DNA of 51,240 nucleotides. Origin: Zetaproteobacteria bacterium (GTDB taxonomy: Bacteria > Bdellovibrionota_B > Oligoflexia > Oligoflexales > Bog-1112). The stretch's first letter is position 1, and each line of letters opens with the position of its first letter. The notes beneath the pieces were generated by a model that saw nothing but the letters and a program-made list of their open reading frames with translations, was not told the DNA's origin and made no database searches. The stretch covers positions 1-51,240 of the forward strand of contig CANFEH010000002.1 of the NCBI GenBank assembly GCA_947445855.1, given 5' to 3'. Positions 1 through 51,240 of this stretch are shown here, one piece after another. Both the position numbers and the translations under genes were made by a program.

Positions 1-180
1 GTATAACTCAGATGAAGGAAAAGCAGCAAAAACAAGTTGATGAAAAGATAAAATCAAAAAAAGAACAACACTTCTCATGTACATAGAGCTATTCCCAAAA
101 CAAATGGGGTGCGATAGACATCATGAAAGCTTTATCATATGCATATCACTTAGAATAGAAGAGATGGAAATAAAAACACT

Positions 181-825
181 ATGACTGTTGATAATTTAAA
201 AAAACAAAAGAATTTAATAAAACTCTGTTGCGAAAGATGGGAAAAAGAAAACCCTGATCCAAAATGCGAGCTTTTCTACAAAACCCCTTATCAGCTTCTT
301 GTGTCTGTAGTTCTGTCTGCTCAAACTACAGATAAAATGGTGAACCAAGTCATGAAGCCTCTTTATGAAAAAGAATTTACCCCACTCGCTGCATTAGAAC
401 TTGGTATTAATGGAATTTATGAAAAAATTAAATCCATAGGACTCGCACCGACTAAATCAAAAAATATTTTTAAACTTACTGAAATTCTCCTAAGAAATTT
501 TTCCGGAAAAATTCCAAGAACAAGAGAAGATCTAGAAAGCCTTCCTGGAGTTGGAAGAAAAACAGCAAATGTGATCTTAGGTGAAATTTATAAAGAACCA
601 ACTCTTGCTGTAGATACTCACGTCTTGAGAGTTTCAAGACGACTTGGACTACATAAAGAGAGTGACCCAAAAAAAGCTGAAGAAAAACTTCTAAAAATTG
701 TGGATAAATCTCTTCTACCAAAAGCACATCACTGGTTTATTCTTCACGGCCGTTACACTTGCAAAGCAAGAAAACCAAATTGTTCTTCTTGTACTCTTGA
801 GGATATTTGTCCTAAAATTCTTTAA
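181..825 (+). CDS. nth: Endonuclease III (DNA-(apurinic/apyrimidinic site) lyase / glycosylase)
   Basis: 214 aa. Helix-hairpin-helix motif LPGVGRKTANVILG. C-terminal 4Fe-4S Cys ladder CKARKPNCSSCTLEDIC. Length and layout typical of Nth. Confidence 0.95.
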   Translation: MTVDNLKKQKNLIKLCCERWEKENPDPKCELFYKTPYQLLVSVVLSAQTTDKMVNQVMKPLYEKEFTPLAALELGINGIYEKIKSIGLAPTKSKNIFKLTEILLRNFSGKIPRTREDLESLPGVGRKTANVILGEIYKEPTLAVDTHVLRVSRRLGLHKESDPKKAEEKLLKIVDKSLLPKAHHWFILHGRYTCKARKPNCSSCTLEDICPKIL

Positions 826-836
826 TCCATAATAGC

Positions 837-1610
837 TTAAGTTTTAAGTCCAACACCTTTCTCAAGCAGCCTAAAGCAAATGATATAAAGTGTTACAATT
901 AAAAAACTAAGTACCACAAAAGAAATATTAACACTAGTCTCACTCAAATCTAGAATAGAAAAACGAAGACCATTCACTAGATAAAAAATAGGGTTGAAAC
1001 GTGTAAAAAAAGCCCAAGTCTCTGAGATCTGTTGAACAGAGTAAAAAACTCCTCCTAGATAACTAAGTGGAGTTAAAATAAATGTTGGAACAATAGATAT
1101 ATCATCAAATTTTCGAGCAAAAATAGCATTAATCAAACCAGCTAAAGAAAAAAGAGCAGATGTAACAAAAAGAAAAAAGAAAAAAGTCATGGGATGCAAA
1201 ATATTTATATCAATAAAAATCTTAGCTGTAGAAAAAATTAAAACTCCAACAATAACTCCTCGCAAAGATCCTGCTAAAACAAACCCCCAAATAATAGTGT
1301 GATTTGAAGTCGGAGAAATGAGAAGCTCCTCAATACTTCTTTGAAACTTAGAAAAATAAAAAGAAGAGCTCACATTCATATAACTTGCAGAAATAACAGA
1401 CATCATCATGAGACCTGGGGTCATAAACTCCATCAGAGTAAAGCCATTAATATTTTCAATACGATTTCCAATAAAATTCCCAAAAATCAAGAAATACAAA
1501 GACGACGTCATAATAGGAGGAATTAATGTTTGCCCCCATATTCTTAAAAACCTATAACACTCTTTAGAAAAAAGAGTCCAAAAAGCAATAAGTGTTTCTT
1601 TTAGAGTCAT
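837..1610 (-). CDS. ABC-2 type transporter permease
   Basis: 257 aa with multiple hydrophobic helices. Its ATG overlaps the stop of the upstream ATPase gene (ATGA, 4-nt overlap), indicating translational coupling. YadH-like architecture. Confidence 0.8.
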   Translation of the reverse strand: MTLKETLIAFWTLFSKECYRFLRIWGQTLIPPIMTSSLYFLIFGNFIGNRIENINGFTLMEFMTPGLMMMSVISASYMNVSSSFYFSKFQRSIEELLISPTSNHTIIWGFVLAGSLRGVIVGVLIFSTAKIFIDINILHPMTFFFFLFVTSALFSLAGLINAIFARKFDDISIVPTFILTPLSYLGGVFYSVQQISETWAFFTRFNPIFYLVNGLRFSILDLSETSVNISFVVLSFLIVTLYIICFRLLEKGVGLKT

Positions 1611-2542
1611 GACAAATACCCTTCTTTTGTCATATGTAAAAATGCTTGTTCTATTTGATTTTCTTTTTCTCTCATACTTTTCACTTTCAAATCAAGCTGT
1701 CCTAGATCTTTAAACAAATCACTTAAACTAAGATGCTTCAAAAGATTCACCTCAATAGCTTTTTCTTCAAGAAATTTTATCTCATAGGAAAGAGTTTTAA
1801 GTTTTTCTTTTGTGGGATTATTCAAGACTTCTTCTAAACTTAAAATATAACTTTGCCCAGGAAGTTGATTCACAAGCTCTGCCAAAGATCCTGTTGAGAC
1901 AAGCTTTCCTTTATTGATGATAGCTACATGGTGACAAAGTCTTTCTACTTCTTCTAAGTAGTGAGTGGTAAGAATAATAGTTTTTTTCTCATCCCGATTA
2001 AGACCTTCTAAAAAATTCCAAATCAGCTTACGAAGCTCCACATCAACCCCAGCTGTTGGTTCATCTAGAATCAAAATAGGAGGATTATGAATCAAAGCTC
2101 GCGCTATCATCAACCTTCTTTTCATACCTCCAGAAAGAGTTCTCACCTGATGATTGCGCTCACTCCAAAGCATAAGAAGATTTAAATACTTCTCTGCCCT
2201 CTCATAAGCTACGCTCTTTGCTACTCCATAGTATCCAGCTTGATTAATAAGAACAGCAAGACAACTTTCAAAAACATTGAGATTAAACTCCTGAGGCACA
2301 AGACCTAAACACTTTTTAGCTTTAATAGGGTCCTCATCAAGATCATAGCCTCCAATTTTCACCTGACCAGCAGTCTTCACCACAAGAGAACTAATAATCC
2401 CAATAGTCGTTGATTTTCCTGCACCATTTGGCCCAAGAAAAGCAAAAAAATCTCCTTCTTCCACTTTTAAGCTCACATCTTTTAGAGCATAAGTTTGTGA
2501 CTTGTACTTCTTGCTTACATGAGAAAGTTCGATTGCATACAC
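1607..2542 (-). CDS. ABC transporter ATP-binding protein (ABC-2 / YadG-like)
   Basis: Walker A GPNGAGKST, signature LSGGMKRR, Walker B ILILDEPT. GTG start preceded by AAGAGGG. Confidence 0.9.
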   Translation of the reverse strand: MYAIELSHVSKKYKSQTYALKDVSLKVEEGDFFAFLGPNGAGKSTTIGIISSLVVKTAGQVKIGGYDLDEDPIKAKKCLGLVPQEFNLNVFESCLAVLINQAGYYGVAKSVAYERAEKYLNLLMLWSERNHQVRTLSGGMKRRLMIARALIHNPPILILDEPTAGVDVELRKLIWNFLEGLNRDEKKTIILTTHYLEEVERLCHHVAIINKGKLVSTGSLAELVNQLPGQSYILSLEEVLNNPTKEKLKTLSYEIKFLEEKAIEVNLLKHLSLSDLFKDLGQLDLKVKSMREKENQIEQAFLHMTKEGYLS

Positions 2543-2634
2543 TGCTTAAGCCCTCTTTTAAATCCTAAAAATAGTTATTATTTCAGGTTGTTACTTTTAA
2601 ACCTTTCAAAAAGTCAAACAACCACCCTGAAAGC

Positions 2635-2663
2635 TAGACAAGCAAAGAGAAATTAGGTACAAT
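2635..2663 (+). promoter_or_regulatory. Sigma70-like promoter TAGACA-17 nt-TACAAT
   Basis: TAGACA at 2635-2640, exact 17-nt spacer, TACAAT at 2658-2663. Lies about 335 nt upstream of the next + strand start (3000). Confidence 0.45.
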
Positions 2664-2802
2664 GGGCATCTTATTTGTGCTTAAAAAAAACGCAACTAAG
2701 CAATTTTTCTAAAAAAAATATGAGACCGCACAGTAAGAATTTCATGAGTCCTCTAGCCTCTAGACTTGGTTCTACTCTCGAAAATTCTTGGTCTCAAAAG
2801 AT

Positions 2803-2837
2803 GTTTCTGCACTAGACTTCTCTAAGACTGCAGAAAC
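2803..2837 (+). other. Perfect 9-bp inverted repeat GTTTCTGCA / TGCAGAAAC with a 17-nt loop, inside the long leader
   Basis: Read directly: arms at 2803-2811 and 2829-2837. Function unknown. Confidence 0.4.
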
Positions 2838-2999
2838 TTTAGAAGACTTCCGTATGGTTGAAGTCCATTCATGTTCTAGAAGAAAAAATTTGATTTTTAA
2901 ATTTCTTATTTTAAAAGTTGTACTGTTTGTTATTTCTAAAAAACACACAGCACAGTTACATGAACAGAAAGAAAACTTCCAAAAAGGAACTCTTACTTT

Positions 3000-4121
3000 A
3001 TGTCTTATTCGATTAAAAAAAATCTTCCTATTTTTATTTTAGCTTGTTTTGCAACCCATGCTTTTGCTGGCATGAGATTAGAAGCTAAAAATCCAGAGAA
3101 AAAACCCTCTACAGGCTCTAAATCTTTAGCCCTCGGTGCGACTCTTCCAAAAGGGGTTTTTCGTGCAAATGTGGTCACTTTTTTAAGCGAGTTCGACTCA
3201 CAATTTAATAAAGACGGAAAAAGGGAATTCTTAGGCTCTAAAATAAATATTAACGGAATGGCATTTGCTCTTGAGTATGGTGCGACAGATAAATTAAGCC
3301 TTCAGTTTAAAATGCCAGTCGTTATGTATAATAAGCTTAGCTATGATCCGAAGAGAATAAAAGACTCTGTAGCTTATGACAAAGTTCTAACAGGATTAAA
3401 AAAACAAGGTGTTCCTATTGCTTCAGACACTGAAGCACAAATTACTAAAAATATCACTGACATCTTTCAAAAGCATTCTCATGGAATCACTGGTGTTGGT
3501 GATATCGAAATAGGAGCACTTTATAACTGGGTTTCTACAGATCGTTTTTTATTCTCTACAGGACTTGGTCTTAGAATGCCAACAGGTAAGTACTACACAC
3601 CTATTATGCAAAGACCAATCGGTGGAGGCCTTTGGGTTTTAGGGCTTCAAAATAACTTTGATATTTCTTTCCTTAATCAAAACCTCTGGCTTTCTCTGAG
3701 ACACCAAGGAGAAATAGCTATGAGCAAAGCTAAAGCTCCAAAAGAAAAAGACGGGAACTCTCTTCTTGGAGAACTTGAAGACTCTGATGAAACTTTCTCG
3801 AAAGAAGGCCTTACTCATAAAGTCACTTTACAATCAAGTGGATCATTTGGAGCTCTCTCTCATCACCTACGATTTTTGTCCACATCTCTTGGTTATCAGT
3901 TTGATTCTGTAGCTCCTACTGTGACAAAAGTAGCTACCTACGAAAAAGAAAGATCAAACACCCACTCTGTTATTTGGAATATCAGTGCCAGTGCGCTTCC
4001 TTATAAAATCCCTCTTGCTCTTGATTTTGACCTTAAAAAACCTCTTGGAGGAACAAATGCTGGTGCTAGTCAAACAGCTATGACCACCACTATGAACCTA
4101 AAAGTGTACTTTAAGTTTTAA
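3000..4121 (+). CDS. Putative outer-membrane beta-barrel protein
   Basis: Signal peptide MSYSIKKNLPIFILACFATHAFA. Alternating amphipathic segments. C-terminal ...LKVYFKF ending in Phe, typical of BAM substrates. AAGGAA RBS upstream. Family not assigned. Confidence 0.6.
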   Translation: MSYSIKKNLPIFILACFATHAFAGMRLEAKNPEKKPSTGSKSLALGATLPKGVFRANVVTFLSEFDSQFNKDGKREFLGSKININGMAFALEYGATDKLSLQFKMPVVMYNKLSYDPKRIKDSVAYDKVLTGLKKQGVPIASDTEAQITKNITDIFQKHSHGITGVGDIEIGALYNWVSTDRFLFSTGLGLRMPTGKYYTPIMQRPIGGGLWVLGLQNNFDISFLNQNLWLSLRHQGEIAMSKAKAPKEKDGNSLLGELEDSDETFSKEGLTHKVTLQSSGSFGALSHHLRFLSTSLGYQFDSVAPTVTKVATYEKERSNTHSVIWNISASALPYKIPLALDFDLKKPLGGTNAGASQTAMTTTMNLKVYFKF

Positions 4122-4162
4122 CCATCACGATCTGAAACGTTACTACATAGGATTTTTAGACT

Positions 4163-5779
4163 ATGAAAAAATATATTCTATCATTTTTAATTTTTGCTGG
4201 ACTCTTCTACTCTTGTGGTTATGACAGTCAACAAGAAACACAAACTTACTTAGATAGTCTTAATACAGCTGAAAAAAAACATAAATGGTCAAAATTTGCA
4301 GAGAAAATTGGCTTCAAAAGTGATGATTTGAGCTTACTATCCAATCTAAAACAAGATTTAAACTCACCGTCTTCTTTAGTCGGTGAGTTAGAGAAAAATC
4401 TTATGGTGATCATTGGAAAGTACTGGCAAAATGGGTTACAACCTGATGAACTCATAGCTTCAAAGTTTGCGAAATTTAACGAGCCAGTTAGCTATCCAAT
4501 TGGAGCTGCCGAAGACCAACAACTGTATACCCTTTACATTATGAGCTATGAGGTCAACAAGAAGACTGCGGAAGGAGTTACTGGACAAGTTACAAACTAT
4601 GCTTATCTAAGTGTTCCTAAAGGTAAGATTGAAGGAAACCCTGTTGTTTATTTCCACAAAGATGATAGAGGCCTCTCTGCTGATCTTCTTGAAGAAGAAG
4701 TTGGAACAAAAGTTCTTAGGGAAAGACTTATCATCGCACCTGCAGGATCAGGACAAGCTATTTCAAAAACTTACACACCTCGCAAAGACCCTACAGATAT
4801 TATCGCGAAGTCAACTCACACAGATGCTCTTCCTTGGTCAGATACTGTAGATGATGCGATTAGTCTTTTAAGGGGACTTCGAAAAGAGCCTCCTAAGGGA
4901 CCAGACGATTCAACTAAATTTCCTTTCAACATAGATGATACAAAACTAGCACAGGTATTTGGATATAAATTTGATTTCCTCGGCTTCTCAACAGGAGGAC
5001 TTACAGCTGGCCTTGTTGCTTCTAAAGTAGGTGGTTATATCAACCAAGAAGCCCTTTTAGAAATTCAAAAGCTTGAGGATAATAAAAAAGGAGACGCTCT
5101 AACCAAACACCTCAGCAATAAGTATTCTTTTTTTATCCAAAAACTTATTCTTGTTGCTGTTCCAGGTAGCTTTGTTTCTGGGCCTTTTAGAATGGTACTA
5201 AAAGCTTGTGTCACAGGGGATATCCGCGATCAAAGATTTTCTGTCTCCAAATATGCCGAATACCCAGGTATCCGTCATACTCTTCAGCTTTTTGATAGCT
5301 ATCGTAAAGCAGATATGAATAGTGATGAAGAAAACACTTCTTTAGACAAACTCTATCAAGAAGTTCTCTCTAGAGACTTAGCTTTCCAGATACCTTTTGC
5401 TCTTGGTGCCACTATGAATGGATCGGTAGTTAATTTAAGTGGAGATAACTTTCCACAAGTAGCTCTTCTTCATCATAAAAATGATAAGATGATTCCTTAC
5501 AAATCAGGAACCTTGCCTCTTTTTATAACTGTAGGAAATAACGATCTAAGAAAGTTGCTTGCTATAAAGTATGAAACTCCCTTCTATCTTTATGATTCAA
5601 AAGAGTCTGTGTTTACAAACAATAACTCCGAAAAGCCAAGTATGTCCTTTCATCTAGGAGAAAACTTTTGGAAAAAAGAAACTAGCAAAAATGAAAATGG
5701 AGAAAGCGCACGGGAGATGATTGATCATATTTTAGACCACAATACTAAGCAGACAAAATCTGATTACTCACCCAACTAG
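4163..5779 (+). CDS. Lipoprotein, putative alpha/beta-fold serine hydrolase
   Basis: Lipobox-like GLFYSC after a hydrophobic N-terminus. GxSxG nucleophile elbow GFSTGG. No closer family recognised. Confidence 0.45.
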   Translation: MKKYILSFLIFAGLFYSCGYDSQQETQTYLDSLNTAEKKHKWSKFAEKIGFKSDDLSLLSNLKQDLNSPSSLVGELEKNLMVIIGKYWQNGLQPDELIASKFAKFNEPVSYPIGAAEDQQLYTLYIMSYEVNKKTAEGVTGQVTNYAYLSVPKGKIEGNPVVYFHKDDRGLSADLLEEEVGTKVLRERLIIAPAGSGQAISKTYTPRKDPTDIIAKSTHTDALPWSDTVDDAISLLRGLRKEPPKGPDDSTKFPFNIDDTKLAQVFGYKFDFLGFSTGGLTAGLVASKVGGYINQEALLEIQKLEDNKKGDALTKHLSNKYSFFIQKLILVAVPGSFVSGPFRMVLKACVTGDIRDQRFSVSKYAEYPGIRHTLQLFDSYRKADMNSDEENTSLDKLYQEVLSRDLAFQIPFALGATMNGSVVNLSGDNFPQVALLHHKNDKMIPYKSGTLPLFITVGNNDLRKLLAIKYETPFYLYDSKESVFTNNNSEKPSMSFHLGENFWKKETSKNENGESAREMIDHILDHNTKQTKSDYSPN

Positions 5780-5799
5780 ACTAGAATTGAAATCCAACT

Positions 5800-6393
5800 A
5801 TGCCCCACTGCTCTCACTGTTATTTTTCTGAAAAACTCTGCCTCTGCAGTAAGCCTGAAGCTAAGATTAAGCTTCCCTTCAGGCTTATTTTTGTCATGAA
5901 TAAAAGTGAGTTTTTTAGGCTTTCTAATTCTGCTAGGCTTTTTCTCTTAAAAAGTTATCCCTGTGAAATCCGTGTAAGAGGTCTTAGGCACTCTCCTTTT
6001 TCTTATGAAAATTTTTTTCAAGAAATCAAAGAAGATACAAACTTTCTTCTCTACCCTCATAGAGATGCAAAGCCTACCCATCTAGAAGATGAAACCGCTC
6101 ATGTCAAAGGACCTATCAACCTTATCATTCCCGATGGCAACTGGCCACAGGCTGCTAAAATTGCCTACAAACTAAGACAATCTCCCTTTGTGCAAAATAT
6201 TTCTCTGAAAGAACCACCTAAGAGCTCTTACCGCTTACGGCTCAATCCAAACTCTGAGCGTATAAGCACTTTTGAAGCTTCTTTGTATGCGATCAAAGAC
6301 CTCTTAGAGGAGGAAGACAAAAAAAACCTGGAATTGGTTTTTGAAAACTTTGTCCAAAATGTCTTAAAACTTCGTGGAAAAATCTGCGCCTAA
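5800..6393 (+). CDS. tapT: DTW-domain protein (tRNA-uridine aminocarboxypropyltransferase family)
   Basis: N-terminal CSHCYFSEKLCLC Cys motif. DTW-type motif PDGNWPQAAK. SSYRLR block. All parallel E. coli YfiP/TapT. Confidence 0.75.
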   Translation: MPHCSHCYFSEKLCLCSKPEAKIKLPFRLIFVMNKSEFFRLSNSARLFLLKSYPCEIRVRGLRHSPFSYENFFQEIKEDTNFLLYPHRDAKPTHLEDETAHVKGPINLIIPDGNWPQAAKIAYKLRQSPFVQNISLKEPPKSSYRLRLNPNSERISTFEASLYAIKDLLEEEDKKNLELVFENFVQNVLKLRGKICA

Positions 6394-6473
6394 AAAATAT
6401 AGCCTCTACCCACTGGCCAGTGATAAAATAAAATAGCTCACTGACTAAACACCCTTAAAAGGAACTTTTCACA

Positions 6474-7208
6474 ATGGCTCATCTACTAGACCAAAAAAGC
6501 AGCAACCCTATATTTCAAGACAGTCGTTTTCAAACAAGTTATGCAAAAAGTTCTGACTCTATGACCCTAGAAGGAACTATTAATAAGACAGCCCTTTCTT
6601 TATTGTTTCTTCTTGTTTCAGCTTACTACTCTTGGATAAATCCAAACCCAAGCTATATTTTGGCTGGAGGTGTCCTTGGCCTTATATTAGCGCTTGTGAC
6701 TGTTTTCAAAAAAGAATGGTCACCTGTGACCGTTCCTCTCTACGCACTTTCTGAAGGTCTAGCACTTGGAGCTATTTCTTTCTTTTTTGAAACCCGCTAC
6801 CCTGGGATTGCTGGACAAGCTATTTTTCTCACCTTTGCTGTCCTAGGACTTATGCTGAGCGCTTATCGTCTTGAATGGATCAGAGCCACTCCTAAATTTC
6901 AACGCATGATAATTATTGCCACAGCTTCTATAACTATTCTTTATCTTTTAAACCTTGTGATGGGTTTTTTCGGTTCAGAGCTTAGCTTTATACGCGGATC
7001 TTCTCTTGTTGGAATTCTTTTTAGTTTTTTTGTGGTAGGCATTGCAGCCCTCAATCTGATTCTTGATTTTGATTTTATCGAAAAGGCTTCCAAAAAAAAT
7101 CTTCCTAAATATATGGAATGGTTTGCTGCTTTTGGCCTTCTTGTGACACTAGTTTGGCTCTATATCGAACTTCTCAGACTTCTTTCGAAGCTAAGAGACC
7201 GGAAATAA
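6474..7208 (+). CDS. Bax inhibitor-1-like / YccA-family integral membrane protein
   Basis: 244 aa. N-terminal SSNPIF motif typical of the BaxI_1 family, followed by about 7 hydrophobic helices. Confidence 0.6.
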   Translation: MAHLLDQKSSNPIFQDSRFQTSYAKSSDSMTLEGTINKTALSLLFLLVSAYYSWINPNPSYILAGGVLGLILALVTVFKKEWSPVTVPLYALSEGLALGAISFFFETRYPGIAGQAIFLTFAVLGLMLSAYRLEWIRATPKFQRMIIIATASITILYLLNLVMGFFGSELSFIRGSSLVGILFSFFVVGIAALNLILDFDFIEKASKKNLPKYMEWFAAFGLLVTLVWLYIELLRLLSKLRDRK

Positions 7209-7284
7209 GACTTGTCTTATTCTTTCAAATTTTTTACAGTCAGTGGTCTATGTCGTGTTAATTTTTTTTAAGGTTTCTAGTAAA

Positions 7285-7566
7285 ATGCGTAAAGTTTTTG
7301 TAGGCTCTTTGAGCTGGAGCACCGATGATCAGAGTTTAAGTAATTATTTCTCTAAAGTCGGTCAAATTGAAGAATCCGTTGTGATTAAAGATCGCGAAAC
7401 AGGCAGATCACGCGGTTTTGGTTTTGTCACTTATGCAAAAGAAGAAGATGCTGTTCTGGCAACAGAAAGACTTGATGGCAAAGAACTAGACGGAAGAGAA
7501 ATAAAAGTCAGCCTTGCTCAAGACAGAGACTCTAAACCAAAAAGAACTTTTGGTTCCCGTTACTAA
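7285..7566 (+). CDS. RNA-binding protein with a single RRM domain
   Basis: RNP-2 VFVGSL and RNP-1 RGFGFVTY. I prefer the ATG at 7285 over the GTG at 7243 used in the ORF track, because the extra 14 aa are hydrophobic and not RRM-like. Confidence 0.85.
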   Translation: MRKVFVGSLSWSTDDQSLSNYFSKVGQIEESVVIKDRETGRSRGFGFVTYAKEEDAVLATERLDGKELDGREIKVSLAQDRDSKPKRTFGSRY

Positions 7567-7596
7567 AAAATCTGAACCAAAAAGATTTCTTAAAAG

Positions 7597-7623
7597 CCTT
7601 GGATTTTTTTCCAAGGTTTTTTT
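7597..7623. terminator. Bidirectional intrinsic terminator
   Basis: CCTTGG (7597-7602), 8-nt loop, CCAAGG (7611-7616), then T7. An A-rich tract upstream allows function on both strands. It sits between convergent genes ending at 7566 (+) and 7622 (-). Confidence 0.7.
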
Positions 7624-9109
7624 ATCCCACATTCTTTCCTAGCTCAGATGATTTTAGAAAAGTCTCAAATAAAGAAGCTCCTTTCTCCTCGCTCATATCG
7701 CGACTAAGCTTTTTCATTGTTGTTAAATAAGTTTCATCTGGAGAGTAAAAAAGTAAAAAAATATCTTCCCTCACTTGATTACGCATTAAACAATCCGGGC
7801 TCTCTTCTTCCTCTAAACAAAATTTTTCCGCTTTAAGCTCATTTTTCAGCACAGTTCCAAGAGCTTTCCAGCGACCATACACTGGGTCAAAATCCATCTT
7901 TTCTTGACCTTTTTCAAGAGTGAATGTTTGTGATAAGTGATTTTCTAATTCTTTCTGCCATGATGAGTTTCTTAACTTCATTTGTTCATGAAGAAGAAGC
8001 ATATGAAACCGAGACACCGAAATAAGCTCACTAAACTTCAAGGAGTTATTTAAAACAGCTTCTTTGTTATCTGCTGTCAAAGTCTCGAAAAAAGCATCTT
8101 CTTGTAATTTCATTTTTTGCTGTTCTTGTCTTGTCTCTAAAAGAAAAAAAATATCATTTTCAATTCTCATCAGTTTTAAAATTTCTTCTCTTTTTAATAT
8201 TTTTTCCTCACCTAAAAAAGCTTCTTTTAAAACCTCTCCATCCTCTAAGCTTTTACACTTAAGTAAATAAAGAATTTCTCTCGAATATTTAATAAAAAAA
8301 TCTTCTTGTTTTTCTTTGACAGAAGAATCATCCGAATAGCGATAAACCCTATTCATAAAAGCTGAAAGTTTTTCTATATCAGCTTCCCTTAGAGTATTTG
8401 GATTATCTTCGCACAATTCAAAAAAACGCTCTGCTAAACGAGACAAAAGAGAAAAGTCAATTTCTTCTCCCTCTAAATTCGTGTCGTATATACCATAGGT
8501 TTTTAGAAATTCTGAAAAAATTTGTTCTAATTTATTAGCATAGAATTTTTGTCTTAAAGAATTAAGAAGCTCTTTTGCTCTTAAAGAAGCTCTTATCAGA
8601 ACAGCCTCAAAGTTTTTTTCATCTGTACGCCGTTCTAAAACAAGCTTATAAAAAATTTTATTACATTCTTCTTTTTGTTTTTTTAAATAAATTTGCATTT
8701 CATTTATAATATTTGCGAAAGCTTCCAAATCAAGACTTGAATCAAATTGAAGCTCATCTTTTTCTGATAAAAAAATAGAATTTTCACCTCTTCTATTTAA
8801 ATCTATTTTTTCTAGTAAATATTTCTTTTCTCTCTCTTCCCCCAAAGTACAAAGGGTTACATACAAAAAATCATCGTGAACTAAAACATTTTTAATTAAA
8901 CCAACAAAAGGAAGATAAGAATCTACCTCGTAAAACAAAAGAATAGAAAATGTGATGTTTTTTTTAAAAAATTTTTTTTCAAAAGCAGAAATTTTTTGGT
9001 CGTTACGAGAGATTTCTAAAAAATTTTTTCGCAACCCTTGGGAATAAGAGAGATCAGAATAAATGAATAAAAAAAACAGCAAACCTCTAAGACAATTTTT
9101 TGGAGCCAT
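7622..9109 (-). CDS. Hypothetical secreted protein, E/K/L-rich, no recognised domain
   Basis: Long ORF. ATG at 9109 gives the signal peptide MAPKNCLRGLLFFLFIYSDLSYSQG and is preceded by AGGGG. The ORF-track TTG at 9190 adds 27 aa of doubtful value. Confidence 0.6.
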   Translation of the reverse strand: MAPKNCLRGLLFFLFIYSDLSYSQGLRKNFLEISRNDQKISAFEKKFFKKNITFSILLFYEVDSYLPFVGLIKNVLVHDDFLYVTLCTLGEEREKKYLLEKIDLNRRGENSIFLSEKDELQFDSSLDLEAFANIINEMQIYLKKQKEECNKIFYKLVLERRTDEKNFEAVLIRASLRAKELLNSLRQKFYANKLEQIFSEFLKTYGIYDTNLEGEEIDFSLLSRLAERFFELCEDNPNTLREADIEKLSAFMNRVYRYSDDSSVKEKQEDFFIKYSREILYLLKCKSLEDGEVLKEAFLGEEKILKREEILKLMRIENDIFFLLETRQEQQKMKLQEDAFFETLTADNKEAVLNNSLKFSELISVSRFHMLLLHEQMKLRNSSWQKELENHLSQTFTLEKGQEKMDFDPVYGRWKALGTVLKNELKAEKFCLEEEESPDCLMRNQVREDIFLLFYSPDETYLTTMKKLSRDMSEEKGASLFETFLKSSELGKNVG

Positions 9110-9217
9110 AAGAAAAACCCCTAAAAGAAATATTTTATTTTTAAAAAAAATCCTAGGGGAAGCTCTAGAGGGTTTGGTGGATGAAATCAAGACATCATGA
9201 AAAACACATAAATCCTC

Positions 9218-11758
9218 TTATCTTTCTGAAATTTTCAACAGAACAAGGGACACTTCTTGATTTGACTTTGTTTTTTCGAAATCAATTTTAAACTGAAGAT
9301 ACCAGTCATTTTGAAGCTCATCATCAACCATCGTTTGCTCTACAATAATAAGCCCTTCCGTAGACATATCAAATTGAATATTCTCTGGCCTTCTTGCTTC
9401 TCGCGCAAGAGAAAGATTCTTGTGATTCTCATAATACATTGCCATCACTTCTTCTAATGTCTTTTCATTCCAAAGATTCCCTGATGCCTCTAAAAAACTA
9501 AGAGCGTATTCATACTGACAAAGAGACAAAGCTTTAAGGAATCTTAAAATCTTATTTCTAACATTCTTTTCAAGAGTTTTCTGATTTCTTGTTATATCTT
9601 CTTCAGTTGCTGCAGCCTCTTGAATAGCTTGCTCTTTTTTCTCAGCAAAAGCTTGTGGGTCATGCATTTTCTCCCACTCGTCAAGAAGACTAGAGTCAGT
9701 ACTTTTTATCTCAGTTTTAAGATAAAGAATCACTTCATCCACTGCGTCTGTTTTTAGATGATCAGGGACTGTGTGAACAAGAACTTTATAAACGCTTGAT
9801 AAATATCTAAGAAGAACTCCCTCAGACCTTTGCAATCCGTACTCTCTTACATATTCAGCAAAAGTTTGGTATGTGCTATACATTTCTCTAACAATAGATT
9901 TTGGTCTTACATTCTCATTTGCTAACCAAGGGTGATGATCTCTAAAACGATTGAAATTTTCATAAAGAAATTCTTTCATCGGTTTTTCATGCTCAACTTT
10001 TTCTAATTCTTCCATCCGATCTTCGTAGTCAGGACCTTCTTCTTTAAGCTTATAAACTTTTTCTCCTCTTAGACGATCCACTTGCTTTCTTAATATGACA
10101 TCTGGATTTTCAATAATACTCTCTACAAGGCTTAGAATATTTAAATCATAAATATCATCCATAGGATCTAAAAACTTAACTATATCCAAAAGAAAAAGAG
10201 CAAGGGGTTCTGTCAGCAAGAAATTGTCTTGCAAATCAAAGTTAAGACGTAAAGCCGTATCAATACGTTCATGTGGAGGAATAAATTCAACAATTTTTCT
10301 ATCAACAAGTGACCTTAGAACCTGAAAACCCTCACGTCTTAAATGAATTTTTGAAGCTTGTGACTCATGAGCGTTTTTATAAATATCCTTTAAAACCTTA
10401 CAAGCATCTCCTTCGCCACTTAAAACGTTGAGCACAAGACCATGAGTGATGCTGAGATTTGATCGCAAAGTTTCAGGAGAAGCACTCAAATAATTTTTAA
10501 AAGTATTCTCATCCCAAGGTAGGTAACCTTTTTCAGGAGGTTTTGCTTTTACAACTTTTTTTGTTTTTCCAGAAGCCTTTGCTTTACGCTCAAGCTTAAT
10601 ATTTTCGATCACATGCTCTGGAGCCTGAACAACAACATAACCTTGATCATCAAAACCTTTTCGTCCTGCACGTCCACAAATTTGATGAAAATCACGAACA
10701 GAAAGCAGAGTGGTTTTTTTTCCATCAAACTTACACATTTTTGTAAGCAGAACAGTACGAATTGGAATATTAACACCAACGCCAAGAGTATCTGTACCAC
10801 AAATAATTTTAAGGAGACCTTTTTGAGCTAACTGCTCTGTTAAAATACGGTATTTAGGCAAAATTCCAGCATGATGAAGACCAACCCCATGACGCAAGTA
10901 CTTGTTAATTTCTTTCCCATAAGGACTTGAAAAATGATAATTTTTCAGTTCTTCAGATATTTTTTTCTTTGTGTCCTTTGAAGAGAAATTAAAACTCATA
11001 AGAGATTGAGCGAGTATAGCTGCTTCTCTTTGAGTAAAGTGAACAACATACACAGGAGCTTTATCTAGAGCTACAAGATCCCCCAAAGTTTCATCGAGAG
11101 ATTCTTCGCTATAGCGAAAATCAAGGGGCACTGGCCTTTGATCAGAAAAGACAACCGTAGTCTTTTTTCCATTGAGGCTTGTTAATTCTTTTTCGAAAAA
11201 ATCAGTATCCCCGAAAGTAGCTGACATCAATAGAAATCGAGTTTTACGAAGAAGCAAAAGAGGAATCTGCCAAGAACTTCCCCTATCCCGATCACTATAG
11301 TAATGAAACTCATCTACCACCACATCATGAACAGAAATAGAGTCTCTCTCCTTGAGCGCCATATTTGCCAAGATTTCTGCGGTACAACAAACAATTGGTG
11401 CATCAGGGTTTACCTTGGCATCCCCTGTTATCAAGCCAACACGGGCAGCACCAAAATCGCAGCACAAACTAAAAAACTTTTCATTCACAAGCGCCTTCAC
11501 AGGAGATGTATAGAAAGACCTCTCCCCGCGAGCCAAAGCATAATAATGAGAAGCCATAGCCACAAGAGATTTTCCTGAACCGGTTGGGGTTTTTAAAATC
11601 ACATTGTGACCATTAAAAATTTCAAGAATAGCTTCTTCTTGGGCTGGATAAAGCTCAAGATTTTTTATTTTTACATACTCTAAGAAACGATCAAGAGCTT
11701 CTTCTACTTCTAAGGTCTCGCCAGAAGGTATAAAGAGAAGTGGTTTTTTTGCTTTCAT
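9218..11758 (-). CDS. Ski2/HelY-like DExH-box helicase with DUF3516-type C-terminal region
   Basis: Motif I TPTGSGKS, Ia SPVKALVNEKF, II DEFH, III SAT, HHAGILPKYR, VI QICGRAGRKGFD. The 846-aa length is typical of the DUF3516 helicase family. Confidence 0.85.
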   Translation of the reverse strand: MKAKKPLLFIPSGETLEVEEALDRFLEYVKIKNLELYPAQEEAILEIFNGHNVILKTPTGSGKSLVAMASHYYALARGERSFYTSPVKALVNEKFFSLCCDFGAARVGLITGDAKVNPDAPIVCCTAEILANMALKERDSISVHDVVVDEFHYYSDRDRGSSWQIPLLLLRKTRFLLMSATFGDTDFFEKELTSLNGKKTTVVFSDQRPVPLDFRYSEESLDETLGDLVALDKAPVYVVHFTQREAAILAQSLMSFNFSSKDTKKKISEELKNYHFSSPYGKEINKYLRHGVGLHHAGILPKYRILTEQLAQKGLLKIICGTDTLGVGVNIPIRTVLLTKMCKFDGKKTTLLSVRDFHQICGRAGRKGFDDQGYVVVQAPEHVIENIKLERKAKASGKTKKVVKAKPPEKGYLPWDENTFKNYLSASPETLRSNLSITHGLVLNVLSGEGDACKVLKDIYKNAHESQASKIHLRREGFQVLRSLVDRKIVEFIPPHERIDTALRLNFDLQDNFLLTEPLALFLLDIVKFLDPMDDIYDLNILSLVESIIENPDVILRKQVDRLRGEKVYKLKEEGPDYEDRMEELEKVEHEKPMKEFLYENFNRFRDHHPWLANENVRPKSIVREMYSTYQTFAEYVREYGLQRSEGVLLRYLSSVYKVLVHTVPDHLKTDAVDEVILYLKTEIKSTDSSLLDEWEKMHDPQAFAEKKEQAIQEAAATEEDITRNQKTLEKNVRNKILRFLKALSLCQYEYALSFLEASGNLWNEKTLEEVMAMYYENHKNLSLAREARRPENIQFDMSTEGLIIVEQTMVDDELQNDWYLQFKIDFEKTKSNQEVSLVLLKISER

Positions 11759-11794
11759 TGGTTCATCTTGTAAAAAAAGTTTAAAGTAAAGCTA

Positions 11795-12280
11795 TTAGTA
11801 TTTATTCTTAATAATGGACTTTTCTATGAGAGCAGGATTAATTTTATGAACCTCTTCTGGAATACGGTACTCTTCTGAATGTTTCACAAAAAGGTTTCTA
11901 GCTCTTAAACTCAAAATCCCCTTGACAAGAGAGCCTTCCACAACAACTCCTGAACCTTCTTTAAACATATCTGGAGGAGCTCCTGAATAAGAAACAGGAA
12001 TTTCAATACCTTTGAGATCAGAAAGGACAAACTGCAAACTAAGTGTATCAGGATTCCAATGAACAGAAGAACTCTTTACCATTCCACCCACTCGAATTTG
12101 AGACTCTCCTAGCTCATCTACTTTTTCAAAAAGTTCTTTAGGCGTATAGAAATAAACCGAATAATTTTGCATTGCATAAAAAGAAAAAGCCATCACAAGC
12201 AATAAAATAAATCCACCACCAAAAATCCACTTCTTTGACCGGTTTTTTTCGTTCTTCCATTCCACTTTAGTTTTCCTCAA
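11795..12280 (-). CDS. ccmE: Cytochrome c-type biogenesis heme chaperone CcmE
   Basis: N-terminal membrane anchor. IRVGGMV block. PDMFKEGSGVVVEG block. Heme-binding His in VKHSEEYRIPEE (compare E. coli AKHDENYTPPE). The start could instead be the GTG at 12265, downstream of GAGGAA. Confidence 0.85.
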   Translation of the reverse strand: MRKTKVEWKNEKNRSKKWIFGGGFILLLVMAFSFYAMQNYSVYFYTPKELFEKVDELGESQIRVGGMVKSSSVHWNPDTLSLQFVLSDLKGIEIPVSYSGAPPDMFKEGSGVVVEGSLVKGILSLRARNLFVKHSEEYRIPEEVHKINPALIEKSIIKNKY

Positions 12281-12413
12281 AAGACTTCAAAGAAATTTCT
12301 AAAGATTTTTTTTCATACAAAAGTGCCAAAATAAGAAAAAAAAGAATCAAGAAATTTAGAGAGAAGGATAAAATCACATAGAAGTTCATAAAATTCCCCG
12401 CGGGATAACTCAT
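12267..12413 (-). CDS. ccmD: Small single-TM protein, CcmD-like (heme exporter protein D), absent from the ORF track
   Basis: Hand translation: MSYPAGNFMNFYVILSFSLNFLILFFLILALLYEKKSLEISLKSFEEN (48 aa). One TM helix plus a charged tail. Its stop overlaps the ccmE start region. An alternative start at 12389 (MNFYV...) follows GGGGA. Assigned by position and shape only. Confidence 0.4.
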   Translation of the reverse strand: MSYPAGNFMNFYVILSFSLNFLILFFLILALLYEKKSLEISLKSFEEN

Positions 12414-12519
12414 TTTTTTTTCAAAAGGGGATCATTCTATAAAAAAGAGAAGGAAGAGGCAATCTCTCTATCACAAAAAGACTTATCTTAGTAGGCGAGA
12501 AGAGGTAATACCAAGCACA

Positions 12520-13710
12520 CTACTCATCAAACATATCATCTTTGAAGTCATTTTTTGGTATCCATAGGCCGTCTTCTTTCTCTTTTTTTACTTGACTCAG
12601 ATATTTTATAATTTCAGAACTACTTTCACTAGAAGCAATTTTATAAACATCCACATCTGCAGATGTTTTAATATCGGAGTTAGCCCCTCTTTCCATCACA
12701 GCTTTTACAATCTGTAAATCATTTGTTTTTACTGCATACATGAGAGTGGTCATACCCTCACTATCAGCACTATCTAAATCAACACCCTCTCTTTTAACAA
12801 ATTTAAGAATGATTTTTTTTAAATTTTTCTTTTCTTTTTCAGATACTTTGCCATTTTTACCGTGATATCTATCTAAGGCTTCCATAAGAGCTGTTCTTCT
12901 TGCCATCTTATTCGTTTTAGTTAACATAGATTTCTTAAAACTTTGGGCAGCTTGGTCATAAGTATTAACAGCAACTATTTTCTGAGCAGAAGTTCTATAG
13001 TTTATGTCGTAATCTTTTTCTAACATCAATTCTATAAGCTCAAAATTAGCATGTCTAATAGCTTCACTCATAGGGGTTTTAAAAGTCCTATCTTCCAAGG
13101 TACAATCTGTACCTGCTTCTATAAGATGAATTGCAATAGTATGTTTGTGCTCATTAAGTTCTCCCATTAATGCGTAGTGAAGAGCTGTTCTTGAACTATA
13201 TGCTGCTTTTGTATTAGGATTCAACTCTCTTTTTTCTATTAAAAAGTCAATAATATCAATAGCCCCAGACTCAGAAGCAATCATAGCTGGAGTTTGTCCA
13301 AGTGAGTTAGCACGAACAGGATTAGCACCATAGCTATATAAAAGTTTAAATAAACTTGTTAACCCTCTTTTTGCTGCGTAATGAAGAGGAGTCTCATAAA
13401 CAGTTGAAAGCTCTGTCTCTCCTATCTTATAATTACCTGGAAACTCTTGAAAAACACGGTAATCGTTTAAATCCTTTTTCTTCTCTTTTTCAGTGAGACC
13501 ATCTCCCTGGTAATTAACAATAGTATGAATCAGTGTTTCTTCTTTTTTAGCCTTTATATACTCTAATCTTTCTTTTACTTTGTCATGGTAATCTTTTGGC
13601 TTAGACCTCTTCATATGCTCTAGAATATACCCTGTATGCCCAAGCTCTTTAGCTGAAAGATTTAAGTACGAAAGCAAGAAAAACAAAAAAGAAAATCTGA
13701 CGTACTTCAT
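12520..13710 (-). CDS. Secreted ankyrin-repeat protein
   Basis: ATG at 13710 is preceded by GGAGGG. Signal peptide MKYVRFSFLFFLLSYLNLSA. Several ANK repeats, e.g. TPLHYAAKRGLTSLFKLLYSYGANP, QTPAMIASESGAIDIIDFLI, RTALHYAL, MTTLMYAVKTNDLQIVKAVMERGAN. Confidence 0.85.
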   Translation of the reverse strand: MKYVRFSFLFFLLSYLNLSAKELGHTGYILEHMKRSKPKDYHDKVKERLEYIKAKKEETLIHTIVNYQGDGLTEKEKKKDLNDYRVFQEFPGNYKIGETELSTVYETPLHYAAKRGLTSLFKLLYSYGANPVRANSLGQTPAMIASESGAIDIIDFLIEKRELNPNTKAAYSSRTALHYALMGELNEHKHTIAIHLIEAGTDCTLEDRTFKTPMSEAIRHANFELIELMLEKDYDINYRTSAQKIVAVNTYDQAAQSFKKSMLTKTNKMARRTALMEALDRYHGKNGKVSEKEKKNLKKIILKFVKREGVDLDSADSEGMTTLMYAVKTNDLQIVKAVMERGANSDIKTSADVDVYKIASSESSSEIIKYLSQVKKEKEDGLWIPKNDFKDDMFDE

Positions 13711-13913
13711 TATGCCCTCCAAAATCAATAAAAAATAAGATTCCTGAAAGATAAAGAAAAACACCTGTAATTCAAAGTTGAAAGAGCAAAATTTTTTTAA
13801 AAATCACACTAACCAGCTAAAATTATAGAAAAAAATTTTAACCCATAGATTTAAAAAGAAAAAAAAGTATGATTCAAAAACTTTTTCTAGATTTGGTCTT
13901 TGCGGAGCGCTCT

Positions 13914-15026
13914 ATGCTGAAAAATTTTCTTTTTCTTCTTCAAATTTCTTTTCTTTCTTCTTGTTCTACAGAAGCACCAAGAGAGACTTATTTATTTTCA
14001 AAAATCATCAATTCAGACTATAGAGGTCTTTTATTTACAGCCCGCAAAGGTATCCACTCTTCTATTTTATATTGGTATAATTTCAAAACAGGAATAGTTG
14101 AAGAAATTTTAAATGGACAAAGTGGTGATCCTAAGCTCTTTCTTATCAAAGATAAAATTTATCTTTTTAATAGAATGGGTTTTCAAAAAAACTATCTTAT
14201 TCTTGACACTCAAAATAATTTTGAACTTTTGCAACCAGAGAAATCTTCTTTTTTATCCTCAGGGGATCCCTATTTTTTACTTCCTATCACAGAAGATTAC
14301 AGTCTTCTCAGCTGTCTTTCTGAAGGAAAAATTAAACTCTTTAATCTAAAATCAGGTGTATTAAACGACTTATATACTGATAATATGTTTAGACCAGGAA
14401 ACCTAATTCTAAAAAAAGACTCTTCAGGGAAGAAACATATTTACACTCTTTCTCTTGGACTTAATGACTTTTGGAGCCCTGATAGCTCTCAAAAAATATA
14501 TGATTTTATCTTAGAAAAAAATCCAAATTTCACTTTAAAATTACAGAGTACAAAAAAAACAAATGCTTCTTATTCCGAAACTCTGTTCGAAAATACTATG
14601 AATTCTAACGAACTCTTTAGTTTTTCTTTAGCCTACGAAAAAGGAGAAAGCTCTTATGACAGAATTAATCTTTCAAATTTAGATGTCACACAAGCTCATG
14701 ACCTTTCAGATTTAAGCTCTTATGAAAAGTTTGGATCTCCTGTTTTGACTCAAGATGGTTTTTTCCTAACACCAGTAAAAGAAAAAACATCAGGAGAGAG
14801 AAAAATAAAGTCAATTTTTTTTAACCCATTTAAAGAAACAGACTATCATCCCTTAGAGAGGAAGACATCCTCCATATCTCTTGTCTATGACAAATCAAAT
14901 AATTGTGTTTTTATTGGTGAAAATGAAGAAACAAAAAATGGGAAAATTCATTTTTATTGTGGAGATAAAAAAGTTTTCACCGAAGAAATTGATCTTGACT
15001 TCTATGAGGGAGTTCTTATTCCTTGA
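13914..15026 (+). CDS. Hypothetical lipoprotein (possibly beta-propeller-like)
   Basis: ATG at 13914 follows GGAG. Signal peptide with lipobox FLSSC. Recurrent blade-like segments (SGDPKLFLIKDKIYLFN, SGDPYFLLPI, KHIYTLSLG) faintly resemble YVTN/YncE-type repeats. The stop overlaps the next gene's start. Confidence 0.55.
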   Translation: MLKNFLFLLQISFLSSCSTEAPRETYLFSKIINSDYRGLLFTARKGIHSSILYWYNFKTGIVEEILNGQSGDPKLFLIKDKIYLFNRMGFQKNYLILDTQNNFELLQPEKSSFLSSGDPYFLLPITEDYSLLSCLSEGKIKLFNLKSGVLNDLYTDNMFRPGNLILKKDSSGKKHIYTLSLGLNDFWSPDSSQKIYDFILEKNPNFTLKLQSTKKTNASYSETLFENTMNSNELFSFSLAYEKGESSYDRINLSNLDVTQAHDLSDLSSYEKFGSPVLTQDGFFLTPVKEKTSGERKIKSIFFNPFKETDYHPLERKTSSISLVYDKSNNCVFIGENEETKNGKIHFYCGDKKVFTEEIDLDFYEGVLIP

Positions 15027-16960
15027 ATAAAATTTTCTTTCTAATTTTTCTTATCCTTTCAAAACAAGCCTTCCCTGTAAAAAACTTAGTGATTATAACA
15101 GGAAAGAAACGTTCAAGAATTGAAACAAAAAACCCTAGCTCAAAAGGTTCTTTCAATGCAGATGAAATCAGCAGCACTACTTTAAAAAGTTATACTAAAA
15201 CAAAATCGTCCCTAGAAACACAAGAAGGGTCTGAAATAAAAGCAAACGATTTTATCCTGCCAAAAATCAGAGGTCAAAGACAAGAGAACACAGAAATTTG
15301 GTTTAACGATAGTCTGATCTATGATCCATGGCTCAGCCTCCCTATTCCTTATAGTTTTAATTCGAAGCAATTTACTCAAGTAAATATTTTTGAAGGTCTA
15401 TCTCCTTATGAAATAGCTTCTTCAAATCCTTTTGGACTACTGCAGTATCAAAAAAACAGTTTTAAAGACAAATCTCTTGTTGGCGCAAGGTTTGGGGTCC
15501 CTTTTGGAAAAAACTTCTATTCTCAAATAGAGAGAAAGAAATTCATCCTAGAAAATTTTTCTTTTAGCTTGTTTTTTTCTCTTCACGACACAAAAGGCGC
15601 TTACTCTTACTGGAACAACGAAGGAACACTATTCAATACAAAAAATGGAAGAACAGAAACACTTCAACACAATGGCCAAGACTCTTATTTCATATCTCCA
15701 TTTTTATCTTATTACTACAAAGAAGTTTCTTTTAATTTCTATAGTTTTATCTATAAAGAAAAAAGAGAGCTACCTCTGTTAAATAACCTAAGTGAAGAAA
15801 TGTCTCTTGATAATTTCTCATTTTTGAATCACTTTGAACTAACATGGGCTCCTAAAAAAGAAGAAAAAGCCCCTATAAAACCAGAGAAAATCTCACTTAC
15901 TTTTAATCACCAAAAAGGTGAGAAAAATTACACGAGCTCTTATTACAAAACAGAAAGCAACTCAGATCATTTTCGCTTCTCTTTTATGCCTTTTTGGGAA
16001 AACTTTTTTTTTAAAACACATTTATCCCTAGCTTATAGCTATTCGCAAGTTTCTTATCTACTAAAAAATGAACTTTACAGACCAGAACGAAATGCTTTTG
16101 ATTTTTACACAGCCTATCAAATAAAATTCTTCTCTCCTTTTTTTTTAGAAAATAAATACCATCTCAGATTTTCTAAAGACTCTAAAAAACAAACTAACCG
16201 TGAACTGAGTTTTAGCTACTCTTTTTCTCTTTTCTATAAAAAACAAAAAGGAAATATCTATTTCCAATTTGCTCAGCAAAAAAGACTACCAAATCTTCTA
16301 GAAGAACTAGGAGACAATCACTTCATAAGTGAATCAGAAGGACTACGCTCTGAAAAAAGCACACACCTTGAATTAGGTGGAAAAATTGCAGGAAAAAATT
16401 CTTTTATGGGAAATGTGTTTTGTGATTTTTCTTCAGATAAAATCCGTTTCATCCCTGCTAGCTTTCAAAAAGTGACAGCTCTTAATCTTTCCAAAACAAG
16501 AACTTTTGGATTTGAACTAAGCCATAATTTAAAAACTTATTATTTTGATATGCTTTCTGGTTTTTCTTATCTTCATAACTTAGACACATCAAATCAAAAA
16601 AAATATACACTTATTCCTCTCTCTTCTTTTTATGTTTTTACAAATCATATGGAAATAAAAGTGAAAGAGATTTTCTTTCATTTAAGCCAAAGGCTAAATG
16701 GACCTTACTATTATGACAGTGCTAATACTATACTTATAAAACCGCATCTCTTGAGTGATCTTGCCACTGGCTATAGCTATAAAATAAAAAATACTCTCTT
16801 CTCAGTGAAATTTAGTTTGAATAATCTTTTTGATGTAAACTCTCTAGAACTAGAAACAAGAGGGAAAAAGAAAAACTTTGGAAAAATTCCACGGAGTGAA
16901 TTTTACGGAATACCTCTCCCAGGAAGAACTTGGGCAATCGACCTAGAAGCTAAATTTTAA
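15023..16960 (+). CDS. TonB-dependent receptor-like outer-membrane protein
   Basis: Signal peptide. TonB-box-like NLVIITGKK. Plug-like region (LPKIRGQRQENTEIWFNDSLIYDP). Long beta-rich region. Terminal ...GRTWAIDLEAKF ending in Phe. TTG start in a TTGA overlap with the upstream lipoprotein gene. Confidence 0.7.
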   Translation: MNKIFFLIFLILSKQAFPVKNLVIITGKKRSRIETKNPSSKGSFNADEISSTTLKSYTKTKSSLETQEGSEIKANDFILPKIRGQRQENTEIWFNDSLIYDPWLSLPIPYSFNSKQFTQVNIFEGLSPYEIASSNPFGLLQYQKNSFKDKSLVGARFGVPFGKNFYSQIERKKFILENFSFSLFFSLHDTKGAYSYWNNEGTLFNTKNGRTETLQHNGQDSYFISPFLSYYYKEVSFNFYSFIYKEKRELPLLNNLSEEMSLDNFSFLNHFELTWAPKKEEKAPIKPEKISLTFNHQKGEKNYTSSYYKTESNSDHFRFSFMPFWENFFFKTHLSLAYSYSQVSYLLKNELYRPERNAFDFYTAYQIKFFSPFFLENKYHLRFSKDSKKQTNRELSFSYSFSLFYKKQKGNIYFQFAQQKRLPNLLEELGDNHFISESEGLRSEKSTHLELGGKIAGKNSFMGNVFCDFSSDKIRFIPASFQKVTALNLSKTRTFGFELSHNLKTYYFDMLSGFSYLHNLDTSNQKKYTLIPLSSFYVFTNHMEIKVKEIFFHLSQRLNGPYYYDSANTILIKPHLLSDLATGYSYKIKNTLFSVKFSLNNLFDVNSLELETRGKKKNFGKIPRSEFYGIPLPGRTWAIDLEAKF

Positions 16961-17537
16961 AAAACACATCTTGATTAACTGAGTACTGTAATTTTTCTTG
17001 ATAAATTTCATCCGAAATTTCTTTGGCCCCAAGACTCTCAAGATGATCTGTCATATATTGACACTCAAGAAGAGTAAAACCACTGTGCTTTAATTTTTCA
17101 ACTAAATAGTAAAGAGCCAATTTAGAAGTATTATCTCTTGTGTGAAACATGGACTCAGCAAAAAATGCTCCTCCTAGGCTCAGCCCATAAACACCACCTA
17201 CAAGCTCTTCGCCTTCCCATACTTCAACAGAATGCGCAGCTCCCATGCGATTCATTCGCGAGTAAGCTTCCACAAGATTATCTGAAATCCAAGTATCCGA
17301 ACGATTTGAACAAGATCTCATCACTTTTGTAAAAGCCTCACTGTAAGATATACGGTAGTGATTTTTGTTAATAAATTTTTTTAGAGATCGAGAAATATGA
17401 AACCCGCCAAGAGGAATAATTGCTCTTGGATCTGGTTTATACCAAGAAATTTCACCAGTTATCATGTCAGCCATAGGAAACAAACCAACACTATAAGCTT
17501 TCACTAAAATATGAGGACTTAAAACAGAGTTGTTCAT
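16950..17537 (-). CDS. aat: Leucyl/phenylalanyl-tRNA--protein transferase
   Basis: GLFPMA, WYKPDPRAIIPL, FHISRSLKKF and GGVYGLSLGGAFFAESMF blocks match L/F-transferase. I prefer the ATG at 17537, since the upstream 24 aa in the ORF track look spurious. Confidence 0.85.
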   Translation of the reverse strand: MNNSVLSPHILVKAYSVGLFPMADMITGEISWYKPDPRAIIPLGGFHISRSLKKFINKNHYRISYSEAFTKVMRSCSNRSDTWISDNLVEAYSRMNRMGAAHSVEVWEGEELVGGVYGLSLGGAFFAESMFHTRDNTSKLALYYLVEKLKHSGFTLLECQYMTDHLESLGAKEISDEIYQEKLQYSVNQDVFFKI

Positions 17538-17841
17538 CCAAAAGCACTCATGAAAAAGAGTTAAAAAAAATAACCAAACCGTGAGCGCGTGATTAAGAAA
17601 AACCTGCACAATGACTTTAACAGCAAGAGCTTGAAATTATTTAACAAACTATAATGGAAAAGATTTCTTGAAAAGATCCGTTAAAAGAAAAAGTACAAGT
17701 GTATGCGAAAACTCGTTATGAAATTTTACAAAAAAAGAAAATCATGCAGAAAAAGAGCTAAAGGATTTAGCATTTTCATTTCTAGTGTTTTTTGATATAA
17801 AGTGTTTTTTCATGAAGCACTGTGCGGAGACTACCTTGACT

Positions 17842-18555
17842 ATGAAATTTGGCCTAATTGTAGATTTAGAAACAACCGGATTAGACTGCTATAATGATAA
17901 AATTATTGAAATTGGCCTTCTAAAAATATCACTCGATGAAAACTATAAAACTGATCTTATCGCTTCTTACAGTGAGCTTGAAGACCCTAAAAAACCTTTA
18001 CCCTCTAATATAGAAAAAATTACAGGTTTGAATGATTCTTTACTCAAAGATCGCAAAATTAACTGGCAAAAAGTAAGAGAATTTTTTCAAGAGTCTTCTT
18101 TTGTCATTGCTCATAATATGCCCTTTGATCGCTCTTTCCTTGAGCACATTGATATTCTGAAAGAACTTCAAACTCATTGGGTATGCTCACAAAGACATAT
18201 TGATTGGAAAAAACACGGATTCAAATCACAAGCCCTAAACTATCTTGCTTGTGACCATGGGTTTGTAAATCCATTTGCTCACAGAGCTCTTTTTGATTGT
18301 GCTACAACCTTTCGGCTCATAGCTCCTTATATGAAAGAACTTCTTACAAAAAGTTATGAATCCACATATGAACTCATGGCAAATGGAGCCCCTTTTAGTC
18401 TTAAAGATAATCTTAAAGATAGAGGTTATCTTTGGAGTCCAGAAAAAAAAGTCTGGTTTAAACATGTCTTCGAAAGCGATCTAAAAGAAGAACAAGAATT
18501 TCTCACAAGAGATATTTATGCTGGAAAAGCACTCTATGAAGAAAGAAAATTATAG
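17842..18555 (+). CDS. DEDDh (DnaQ-like) 3'-5' exonuclease with an extra C-terminal module
   Basis: ExoI VDLETTGL, ExoII AHNMPFDRSFL, ExoIII HRALFDCATT. The ATG at 17842 puts ExoI at residue 8, as is usual. The ORF track starts at a GTG at 17785. C-terminal APFSLKDNLKDRGYLWSPEKKVWF motif. Confidence 0.8.
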   Translation: MKFGLIVDLETTGLDCYNDKIIEIGLLKISLDENYKTDLIASYSELEDPKKPLPSNIEKITGLNDSLLKDRKINWQKVREFFQESSFVIAHNMPFDRSFLEHIDILKELQTHWVCSQRHIDWKKHGFKSQALNYLACDHGFVNPFAHRALFDCATTFRLIAPYMKELLTKSYESTYELMANGAPFSLKDNLKDRGYLWSPEKKVWFKHVFESDLKEEQEFLTRDIYAGKALYEERKL

Positions 18556-18585
18556 GATCTTAAAAAGACGTAAATATTTTTTTAA

Positions 18586-19206
18586 CTAAATTTTGTTGTT
18601 ACTTGTCTTTTTTAGAGCAAAAAATAAAATCCCACCGACAAGACAAACACCAAGAACCGTATAAAAGCCCCACTGAAACTGACGTAATTTTTCAGAAAGC
18701 AGCTCTAAATTAGAACTTAACTTATAGGCTAACCAAACCCAAACAGGAACAGAAACAAGGGCTGCTATTCCATCAAAAAAAAGAAATTTCCAATATGGCA
18801 CACGGTAACTACCTGCAGAAAAGAAAACGGCAACTCGAAGCCCTGGTGCAAAACGTGCCAAAAAAACAGACTTGTCGCCATGCTTCTGAAACCAACCTGC
18901 TATTTTCTTTTCGCGAGGTTCTGTAAAAATATAACGAAAGAGAAAACTCTTTTTAAGTTTTTCGCCGAAAGTTTTCCCTAAAAAGAAAACTGTAGAATCT
19001 CCTAATAAAACCCCTAAAAAACAAACAAGAAGAGCATACCAAAAGTTTACATACCCAAGCCCAGAGAGAAGACCTGCTGCTAGCAAAGGAACATCTTCAG
19101 GCAACGGAAAACCAAAGCCACAAGCCAATAATACAAGAAATATCAAATAGATACCCTTGTCCCCGTAAGTTTCTAACCAACTTAAGAAGCTAAGAACCTT
19201 ATCCAT
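18586..19206 (-). CDS. dedA: DedA-family (SNARE-associated/VTT) membrane protein
   Basis: GFGFPLPEDVPLLAAGLL motif followed by multiple TM helices. 206 aa. Confidence 0.8.
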   Translation of the reverse strand: MDKVLSFLSWLETYGDKGIYLIFLVLLACGFGFPLPEDVPLLAAGLLSGLGYVNFWYALLVCFLGVLLGDSTVFFLGKTFGEKLKKSFLFRYIFTEPREKKIAGWFQKHGDKSVFLARFAPGLRVAVFFSAGSYRVPYWKFLFFDGIAALVSVPVWVWLAYKLSSNLELLSEKLRQFQWGFYTVLGVCLVGGILFFALKKTSNNKI

Positions 19207-19370
19207 AGCTTATCACCTTCAAAGTAAATCCAAGCAAAAAGTAATTCTTTTATTAGCCAATATGCCATAAAAGAACTCGTAATACTAGTCGCAAGGTAAA
19301 TAGAGAAAATCTTCCTAATAGATAATCATTTGCCATGAAAACGCTCAAAAAACAAGAAGGGATAAAGACC

Positions 19371-21536
19371 TTAAGGACTGATCTCAGTAGAAGAACTAAG
19401 AGCTGCTCGAGGCGAGAAGAAATTTTCCTCTGTCGAAATAAAAGCAGCATCTCGCAGCTTTAAAAAACAAAAAGATGATGGAGGCCCTAAAGAAATTATT
19501 TTTTGGAATTTTTCTGAAAGCTCTGTGTAACCAAAAGCCCCCACATCTTGCACACCCAGTAAAAACAACAAGGAAATAAATTGTCTTTGTGCAAAAGAAG
19601 GGAAGGACTGGTTTTTTAATTGAATCTCACGAAGTAAACAGGCCTCAGAATTCAAAACAGGGAGGCTTTTCAAAGGAACCATTAAAACTGAAGTCACATT
19701 TCCTGCTACTAAAAAATATTTTGTTAAAGCCACAGCATAAATAAATTCACTCATACTCATAGGCGAATCAAAAGAAGGTTCTAGCTTTAAAGCTTTAATT
19801 CCTAATGTTTCTTTCTGTAACATTATAAAGCTATTTAACTTAGACAAAAAAACTTTCCACAAAAAACCTGTCCCATCTACACGAGCATTGAGTTCAAGCT
19901 TTGCTGTTGTAGACAAACCAGACAAATGAGCTTGCTTATGCAACGTAATAATCTCTGAATTTGTCAAAGCTCCTTCAAACTCTTGTGAAGAACTTTCAAC
20001 CATATTGACATGAAGAGAGACAAGTTCTGTAAAAATTTCTTTCAGCTCTTTTTTTTTAGATTGTGCTACTTTCCACAAAAACAAAAATCCAGATAGAACA
20101 ACTTGAAGATCAGGCATTTGTTCTCTTAACATTCTTAACCTAAGGAGAAGACCTTCCCAGTGAGCAATAAAATCGCTTTCATTTTCATCTTCAGCATAAG
20201 AAGACAAATCAAGACGACAGAAAACTACACTATATTCTGTTTTTGCTTTGAGTAGAACAGGCCAAAACTCGCTCAATTCACCTTCAAGGTTCATGTCCAC
20301 AGAAACTCCAAAACTCATCTCTTTCAAAGGAGAAGAAGAACAAGAAGAAGAAAGAGCTGTGTTATTATTATCTTTTACCAAATCAAAAAAATCACTGTTC
20401 TTTGCAAAGTGAATCGAAGCTTCAAGAAAAAAATCATAATCTTTTGGAGTTGGTAAAATATCATAGAATCTCTGGCTCAATTCTTTTTTATTTTCAAAAG
20501 ATTTTTCTTCTAAACTTTTTTCTTCCACCGGTGTTTTACGTGCCCGCAAAATAAGATCACGAACCCTTTGTCTTGTTACAAAAAAATCTTGATCACCTGA
20601 CTCATTCGCCCAAACTGATCCAATAGCACCGGCACCAAAGGAAGTAGCTACCTGAGCAAGATCAGGACCATAGATTGTCCAATTAGCTCGAATCGTTTTA
20701 ATATTATCAAGAAACAAACGTGATAAAGCAATGAATCTCAAATCCTCTGAAGCAGATGGTATTTCTTTTACCTCATCTCGCAGAATAGAAAAACTACTAG
20801 GATATGGTGTGAGAGAACTCACTCCTCCTGTTCTATCTTGAAGATCTCTTATGGATTGTATAAATTCAAAATAAGATTTTTCTTGTCCTGTATGAGAATA
20901 TGGCAAGCTAAGACTAGATGTAAGACCTGCGTCATGAGCCATTTCATGAATTAACAAAAAATCTTTTAATTTAAAATCTCGTGTAATCAGTTTCTTTGTA
21001 TACACAGAAAAAATTTGTGTATTCACATCTGCAAGACCATCTAAACCAGCTTCTTTGAAAGAATTTAAAATATCCACCCACGGCAAAGTAGTTTCTTTTG
21101 CAAAAAAATCAATCTCTACTGCATTAAAAGCTCGCACGAAAAGATTTGGAAAATAGGATTTCAGTTTTTTAAAAACTTCCAAATAAAAATCAAACTTCTT
21201 TTCATGAAAAATTTCCCTTCCAATATAAACTTCACTCACACCATGCTTAATTGCTTTTTCTAAAGAAAAAAGATGTTCTGAAAAAGATCTCCTTTGAGAC
21301 AACGCTCCCTGGTTTAAAAAAGATGAATTTTCTGCTTGAAGAAAAAATATTTCAGGTAGGCCAAAAGCATAAACAAGATTATAAGAAATTTGAGTCCCAT
21401 TTATTTTCTTTTGAAAAAAATCAGCAAGCTCACCAATAGCAAATAAATCTTCTTCATAATAAAGACTGATCAAATCTTCTAAAGAAAGCCTTTCCCCTCT
21501 TTCTATTTTTCCTGCTATAGCAACAAAAGAACCCAT
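19371..21536 (-). CDS. Two-domain MqnC/MqnE/CofH-like protein lacking the radical-SAM Cys motif (function unknown)
   Basis: N-terminal GERLSLEDLISLYYEEDLFAIGELADFFQKK..ISYN, mid SLPYSHTGQEKSYFEFIQSIRDLQDRTGG and RFIALSRLFLDNIKTIRANWTIYGPDLAQVATSFGAGAIGS all resemble futalosine-pathway/FO-synthase radical-SAM enzymes. No Cys occurs in the first ~395 aa. The second half repeats the pattern more weakly. Confidence 0.5.
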   Translation of the reverse strand: MGSFVAIAGKIERGERLSLEDLISLYYEEDLFAIGELADFFQKKINGTQISYNLVYAFGLPEIFFLQAENSSFLNQGALSQRRSFSEHLFSLEKAIKHGVSEVYIGREIFHEKKFDFYLEVFKKLKSYFPNLFVRAFNAVEIDFFAKETTLPWVDILNSFKEAGLDGLADVNTQIFSVYTKKLITRDFKLKDFLLIHEMAHDAGLTSSLSLPYSHTGQEKSYFEFIQSIRDLQDRTGGVSSLTPYPSSFSILRDEVKEIPSASEDLRFIALSRLFLDNIKTIRANWTIYGPDLAQVATSFGAGAIGSVWANESGDQDFFVTRQRVRDLILRARKTPVEEKSLEEKSFENKKELSQRFYDILPTPKDYDFFLEASIHFAKNSDFFDLVKDNNNTALSSSCSSSPLKEMSFGVSVDMNLEGELSEFWPVLLKAKTEYSVVFCRLDLSSYAEDENESDFIAHWEGLLLRLRMLREQMPDLQVVLSGFLFLWKVAQSKKKELKEIFTELVSLHVNMVESSSQEFEGALTNSEIITLHKQAHLSGLSTTAKLELNARVDGTGFLWKVFLSKLNSFIMLQKETLGIKALKLEPSFDSPMSMSEFIYAVALTKYFLVAGNVTSVLMVPLKSLPVLNSEACLLREIQLKNQSFPSFAQRQFISLLFLLGVQDVGAFGYTELSEKFQKIISLGPPSSFCFLKLRDAAFISTEENFFSPRAALSSSTEISP

Positions 21537-21607
21537 TAAACCCTCTTAAAATAAGCAAAAAAAGAGACTTTTTTTATAATATTATAACTATTATTTATCT
21601 TTAAAAC

Positions 21608-22558
21608 TCAAGCAGAGTAGGCCTTAAACACAGCATTTGTACCAAACTGATCCACCAAAGCTTGGTGCTGATCTTCTCTCTTCCGGGGATCTAAAAGAGC
21701 AAGTAAACAACCACCACCACCAGAACCTGTTATTTTTACAGCAAGGGCACCTAAATCTAAAATTTCCTTCGCAATCTGAGAAGCCTTTTGTGTCACGACA
21801 CCAAGATCATTTAGAAGACTTCCTGCTTCCATTAAAATCTCAGAAGCTTTAAAAATATTTCCCGTTGTGAGAGCTTTTATTAATCCTTTGGCAAGAGCAT
21901 CAAAGCGTTGTAGGAGGGCTGCTCCTTTTTTACTAGCAAAAATTTTTCTCGTCTTTTCTACCATGGTGAAAGTTTCTTTTCTCTCTAGAGTATCCACCAA
22001 TACAAAAGGAAAAAAGTCACTCCGTCCCACCTTTTCGTTTTGCCAATTAAAAGAACATAAAAGAGGTTTTTTACCTTTTTCAAAAATAAGAGGCTTTTCA
22101 TAAGCAATCACAGAAGTGTCTAAACCAGAAGGAAAACCATGAAAAGCCTCCTCCAGAGTGTTCGCCATTTTAGCTAAATCTTCCTCTGATAAAATCGATT
22201 CAAAATAAAGGGATAATAATCGAAGGAGCCCCACACATAAAGCAGCTGAAGAACCAAGACCAGAGCCAATTAAAATATCTGATTGAACACGAAAGGAAGC
22301 TTTAAAAATATCTTGTCCAAAGAGGGCACAAGCTTTTGCAAGTAAATCTTGAAAACGAACAGAGAGTTTTTCTAGTTTTTTTCCTCGTACAAAAAAACTA
22401 TGCTCAACTTCTGAGTCACTAAAGAACATCTCAAGATTCATGCGAATACCACTAAGAGGCAAAGCCACTGCTTGTGCTCCATGAACCACAGCGTGCTCTC
22501 CGATAAGAATAACTTTCCCAGAAGCACTCGTTTGATAGAATCTGCTTTTTTCTCTCAT
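21608..22558 (-). CDS. mvk: Mevalonate kinase (GHMP kinase)
   Basis: GKVILIGEHAVVHG, GSGLGSSAA (GHMP motif II) and TGSGGGGC (motif III). 316 aa. Confidence 0.9.
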   Translation of the reverse strand: MREKSRFYQTSASGKVILIGEHAVVHGAQAVALPLSGIRMNLEMFFSDSEVEHSFFVRGKKLEKLSVRFQDLLAKACALFGQDIFKASFRVQSDILIGSGLGSSAALCVGLLRLLSLYFESILSEEDLAKMANTLEEAFHGFPSGLDTSVIAYEKPLIFEKGKKPLLCSFNWQNEKVGRSDFFPFVLVDTLERKETFTMVEKTRKIFASKKGAALLQRFDALAKGLIKALTTGNIFKASEILMEAGSLLNDLGVVTQKASQIAKEILDLGALAVKITGSGGGGCLLALLDPRKREDQHQALVDQFGTNAVFKAYSA

Positions 22559-22615
22559 GCGATCATCCTAGTGATCAGGCTTAGCTATTTTTTTCACCAA
22601 ACCTATCCCAAAAAA

Positions 22616-23869
22616 TTATTCATTAATAGCAGAAACTCGCATCCTCTGCTCATTGATATTCTTTGCATGTAAGCCCATATGACCTTTTTGAATACCTTCT
22701 GTTGCTAAAGCTTTTAAAGCTGATAAGTTCTGCGCCAAACCAACACAAGCAACAATTTCAGCTAACTCGTCTGCTGTAGGTGTTCCTAAAATTTTTAAGG
22801 CTAGCTGAGCCATTGGATGTAATTTTGTCACTCCCCCGACTGTTCCAAGAGCCATAGGGAGCTCAATAACTCCAAAGAGTTCTCCCTTCAAAGTTTTTGA
22901 CCATTTTGTAAGGGGTTTATAAGAGCCACTTCTAGCAGCAAAAGCATGAGCTCCAGCTTCTACAGCACGCCAATCATTTCCTGTTGCAATGACAACAGGA
23001 TCAATACCATTCATCACACCTTTATTGTGAGTGCTAGCTCTCAGCACATCAAAATAAGCAAACTCATAAGCACGAATAATTTGATCAACTACAAGCTCCC
23101 CATCTCCTTTAGGACTTAAAGTCTCTGGAGAAATAATACAACTTGCTTCGACTGTTCTTTCAAGAGTCAAATTAGTTAGAATGCGTAAACCTACTTCACA
23201 ATTTCCAAGAAGTTTTGCCAAAAAAACAGATAACTTCTCGCACAAGGTGTTTACAATATTCGCACCCATAGCATCGCAAGTACCAACATGAAGAAGAACA
23301 ACAAGACAAGAAAGTTCGGGAATTGTATACCAAGTGAGATTTGTAACCCCACCACCTCGAGTCAACAAACGCTCTTGACCACTATTAGCAAAAGCTATGG
23401 CTTCTTCTTTATGATCTGAAAGAATTCTTTCAAAATCACAACTAAGATCAGGAAAAAATTGCATCTGTCCTGTCATCTGAGGATTTTTATTGACTCGAGC
23501 TTTGAAACCACCCCGAGCAGCAACTAACTTAGCTCCATGGCTTGCTGCTGCTACTACACTGCTCTCTTCTACAGCCATTGGGACTAAATAAGGTTTACCG
23601 TTGATCACAAAATTTGGAGCAACCCCAAGAGGAAGGGAAAAAACACCAACTGTATTCTCAATAAATAGATGAGCCAAATGCTTATCTAGGTTTCCATAAT
23701 TAGAAAGAGTTTCGAGTTGAGAACGCTCCAAACCCGCAAAATCAGCTAAGGTCTCTAAGCGCTCTTCCTCAGAAAAATTATAAAATCCTGGTATCACTGA
23801 AGATTTGTTATTGTTTTTAAGCAAGGTTCTAACTCTCCCAACATAGGAACTTGGCGGAAAAATTAACAC
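22616..23869 (-). CDS. mvaA: Class II hydroxymethylglutaryl-CoA reductase
   Basis: ENTVG, VEESSVVAAAS, DAMGANIVN, THNKGVMNGIDPVVIATGNDWRAVEAGAHAF and LATEGIQKGHMGLHA closely parallel Pseudomonas mevalonii MvaA. GTG start. Confidence 0.92.
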   Translation of the reverse strand: MLIFPPSSYVGRVRTLLKNNNKSSVIPGFYNFSEEERLETLADFAGLERSQLETLSNYGNLDKHLAHLFIENTVGVFSLPLGVAPNFVINGKPYLVPMAVEESSVVAAASHGAKLVAARGGFKARVNKNPQMTGQMQFFPDLSCDFERILSDHKEEAIAFANSGQERLLTRGGGVTNLTWYTIPELSCLVVLLHVGTCDAMGANIVNTLCEKLSVFLAKLLGNCEVGLRILTNLTLERTVEASCIISPETLSPKGDGELVVDQIIRAYEFAYFDVLRASTHNKGVMNGIDPVVIATGNDWRAVEAGAHAFAARSGSYKPLTKWSKTLKGELFGVIELPMALGTVGGVTKLHPMAQLALKILGTPTADELAEIVACVGLAQNLSALKALATEGIQKGHMGLHAKNINEQRMRVSAINE

Positions 23870-24040
23870 ACTTCCCTTAAAATAGCTACTTTATCTTAAA
23901 GAAGTAAAGCCTTTGCTTGTAGCAAGGCTCATGTCTCGTTTCAAATACAAACTTTACTGAAGAAGAAATGAATGAGAAGATCCTGAAAACAGAAAGCTCG
24001 GACGAGAAACAAAATAAAGCGTTGAAAGGAGAAAGCTCTT

Positions 24041-24844
24041 TTGATTTCCTGCGAAGGTGTCCATAAATCTTACGGTTCTTTTCAACTCCTTAGGAATATC
24101 ACTTTTCATATCAAAAAAGGGGAAAAAGTCAGCCTGATTGGCCCAGGAGGTTGTGGTAAGACTACTCTTCTAAAACTTCTCCTCGGACTTGTTCCCTTTG
24201 AAGGTGGCCATACATCTATCCTTGGAACTGATATGCAAAACAGTAAAAGATATATTCAAAACGAAATTTTTAAAAAAATTGGTGTCTCTTTTCAAAATGG
24301 CGGGCTTTTTGACTTCATGACTGTAGAAGAAAATCTTAATTTTGCCATGATACACATGACAGAAAAAAATGAACTCACACGAATGGAGACCATTAAGACA
24401 TTACTCTCTGCTGTAAAGCTCCCCGGTACAGAAAAACTCTACCCACACGAACTTTCAGGAGGAATGAAAAGAAGAGTTGGAATAGCTAGAGCCTTAGCAA
24501 CAGATCCCCTCGTTGCTTTATTTGACGAGCCCACTTCAGGCTTAGACCCAGTGACCTCTACGATTATCCTCGAGATGATTTCTAATTTAGCTACCCAGAA
24601 AGAAGGGATGACTCTTCTTGTTGCTACATCAAACGTAGAGATTGCTATCCGTTTTGCGGATCGCATTATCATCGTCCACAATGGAAAAGTTATTGCAGAT
24701 GGGCCTTGGCGTTCTCTTCTTATAGAAGGATCCGATTGGGTAAAACATTTTTTGTCTGTACGACTCATTGGACTAGACTTGGAATATGCAAGAGATCTCA
24801 ACCTACCGGATGAGTTTATTGAAAAACATTGGAACTCAAAATAA
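24041..24844 (+). CDS. ABC transporter ATP-binding protein (MlaF-like), no adjacent permease
   Basis: Walker A GPGGCGKTT, signature LSGGMKRRVGIARAL, Walker B LFDEPTSGLDP. TTG start 9 nt after AAGGAG. Confidence 0.8.
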   Translation: MISCEGVHKSYGSFQLLRNITFHIKKGEKVSLIGPGGCGKTTLLKLLLGLVPFEGGHTSILGTDMQNSKRYIQNEIFKKIGVSFQNGGLFDFMTVEENLNFAMIHMTEKNELTRMETIKTLLSAVKLPGTEKLYPHELSGGMKRRVGIARALATDPLVALFDEPTSGLDPVTSTIILEMISNLATQKEGMTLLVATSNVEIAIRFADRIIIVHNGKVIADGPWRSLLIEGSDWVKHFLSVRLIGLDLEYARDLNLPDEFIEKHWNSK

Positions 24845-24874
24845 CTGGCGATATTTTTTTGGATTGCGCTCTAT

Positions 24875-24909
24875 AAAAAAAAAGAGAGGAAGAACGTTTC
24901 TTCCCCTCT
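24875..24909 (-). terminator. Intrinsic terminator of the HU gene
   Basis: GGAAGAA (24888-24894) / TTCTTCC (24898-24904) with a 3-nt loop. The stem extends by 4 more bp across a 1x1 mismatch. On the minus strand it is followed by T9 (A9 at 24875-24883 on +). Confidence 0.75.
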
Positions 24910-24943
24910 AGAGAGTATAACTCTCTACTCGTCAAAAAGAATA

Positions 24944-25225
24944 TTACTTCTTCTTTTCAGCACAGCTCTTAAGAACTGTACCTGCTTTAAATGTTGGTAC
25001 CCAACGTGATGGAATCTTAATTTCAGCACCTGTTTGTGGATTACGACCTGTTCTTGCTTTTCTCTTTGTTGAATTAAAAGTACCGAAACCAGCTAGACGA
25101 ACACCATCTTTACGGATGTTGTCGTAAATAGCTTTAGTAAAAGATGTGATCATCTTGTCAGCCATAGCTTTTGAAATTTCTAGATCTTCTGCGATGTAAT
25201 CTACTAAATCACCTTTGTTCATCAT
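24944..25225 (-). CDS. hup: HU-family nucleoid-associated DNA-binding protein
   Basis: 93 aa. GFGTFNSTKRKARTGRNPQTGAEIKIP arm motif and the N-terminal helix pair typical of HU/IHF. Confidence 0.92.
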   Translation of the reverse strand: MMNKGDLVDYIAEDLEISKAMADKMITSFTKAIYDNIRKDGVRLAGFGTFNSTKRKARTGRNPQTGAEIKIPSRWVPTFKAGTVLKSCAEKKK

Positions 25226-25330
25226 AATTTCCTTTCTGGTGGAAGGTTAACAGTCTGAAATTATGTTACCCATGATCTCAGTAGGAAAGCAAGTAGTTTA
25301 TAAAAAATATTAATAGCCTTCTCCACCTTA

Positions 25331-25363
25331 CGAGAAAAGAGAAGCTTCATTTTTCTATGAAGC
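25331..25363 (-). terminator. Probable intrinsic terminator after the 25446-26150 gene
   Basis: GCTTCAT (25344-25350) / ATGAAGC (25357-25363) with a 6-nt loop. On the minus strand it is followed by the T-rich TTCTCTTTTCTCG. Confidence 0.5.
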
Positions 25364-25445
25364 AAGTTTTTAAAGAGAAATATTGAAGAGAAGATATGCT
25401 TAAAAAACACGCAGCTCAGAATAAAAAAGAGACAATCAACAAACC

Positions 25446-26150
25446 CTAGAAGGCTTTATCATAAACAGCTTTGTGAAAGTCTATGAAAGCAGAAATATCC
25501 TCTTTGATTCCACTTTCTGCTGGCCCCTTAAACATAAACTGAGGAACACCTTTTGGTTTTACAATAGTCACTGTTCTTGTAAAGGTTACTTTCGCCCCAC
25601 TTGTTGACAACCTGAGAGAACTCTCTTCAATCACCTTGTAAGTGTACTTAGCATTGCCATTAGAAGCTTCATCTACAAGCTTTGGCGAAGCACTGCTTTC
25701 ATAGTGCGTCGTAAAGACATCATCTCCACTTCTCTCGGCACTCATAGAAGCTTCTATAGCAAGAACTCCGTGGGGAGTTGGTCTTGTGTGCACAAGCTTG
25801 AAGGATGAATCTACTTCGCTTTTTATATTAAAAGACTCTACCCCTTTTTTTACATCCCCTTTGAAAGGTTTTTTATAAGATCTTAGAGTGTCTTCATAAG
25901 CGTGTTGAAGCTTCTCTAAATCAGCTTTTTTAACTCCTTTAATTTTGCAGCTCTGGGAAGCTACAAAAGTAAAAAGCTCTTTTTCTTTCTTTTTCCCTTC
26001 AAAATAAATTTCTTTTTTTTGTTCATTTTCCAGTTTTGTACTTGGTGCGTGACAGTCAAGTGTTACTTCTGCAAAAGAAAATAATGATGTCCCAAAACCA
26101 CAAACAAGACCTGTGACAAATAAAACCTTCCTAATACCCTTAAATACCAT
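25446..26150 (-). CDS. Hypothetical secreted protein
   Basis: ATG at 26150 follows AAGGGA. Signal peptide MVFKGIRKVLFVTGLVCGFGTSLFSFA. No domain recognised. Confidence 0.6.
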   Translation of the reverse strand: MVFKGIRKVLFVTGLVCGFGTSLFSFAEVTLDCHAPSTKLENEQKKEIYFEGKKKEKELFTFVASQSCKIKGVKKADLEKLQHAYEDTLRSYKKPFKGDVKKGVESFNIKSEVDSSFKLVHTRPTPHGVLAIEASMSAERSGDDVFTTHYESSASPKLVDEASNGNAKYTYKVIEESSLRLSTSGAKVTFTRTVTIVKPKGVPQFMFKGPAESGIKEDISAFIDFHKAVYDKAF

Positions 26151-26249
26151 AGTTTTCCCTTTGCTTTTTTTTGATTTCTTAATGTTCTTTAACGCTAACA
26201 AAAAAAAAAACTAAACGGAATAATGAAAGTTTTTACAGATAATTATTTA

Positions 26250-26278
26250 TTGTAACTCAGCTTCTAGAGCCCTAGAAT
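26250..26278 (+). promoter_or_regulatory. Sigma70-like promoter TTGTAA-17 nt-TAGAAT with an abutting 10-bp palindrome
   Basis: TTGTAA at 26250-26255 and TAGAAT at 26273-26278. The perfect palindrome ATCTTAAGAT at 26277-26286 overlaps the -10/+1 region. About 40 nt upstream of the GDSL hydrolase start. Confidence 0.45.
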
Positions 26279-26318
26279 CTTAAGATCTTAGTCTTTTTTT
26301 TTAAAAAGGATTTTTACG

Positions 26319-27119
26319 ATGCAAAAGATTCTCTTTTTATTTGGTCTATTTTCTTATTTTTCTTTTAACTTGCTCGCTACTAAAGAAAGCACTTTTGTGA
26401 TTGGGTCCATTGGGGATTCTGTAACTACAGCAAATAACGCAAGAAGCTGGGGAGATAACGAAGGAACAAACTGGAGTACAGGGCACATTGACCGTTATGG
26501 TGTTAAAAGCCACTACCAAAGACTCACAAGCTTTTTAAAAAACCAAGAAGTCATAGCTGTAAATGTAGCTGCTTCAGGATCTACATCAGCTGATATAGGT
26601 CTCCAAGTTGATGCTCTACTACAGAATAACCCTAACTACGTGACTCTTCTTGTTGGTGGAAATGACGCTTGTAGTTGGTCTAGCAATTATGAAAGAAACC
26701 TAGATGTCTTCAAAACAAGAATTGAAAACGCTATTGTCAAACTGATCAACCACAATTTTGGGATTAAAATTCTTCTTGTTTCAGTCCCTAATATGTACCA
26801 CCTTTGGCAACTTGGACGAAATGATTGTGGATGGCTTTGGGATTTAAGTGGAACTTGCCCCGATCTCTTAAGTTCTTATTCAACAGAAAGTGATCGATCT
26901 TCTTTTGTCAATCGACTGAGTGAAATCAATAAAACCTTCATAGAACTACAACAAAAATATTCTACTCACGTGAAACATGATGCCAGTGTGGCCAGTTATA
27001 AATTTGAAAAAGAAGACGTTTCAACAAAAGACTGCTTCCACCCTTCTCTTAAAGGACAGAGCAAACTAGCTGAAATCACTTGGGGGCATTCTTGGTTCTC
27101 TAAACCTTTAAGAGACTAA
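26319..27119 (+). CDS. Secreted SGNH/GDSL-family hydrolase (lipase/esterase)
   Basis: Signal peptide. Block I IGDSVT, block III GGNDAC, block V DCFHP (DxxH). Confidence 0.8.
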   Translation: MQKILFLFGLFSYFSFNLLATKESTFVIGSIGDSVTTANNARSWGDNEGTNWSTGHIDRYGVKSHYQRLTSFLKNQEVIAVNVAASGSTSADIGLQVDALLQNNPNYVTLLVGGNDACSWSSNYERNLDVFKTRIENAIVKLINHNFGIKILLVSVPNMYHLWQLGRNDCGWLWDLSGTCPDLLSSYSTESDRSSFVNRLSEINKTFIELQQKYSTHVKHDASVASYKFEKEDVSTKDCFHPSLKGQSKLAEITWGHSWFSKPLRD

Positions 27120-28686
27120 GAACTGTTTCACTACCAAGTTCTTTAATAAAACCTGGAAGCCTTGGGCCTTTATCTTTTCCAACAAGACATTGATAAAGGG
27201 CTTGAAAGACATCTTTAGATTCACAGCTTACTTGATTAACTACATGTTCCCAAAGCAGCTCATTAATTACTTTGGAGTCTAAAGATTCAAGATCTGTTTT
27301 TGCTAGCCACTCATAACAGAGCTTAACAGCTTTTTCTTGCTCTTCTGAAAAAACAAAATCAAGCGCTCCTTCTCTCAGAGTGTAGCGAAAATCTCCTGTG
27401 GCATGATGAGTTACCCAGTACCACGCCCTCACAGCTCTTGGTTCAAAAACACTCCAATCATGACCTTCTTCTGCATAGTACTTCTCAAAAGCTCTTTTTA
27501 AGTTTCCATTACAAATTTGAAGACGATTAGAAAGCATTCTAAAAGAAGCTCTCTTCTTCACAGGAATGTTTTTAATATCCTCTGTCACAGAAGAAAGTTC
27601 ATAAACTCTTAAACTTGTTTTATCTTTATTATCAAGAGAGGGTTGATCTCTTAACTCAAAATATTTCGCTTCTAAACGATCAAACTCTTCATAAATTTTG
27701 AAGACATCCTCATCGAGAGCAATAGCAAAATCATGATTTGGTCTTTGAGAAACAAAAATCCATCTTAAAATTTCAGGTTCATAAACAGTTTCAAGATCAG
27801 AAAGGGTGTAGAGATCTCCTTTAGAAGAAGACATTTTTCCTCCACCACCCTTAATTTTTACAAAATCATATTGAAGATAAACAGGAGGTTCTCTATTCCA
27901 GAGTTCTTTAACAATTTTTTTACCTGTATCAAAAGAGCCACCTTCACTTGAGTGATCTTTTCCACCTGGCTCGAAATCTACTTTTTCATATGCCCATCTC
28001 ATTGGCCAATCAACACGCCAAATTAATTTTAAATTAGAGCTATCTTTGATCGCAAAAGTTTCTTTGTTATCACAATGACTACAGTGATAAGAGTAGTTTC
28101 CATTGCCTTTGTACTCTTGTGTATGCATGTCATCTTTTTTGCATTTAGAGCAATAAACAACTGTAGGAACCCAAGTGTCTGGCAGAGGTTCTGTTCGATG
28201 TTGATCTAAAATATCCTTGATCTTAGCTTTGTTTTCTAAAGCAAAAATCATATTTTCTGCGTAAGCGCCTTTAGCGTATTCGCTCTCTTGATAAATAAAC
28301 TCTGGAGCAATTCCCACTGTGTCTAATTCTTTTTCAAAAATTTTACAGCGGCCATCAGAGTAAGAAGCAGCTTGTCCCCATGGATCTGGAATACGAGCAA
28401 TAGACTCTCTCAAATATTTTTCAAAAACTTCTGGATTAGGAAGATCGGCTGGAACTTTTCTGAAAGTATCAAAATTATCCCAACTGTATATAAATCGCAC
28501 TTTCTTACCAAGCTTTCTCAAAGCTCTAGCGACTAAGTCTACTGTGATGACTTCTCTAAAATTTCCAAAGTGCACATTCCCGCTCGGAGTTATTCCACTT
28601 GCAAGAGTGTAGATCTCTTTGTCACCTTGTTCTCTTATAATTTTCATAGCAGCAATATCAGCCCAATGGGTAGAAACTGGTTGCAT
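27100..28686 (-). CDS. lysK: Lysine--tRNA ligase, class I
   Basis: HIGH-type motif HFGNFRE and KMSKS-type KMSSSKG. N-terminal THWADIAAMKII resembles spirochaete/archaeal class I LysRS. I prefer the ATG at 28686 over the TTG at 28713. Confidence 0.9.
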   Translation of the reverse strand: MQPVSTHWADIAAMKIIREQGDKEIYTLASGITPSGNVHFGNFREVITVDLVARALRKLGKKVRFIYSWDNFDTFRKVPADLPNPEVFEKYLRESIARIPDPWGQAASYSDGRCKIFEKELDTVGIAPEFIYQESEYAKGAYAENMIFALENKAKIKDILDQHRTEPLPDTWVPTVVYCSKCKKDDMHTQEYKGNGNYSYHCSHCDNKETFAIKDSSNLKLIWRVDWPMRWAYEKVDFEPGGKDHSSEGGSFDTGKKIVKELWNREPPVYLQYDFVKIKGGGGKMSSSKGDLYTLSDLETVYEPEILRWIFVSQRPNHDFAIALDEDVFKIYEEFDRLEAKYFELRDQPSLDNKDKTSLRVYELSSVTEDIKNIPVKKRASFRMLSNRLQICNGNLKRAFEKYYAEEGHDWSVFEPRAVRAWYWVTHHATGDFRYTLREGALDFVFSEEQEKAVKLCYEWLAKTDLESLDSKVINELLWEHVVNQVSCESKDVFQALYQCLVGKDKGPRLPGFIKELGSETVLSLLKV

Positions 28687-28820
28687 CTTCCTTGCCTTTC
28701 TGTCAAATCTCAAAAGAGTCTTCTATAACGCTTTAACATAATTCAAAATTAGAGGAAATAGCCCTAAGGGCTTGGGAAACGCCATTCTAACACAATAATT
28801 ATACCGAGGATAGATAGAAT

Positions 28821-30968
28821 ATGTTTAGACTTTTTCTAACAACAATCGTTCTAAGCCTCAGTGCTACCACTTACTTTTTTTTCTTATCCCAAAAAGGAGA
28901 TGCCCCTATGACAACAAGTACTGCAAAAGGTTCCCCTGCTGAACCAATCGCTCTCAAAAAAGAAAAGATCTTAGAAATCCATGGGGACAAAAGGATTGAC
29001 CCATACTTCTGGATGAATGAAAGAGATTCAGAACCTGTTCTTAGTTATTTAAAAGAAGAAAACAATTACCTTGAAACAATTCTTTCAAACAAAAAAACTT
29101 TACGAAATAAACTTTTTGAAGAGATGAAAGCACGCACTGTAAAAAAAGACTCTAGCGTTCCTTACCATGAAGGAAGCTACTATTATTATTCAAGAATGGA
29201 GGAAGAGTCCAATCATCCTCTTTATTGCCGCAAGAAAGAATCTCTCCAGAGCTTAGAAGAAATTATTTTAAATACAGACGAATTAGCAAAAAACTATAGT
29301 TATTTTGATTTAGGAGATGTGGAAGTATCTCCTAGCGAAACACTTCTTGCTTATTCTCAGGACACACAAAGTCGTAGAATTTTTTCTATTTCTATTGAAA
29401 ATTTATTAACGAAAACAACAGAAGACAGTGTGATTTCAGGCGCTAGTGGAGATTTTATTTGGGGCCCAGATAGCAAGATTCTCTACTACAATAAAAGAGA
29501 TTTAAACACTCTAAGATCTTCCGAACTATGGAGCTATAACTTAGAAACAAAAAAACATGAAAAACTATTTTTCGAAGAAGACACAACTTTTTCTATCCAT
29601 CTTTCAAAGAGTCGCTCAAAACGCTATCTTTTCCTTTTCTCAAATAGCACACTGACAACAGAAGTTAGATTCTTAGACCTCACAGACAAAGAGTCTTCTC
29701 TTAAGGTTTTTTCACAAAGAAAACGAGGTGTTGAATATGAAATAGAAGACGGGGGAGATCGCTTTTATATTCTTACAAATCTTAACAACAAAAATTTTTC
29801 TTTCATGGAAACCACACTAGAAAAAACAAATCTAGAAAACTGGAAAGAAGTTTTATCGGTAGAACCAGAAGTTTTCTTGAAAGATATAGAAGTTTTTGAA
29901 TCCTTTGTTGCACTTAGAGAATCTCACGAAGGACTTCTTAAAATTAAACTGCTTGACAGAAAAACAAATAAAACAAGCTATCTTCCTACAAAAGAAGAAC
30001 CTTATAAAATTAGTTTTTCTATGAATCCAAGTTACTCAGGAAAAACTCTTCGTTACTCTTATGAATCCATGACAACTCCTTACAGTATTTTAGAATACGA
30101 TTTAACAAAAAAAGAAACTAAAGTTCTAAAAACAAAAGAAGTTCTTGGGGATTTTTCTTCTGAGAACTATGTGTCAAAAAGAGTTTTTGCAACAGCAAGA
30201 GATGGTGCACTTGTTCCTATTTCAATAGTCCATAGAAAAGATTTAAAAATCACAAATAAAACACCTCTTCTTCAATATGGTTATGGAGCTTACGGGATCA
30301 CAATAGATCCTTCTTTTTCTTCCGAGAGACTAAGCCTTCTTGATAGAGGTTTTGTTTATGCAATTTCTCACATTAGAGGTTCTTCTTACAAAGGACGTGC
30401 TTGGTATGAGTCTGGAAAAATGTCTCAGAAAAAAAATACTTTCTATGACTTTATCGATTGCAGCAAATTTTTAATCTCTGAAGGCTACACATCAAAAGAG
30501 CATCTATATGCCATGGGTGGAAGTGCAGGCGGACTACTCATGGGAGCCGTCACTAATATGGCTCCAGAACTTTATAAAGGAGTTGTTGCAATTGTTCCTT
30601 TCGTAGATGTTCTGACATCTATGCTTGATGACACTATTCCACTTACAACATTTGAGTACGATGAATGGGGAAATCCTAATAAAAAAGATGAGTATGATTA
30701 TATGAAATCTTACTCTCCTTATGACAATGTCACAGAACAAGAGTATCCAAACCTTCTTGTCATCACAGGTTATCACGACTCTCAAGTACAGTATTGGGAA
30801 CCAGCAAAATGGGTTGCAAAACTAAGGGACAAAAGAAAAGGAAATAATCTTCTTCTCTTTTACACAGACTTAAATGCTGGTCATAGCGGAGCTTCTGGCA
30901 GGTTTGATCATCTAAAAGATATCGCTCTTTATTATAGCTTCCTCTTGCATTTAGAGGGGCATTCTTAG
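28821..30968 (+). CDS. ptrB: Oligopeptidase B / protease II (S9A prolyl oligopeptidase family)
   Basis: Catalytic GGSAGGLLMG, a C-terminal Asp/His region (TGYHDSQV, AGHSGA) and an N-terminal propeller region. A second candidate start, ATG 28908, lies 9 nt after AAGGAG and would remove a hydrophobic N-terminal segment. Confidence 0.9.
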   Translation: MFRLFLTTIVLSLSATTYFFFLSQKGDAPMTTSTAKGSPAEPIALKKEKILEIHGDKRIDPYFWMNERDSEPVLSYLKEENNYLETILSNKKTLRNKLFEEMKARTVKKDSSVPYHEGSYYYYSRMEEESNHPLYCRKKESLQSLEEIILNTDELAKNYSYFDLGDVEVSPSETLLAYSQDTQSRRIFSISIENLLTKTTEDSVISGASGDFIWGPDSKILYYNKRDLNTLRSSELWSYNLETKKHEKLFFEEDTTFSIHLSKSRSKRYLFLFSNSTLTTEVRFLDLTDKESSLKVFSQRKRGVEYEIEDGGDRFYILTNLNNKNFSFMETTLEKTNLENWKEVLSVEPEVFLKDIEVFESFVALRESHEGLLKIKLLDRKTNKTSYLPTKEEPYKISFSMNPSYSGKTLRYSYESMTTPYSILEYDLTKKETKVLKTKEVLGDFSSENYVSKRVFATARDGALVPISIVHRKDLKITNKTPLLQYGYGAYGITIDPSFSSERLSLLDRGFVYAISHIRGSSYKGRAWYESGKMSQKKNTFYDFIDCSKFLISEGYTSKEHLYAMGGSAGGLLMGAVTNMAPELYKGVVAIVPFVDVLTSMLDDTIPLTTFEYDEWGNPNKKDEYDYMKSYSPYDNVTEQEYPNLLVITGYHDSQVQYWEPAKWVAKLRDKRKGNNLLLFYTDLNAGHSGASGRFDHLKDIALYYSFLLHLEGHS

Positions 30969-31009
30969 ATTAAACAAGAACTTTAAACGTTTGTTTTTGA
31001 GGAATTCAA

Positions 31010-31504
31010 ATGCCATCAAACCTCCACTACCGCTATATTCTTTCTCTTGGGTCTAACCTAGGAGACAGAAAAGAAAACTGTAAACAAGGTTTAGAAGGTT
31101 TAAGTTTTTTTGGAAAAATTATTTTATCTTCTAGTTTGATAGAAACACCACCTTTGAAATCAGAAATTTATCCAAACTTAAAAGAAGATAACTATCTAAA
31201 CCAGGTTTGTGATCTTGCCTCTTCTTATCAGCCCTATGAACTCTATAAAAAAATTGTAAGTCTTGAAGATAGAATTGGGCATTCGAGAGAAAGAAAATGG
31301 CTTCCAAGAGAACTCGATGTGGATATCCTTTTATGGGCTCAGAATGATGACCCTTTTTTTTCTAAATGCAGTCTTCTTTCTTATAAAAAAAATTCACTTA
31401 TAATTCCTCACTGCGGGCTTCTTGAAAGAGACTTTCTTCTGACACTTTGTGAAAACTACCTAGACTTTTCGCCAAAAAAACTTCTTTCCCAGAAGGGAAA
31501 ATAA
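31010..31504 (+). CDS. folK: 2-amino-4-hydroxy-6-hydroxymethyldihydropteridine diphosphokinase (HPPK)
   Basis: LSLGSNLGDR, ETPP, RKWLPRELDVDILLW and IIPHCGLLERDFLL blocks. 164 aa. Confidence 0.85.
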   Translation: MPSNLHYRYILSLGSNLGDRKENCKQGLEGLSFFGKIILSSSLIETPPLKSEIYPNLKEDNYLNQVCDLASSYQPYELYKKIVSLEDRIGHSRERKWLPRELDVDILLWAQNDDPFFSKCSLLSYKKNSLIIPHCGLLERDFLLTLCENYLDFSPKKLLSQKGK

Positions 31505-31557
31505 AAAAACCTGTATTTTTAAAATCTTACTCATTTGGAATCAGAAAAGAACACCGC

Positions 31558-31586
31558 TTGAGTTTTGGGCTCATCTTTGATAGAAT
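31558..31586 (+). promoter_or_regulatory. Sigma70-like promoter TTGAGT-17 nt-TAGAAT upstream of dnaJ
   Basis: TTGAGT at 31558-31563, 17-nt spacer, TAGAAT at 31581-31586. Three TAGCTCTT direct repeats follow immediately. Confidence 0.45.
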
Positions 31587-31704
31587 CCTAGCTCTTAGCT
31601 CTTAAAATTAGCTCTTTGGGACTTGTCAATTGAGTCTTCTTGAGCTTAACTTTTTAGAAAATTTGGCATTTTCTTGCTTGAAAAAAAAGGTAAGCAAAAA
31701 AAAT

Positions 31705-32826
31705 ATGAGTACTCACAAAGAAGATTATTACGTTTTACTAGAAATCGAAAGAAATGCAGACGGCTCAACTATCAAGCGAGCCTATAGAAAAAAAGCACTG
31801 CAGTACCATCCTGATAAAAATCAGGATGACAAAGCAGCAGAAGAAAAATTTAAAGCTGTTTCTGAAGCCTATGAAGTTTTAAGCGATACCCAAAAAAGAC
31901 AGATTTATGATCAGTTTGGTCATGATGGCTTATCTGGGCAGGGATATCACGGTCCCCAAGACCCTAGTGATATCTTCTCTAGCTTTGGAAGTATTTTTGA
32001 AGATTTTTTTGGTTTCTCCTCAGAGGGGGGAGGCTCTAAAAAAACGAGGCGAGGAAAAGATCTTCAATACGACCTCACCCTCGAGTTTAAAGAAGCTGTT
32101 TTTGGTGTAAAAAAAGACATCAGTTTTTACAAACAAACAAGTTGTGAGCCTTGCTCAGGGTCAGGAGCTAAAAAAGGCACAAGCCCTGTAACCTGTACAT
32201 CTTGTAAAGGCTCTGGCCAAACAAGACAAACTCAAGGCTTTTTCAGCGTTATGATGGAGTGTTATAGCTGCAGAGGCACAGGAAAAAAAATTAAAGAATT
32301 CTGCCCAGAGTGTCACGGAGCAGGCGCTGTAAGCAAAAAGAAAACTTTAGAAATAAAAGTCCCTGCTGGTATTAGCGATGGTGTCCGCCTAAGAGTCAGC
32401 GGAGAAGGGGAAACAGCTCCTCAAGGTCAAAGTGGAGACCTTTATGTTTTCATCACTGTCAAAGAAAGCAAAGACTTCCTAAGAGATGGCAATGATATTT
32501 ATCTGGACTATCCTCTAAGCTGTATCCAAGCAAGCCTAGGCTGCAAAGTTCAAGTAGAAACACTAGACTCCAAAGAAACTTTCACAATCCCTGCAGGTTC
32601 TCAACATGGAGAAACCTTTAAACTAAAAGATAAAGGAGTTCCATCTCTCAGAAGTCGCGGGAGAGGGGACTTTTTCTTACGCCTCCACATCACGGTCCCT
32701 AAGAAATTAAGCAAAGAAGAAAAGACTCATTTAGAAAATTATGCCAAGGCTTCAGGACTTCCCTTCGGAAATGATGTCGAGAAAAAGAAACCTTCTTCTG
32801 GTTTTTTCCAAAGAATTTTTGAATAA
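31705..32826 (+). CDS. dnaJ: Molecular chaperone DnaJ (type I Hsp40)
   Basis: J domain with HPDKN. Gly/Phe-rich linker. Four CxxCxGxG zinc-finger repeats ([32 protein letters not shown]). I prefer the ATG at 31705 over the TTG at 31630. Confidence 0.95.
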
Positions 32827-32931
32827 TTTCCACATTGATGCGAATTAAAAAATAAAAATTTTATGCTAAAATAAATAAACGCTAAAAATCTCTTAAACCG
32901 AAGAGACAACACACTCGTGGAGAATTTTTTT

Positions 32932-34287
32932 ATGACCCTAAAAAATATTTTTTCCTCTTTTATTTTTTTTCTTTTCTTAATGGCCTCATCACTCCCTGCT
33001 GAAGAAGTTTTAAAAAAAGCACCTCAAAAACAAAATTTACAATCAACACCTAAAAAAACACTTGAAGAACTGGCACTCGAAAAAATACAAGCTGAAACTA
33101 AAAAACTACAAGCTGAAGAAGATTTAAAATCATTAAAATTTAGACAATCTATTGCTAATGAAAAACAGAAGCTTGAAGCACTAGAAGTTAAAGCTGCTCT
33201 TGAAAAAAAAGAAAAAGAAAACTCCAAAAAAGCTCAACAAGAAGATTTTGAAAAAATAGATTTAGAGTTAATGGCTTCTCAAAAAAAACACACACTAGCC
33301 ACACAGAAACTCAAAGAAGAAATTGAACTCCTATCTCTAAAAAATCAGCTTCTTTTAGAAAAATATAAAGAAGAATCTCAAGTCTTAGCTGATATGCAGC
33401 TCAGAGCAAATATGGACCGAGAAAAACTCCTCTTAACTCAAATGTTAAGTGAAATTAAAAATAAAGATCTAGAACAAAATCTAAAACTTCGCATACAAAA
33501 GGAAGCTTGGAATAGTCAAACAAACAAAGAAATAGAATACCCTCTTAACCCTATTGGAAATGATGTTCTAAGAATCAGCGACCGAAGAATAGAACTCAAT
33601 GGAGTTATTATTTATGGGGTTGCTGACTACATCACAGAACGCATTCATTTTTTTAATAACAAATCTAAAACAGCTCCTATCTTTATTGTTATTGGACGCT
33701 CACCTGGAGGTTCTGTGATGGAAGGTTACAGAATTTTAAAGGCAATGGCTTCAAGTGAAGCTCCCATTCATGTTCTTGTTAAATCTTTTGCAGCTAGCAT
33801 GTCTGCTGTTATCACATCCTTAGCTGATGAATCTTATGCTTATGATAACGCTATTATTTTGCATCACCAACTCTCAGGGGTAAAGTATGGAAACGTAGCA
33901 GAACAAAAAAAATCTCTTGAGTTATTCCAAGAGTGGGGAAAACGCCTTCATGAACCAGTAGCAAAGAAAATGGGGATTTCTTTAGAAAGTTTTTACAAAA
34001 AAATGTATGAACATGACCCAATGGGTAACTGGGAAGAGTTTGCTGACAAAGCTAAAAAACTCCGTTGGGTAAACCACCTTGTAGATCGAGTACAAGAAGA
34101 AAGCTACAATGAAAATCCAAACACAGAGAGTTACCTTGCAAAGAAAAAAATAGAACAAATAAACTTTGCTCTTTGGAATGGTAAAAATATAGATGACAAA
34201 GGAAAAACAAAAGCTCAGATGAGCTTGCCAAAGCTAGATGCTTTTGATTTTTACTTTATTCATAACAATGACCAGTATCAATGGTAA
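32932..34287 (+). CDS. Exported ClpP-fold (S14-like) serine protease with a long N-terminal coiled coil
   Basis: Signal peptide MTLKNIFSSFIFFLFLMASSLPA. About 180 aa of heptad-like E/K/L/Q-rich sequence. ClpP-like core IGRSPGGSVMEGYRILKAM...FAASMSAVI...IILHHQLSG with Ser and His in the ClpP catalytic positions. Confidence 0.7.
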   Translation: MTLKNIFSSFIFFLFLMASSLPAEEVLKKAPQKQNLQSTPKKTLEELALEKIQAETKKLQAEEDLKSLKFRQSIANEKQKLEALEVKAALEKKEKENSKKAQQEDFEKIDLELMASQKKHTLATQKLKEEIELLSLKNQLLLEKYKEESQVLADMQLRANMDREKLLLTQMLSEIKNKDLEQNLKLRIQKEAWNSQTNKEIEYPLNPIGNDVLRISDRRIELNGVIIYGVADYITERIHFFNNKSKTAPIFIVIGRSPGGSVMEGYRILKAMASSEAPIHVLVKSFAASMSAVITSLADESYAYDNAIILHHQLSGVKYGNVAEQKKSLELFQEWGKRLHEPVAKKMGISLESFYKKMYEHDPMGNWEEFADKAKKLRWVNHLVDRVQEESYNENPNTESYLAKKKIEQINFALWNGKNIDDKGKTKAQMSLPKLDAFDFYFIHNNDQYQW

Positions 34288-34288
34288 A

Positions 34289-35827
34289 TCACTTCTTTAA
34301 AAAAGAATTTACTATAGCACTAAACACAACACCAAAAGGCTTCCTAAGAGGCTCATGACTAAAAGCATACGGGCTATACTCTCTTTGTTTTGCATTAATT
34401 CCTCTTGTTTCTAGAACAACAAAGCTTGGTAGCAATGAATCTTGAACCCCAGAGTTAGGCACAAAAGTAAAAATTTTATCTTCTTCAGGAACATCTTTTA
34501 CTTTTCTCACTAATTTAAAAATACTTAAATCATAAATGAAGGACTGTTTTCTTATAGAGTAAATAAACTCTAAAACTTTACTTCTCTCCCCACGAGCACC
34601 CCTCTGAGAAAGAATCTCAGCTAATTGAAACACTGTCTTTGGTAATACACCACAAAGATCTTTGAAGGTTAAATTATACTGATTAAGAGCTCTTGCACAA
34701 TTGAAAGGGTTTTCTTTTATAACACCTTTCACTGAGAGAACACCTGTGGGAACTCCATCTTCATCTCTTCTAGCGTGTAAATTCATAAGAGCAAAATCAA
34801 GAACAAGAAACAGAGGAATCAATTCTTCATCAGAGGGCCTATTTTCTTTACGAATACCACGAAGAATTTTTTCTAATTCACTATATAAAATAGCGATCCT
34901 CACACATGGATCATACTCTTTAAAATGAAATCTTTGCCCAGGTTGTGTTTTATAATTCTTTGAATTTTCTACTGCTGCTTGCAATAGAGGATCTTCAAGC
35001 CCTTTATAAGCTTGGGCAGAAGCGAGAACAATTAACTTTGAAACAAAATCTTCTAGTGTAAAATCTTTTAGAGGAGCGCCTAATGTCATAGACACATGCC
35101 AATCGACTGTTTCGATTTCAGTGACACCTGGTAGAAAACCTAGTTTATCTTGGTCTTTTTTGCTAGGATTTTCGTACTCAGGCTCTTCTAAAAAATCTTC
35201 CTGAATTTTAAATACATCTGGTTTTGTACTTTTTACCAATTCTCTATCGTTACTAAAAACTGTGAAGTTAACAGTCACTGATTTATATTGCTTTTTAAAT
35301 ATTTTACTGGCTTTGGTAATAGCAGATTTTAAAGAAGTTTTTTCCTCTACATTTTCTTTAAGAATTGTTAAAAAGTGAATAGCTTGCTTTAAGCTAAATG
35401 GTTCAAAACTTACAGAAAAAATTACCTTTTCATAACCCTCTGGATTAGATGAATCCCCACCAATGTTTGTGACCCCATTTTCCCACTCTTGCTTTGCAAA
35501 TCTCAAACCATAAGACTCGATTTCAAAACCAATACTAAATCCTTTTTTGCCCACAAAAGGTTTTGAAGGAATAAACTCAGGAGCAAAATGCCGACTAAGA
35601 CCTAACTTGCCCTCTGGTGTGAATCTTGCCACAAGCTCTGTGACACAGTTAATTGTCACTTTTTTCTCTGTTCTTATATCATCTTCAAAAAATTCTGCTG
35701 GCACAAACCCGTTTACCGATCTACCTTGTTTAGGACGAGATCCAGAAGCTGTCTCAGCTTGTTTTCTTTTGTGAGAAGACCCAAAACAAAATCCTGAAGA
35801 AACGAAATAGCAAAAAATAAATGACAT
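34289..35827 (-). CDS. Hypothetical secreted protein (about 512 aa), no recognised domain
   Basis: ATG at 35827 gives the signal-like MSFIFCYFVSSGFCFG. The ORF-track TTG at 35941 lies inside the upstream terminator T-tract and is unlikely. Confidence 0.55.
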   Translation of the reverse strand: MSFIFCYFVSSGFCFGSSHKRKQAETASGSRPKQGRSVNGFVPAEFFEDDIRTEKKVTINCVTELVARFTPEGKLGLSRHFAPEFIPSKPFVGKKGFSIGFEIESYGLRFAKQEWENGVTNIGGDSSNPEGYEKVIFSVSFEPFSLKQAIHFLTILKENVEEKTSLKSAITKASKIFKKQYKSVTVNFTVFSNDRELVKSTKPDVFKIQEDFLEEPEYENPSKKDQDKLGFLPGVTEIETVDWHVSMTLGAPLKDFTLEDFVSKLIVLASAQAYKGLEDPLLQAAVENSKNYKTQPGQRFHFKEYDPCVRIAILYSELEKILRGIRKENRPSDEELIPLFLVLDFALMNLHARRDEDGVPTGVLSVKGVIKENPFNCARALNQYNLTFKDLCGVLPKTVFQLAEILSQRGARGERSKVLEFIYSIRKQSFIYDLSIFKLVRKVKDVPEEDKIFTFVPNSGVQDSLLPSFVVLETRGINAKQREYSPYAFSHEPLRKPFGVVFSAIVNSFLKK

Positions 35828-35938
35828 AAATAAAAGCTTCACAATGCTTCTCTCTTTAATCAAAAAATTGGATGGTATTATTAATCGCGAGAAACTAACA
35901 CAAAAAGAATAAAAAAGGAATGAGGAAATAGATTTTTC

Positions 35939-35972
35939 CAAAAAAAATAAGCTAATAAAACTATTAGCTTAT
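35939..35972 (-). terminator. Intrinsic terminator of the peroxiredoxin gene
   Basis: Perfect 11-bp stem ATAAGCTAATA (35947-35957) / TATTAGCTTAT (35962-35972) with a 4-nt loop. Followed on the minus strand by T7. Confidence 0.8.
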
Positions 35973-35989
35973 CCGTAAATATCAAAAAT

Positions 35990-36586
35990 CTACTTAGAAG
36001 TTGAACTCATATACTCATTCAAACTGGAGTGATTTGGCTTCATAGCTTTCTCACCTTTTGTCCAGTTTGCAGGACAAACTTCTCCATGCTTTTCAGAAAA
36101 CTGAAGAGCTTCTAGAAGTCTTAAAAATTCATCGACATTTCTACCAAGAGGAAGATCGTTTACTGTTTGATGTCTGACAATCCCCTCTTTATCGATAAGA
36201 AATGATCCTCTCAAAGCAACACCATCATTTTCAATAAGAACATCGTAATCACGAGCAATTGTCTTATTGATATCAGCTACAACTGGGTACTTAATTCCTT
36301 TAATACCACCATGATTACGATCTGATTGTAACCAAGCATGGTGAGAGAAGTGAGAATCTACAGAACAAGCAATCACTTCACAATTTAATGCTTTAAATTG
36401 AGCTAATTTTTCTTGAAAAGCGTGAAGCTCTGTTGGACAAACAAAAGTAAAGTCAAGAGGATAGAAAAAAAGAAGTCTATAAGAACCGTTTGTATCACTT
36501 AAACGGTAGTTTTTTTTGAATTCACTCCCATTAATCACTGCTGTTGCTTCAAAATCAGGAGCATTCTTTCCAACAAGTACGGACAT
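35990..36586 (-). CDS. ahpC: Typical 2-Cys peroxiredoxin (AhpC/TsaA type)
   Basis: Peroxidatic motif FFYPLDFTFVCPTE and resolving-Cys motif GEVCPANW. Near-colinear with Helicobacter-type AhpC (198 aa). Confidence 0.93.
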   Translation of the reverse strand: MSVLVGKNAPDFEATAVINGSEFKKNYRLSDTNGSYRLLFFYPLDFTFVCPTELHAFQEKLAQFKALNCEVIACSVDSHFSHHAWLQSDRNHGGIKGIKYPVVADINKTIARDYDVLIENDGVALRGSFLIDKEGIVRHQTVNDLPLGRNVDEFLRLLEALQFSEKHGEVCPANWTKGEKAMKPNHSSLNEYMSSTSK

Positions 36587-36713
36587 ACTCTTACCTTTCT
36601 TTATAAAGTGAAAACTAAAAAAATTGTTTCGCTTTCACATGATTAATCTAAAAAAAAACTGGGCTCTTAATTTAACAGACCCCCTAGCTCTCGTCAACGT
36701 GATGTCTCCTCAG

Positions 36714-37229
36714 CTAAACATTCTTAAGCGAAAGAGTCATCTTAAATTCCGCTACTAATTCTTCAGAAATATCAGGGCAAAAAGCCTTAACAGCCACTAT
36801 AAGATTTTGACGTTCTCCTGAACGAATAGCCTTTAACACAGCTTGAGAGATAAGCTCTCCATCGTTACAAACAAATAGAGTCCTTCCCATAGCACGCTTA
36901 TAAAAAGAAGCCTGTATATCTTTGAACAAAAGAAGAATTTTTCCGCGATTTTTTTTAGCAATCTCCATGGCTAAAAGACCGCACCCAAGATCTGCCCCAG
37001 CAACAAGAACACCAGCGTACATGGACTTAAAATGATTCTTTGTGAAATACCCAAGACGAATAGAAATTTCCGCATGTTTTTCATCAAGGCTATGAACCAC
37101 AGGCCGCATAAGAAATAGCATGGGAACTTTAAAAAAAGTCCAAATTCTCACACCAAAAGTTTTCTTAAATAAAAACAATTTTAAAGCCCCCTCTTTTAGT
37201 TTCCTTCTTCCATATGAGGATATCTCCAA
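36714..37229 (-). CDS. Hotdog-fold protein, DUF4442 / thioesterase-like
   Basis: 171 aa. The pattern ...HAEISIRLGYFTKNHFKSMYAGVLVAGADLGCG...FKDIQASFYKRAMG... fits the DUF4442 layout as I recall it. The start overlaps the pruA 3' end by 34 nt. Confidence 0.45.
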   Translation of the reverse strand: MEISSYGRRKLKEGALKLFLFKKTFGVRIWTFFKVPMLFLMRPVVHSLDEKHAEISIRLGYFTKNHFKSMYAGVLVAGADLGCGLLAMEIAKKNRGKILLLFKDIQASFYKRAMGRTLFVCNDGELISQAVLKAIRSGERQNLIVAVKAFCPDISEELVAEFKMTLSLKNV

Positions 37230-38833
37230 TTAGTCATAGAGAGGAAGTTTTCTTTGATTGTTTGAGGAGTCACCCATTTAAGAAGATTTGTACGACTACC
37301 AGCTTTATCATTTGTACCAGAACGTCTAGAGCCACCAAAAGGCTGCTGCCCCACGACAGCTCCTGTTGGTTTATCGTTGATATAAAAATTTCCAGCACTG
37401 TAGCGAAGAGTTTCGCTCAAACTCTCAATCACAGATCTATCTCTTGCAAATATTGCCCCTGTCAGAGCATAAGGTGTGCTCTCGTCACAAAGTTTTAAAA
37501 CAGCTTCAAGCTCATCATCTGGATATACATAGACAGTGAGAACAGGGCCAAAAATTTCTTCTACCATAGAACGATAACGAGGATTTCTTGTTTCAATCAC
37601 AGTAGGCCGCACAAAAAAACCTTCCGTGTCATCATACTCACCACCACAAAGAATTTTAGCATCTTGAGCCACTTTTGCGTGATCAATATAACTTGTAATC
37701 TTAGAAAATGATCTTTTATCAATCACTGCACTCATAAAATTTGTAAAGTCTGTAGGGTCTCCCATTTTAATTTGATTCACTTGCTCTATAAGAGGTCCTT
37801 TAAGAGTTTTCCAAAGAGACTGAGGAATGTAAGCTCTAGAAGCTGCAGAACACTTCTGCCCTTGGTACTCAAAAGCCCCTCTCAGCATAGCCACAAGGAG
37901 TTCTTCCTGAGAAGCACTCTTATGAGCGAAAATAAAATCTTTACCCCCTGTTTCTCCAACAAGCCTAGGGTAATTTCGGTAGTTAGAAATATTCGCTCCG
38001 ACACGCCCCCAAATATAATCAAAGGTTGCTGTGGATCCTGTAAAATGAACCCCTGCTAACGAGCTGTGATTTAAAGCTATTTCTCCAATTCGAGAGGGGT
38101 CTCCTGTCACTAGATTAATAACCCCAGAAGGCAGACCTGCTTCTTCTAAAATCTGTAATCCAACCCAAGAACTTAATACTGCTGCAGGAGCAGGTTTCCA
38201 CAAAACAGAACATCCCATTAAAGCTGGAGCACAAGCTAGGTTGAGAGAAATAGATGTAAAATTAAAAGGCCCCACCGCAAAAATAAAACCCTCTAAACCT
38301 CGATTAACAGTTCTGTTCCACTGTCCAAAAGGAGAATGAACCGGTTGTTCTTCATAAATTTCTTGTGCAAACCGTGCATTAAAACGAAAAAAATCAGCCA
38401 ACTCACATACAGCATCTATTTCTGCTTGAAAACAAGTTTTACTCTGAGCCAACATAGTGGCAGCATTCATTTTTTGTCGGTATTTTGTGCTGAGAAGATC
38501 TGCAGCTTTCAAAAAAACGCTAGCTCTTTCTTCCCACGGCATTCTGGACCAAACTTTCCCCGCTGCACAACTCACATCAATAGCCGTGAGTACATCTTTT
38601 TCTTCAGCCTCTTGGTATTCCCCAATCTGAGAGGAGTGTTTATGAGGCTCAAGAAGCTGATTGGTTCTCTCCTTCCAAAGCTTCTCACCACCTATAACTA
38701 AGGGAACCTTCACAAAAGAACGCCGTGTTTCTTCTAACTCTTTTAAAAGAAGTTTTTTTTCTGCACTCATTGGCTTATACTGATTAATCGGCTCATTCGT
38801 TGGTGAAGGAACATTAAATTTAGCATTCGACAT
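37196..38833 (-). CDS. pruA: L-glutamate gamma-semialdehyde (1-pyrroline-5-carboxylate) dehydrogenase
   Basis: Aldehyde dehydrogenase superfamily with GETGGKDF and catalytic Cys in EYQGQKCSAASR. The 545-aa monofunctional P5CDH layout. Confidence 0.88.
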   Translation of the reverse strand: MSNAKFNVPSPTNEPINQYKPMSAEKKLLLKELEETRRSFVKVPLVIGGEKLWKERTNQLLEPHKHSSQIGEYQEAEEKDVLTAIDVSCAAGKVWSRMPWEERASVFLKAADLLSTKYRQKMNAATMLAQSKTCFQAEIDAVCELADFFRFNARFAQEIYEEQPVHSPFGQWNRTVNRGLEGFIFAVGPFNFTSISLNLACAPALMGCSVLWKPAPAAVLSSWVGLQILEEAGLPSGVINLVTGDPSRIGEIALNHSSLAGVHFTGSTATFDYIWGRVGANISNYRNYPRLVGETGGKDFIFAHKSASQEELLVAMLRGAFEYQGQKCSAASRAYIPQSLWKTLKGPLIEQVNQIKMGDPTDFTNFMSAVIDKRSFSKITSYIDHAKVAQDAKILCGGEYDDTEGFFVRPTVIETRNPRYRSMVEEIFGPVLTVYVYPDDELEAVLKLCDESTPYALTGAIFARDRSVIESLSETLRYSAGNFYINDKPTGAVVGQQPFGGSRRSGTNDKAGSRTNLLKWVTPQTIKENFLSMTNWRYPHMEEGN

Positions 38834-38961
38834 AAAACAAAAGCCCCCCTTTCAGGTGGATAAAAAATTCATAAGTTTTTTGAACCTAATCACCCAGACC
38901 CAAACAAGTCAAGTAATTTAGCATGTTAGCTTAACAGAAAAAGGAAACTCAAAAAGAGATT

Positions 38962-39351
38962 ATGAAAATTTTCTTACAAAAAAATACACTTTCTCTTTTT
39001 TTTCTACTGATCTTAGGAATTGGAGCTTTTTACTATAACCAACTCAACCAAAAAGAAATTCCTTTTCCTGAAAAAGAACCTGATCCACTAGCTCAAAAAA
39101 TCACAATGTTCGCTAAAAGTACTTGTATTTATTGTTTACGAGCAAAAAATTTTTTAAAACAAAAAGGTCTACACTTTAAAGAAATAGAATTGACAGACAA
39201 CAAAGAAGCCTATGAAGAACTCTTGAAACTTATGGAACGAGTCACAGTCCCACAAATTTTTATCGGTGAACATCATGTTGGAGGCTATTCAGACCTCATA
39301 AAACTAACAGATGAAGAACTGAATGCGCTTCTCTACCCAGAAGGAAAATAA
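38962..39351 (+). CDS. Glutaredoxin with an N-terminal transmembrane anchor
   Basis: Grx fold markers: active site STCIYC, TVPQIFIGEHHVGGYSDL. Preceded by MKIFLQKNTLSLFFLLILGIGAFYY (hydrophobic helix). Confidence 0.8.
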   Translation: MKIFLQKNTLSLFFLLILGIGAFYYNQLNQKEIPFPEKEPDPLAQKITMFAKSTCIYCLRAKNFLKQKGLHFKEIELTDNKEAYEELLKLMERVTVPQIFIGEHHVGGYSDLIKLTDEELNALLYPEGK

Positions 39352-39359
39352 CTCTCATC

Positions 39360-40574
39360 ATGCCAATTCCACCTACAATAATAAATTTGAAAGAAGATTT
39401 TCCTTTTTTTAAATCTGAGAACAAAAAACTTTCTTACCTCGATAGTGCAGCAACAGCTTTAAAACCAAAGAGTGTTATTGCCTCTATTTCTCACTATTAT
39501 GAAAACCTCGGAGCGAGTGTTCACAGAGGAGCCTATAAACTAGGAGACGATGTCACTAGCCTATATGAAAAAGCAAGGGAAGAAAGCCGTAAATTTTTAG
39601 GAGCAAAAAACAAAGAAGAAATTATTTTTACTTCTGGCACAACTCACTCCCTAAACCTTGTAGCTTCTTCTCTTGGAGAATATTGTCTCAAAGAAGGAGA
39701 CGAGGTTCTAGTCACAGCATCAGAACATCATGCTAATTTTATCCCTTGGCAACAGATAGCAAAAAGAAAAGGTGCTCTCTTTAGAGTAATTCCTCTTGAT
39801 AAAGATTTTAGAATTAACCTAGAAAAAGCAAAAGAGCTTATGAGTTCTAAAACTAAAATTCTTGCTTTTTCACATGTATCTAATGTTCTAGGAGGACTGA
39901 GTCCTGTAAAAGAGCTCATAGACTTAGCTAAAAGTGTTGGGGCTTACACTGTTGTTGACGGAGCTCAATGGGCTCCACACGGAAAAGTTTCTGTGACTGA
40001 GCTTAACTGTGATTTCTACACCTTTAGTGCTCATAAAATCATGGGACCAACTGGAGTTGGTGTTCTTTACGGAAAAAAAGAACTTCTTGAAAAAATCCCT
40101 CCTTATCAAACCGGTGGGAATATGATAGCTACTGTCAACGAAAAAGAATCCACTTGGAATATGCTTCCAAACAAATTTGAAGCAGGCACTCCAAATATTG
40201 CTGGGGTGATTGGCATGACAGCTTGTTATGAATACATAAAAAAGTTAGACCAAGAAGAAATTATGAAACATGAAAAAAAACTAACAAAAATTCTTCTTCA
40301 TGAATTAAAAAAAAATCTAAATATCACAACTTATCAACAAGACCCTTTGAGCCTTGTCAGCTTTTCTCATAAAACAATTCATCCTCATGACATCTCTTTT
40401 ATGGCAGACTCTCATGGTGTTTGTATCCGCTCTGGCCACTTGTGTGCCCAACCGCTTATGCAAGCCCTAGGTGTGAGCGCTCTTTCGCGAGCTTCTTTTT
40501 ATTTTTATAATGACGAAACAGACGTGGAACGACTTCTGCGTTCTTTGTATGAAGCTGAAACATTATTTTCTTAA
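39360..40574 (+). CDS. sufS: Cysteine desulfurase, SufS/CsdA type (class V aminotransferase)
   Basis: PLP-Lys motif SAHKIMGPTGVGVLYG and catalytic Cys loop RSGHLCAQP. 404 aa. Confidence 0.9.
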   Translation: MPIPPTIINLKEDFPFFKSENKKLSYLDSAATALKPKSVIASISHYYENLGASVHRGAYKLGDDVTSLYEKAREESRKFLGAKNKEEIIFTSGTTHSLNLVASSLGEYCLKEGDEVLVTASEHHANFIPWQQIAKRKGALFRVIPLDKDFRINLEKAKELMSSKTKILAFSHVSNVLGGLSPVKELIDLAKSVGAYTVVDGAQWAPHGKVSVTELNCDFYTFSAHKIMGPTGVGVLYGKKELLEKIPPYQTGGNMIATVNEKESTWNMLPNKFEAGTPNIAGVIGMTACYEYIKKLDQEEIMKHEKKLTKILLHELKKNLNITTYQQDPLSLVSFSHKTIHPHDISFMADSHGVCIRSGHLCAQPLMQALGVSALSRASFYFYNDETDVERLLRSLYEAETLFS

Positions 40575-40594
40575 ATTTTTCAGAAAGGTTTTAA

Positions 40595-42658
40595 ATGTCC
40601 TTAAATAACTATGAACCAATGATTTTACCTACATTTAATCAGATTAAAATTGATTCCATAGAAAAAAATGTTTTAGATCTTCTAGAAAGAGCGAATAAAA
40701 CTCTTACAAATATAGAAGAAAACTCCATTGCAACTTGGGACTCTCTCATTAAACCTCTTGAAGAGTTACAAATTGAAATTCATAACATTTGGTCTCCTAT
40801 TAGTCATTTACACAGTGTTCAAAACTCTCCAGAGTTAAGGGCTGTGTATGCTAAACTTATCGAACCCATGACAAGTTTTTATTTAAAACTCGAGCAGAGC
40901 CCTAAAATTTACGAAAAACTTTCTCATATCAAGAATAGTTCCGAGTTCACAAAACTGAGTGGCACAAGACAGCGCATCCTAGAGAAAAAAATTTTGAATG
41001 CTCAACTTGCTGGAATTGCTTTAGAAGAAGAACAAAAAAAAACTTTTATAGAAATAGCAAAAAAATTAAGTCAACTCTCCACTCAGTTTTCAAACAACCT
41101 TCTTGATGCTATTAAAGACTATCATCTTGTTGTCACTGATCGAAAAGATATGGGGAAACTTCCAGCTTCTTTTCTTGAACTTACTTCTGAAGCTTATAAA
41201 AATAAGTTTAAAAACAAAGAAAGCTCAAAAGAAAATGGGCCTTGGCTCATCACACAAGAGTTTACAAGCTACTCTCCTTTCATGGAAAACTCTCCCACGA
41301 GAGAGCTTCGTAAAGAACTTTATTTAGCTTCCATCACACTTGCTTCTTCTGGCAAAACTAACAACACACCTCTTGTGAATGAGATTCTAAAATTAAGAAA
41401 AGAGCAAGCAAAGCTTCTTAAATTTGACTCTTATGCCCAGTTAAGTTTAGCTACAAAAATGGCTGAAAATGTACCGCAGATTTATGAAATGACAAACAAA
41501 CTTCAAAAACATGCTCGTTTAAGAGCCGAGGAAGAATTAGAAGAGCTAAAATCTTTTACAAAAAAAGAAAGTGGTCAAAGTGATTTCCACCACTGGGATC
41601 TTCCTTATTGGAGTAAAAGACTTAGAGAAGAAAAATTTTCTTATGACGAAGAGGAGTTAAAACCTTATTTTTCTTTTGACATAGTCACAAAAGGTTTATT
41701 TGCTCTAGCTCAAAATCTGTTCCAAATCACTGTAAAAGAAGACAAGTCAATTGCTATAGAAAAATGGGATCAATCTGTTACTTTTTACAATATTTATGAC
41801 AAACATAACGAACACATTGCCTCTTTTTATCTAGATCCTTATACAAGAAGCAGCAATAAAAGAAGTGGTGCTTGGATGAATAATTGTATTGATCGAAGAA
41901 AAGAAAAAAATGGAAAAATCACTCGTCCTGTAGCTTATCTTGTTTGTAACTTTACACCACCCACAAAAACAGAACCTTCTCTGTTAACATTCAGAGAAGT
42001 TGAAACTCTTTTTCATGAGTTCGGCCATGGCCTTCAACACATGCTCACAACGATTGATGATTTAGATGCTTCAGGAATTAGTGGTGTAGAATGGGACTCT
42101 GTGGAACTTCCAAGTCAATTTATGGAGAACTGGTGTTATCATGAGCAAACTCTTCTCAATATGGCTAAGCATTACAAGACAGGAAAGACTCTTCCTCGAG
42201 ATCTTTTTGAAAAACTACAAGCTTCTAAAAACTATATGGTAGCTCTTGGTACTTTAAGACAAATTTATCTTACTCTCTTTGATCTTCGTCTTCACGATGA
42301 ATATGAACCAGAAAGTGAAAAACTTTTTGAGCTACAAAATAAAGTAGGCAGAGAAGTTCTTCTTATACCTCCGCACCTAGATGATAAAATACTCTGTCGT
42401 TTCTCTCACATTTTTGCTGGAGGCTACAGTGCAGGCTACTACTCTTATAAGTGGGCTGAGATTTTAAGCGCAGATGCTTTCAGTCGTTTTGAAGAAATCA
42501 ATCTAGAAGACAAGGAAGAAGTAAGAAAAGTTGGGCTTAAATTTAAAGAAACTATTTTGGCCTTAGGTGGAAGCGAAGATCCTATGAAAATTTTTGAAAA
42601 ATTTAGAGGCAGAAAACCAACTGTAGATGCTCTTCTTCGCCATCAAGGACTCATCTAA
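40595..42658 (+). CDS. prlC: Oligopeptidase A (M3 thimet-like metallopeptidase)
   Basis: Zinc motif HEFGHGLQH with a downstream Glu. 687 aa. Overall M3A layout. Confidence 0.9.
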   Translation: MSLNNYEPMILPTFNQIKIDSIEKNVLDLLERANKTLTNIEENSIATWDSLIKPLEELQIEIHNIWSPISHLHSVQNSPELRAVYAKLIEPMTSFYLKLEQSPKIYEKLSHIKNSSEFTKLSGTRQRILEKKILNAQLAGIALEEEQKKTFIEIAKKLSQLSTQFSNNLLDAIKDYHLVVTDRKDMGKLPASFLELTSEAYKNKFKNKESSKENGPWLITQEFTSYSPFMENSPTRELRKELYLASITLASSGKTNNTPLVNEILKLRKEQAKLLKFDSYAQLSLATKMAENVPQIYEMTNKLQKHARLRAEEELEELKSFTKKESGQSDFHHWDLPYWSKRLREEKFSYDEEELKPYFSFDIVTKGLFALAQNLFQITVKEDKSIAIEKWDQSVTFYNIYDKHNEHIASFYLDPYTRSSNKRSGAWMNNCIDRRKEKNGKITRPVAYLVCNFTPPTKTEPSLLTFREVETLFHEFGHGLQHMLTTIDDLDASGISGVEWDSVELPSQFMENWCYHEQTLLNMAKHYKTGKTLPRDLFEKLQASKNYMVALGTLRQIYLTLFDLRLHDEYEPESEKLFELQNKVGREVLLIPPHLDDKILCRFSHIFAGGYSAGYYSYKWAEILSADAFSRFEEINLEDKEEVRKVGLKFKETILALGGSEDPMKIFEKFRGRKPTVDALLRHQGLI

Positions 42659-43459
42659 ATGAGACAAGAAGGACTCATTAAAGGTCTTCAGATTGAAGAA
42701 GATTCTAAAAAAAATCTTCAGTATCATTTAAAGCTGGGAGACAGTCTCTTTAGTCTTAATGAACTTTTAGGACAAGAGCTCACATTTCACTTTTCCGGTG
42801 AAATTCGTTGTTCTTTTTGTGAGAAAATAATCAAGAAAACTTATGGCAACGGATCCTGTTACCCTTGTTTCATAACCCTTCCACAAAATGATCTCTGTAT
42901 TTTAAAACCAGAGTCCTGTCATTTCCATAAAGGGAGTTGCCGCGATAGTGTTTGGGGAGAAGACAATTGCTTTAAAGCTCACAGCATCTATCTCTCTTAC
43001 ACTTCAAACTTAAAAGTAGGTATCACAAGAGAGTTTAGAGTCAAAAAAAGATGGCTCGAACAAGGAGCCATTCAAGCAATCAAGCTAGCTCGTGTCCAAA
43101 ATAGACTTCAAGCTGGCCTTGTAGAAGTAGCTCTCAAGAAATTTGTGAGCGACACAACAAACTGGCGCCAACTTTTTCAAGAACAAGAGATACCAGAAGA
43201 CTTTGAGCAAAAAAGCGTTCAACTCAAAGAGTATATTAAAGATACATTTCGCTTTGCTCACCTAGAAGAAGAAAAAACAGAAAAATTCAATTACCCTATC
43301 TTGCAATACCCTAAAATAATAACTCCTTATAATCTTGAAAAAACACCTCGCTTTCAAGATAAATTGATTGGACTGAAAGGCTCTTATCTTCTTTTCGAAG
43401 GAGGGGTCTTTAATATAAAAAAATTTACAGGCTTTTATCTTGAAATGAAAAAATATTGA
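42659..43459 (+). CDS. Cys-rich conserved hypothetical protein, DUF2797-like
   Basis: CSFCEK..(11)..CYPCF, then CILKPESCHFHKGSCRDSVWGEDNC and KVGITREFRVKKRWLEQGA, matching my recollection of DUF2797. The ATG directly abuts the prlC TAA. Confidence 0.55.
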   Translation: MRQEGLIKGLQIEEDSKKNLQYHLKLGDSLFSLNELLGQELTFHFSGEIRCSFCEKIIKKTYGNGSCYPCFITLPQNDLCILKPESCHFHKGSCRDSVWGEDNCFKAHSIYLSYTSNLKVGITREFRVKKRWLEQGAIQAIKLARVQNRLQAGLVEVALKKFVSDTTNWRQLFQEQEIPEDFEQKSVQLKEYIKDTFRFAHLEEEKTEKFNYPILQYPKIITPYNLEKTPRFQDKLIGLKGSYLLFEGGVFNIKKFTGFYLEMKKY

Positions 43460-43609
43460 TCTGCAATTTCTTAAATGCAGAAAATTCCAAAGCTCGGCTT
43501 CATTTTTATTTTAAGAGAAGTTCTTTCACAAATCCACAGTTTGACTATTTTTTAAACAAAAAGGTCCACCTTTGACTTCTCATCAGGTCTAAGCAATTAA
43601 GAGGTGAGA

Positions 43610-43630
43610 TATTCACACAGGGTGTGAATA
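43610..43630 (+). terminator. Perfect 9-bp hairpin TATTCACAC-AGG-GTGTGAATA; possible weak terminator or operator
   Basis: Read directly. Followed by ACTTTT then A8. About 150 nt downstream of the DUF2797 stop. Confidence 0.3.
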
Positions 43631-43697
43631 ACTTTTAAAAAAAATCTTCATGCTTTCTCATATAAAATCCTGCCAAATAAAAAAAGGGACCTTTTCC

Positions 43698-43725
43698 TTG
43701 TTTCTTTTTTATTTTTTTATATGAT
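43698..43725 (+). promoter_or_regulatory. Sigma70-like promoter TTGTTT-16 nt-TATGAT
   Basis: TTGTTT at 43698-43703 and TATGAT at 43720-43725, about 50 nt upstream of the lipoprotein ATG at 43777. Confidence 0.35.
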
Positions 43726-43776
43726 ATTTTGGGGTGTTATTTTTTATTGTATTATTATTCTTGTAAAGGCCCCATC

Positions 43777-44478
43777 ATGAGAAAGCTCTTGTACTTGCTT
43801 TTCTTGCTTCCTACTCTCACAGGCTGTGATCTTATCACACAATATTTTTCACCCTCTCAAACAGACGTTACGAGTCTTATCACAGAATTTTTTTCACCCT
43901 CTCAAACAGAAGTTACAAGTTGTGAGCTCGAAAAAAAATACTACCCTGTTCAAACAGCTCGCTACGAAAATCAGAGTCAAATTTATCAATTAACACTCTT
44001 AGACACTCCTATCTGTTTTAAAAACCCTCTCACTTTGAGCAACGTGAGACTTGGAAGATTAAGTCCAGAAGAAAAAACAGAAAAAGCAAAACTTGATTAC
44101 ATTAACGCCGAAGACTCAACCCTTTATTTATCTCCAGGATTTCCAATAGAAATACTAAGCCCAAAAGAAAATGGGCAAACTGGTGGGAGTAGTTCTGGAT
44201 CATCGTTATGGGTTCCTCTTGTAGCAGGGGCTGCAGGAGCTGCTCTTGGTAATTTAGCAGCATCAAGACTCTCTAGCCCTCAATACGTAAGCCCTCCTAC
44301 TCCTAATGGAACAGGAAGCCTTCTTCAAGGTTTTGATGACAGACAAGTATCAAAAACTCCTCCTCCATCAAAATCAAGCTCTTCTTATAAAGACGTGGCG
44401 CAAAAAAAGAAAAAGAGCTATTCTTCTTTCCAACCTAACAAGTCTAGTCGAAAATTTAAAAGCAAAAGAAGACGCTAA
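43777..44478 (+). CDS. Hypothetical lipoprotein with internal repeat, Gly/Ala-rich hydrophobic segment and polybasic tail
   Basis: ATG at 43777 follows AAAGG. Lipobox LTGC. Duplicated 15-aa unit. Hydrophobic segment LWVPLVAGAAGAALGNLAA. Tail KKKKSYSSFQPNKSSRKFKSKRRR. Confidence 0.6.
   Translation: MRKLLYLLFLLPTLTGCDLITQYFSPSQTDVTSLITEFFSPSQTEVTSCELEKKYYPVQTARYENQSQIYQLTLLDTPICFKNPLTLSNVRLGRLSPEEKTEKAKLDYINAEDSTLYLSPGFPIEILSPKENGQTGGSSSGSSLWVPLVAGAAGAALGNLAASRLSSPQYVSPPTPNGTGSLLQGFDDRQVSKTPPPSKSSSSYKDVAQKKKKSYSSFQPNKSSRKFKSKRRR
43831..43920 (+). repeat. Two tandem 45-bp in-frame repeat units (41/45 identical)
   Basis: Units at 43831-43875 and 43876-43920 encode LITQYFSPSQTDVTS / LITEFFSPSQTEVTS. 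Confidence 0.9.
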
Positions 44479-44522
44479 CCCTAGACCAACAAAAAATCTT
44501 AAACGAGGAAAAAATAATAGAT

Positions 44523-45860
44523 ATGAAAGTTTTTTACTTTTTCCGTTTTCTAAATGTATTATTTTTTCTAACAGTAAACTTAAATTCTCTAAAAGCTTCG
44601 GATAATCCCTCCACTTATGTGATGAAAAATCTTGTTACTGTAACAGTTGACTCATCCATCAACCCAGCAACTCTCAGTTATCTAGAAAGTGCTTTCAAAA
44701 AAGCTGAATCACAAGAGGGTGGAGCAATCCTTTTAAAGCTAAGCACACCTGGGGGTCTTGTTTCCACTACGAAAAAAATTCTCCAACTGATAGGTGAGGC
44801 TCACACCCCAACACTCATTTGGATCACTCCAGAGTCAGCTTCTGCAACCAGTGCTGGCGCTCTCATTGCAGCTGGTGCTCATTTTCTTTTTATGAGCCCT
44901 GGTACCAATATTGGAGCAGCTACTCCTATTGATATGAATGCTGAAAATCTAGAAGAAGACCTTAGAAGTAAAGCTATTAATGACCTTGTAGCTCTCATCA
45001 CAAGCCTTTCTGAAACAAGAGGACGTAATGGAAATCTTTTTGCAAAGATGGTGACTGAAGCAGCTTCTTACACTTCAGAAGAAGCTAGAAAAGAAAAGAT
45101 TATTGATTCTCTTGCTAATGATTTAGAAGACGATATTTTCCCTTTTCTTCAAGGCAAATCCTTTCTTCTAAAAGGTCATAGCTACATCTTTCAACTTGAA
45201 AATCCAAACCTTGTTAGCTTAGACATGGATCTTGGACAGAAAATTCTTAATGTTTTTGCAGATCCCAATATAGCTTATATGCTCTTTCTCGTGGGAGCAG
45301 CTCTTCTTTATTTTGAACTTCAAGCCCCAGGTGGCCTGGTACTTGGTGGGCTAGGAGCTTTTTTACTTCTTTTGTCAGGAATTAGCTTTCAAGTGCTACC
45401 TCTCAATTTTGGAGCTCTAGCTCTTTTACTCCTAGCTTTCTTACTCTTTATCCTGGAAGCCTATGTGACGAGTTACGGAGTTCTTAGTTTAGCAGGACTT
45501 GTTTCTCTTTCTTTTGGATCTCTTTTTCTTTTTCGTACAGAGGATTCCTACATGACTGTCAGTCATCATTTGATTCTAGCTGCTGTAGGCTCTATTGCTC
45601 TCTTTCTTATTTTAATTGGGGGTTATCTTTTTAAAGATTTTCGCAGAAGAACTCCTAGCGAAGACTATTACTCCAAAAAAGGAAAAACAGTTCTTATTTT
45701 CAAAGTCCTTGGTATGGATGAAGAAACAAAACAGTATAAGTATCTAGTTAAAACAGAAGGTGAAATTTGGTCAGCTCATTCAGAAAAAAAATTTGAAAAA
45801 GATTCTCATGCACTTGTATCTAATTCAGATCAAAGTTCTATGTCTCTTTATTTACAGTGA
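44523..45860 (+). CDS. nfeD: NfeD-family membrane-bound ClpP-class serine protease
   Basis: Signal/anchor. ClpP-like TPGGLVSTTKKIL...SASATSAGALIAAGA. Central multi-TM block. C-terminal OB-like NfeD domain. Followed by an SPFH gene. Confidence 0.85.
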   Translation: MKVFYFFRFLNVLFFLTVNLNSLKASDNPSTYVMKNLVTVTVDSSINPATLSYLESAFKKAESQEGGAILLKLSTPGGLVSTTKKILQLIGEAHTPTLIWITPESASATSAGALIAAGAHFLFMSPGTNIGAATPIDMNAENLEEDLRSKAINDLVALITSLSETRGRNGNLFAKMVTEAASYTSEEARKEKIIDSLANDLEDDIFPFLQGKSFLLKGHSYIFQLENPNLVSLDMDLGQKILNVFADPNIAYMLFLVGAALLYFELQAPGGLVLGGLGAFLLLLSGISFQVLPLNFGALALLLLAFLLFILEAYVTSYGVLSLAGLVSLSFGSLFLFRTEDSYMTVSHHLILAAVGSIALFLILIGGYLFKDFRRRTPSEDYYSKKGKTVLIFKVLGMDEETKQYKYLVKTEGEIWSAHSEKKFEKDSHALVSNSDQSSMSLYLQ

Positions 45861-45970
45861 GAACTATCAGAAACAGCAAAAGGCTTTGTATAGTCCTCTT
45901 TGCTTAAGCTTTTATTTATGCTAAATATAGGAAAGTATAACTTTTTCTTTACCTTGAAGGAGTCTCTCTT

Positions 45971-46714
45971 ATGTATGTTTTGTTAATTGGTTTTTTTATT
46001 TTTGGTCTTTTGTTTTTTAACACGGTGAAAATTCTTGCAGAATATGAAAGAGCCGTTATTTTTCGTCTCGGCCGTTTTGTAGGTGTGAGAGGGCCTGGGC
46101 TTATTATCTTGATTCCTGGGATTGAAACCATGAGTCGCACGGACCTGAGAACAGTGACTATGGATATCCCTTCACAAGACATCATTACCCGCGATAACGT
46201 TACTTTAAAGGTAAACGGTGTTGTTTATTTTAGAGTAAATGTTCCTGAAAAATCGATTCTTGCTGTTGAAAACTTTCTTCACGCCACAGGCCAAATAGCT
46301 CAAACCACTTTACGCTCTGTCATTGGTCAATTTGAGCTGGATGAAATTCTTTCTCAAAGAGACAAAATTAACATTCGCCTCCAAACCATTCTTGATGAAC
46401 AAACAGAACCTTGGGGAATCAAAGTTTCTACAGTAGAGGTAAAAGCTATCGACTTGCCACTTGATATGCAAAGAGCTATGGCGAAACAAGCTGAAGCAGA
46501 AAGAAACAAAAGAGCAAAGGTCATCTCTGCAGAAGGTGAACTAGAAGCTTCTAAAAAACTAGCGGAAGCAGCTGCTATACTCGATACCCAAAAAAATGCT
46601 ATTGTTCTACGCTATCTGGACACTATGAAAGAAATCTCTTGTGGAGAAGGCAAAAGCACAACTTTCTTCCCTCTTCCTATCGACTTCTTACATAAGATAA
46701 CATCAAAATCTTAA
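45971..46714 (+). CDS. SPFH/band 7 (stomatin-like) protein
   Basis: N-terminal [31 protein letters not shown] and a coiled [17 protein letters not shown] region. GAAGGAG RBS. Confidence 0.9.
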
Positions 46715-46732
46715 GATAAGGCTTGAAATTCC

Positions 46733-47854
46733 ATGTTGAAAGTTGCTCTTGTTGGCTGGCGAGGACTTGTTGGTTCTGTTCTACTTGAACGCATGACAGA
46801 AGAGAATGATTTTAAAAGAGCTCATTTTACTTTTTTTTCCTGTTCTGCAGCTGGTAAAAAAGCTCCAACTCTCTTATCAGTTGAACCCCATACCTTGAGA
46901 GATGCTTTCTCCCTAGAGGACCTTTTTTCTCAAGATATTGTGATCAGCTGTCAAGGAAGTGACTACACAAAAGAGGTCCATGGAAAACTCAGAGAAAAAG
47001 GTTGGATGGGCTATTGGTTAGATGCAGCTTCTTATTTACGAACAGAGGCTCACTCTACTCTTGTCCTCGACCCCGTGAACAAAGCAGCTATTTTAGAAGC
47101 TCTAAACTCTGGCAAAAAAGATTTTATTGGTGCTAACTGCACAGTGAGTCTCATGCTACTAGCACTTCAAGGACTCTTTGAAGAAGATCTCATTGAATGG
47201 ATCCACACCTCTAGTTATCAAGCAGTTTCTGGAGCAGGGTCAGAGGCTATTCAAAATCTTTTAGAGGATTTAGAAGTTCTTGGCAAAAGTTCTTCACCAA
47301 AAAAATCCTCAGGAAGAAATCTACTTCTCGATAAAATGGACGAAGCTCACCACCTACTCAAAGAAAAAAGTCTTCAAACTAATGAACCAAGACTTGGGGT
47401 TAATATATTCCCTTGGATTGACTCTAGTGTCGGAGAAGGACAAACAAGAGAAGAAGCTAAAGGAGCACTAGAAACAAATAAAATTCTAGGTACAAAAACT
47501 CCTATTCCTCTTGATGGTACCTGTGTCAGAGTCCCAGTACTACGCTGCCATAGTCAAACTTTGACTCTATCTCTCAAAAAAACTATTGCTCTAAGTGAAC
47601 TCGAAAAAAAAATAAAAGAAGGAAACCCTTGGGTTGAATTGATTCCTAGTAACAAAGAAGAAACGATCCGAAGACTGACTCCAGCTGCAGCTTCTTCCAC
47701 CCTAAAAATTCTTGTTGGAAGGGTTAGACGCTTAAATCTACCAGGAAACCTTTTCGAAGTTTTCACTGTGGGTGATCAGCTTCTTTGGGGTGCTGCTGAA
47801 CCTCTACGCCGTTCTTTTCATCTCATTGTAGACTTTTTAGAAAAAAACAAATAA
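46733..47854 (+). CDS. asd: Aspartate-semialdehyde dehydrogenase (E. coli-type)
   Basis: GWRGLVGSVLLERM, active-site GANCTVSLMLLAL, CVRVPVLRCHSQ and TVGDQLLWGAAEPLRR are near-colinear with E. coli Asd. Confidence 0.95.
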   Translation: MLKVALVGWRGLVGSVLLERMTEENDFKRAHFTFFSCSAAGKKAPTLLSVEPHTLRDAFSLEDLFSQDIVISCQGSDYTKEVHGKLREKGWMGYWLDAASYLRTEAHSTLVLDPVNKAAILEALNSGKKDFIGANCTVSLMLLALQGLFEEDLIEWIHTSSYQAVSGAGSEAIQNLLEDLEVLGKSSSPKKSSGRNLLLDKMDEAHHLLKEKSLQTNEPRLGVNIFPWIDSSVGEGQTREEAKGALETNKILGTKTPIPLDGTCVRVPVLRCHSQTLTLSLKKTIALSELEKKIKEGNPWVELIPSNKEETIRRLTPAAASSTLKILVGRVRRLNLPGNLFEVFTVGDQLLWGAAEPLRRSFHLIVDFLEKNK

Positions 47855-47918
47855 TGTTTGCCACTAAAAGCCTTTCTTGACAAGGCATCTGAATTCTTGC
47901 AGTAGAAAAATTTTTCTC

Positions 47919-48503
47919 ATGACAAAAAACTCTATTTTATTAGAAAAAACACCGGATAGCTGGGCTCATGGTGTTCTCAAAAATTTTGATCTTTTTCTTC
48001 TGGATCACGCTGCCTGTGAAAGAAAAGCTGCTTTTCTTGCTTTATCCTTCACAGTCAAATATCCAGAAAGAGAAGCTCTTATTGATCCTATGATATCTCT
48101 TGCTATAGAGGAACTTAAGCATTTAAAAGAAGTGAATAAAATCATTTTAGACCGTAAAATTCCACTTCTTCAAAAAGACGAAAAAGATACTTATGTAAAT
48201 AAATTTATTGCTTCTTTAAGACATGGTCGCAATGAAAGACTACTCGACCGACTTCTTATGAGTTCTCTTGTAGAAGCTAGAGGGGAAGAGCGTTTTTCTC
48301 TCATAACAGAGCATCTAGAAGATCCTTTTTTTAAGGAGTTTTACACACGTCTTGCTCATGAAGAAGCAGGGCATCATCGCCTTTTTATGATGTTAGCTCG
48401 TCATTATTTTTCCGATGAAGAAATTTCTGCTAGACTAAAAGAACTCGCTGTTGTCGAGGCGGAAGCCATGTTAACAACTCCACTTTCCTATAGGCTTCAT
48501 TAA
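47919..48503 (+). CDS. miaE: tRNA-(ms2io6A)-hydroxylase MiaE (di-iron)
   Basis: LLDHAACERKAA, EELKHL, VEARGEERF and LAHEEAGHH iron-ligand blocks. I prefer the ATG at 47919 over the TTG at 47877. Confidence 0.8.
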   Translation: MTKNSILLEKTPDSWAHGVLKNFDLFLLDHAACERKAAFLALSFTVKYPEREALIDPMISLAIEELKHLKEVNKIILDRKIPLLQKDEKDTYVNKFIASLRHGRNERLLDRLLMSSLVEARGEERFSLITEHLEDPFFKEFYTRLAHEEAGHHRLFMMLARHYFSDEEISARLKELAVVEAEAMLTTPLSYRLH

Positions 48504-48533
48504 AAAAACCGAGGGAAAGAAAAGGATATTTCT

Positions 48534-49817
48534 TTGAAAAAACTAAGCGAAACAAAAAAAACAAAAGACCCAAACAAGGCAATTATCCTAGGCCTACAAA
48601 AAAAAACAAAAGACCCTATTCAAGGTGAAACTCTTGATGAGTTAAAGCTCCTTTTAAGTACGCTAAAAATAGAAACCTGCGAGTCGTTTATTCATAAGTA
48701 TGAAAAACTTAATCCTGCTATTTTAATAGGCCAGGGAAAGCTAGAGAAAATAAAAGCAGCAATCGAGAAACATCAAGCAGGAACGCTTGTGGTGGATCAC
48801 GCTCTCACCCCTCTTCAAGTACGAAACTTAGAAAAAGAAACTGAATGTATCGTCTTAGACAGAGCCCTTGTTATTATTAATATTTTTTCATCTCATGCCA
48901 AAACAAAAGAAGCAAAACTCCAAGTGGAAATTGCACGTTTAGAATACCTTCTTCCTAGACTTACAGGAGCTTGGACTCATTTTCAAAGACAAAAAGGAGG
49001 AGGAGCTCTTTCTCGAGGTATGGGTGAAACTCAAATTGAAGTAGACAGAAGACGAGCAAGAGACCGTATCAGCCAACTAAAAAAAAGTTTAAAAGCCATA
49101 GAAACCTCTCGTCAGATTCAAAGAAAAAAAAGAGATGATACTCTAAAAGTTGCCCTTGTAGGTTATACAAACAGCGGAAAAACCAGCATCATGTCTGCTT
49201 TAAGTAAGCTAAAAACCCCTGGAAAAGACGAGCTTTTTGCTACTTTGGACTCTAAAACAAAAGTTTTGGACCCATCCACTCATCCCAAAATTCTCATCAG
49301 TGATACGGTTGGTTTTATTCGAAATCTCCCTCATGATCTTATTGAATCTTTTAAGTCCACACTGGAAGAAGTCAAATTTGCAGACCTTTTACTCCATGTT
49401 GTTGACCTGTCTCATGCTGACTATAAAAGTCAGTTAGAAACCACAGAAAAAGTTTTAGAAGAAATTGGGGCTAGCACTATCCCCACACTGCTTGTTTTCA
49501 ATAAAATTGATCGCATTGAGAATGAGCTTCTACCTAAGATTATTCGAAAGAATTTCCCAACAAGTGCTTTGGTCTCAAGTTTTTCTAAAGAAGATATGCT
49601 ACAGCTCAGAGAAAAAATACTTAATCACTTCAAACATGAATTTCTTTGTGAAAGACTTTTTATACCAATAAATGAAGAAAAAACGCTTAGTTACATTCAC
49701 TCTAACTGCTTGATCATAGACTCTGATTATAGTAGGCTTGATGGAATAGAATTTGAAGTCAAAGCTTCCCGTCTTGTTTTACAACGTTTAGAAAAATTTT
49801 TTCTCATTGAGAAGTAA
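48534..49817 (+). CDS. hflX: GTPase HflX
   Basis: HflX N-terminal domain, G1 GYTNSGKTS, G3 DTVGF, G4 NKID. TTG start after AAAGGA. Confidence 0.9.
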   Translation: MKKLSETKKTKDPNKAIILGLQKKTKDPIQGETLDELKLLLSTLKIETCESFIHKYEKLNPAILIGQGKLEKIKAAIEKHQAGTLVVDHALTPLQVRNLEKETECIVLDRALVIINIFSSHAKTKEAKLQVEIARLEYLLPRLTGAWTHFQRQKGGGALSRGMGETQIEVDRRRARDRISQLKKSLKAIETSRQIQRKKRDDTLKVALVGYTNSGKTSIMSALSKLKTPGKDELFATLDSKTKVLDPSTHPKILISDTVGFIRNLPHDLIESFKSTLEEVKFADLLLHVVDLSHADYKSQLETTEKVLEEIGASTIPTLLVFNKIDRIENELLPKIIRKNFPTSALVSSFSKEDMLQLREKILNHFKHEFLCERLFIPINEEKTLSYIHSNCLIIDSDYSRLDGIEFEVKASRLVLQRLEKFFLIEK

Positions 49818-49824
49818 AAGAACT

Positions 49825-51135
49825 ATGACCATTTCAGTTGAAGTCAACTTTAGTAAGAAAGAAGATCTTCTCGAAAATCTCCAACGGAAAAATTTGGAAA
49901 ATATTGACCGTTTGAGAGAACCTTATGAAGACGAATCAGAAAACAATAGCCTTTGGTATAATTGGCCTGAAAATGAAGGTAAAAAATTAGCTTCAGAGCT
50001 AGACGGTATAGGCTCCAGGCTTCCCTACTACTATGATCTTGTTGTGGTTATCGGAATAGGAGGCTCCTACACAGGTACGAAAGCTATCCATGATTTGTTT
50101 GGGGCAAGCTTAGAAATAAGAAACCAAGAGCCACAAAAAAAACCTATTCTTTTTTGTGGGTACCATCTTTCAGAAAGCTATCTTCAAAAGCAACTAAAAA
50201 TTCTTGATCAATACAAACCTGTCATTTGTGTTGTTAGTAAATCAGGAAGAACTCTTGAGCCAAATGCTATTTATGCAGTCCTTTCTACACACTTAAAAAA
50301 ACGATTTAGTCATGAAGAAATTCTTGAAAGAACTTTTTTTATATCTTCTAAAAAAGAAAGCCCATTTTTAAAAGAGTTATCACCAAATAAACCTCGTTAT
50401 TTTTCTATTCCAGATGGAATTGTTGGACGATTTTCGGTCTTAAGCGCTGCAAGCCTTGTTCCTTTAGCTCTAGCTGGTCATAATATAAAAGCCCTTATGA
50501 GAGGAGCTGATGATTTTTTTAAACAACTAGAAGCGAAAGAAGAACACACGCTGAAAAGTTTGATCTACGCTCCTGCTCGTTTTCTAGCTTGGAAACAAGG
50601 AAAATCTATTGAGCTTTTAGCTTACGAAGAACCACAACTTGAAGGTCTAGGACTTTGGTGGCAACAGCTTTTTGCCGAATCTGAAGGAAAACAAGAGAAA
50701 GCTATTTTCCCGATGGGCTCTCTCTTTTCAAGAGATCTTCACTCCATTGGACAATATATTCAAGAAGGATCAAAATCTATATTTGAAACATTTCTACTCA
50801 CAAGTGGAGTGAGAAGCGAAGGAAACTTTGAAAGTGAAAGTAGAATTAGGATTCCTACAGATGAATTTTCAAGAGAACTTTTAGGTAAAGCTTCTGGTCA
50901 TTACCTAGATGATCTCAATGAAAAAATAATGAAAGCAAGCAGAAGAGCTCACAGCTTAAGAGAAGTGCCTAACTGTACTTTACGAATTGGTGTCATGAAT
51001 GAAAGTAATTTAGGATTTCTAATTGCTTTCTTTCAAACAACCTGTGTGCTTGGGGCTTTTCTTCTTGAGGTCAACCCTTACAATCAACCAGGTGTTGAAG
51101 CTTACAAAAAAGAACTTCTTCATCTACTTTCCTAA
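49825..51135 (+). CDS. pgi: Glucose-6-phosphate isomerase (short, about 440-aa type)
   Basis: IGIGGSYTG, VSKSGRTLEP, GRFSVLSAA and ESEGK motifs. I prefer the ATG at 49825 over the TTG at 49807, which overlaps hflX. Confidence 0.9.
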   Translation: MTISVEVNFSKKEDLLENLQRKNLENIDRLREPYEDESENNSLWYNWPENEGKKLASELDGIGSRLPYYYDLVVVIGIGGSYTGTKAIHDLFGASLEIRNQEPQKKPILFCGYHLSESYLQKQLKILDQYKPVICVVSKSGRTLEPNAIYAVLSTHLKKRFSHEEILERTFFISSKKESPFLKELSPNKPRYFSIPDGIVGRFSVLSAASLVPLALAGHNIKALMRGADDFFKQLEAKEEHTLKSLIYAPARFLAWKQGKSIELLAYEEPQLEGLGLWWQQLFAESEGKQEKAIFPMGSLFSRDLHSIGQYIQEGSKSIFETFLLTSGVRSEGNFESESRIRIPTDEFSRELLGKASGHYLDDLNEKIMKASRRAHSLREVPNCTLRIGVMNESNLGFLIAFFQTTCVLGAFLLEVNPYNQPGVEAYKKELLHLLS

Positions 51136-51163
51136 GCAGAAGAGATGATATAGCGCTTCCAAT

Positions 51164-51240
51164 TTAGATTGATCGTTTTTTTACGACGTCAATAACAGTT
51201 TCAAGTGGATTATCAACAGCCTCTAAAAATCTTTTCTTCA
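51164..51240 (-). CDS. 3' end of an unidentified minus-strand gene running off the window
   Basis: The hand-translated open frame ...KKRFLEAVDNPLETVIDVVKKRSI stops at 51166-51164. Too short to identify. Confidence 0.3.
   Translation of the reverse strand, partial: KKRFLEAVDNPLETVIDVVKKRSI

Follow-up and report, generated by a model that had tools for sequence, protein, structure and literature searches.

The iron-sulfur/SAM site is the defining feature of radical-SAM enzymes. In the aminofutalosine synthase MqnE (TIGR03700; PDB 6XI9/6XIG, Pedobacter heparinus), an enzyme of menaquinone (vitamin K2) synthesis, it is marked by the motifs CX3CX2C, HxxGG and PGGGAE: the three cysteines ligate the [4Fe-4S] cluster, and the SAM-binding motifs of GGE and GGGAE type come after the second and fourth strands, respectively. 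Related proteins are CofH and the cyclic dehypoxanthinyl futalosine synthase MqnC (TIGR03699, PRK08445). Radical-SAM-type enzymes that do not use CX3CX2C also exist, Dph2 and ThiC being examples. Two homologous barrels per chain (about 720-850 aa) are found in tandem double radical-SAM Mqn fusions (P0005, P0006, P0007 and P0021; about 720 aa) and in FbiC (CofG-CofH), with CX3CX2C present in both barrels. A different type of fusion, MqnE-MqnA (about 620 aa), occurs in Bacteroidota, Ignavibacteria and Chlorobi and joins an MqnE domain to a second domain of the menaquinone pathway.

The window, that is, the whole stretch of 51,240 nucleotides analysed here, contains a gene, designated X, whose product consists of two barrels of this kind. 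Gene X and its surroundings comprise the following features.

18586 to 19206, minus strand: DedA/VTT-family membrane protein (UptA-like undecaprenyl-phosphate transporter family; PF09335, E 2.4e-19).
19371 to 21536, minus strand: gene X, confirmed open reading frame with ATG start, encoding a 721-aa protein of two cluster-less MqnE-family barrels.
19374 to 20501, minus strand: linker and C-domain of X (residues 346-721), a strongly degenerate MqnC/MqnE-type barrel without cluster motif (hhalign, AlphaFold, Foldseek).
19932 to 20003, minus strand: residues 512-535 of X, VESSSQEFEGALTNSEIITLHKQA, where conservation within the C-domain is highest (16-sequence alignment; AlphaFold strands).
20514 to 21518, minus strand: N-domain of X (residues 7-341), an MqnE-like barrel (TIGR03700, PDB 6xi9).
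21336 to 21386, minus strand: residues 51-67 of X, SYNLVYAFGLPEIFFLQ, standing in for the CX3CX2C [4Fe-4S] loop (alignments with 6xi9 and P0181).
21537 to 21607, minus strand: mvk-X spacer of 71 nt with the ribosome-binding site AAGAGGG.
21608 to 22558, minus strand: mvk, mevalonate kinase (TIGR00549, E 3.2e-56, above cut-off).
22616 to 23869, minus strand: hmgR, class II HMG-CoA reductase (TIGR00532, E 1.7e-111; PF00368, E 1.1e-104).

Annotated solely as "hypothetical protein" in the source databases, X had been described in a sequence-only reading as an MqnC/MqnE/CofH-family protein without cluster motif that contains four cysteines, none of them in the first ~395 residues. The peptides quoted in that reading were all found in X, and the cysteine count proved exact: the four residues are located at positions 399, 440, 633 and 690, residues 1-398 contain none, and a scan of the 721-aa protein for the CX3CX2C pattern gave no match. 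C440, C633 and C690 are invariant in four close orthologues, while the family alignment contains no cysteine that is conserved throughout. Orthologues of X share 94, 83 and 62% identity with the window protein. As all three were assembled independently and have the same unbroken reading frame, likewise without the motif, a frameshift or misassembly, which had been named as a possible pitfall, is ruled out.

Profile searches placed the N-terminal half firmly in the predicted family. Residues 7-341 aligned over their whole length with MqnE (TIGR03700; E 1.9e-54, 184.9 bits), which identifies this half as a beta/alpha barrel by full-length homology, but the score falls below the curated equivalog cut-off of 434.55 bits. 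Similarly, the match to MqnC (TIGR03699; E 7.4e-42, 143.4 bits) did not reach the curated cut-off of 428.1 bits. The N-half also matched CofH and the MqnE structure 6xi9 (E 1.4e-30). The sole Pfam report for X was PF19288 (CofH_C; residues 256-312, 36.7 bits, gathering score 27 bits), and PF04055 (Radical SAM) was not detected in this search. X retains 56 of 116 canonical conserved columns but has lost all cofactor motifs. SYNLVYAFGLPEIFFLQ aligns with the cluster-loop region of 6xi9 and with NPTNICVMSCKFC of P0181, YIGRE stands where HxxGG is expected, and ADVNTQ where PGGGAE is expected. Among the four orthologues (62-94% identity) SYNLVYAFGLPEIFFLQ is nearly invariant. Judged from its sequence, X cannot form a [4Fe-4S]-SAM site and cannot generate the 5'-deoxyadenosyl radical. 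Because both the cluster and the SAM motifs are missing, aminofutalosine synthase activity is predicted to be absent.

The C-half forms another barrel of the MqnE/MqnC/CofH family, one that has degenerated much further than the first. A profile of the family's C-domains matched canonical MqnE with a probability of 99.2% (hhalign; E 1.8e-19, 309 columns) and the window protein's own N-half with 98.5% (E 2.1e-15). Modelled with AlphaFold, residues 346-721 (pLDDT 84.7, pTM 0.86) had MqnE as its top PDB match in Foldseek (6xig/6xi9; E 2.8e-9, TM 0.62/0.61), so that the proposed pair of homologous barrels was borne out by profile and structure alike. A full-length AlphaFold model of X, based on only 4 sequences, was poor (pLDDT 50.5) and unusable for domain packing. 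Kinship of the C-domain to MqnE was visible only by profile-profile and fold comparison: a plain C-domain HMM found no match among PDB sequences, and BLASTP of the second half against a double-radical-SAM fusion gave only E 0.09. Nine of 16 C-domains of relatives matched MqnC TIGR03699 (best E 3.2e-7) and eight of 16 matched CofH_C, whereas the window's own C-domain was too divergent to match TIGR03699; profile-profile scores did not favour MqnC over MqnE. In the 16-sequence alignment S516, E519, E528 and H533 are invariant, and E521, T525 and H537 are conserved in at least 90%. These positions belong to the family block ESS..E.E..T..E....H, which is present in X together with the invariant residues, X having itself seeded the profile. 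In the model, VESSSQEFEGALTNSEIITLHKQA is located at or just past the fourth main barrel strand (510-514) and continues into the next helix.

X is not a unique oddity but a member of a real family. The C-half profile retrieved 56 cluster representatives (E <= 1e-3; clusters at 50% identity) among 1.84 billion, most of them 640-740 aa long; named members belong to Oligoflexales, Oligoflexus, Pseudobdellovibrionaceae and other Bdellovibrionota MAGs. Contigs scanned with the X protein, and with an alignment of 5 C-domain sequences, yielded no confirmed relative. Nine of the 34 full-length members combine an intact MqnE N-domain, in which CX3CX2C lies around residue 64 and GGGxE around residue 172, with the same Cys-less C-domain; the remaining 25 lack both motifs. 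Intact members are named MqnE in the source databases, and Cys-less members are called hypothetical protein. The earlier statement that no such family had been described holds in so far as a literature search found no description of a Cys-less two-barrel family or of a conserved cluster-less radical-SAM descendant; the architecture itself is common to about 56 clusters. In the intact members C-domains are 22-27% and N-domains 58-62% identical, the C-domain evolving two to three times faster than the working MqnE domain. For this reason the C-domain may not be the functional core but a part under loose constraint. A large Cys-less clade has conserved Arg-rich motifs of its own, HRY[LI]R, EIR and LDGRG, at the sites of the former cluster loop, GGE and GGGAE. 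These replacements differ from those in the window clade.

As the sequence-only reading had stated, hmgR, mvk and X follow one another in this order on the same strand, and X starts 71 nt past the mvk stop. No terminator-like site was found in this spacer, and hmgR-mvk and X probably share a transcript, which may also include dedA. The window DedA protein matched the UptA model NF052604 below its cut-off (E 9.7e-18). Conservation of the linkage was confirmed in part: hmgR-mvk lies immediately or closely upstream of X at 8 of 11 loci with sufficient flank (the window and 10 relatives), while in the large Cys-less clade (L010, L011 and L013) X adjoins neither hmgR-mvk nor dedA, and the genes upstream of X in L010 and L011 are not conserved and have no family match. 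The order hmgR-mvk-X-dedA is shared by Cys-less (window, L001, L002, L006 and L012) and intact (L004 and L014) forms, dedA being immediately downstream of X in all seven. Locus L009, with an intact X, reads idi2-hmgR-pmk?-mdd-mvk-mqnA-X, with mqnA directly upstream of X and a 163-aa gene between X and dedA. Across the family, dedA and/or rnt and aat come after X, and hmgR-mvk often precedes it, a pattern that the window fits; among the loci with sufficient flank, aat is found downstream wherever the sequence reaches far enough, except in L009, where none occurs within 10 kb. The 51-kb window contains no canonical mqnE and no other mqn or men gene besides X. A UbiA-family gene in L012 gave weak matches only and was not assignable to MenA or MqnP.

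The suggestion that X fills the slot of a downstream mevalonate enzyme was not supported, given that the same gene order is already present where X is a normal-looking MqnE, and that in L009 a full mevalonate operon is followed by mqnA and X. The order hmgR-mvk-X-dedA predates cluster loss, which, together with mqnA in L009, indicates that the linkage is an inherited isoprenoid-plus-menaquinone arrangement. The link of X to isoprenoid genes may be merely historical.

The former proposal that the barrel was duplicated when it had already degenerated is not supported: in L004, L014 and L009 the degenerate C-domain follows an intact MqnE (CX3CX2C, GG, GGGAE). Since these intact relatives occupy the same slot, the two-barrel architecture is older than the loss in the N-domain, and the halves degenerated at different times. 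From homology, fold, motif loss, selection, synteny and intact same-slot relatives, all of them observed, we infer the direction of evolution. The ancestor would have been an MqnE radical-SAM barrel already fused to an MqnC/MqnE-type barrel without iron-sulfur site, encoded in an isoprenoid/menaquinone block of the form (idi2)-hmgR-(pmk-mdd)-mvk-(mqnA)-X-dedA. The C-barrel would have degenerated first and the N-barrel would then have lost its cluster; in the window clade, the N-terminal barrel would later have shed the three cluster cysteines and the SAM-binding motifs. Cluster loss in the N-barrel probably occurred at least twice. Of 200 bootstraps of the C-domain tree, 198 unite the intact P0181 with the window clade. 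The N-domain tree disagrees with the C-domain tree in that it groups all Cys-less forms together, which could reflect a single loss with domain replacement in P0181, or long-branch attraction.

The explanation that we favour, and regard as probable, is that X is a pseudo-radical-SAM descendant of the MqnE of its lineage, probably Oligoflexia within Bdellovibrionota, and has been retained for a non-radical role, most likely as a pseudo-enzyme, as envisaged before, or as a repurposed barrel. Most likely X would now serve isoprenoid-quinone metabolism as a pseudo-enzyme that binds a ligand or has a structural role, and all family members appear to share a polar face of conserved Asp/Glu/Lys/His residues on the C-terminal barrel. 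Retention is documented by dN/dS values of 0.13-0.23 in both halves of X, at dS of up to about 1.4-1.9, compared with 0.19 for mvk and 0.07-0.21 for the other neighbours. X is kept intact under purifying selection and, with values similar to those of mvk, is not decaying. It is thus very unlikely to be a relic on its way to a pseudogene after a host-associated lineage abandoned menaquinone head-group synthesis. Such decay would account for the loss of all cofactor motifs with 56 of 116 conserved columns left, and it would suit the host-associated look of the genome (ankyrin-repeat proteins, low GC, one orthologue in a very fragmented assembly), the reduction of the mevalonate block relative to L007 and L009, and the absence of the L012 UbiA-type prenyltransferase from the equivalent window position. 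However, the reading frame is intact in four lineages diverged to 62% identity, the sequence replacing the cluster loop is itself nearly invariant, and Cys-less forms persist in 25 clusters (50% identity).

Retention could also mean that X is still an enzyme, with one or both barrels using conserved acid/base residues for cofactor-independent, non-radical chemistry in menaquinone or isoprenoid metabolism, the substrate being, for instance, an intermediate of the futalosine type or a phosphorylated isoprenoid. Besides purifying selection and the operon partners hmgR, mvk and dedA, this proposal draws on the invariant residues D443, S516, E519, E521, E528, H533, K546 and E548, which are at or just past the C-terminal ends of predicted strands, the active-site position in barrel enzymes, and on the Arg-rich motifs that the large Cys-less clade has acquired exactly at the old cofactor-motif sites. 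We nevertheless consider it rather unlikely: H533 and H537 go back to the canonical W..H..AH helix and hence are not new catalytic residues, the differing replacements in the window and large clades exclude a common new N-domain active site, the C-domain evolves two to three times as fast as a working MqnE domain, and the operon position is older than cluster loss. Equally tentative is the wider notion that Cys-less two-barrel proteins constitute a novel class, either of metabolite receptors or of enzymes that work without a cofactor, repeatedly evolved from a radical-SAM enzyme, which could run or control a naphthoquinone head-group or isoprenoid step without radical chemistry in Oligoflexia. 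An unorthodox radical-SAM/Fe-S protein that holds its cluster by non-Cys residues, by the scattered cysteines 440, 633 and 690, or in trans would have precedents in Dph2 and ThiC and could invoke the invariance of these cysteines among close orthologues, yet it is extremely improbable in view of the Cys-free residues 1-398, the want of a family-wide cysteine, the disappearance of the SAM-contacting GG and GGGAE motifs and the undetected PF04055. Finally, many 620-aa MqnE-MqnA fusions were among the next-best full-length matches after the orthologues, as expected if the C-half were a divergent MqnA/MqnD-type (PF02621) domain; this was refuted by hhalign against the MqnA parts of the fusions (probability 0.1-0.2%), by the MqnE-like predicted fold, and by the matches of relatives' C-domains to MqnC and CofH_C models.

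A single locus offers a natural series from an intact MqnE with a dead barrel to two dead barrels, probably in at least two lineages, and the family is a system for asking what radical-SAM barrels can be reused for. If a cofactor-independent class were real, it would document something rare, a radical-SAM barrel that was re-tooled, instead of simply dying, once its cluster had gone. X-like proteins also call for caution in annotation: they score as MqnE, MqnC or CofH and could be counted toward a futalosine pathway that is unable to run through them. They also raise the question of how, or whether, X-bearing Oligoflexia make menaquinone.

Compared with known systems, X is most similar to MqnE: its N-domain aligns over the full length and shares the W..H..AH, LQD.TGG, A.SRL.LDN and FGA blocks, its C-domain has the same fold (TM 0.62), and relatives at the same locus are intact MqnE. 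Unlike MqnE, X lacks CX3CX2C, HxxGG and PGGGAE, scores 185 against the 435 bits of the equivalog cut-off, is twice as long, and is predicted to be incapable of radical chemistry by the canonical mechanism. MqnC also matches the N-domain (E 7.4e-42), but no C-domain of the family has its cluster motif. The tandem double radical-SAM fusions and FbiC are comparable in having two barrels in a chain of similar length; with both CX3CX2C motifs in place and 26-27% identity to X, confined to the N-half, they are not close relatives. MqnE-MqnA fusions likewise pair MqnE with a second domain, but theirs is PF02621 with a periplasmic-binding-protein-like fold, unrelated to the C-domain of X (hhalign 0.2%). 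The intact two-barrel proteins of Oligoflexia/Bdellovibrionota (e.g. MEZ4741891.1 and MFK7823708.1, annotated as MqnE) share with X the architecture, the Cys-less C-domain and the order hmgR-mvk-X-dedA, and differ in an N-domain that retains CX3CX2C, GG and GGGAE and to which that of X is only about 30% identical.

The surroundings of gene X comprise the following features:
19371-21536, minus strand: gene X, an ORF of 721 aa with an ATG start
Upstream of X: mevalonate kinase gene mvk (TIGR00549, E 3.2e-56)
Upstream of X: class II HMG-CoA reductase gene hmgR (TIGR00532, E 1.7e-111)
Downstream of X: DedA/VTT-family gene

The start of X is preceded by an AAGAGGG ribosome-binding site and lies 71 nt from the mvk stop; this spacer contains no terminator-like site. 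All peptide blocks quoted in the sequence-only reading were found in X. The protein has four Cys residues (positions 399, 440, 633 and 690), and a C...C..C pattern is absent from its entire length.

The model TIGR03700 for MqnE (aminofutalosine synthase) aligned end to end with residues 7-341 (E 1.9e-54; 184.9 bits versus a cut-off of 434.55). The N-half was also matched by the MqnC model TIGR03699 (E 7.4e-42), by CofH models and by the solved MqnE structure 6XI9 (E 1.4e-30), and Pfam reported CofH_C alone for X but not Radical_SAM. In a reference set of 59 MqnE-type domains with a CX3CX2C motif, 116 columns are conserved to at least 90%, and X retains 56 of them. The retained blocks are mostly fold-determining (W/F..H..AH..G, R..QD.T.G, DL...A..RL.LDN, W and FGA). 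Gone are the TN-C-x3-C-x2-C loop, most of N.T.LYGH.E, and D.DGT; HxxGG is changed to YIGRE and PGGGAE to ADVNTQ. Loss of these motifs with the fold blocks kept leaves an MqnE-family barrel that lacks the canonical means of binding a [4Fe-4S] cluster or SAM.

The C-half gave no match when searched directly against Pfam and NCBIfam, and BLASTP against a double-radical-SAM fusion reached only E 0.09. With hhalign, the aligned C-halves of four orthologues matched the MqnE/MqnC profile (E 1.6e-5), and a family C-domain profile of 34 sequences matched canonical MqnE (probability 99.2%, E 1.8e-19, 309 columns) as well as the N-half of X itself (98.5%, E 2.1e-15); the probability for MqnA domains was 0.2%. 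TIGR03699 was matched by the C-domains of nine out of 16 relatives (best E 3.2e-7), and CofH_C by eight of the 16. In the AlphaFold model of residues 346-721 (50-sequence alignment; pLDDT 84.7, pTM 0.86) strands and helices alternate. Its top PDB matches are MqnE structures (E 2.8e-9, TM 0.62/0.61, about 380 columns), followed by generic TIM barrels with a TM, normalised to query length, of at most 0.41. X therefore consists of two homologous barrels in tandem, as had been suspected from the sequence.

A word-indexed search returned three orthologues only (94, 83 and 62% identity), all Cys-less. As they stem from independent assemblies, a frameshift or fusion artefact, which the sequence-only reading had considered, is excluded. 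The replacement loop at the former cluster site is near-invariant among these orthologues. When the C-half profile was searched exhaustively with HMMER, 56 cluster representatives scored E ≤ 1e-3, and 42 of them reached E ≤ 1e-10; most are 640-740 aa long. Named members belong to MAGs of Oligoflexales, Oligoflexus sp., Pseudobdellovibrionaceae and Bdellovibrionota; mvk of the window likewise has its nearest named relatives in Oligoflexus and Oligoflexales. CX3CX2C near residue 64, GG and GGGAE are present in nine of 34 full-length members (intact; database name "aminofutalosine synthase MqnE") and all absent in 25 (Cys-less; "hypothetical protein"). No member has a Cys motif or a conserved Cys in the C-domain.

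Gene order at X and its relatives (loci L001 to L014) was as follows:
Window, L001, L002, L006, L012 (Cys-less X): hmgR-mvk-X-dedA-(rnt)-aat
L004, L014 (intact X): hmgR-mvk-X-dedA
L009 (intact X): idi2-hmgR-(GHMP kinase, probably pmk)-mdd-mvk-mqnA-X-...-dedA
L010, L011, L013 (Cys-less X, large clade): X-HU-(rnt)-GAF/HD-aat, no mevalonate genes

In an Oligoflexus genome that lacks X, hmgR-pmk-mdd-mvk form a plain operon. Since intact and Cys-less X share the same slot, the hmgR-mvk linkage appears to be ancestral, part of a block uniting isoprenoid supply and menaquinone head-group synthesis. It did not arise through Cys-less X replacing a mevalonate pathway enzyme, as its position had led one to propose, because an intact MqnE-type X already occupied the slot.

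The mevalonate locus of the window (21608-23869, minus strand) consists of hmgR and mvk alone, whereas L007 (4734-8987) and L009 (3297-9097) carry idi2-hmgR-pmk-mdd-mvk in one operon. At L012 (19465-21123) two genes lie between ccmE and a DEAD/DUF3516 helicase gene, one encoding 236 aa and the other a UbiA-family prenyltransferase with weak MenA-like matches; both are absent from the window (spacer 11759-11794) and L001, where ccmE abuts the helicase gene. Further features of the window are:
27100-28713, minus strand: class I (archaeal-type) lysyl-tRNA synthetase (TIGR00467, E 1.7e-144), syntenic in L006 and L012
12520-13764, minus strand: ankyrin-repeat protein, also in L001, L006 and L012, weakly matching Legionella Dot/Icm Ank effectors
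24439-24801, minus strand: 120-aa ORF, probably spurious, wholly within an ABC-transporter ATPase gene (24041-24844, plus strand)
32917-34287, plus strand: membrane-protease-related 456-aa protein with a ClpP-like domain, weak family matches only
44523-45860 and 45971-46714, plus strand: membrane-protease-related SppA-like and HflK/C-like proteins, weak family matches only
3000-5779 (plus), 7622-9190 (minus), 13869-16960 (plus) and 34289-35941 (minus): large ORFs (373-645 aa) without Pfam or NCBIfam match, judged for the 645-aa ORF (15023-16960) by Pfam annotation of its counterparts at syntenic loci

Two of these ORFs, which together span 13869-16960 and encode a lipoprotein-like protein and the 645-aa protein, keep their synteny in L001, L004, L006 and L012. 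Class I lysyl-tRNA synthetases are uncommon among bacteria. The ankyrin-repeat protein, a GC content of 35% and the assembly of orthologue P0002, whose NCBI contig number exceeds 140,000, suggest a host-associated Oligoflexia-like bacterium sequenced together with its eukaryotic host. All 2-kb bins of the window have a negative GC skew (cumulative -2.4), consistent with a single replichore.

The C-domain probably degenerated first, because it is cluster-less in every family member. In the neighbour-joining C-domain tree, intact P0181 (the X protein of L004) grouped with the window clade and P0182, P0183 and P0184, supported by 198 of 200 bootstraps, and the remaining intact members branched close to the base of the large Cys-less clade (P0192-P0233); synteny is consistent with this grouping. 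The old motif positions read SYNLVYAFGLP, IGRE and ADVNTQ in the window group, and HRY[LI]R, EIR and LDGRG, conserved and Arg-rich, at the cluster loop, GGE and GGGAE sites of the large clade. Examples of the latter are:
L010, 3913-5979
L011, 10001-12025
L013, 10001-11971

The Arg-rich motifs could make up an anion-binding site, one that arose in this clade separately from the window clade. Tree, synteny and differing replacements together suggest that the cluster was lost independently at least twice. The N-domain tree joined all Cys-less forms, on long branches, a grouping that we attribute to rate acceleration; a domain swap in P0181 might also have produced it.

Among the four orthologues dN/dS was 0.13-0.23, alike in both halves, with dS reaching about 1.4-1.9. 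When the same genome pairs are compared, X (0.13-0.18) is constrained as much as mvk (0.19), and its values fall among those of hmgR, dedA, rnt and aat (0.07-0.21). X is no pseudogene in decay. Where the N-domain is intact, members share 58-62% identity between N-domains versus 22-27% between C-domains, so the C-domain evolves in the manner of an accessory domain. After cluster loss, N-domain identity is down to the C-domain level (28-33%).

Judged by its sequence, X is excluded from canonical radical-SAM chemistry and hence from MqnE activity. Residues common to the whole family include D443, G483, W488, S516, E519, E521, T525, E528 and H533, and further H537, K546, E548, W560, E597, P626, G661 and D664. 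In the model the charged set D443, S516/E519/E521 and K546/E548 is placed at, or directly beyond, the C-terminal end of a predicted strand of the barrel, the ligand-binding side in barrel enzymes. Conservation on this face makes a non-radical pseudo-enzyme, whose role would be ligand-binding or structural and linked to isoprenoid-quinone metabolism, our preferred reading, any specific role being assigned with low confidence; the minority alternative would be a new catalytic activity independent of cofactors. The 51-kb window contains no other mqn or men genes.

We found no published description of the two-barrel family in the literature. Specialists who study how radical-SAM proteins evolve or how quinones are made should find it of interest, and it bears on pathway annotation. 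X is less exceptional than first thought, its architecture and gene context being inherited from ordinary MqnE, and the family is best classed as radical-SAM-derived pseudo-enzymes for which a series from intact to degenerate is documented at a single locus.
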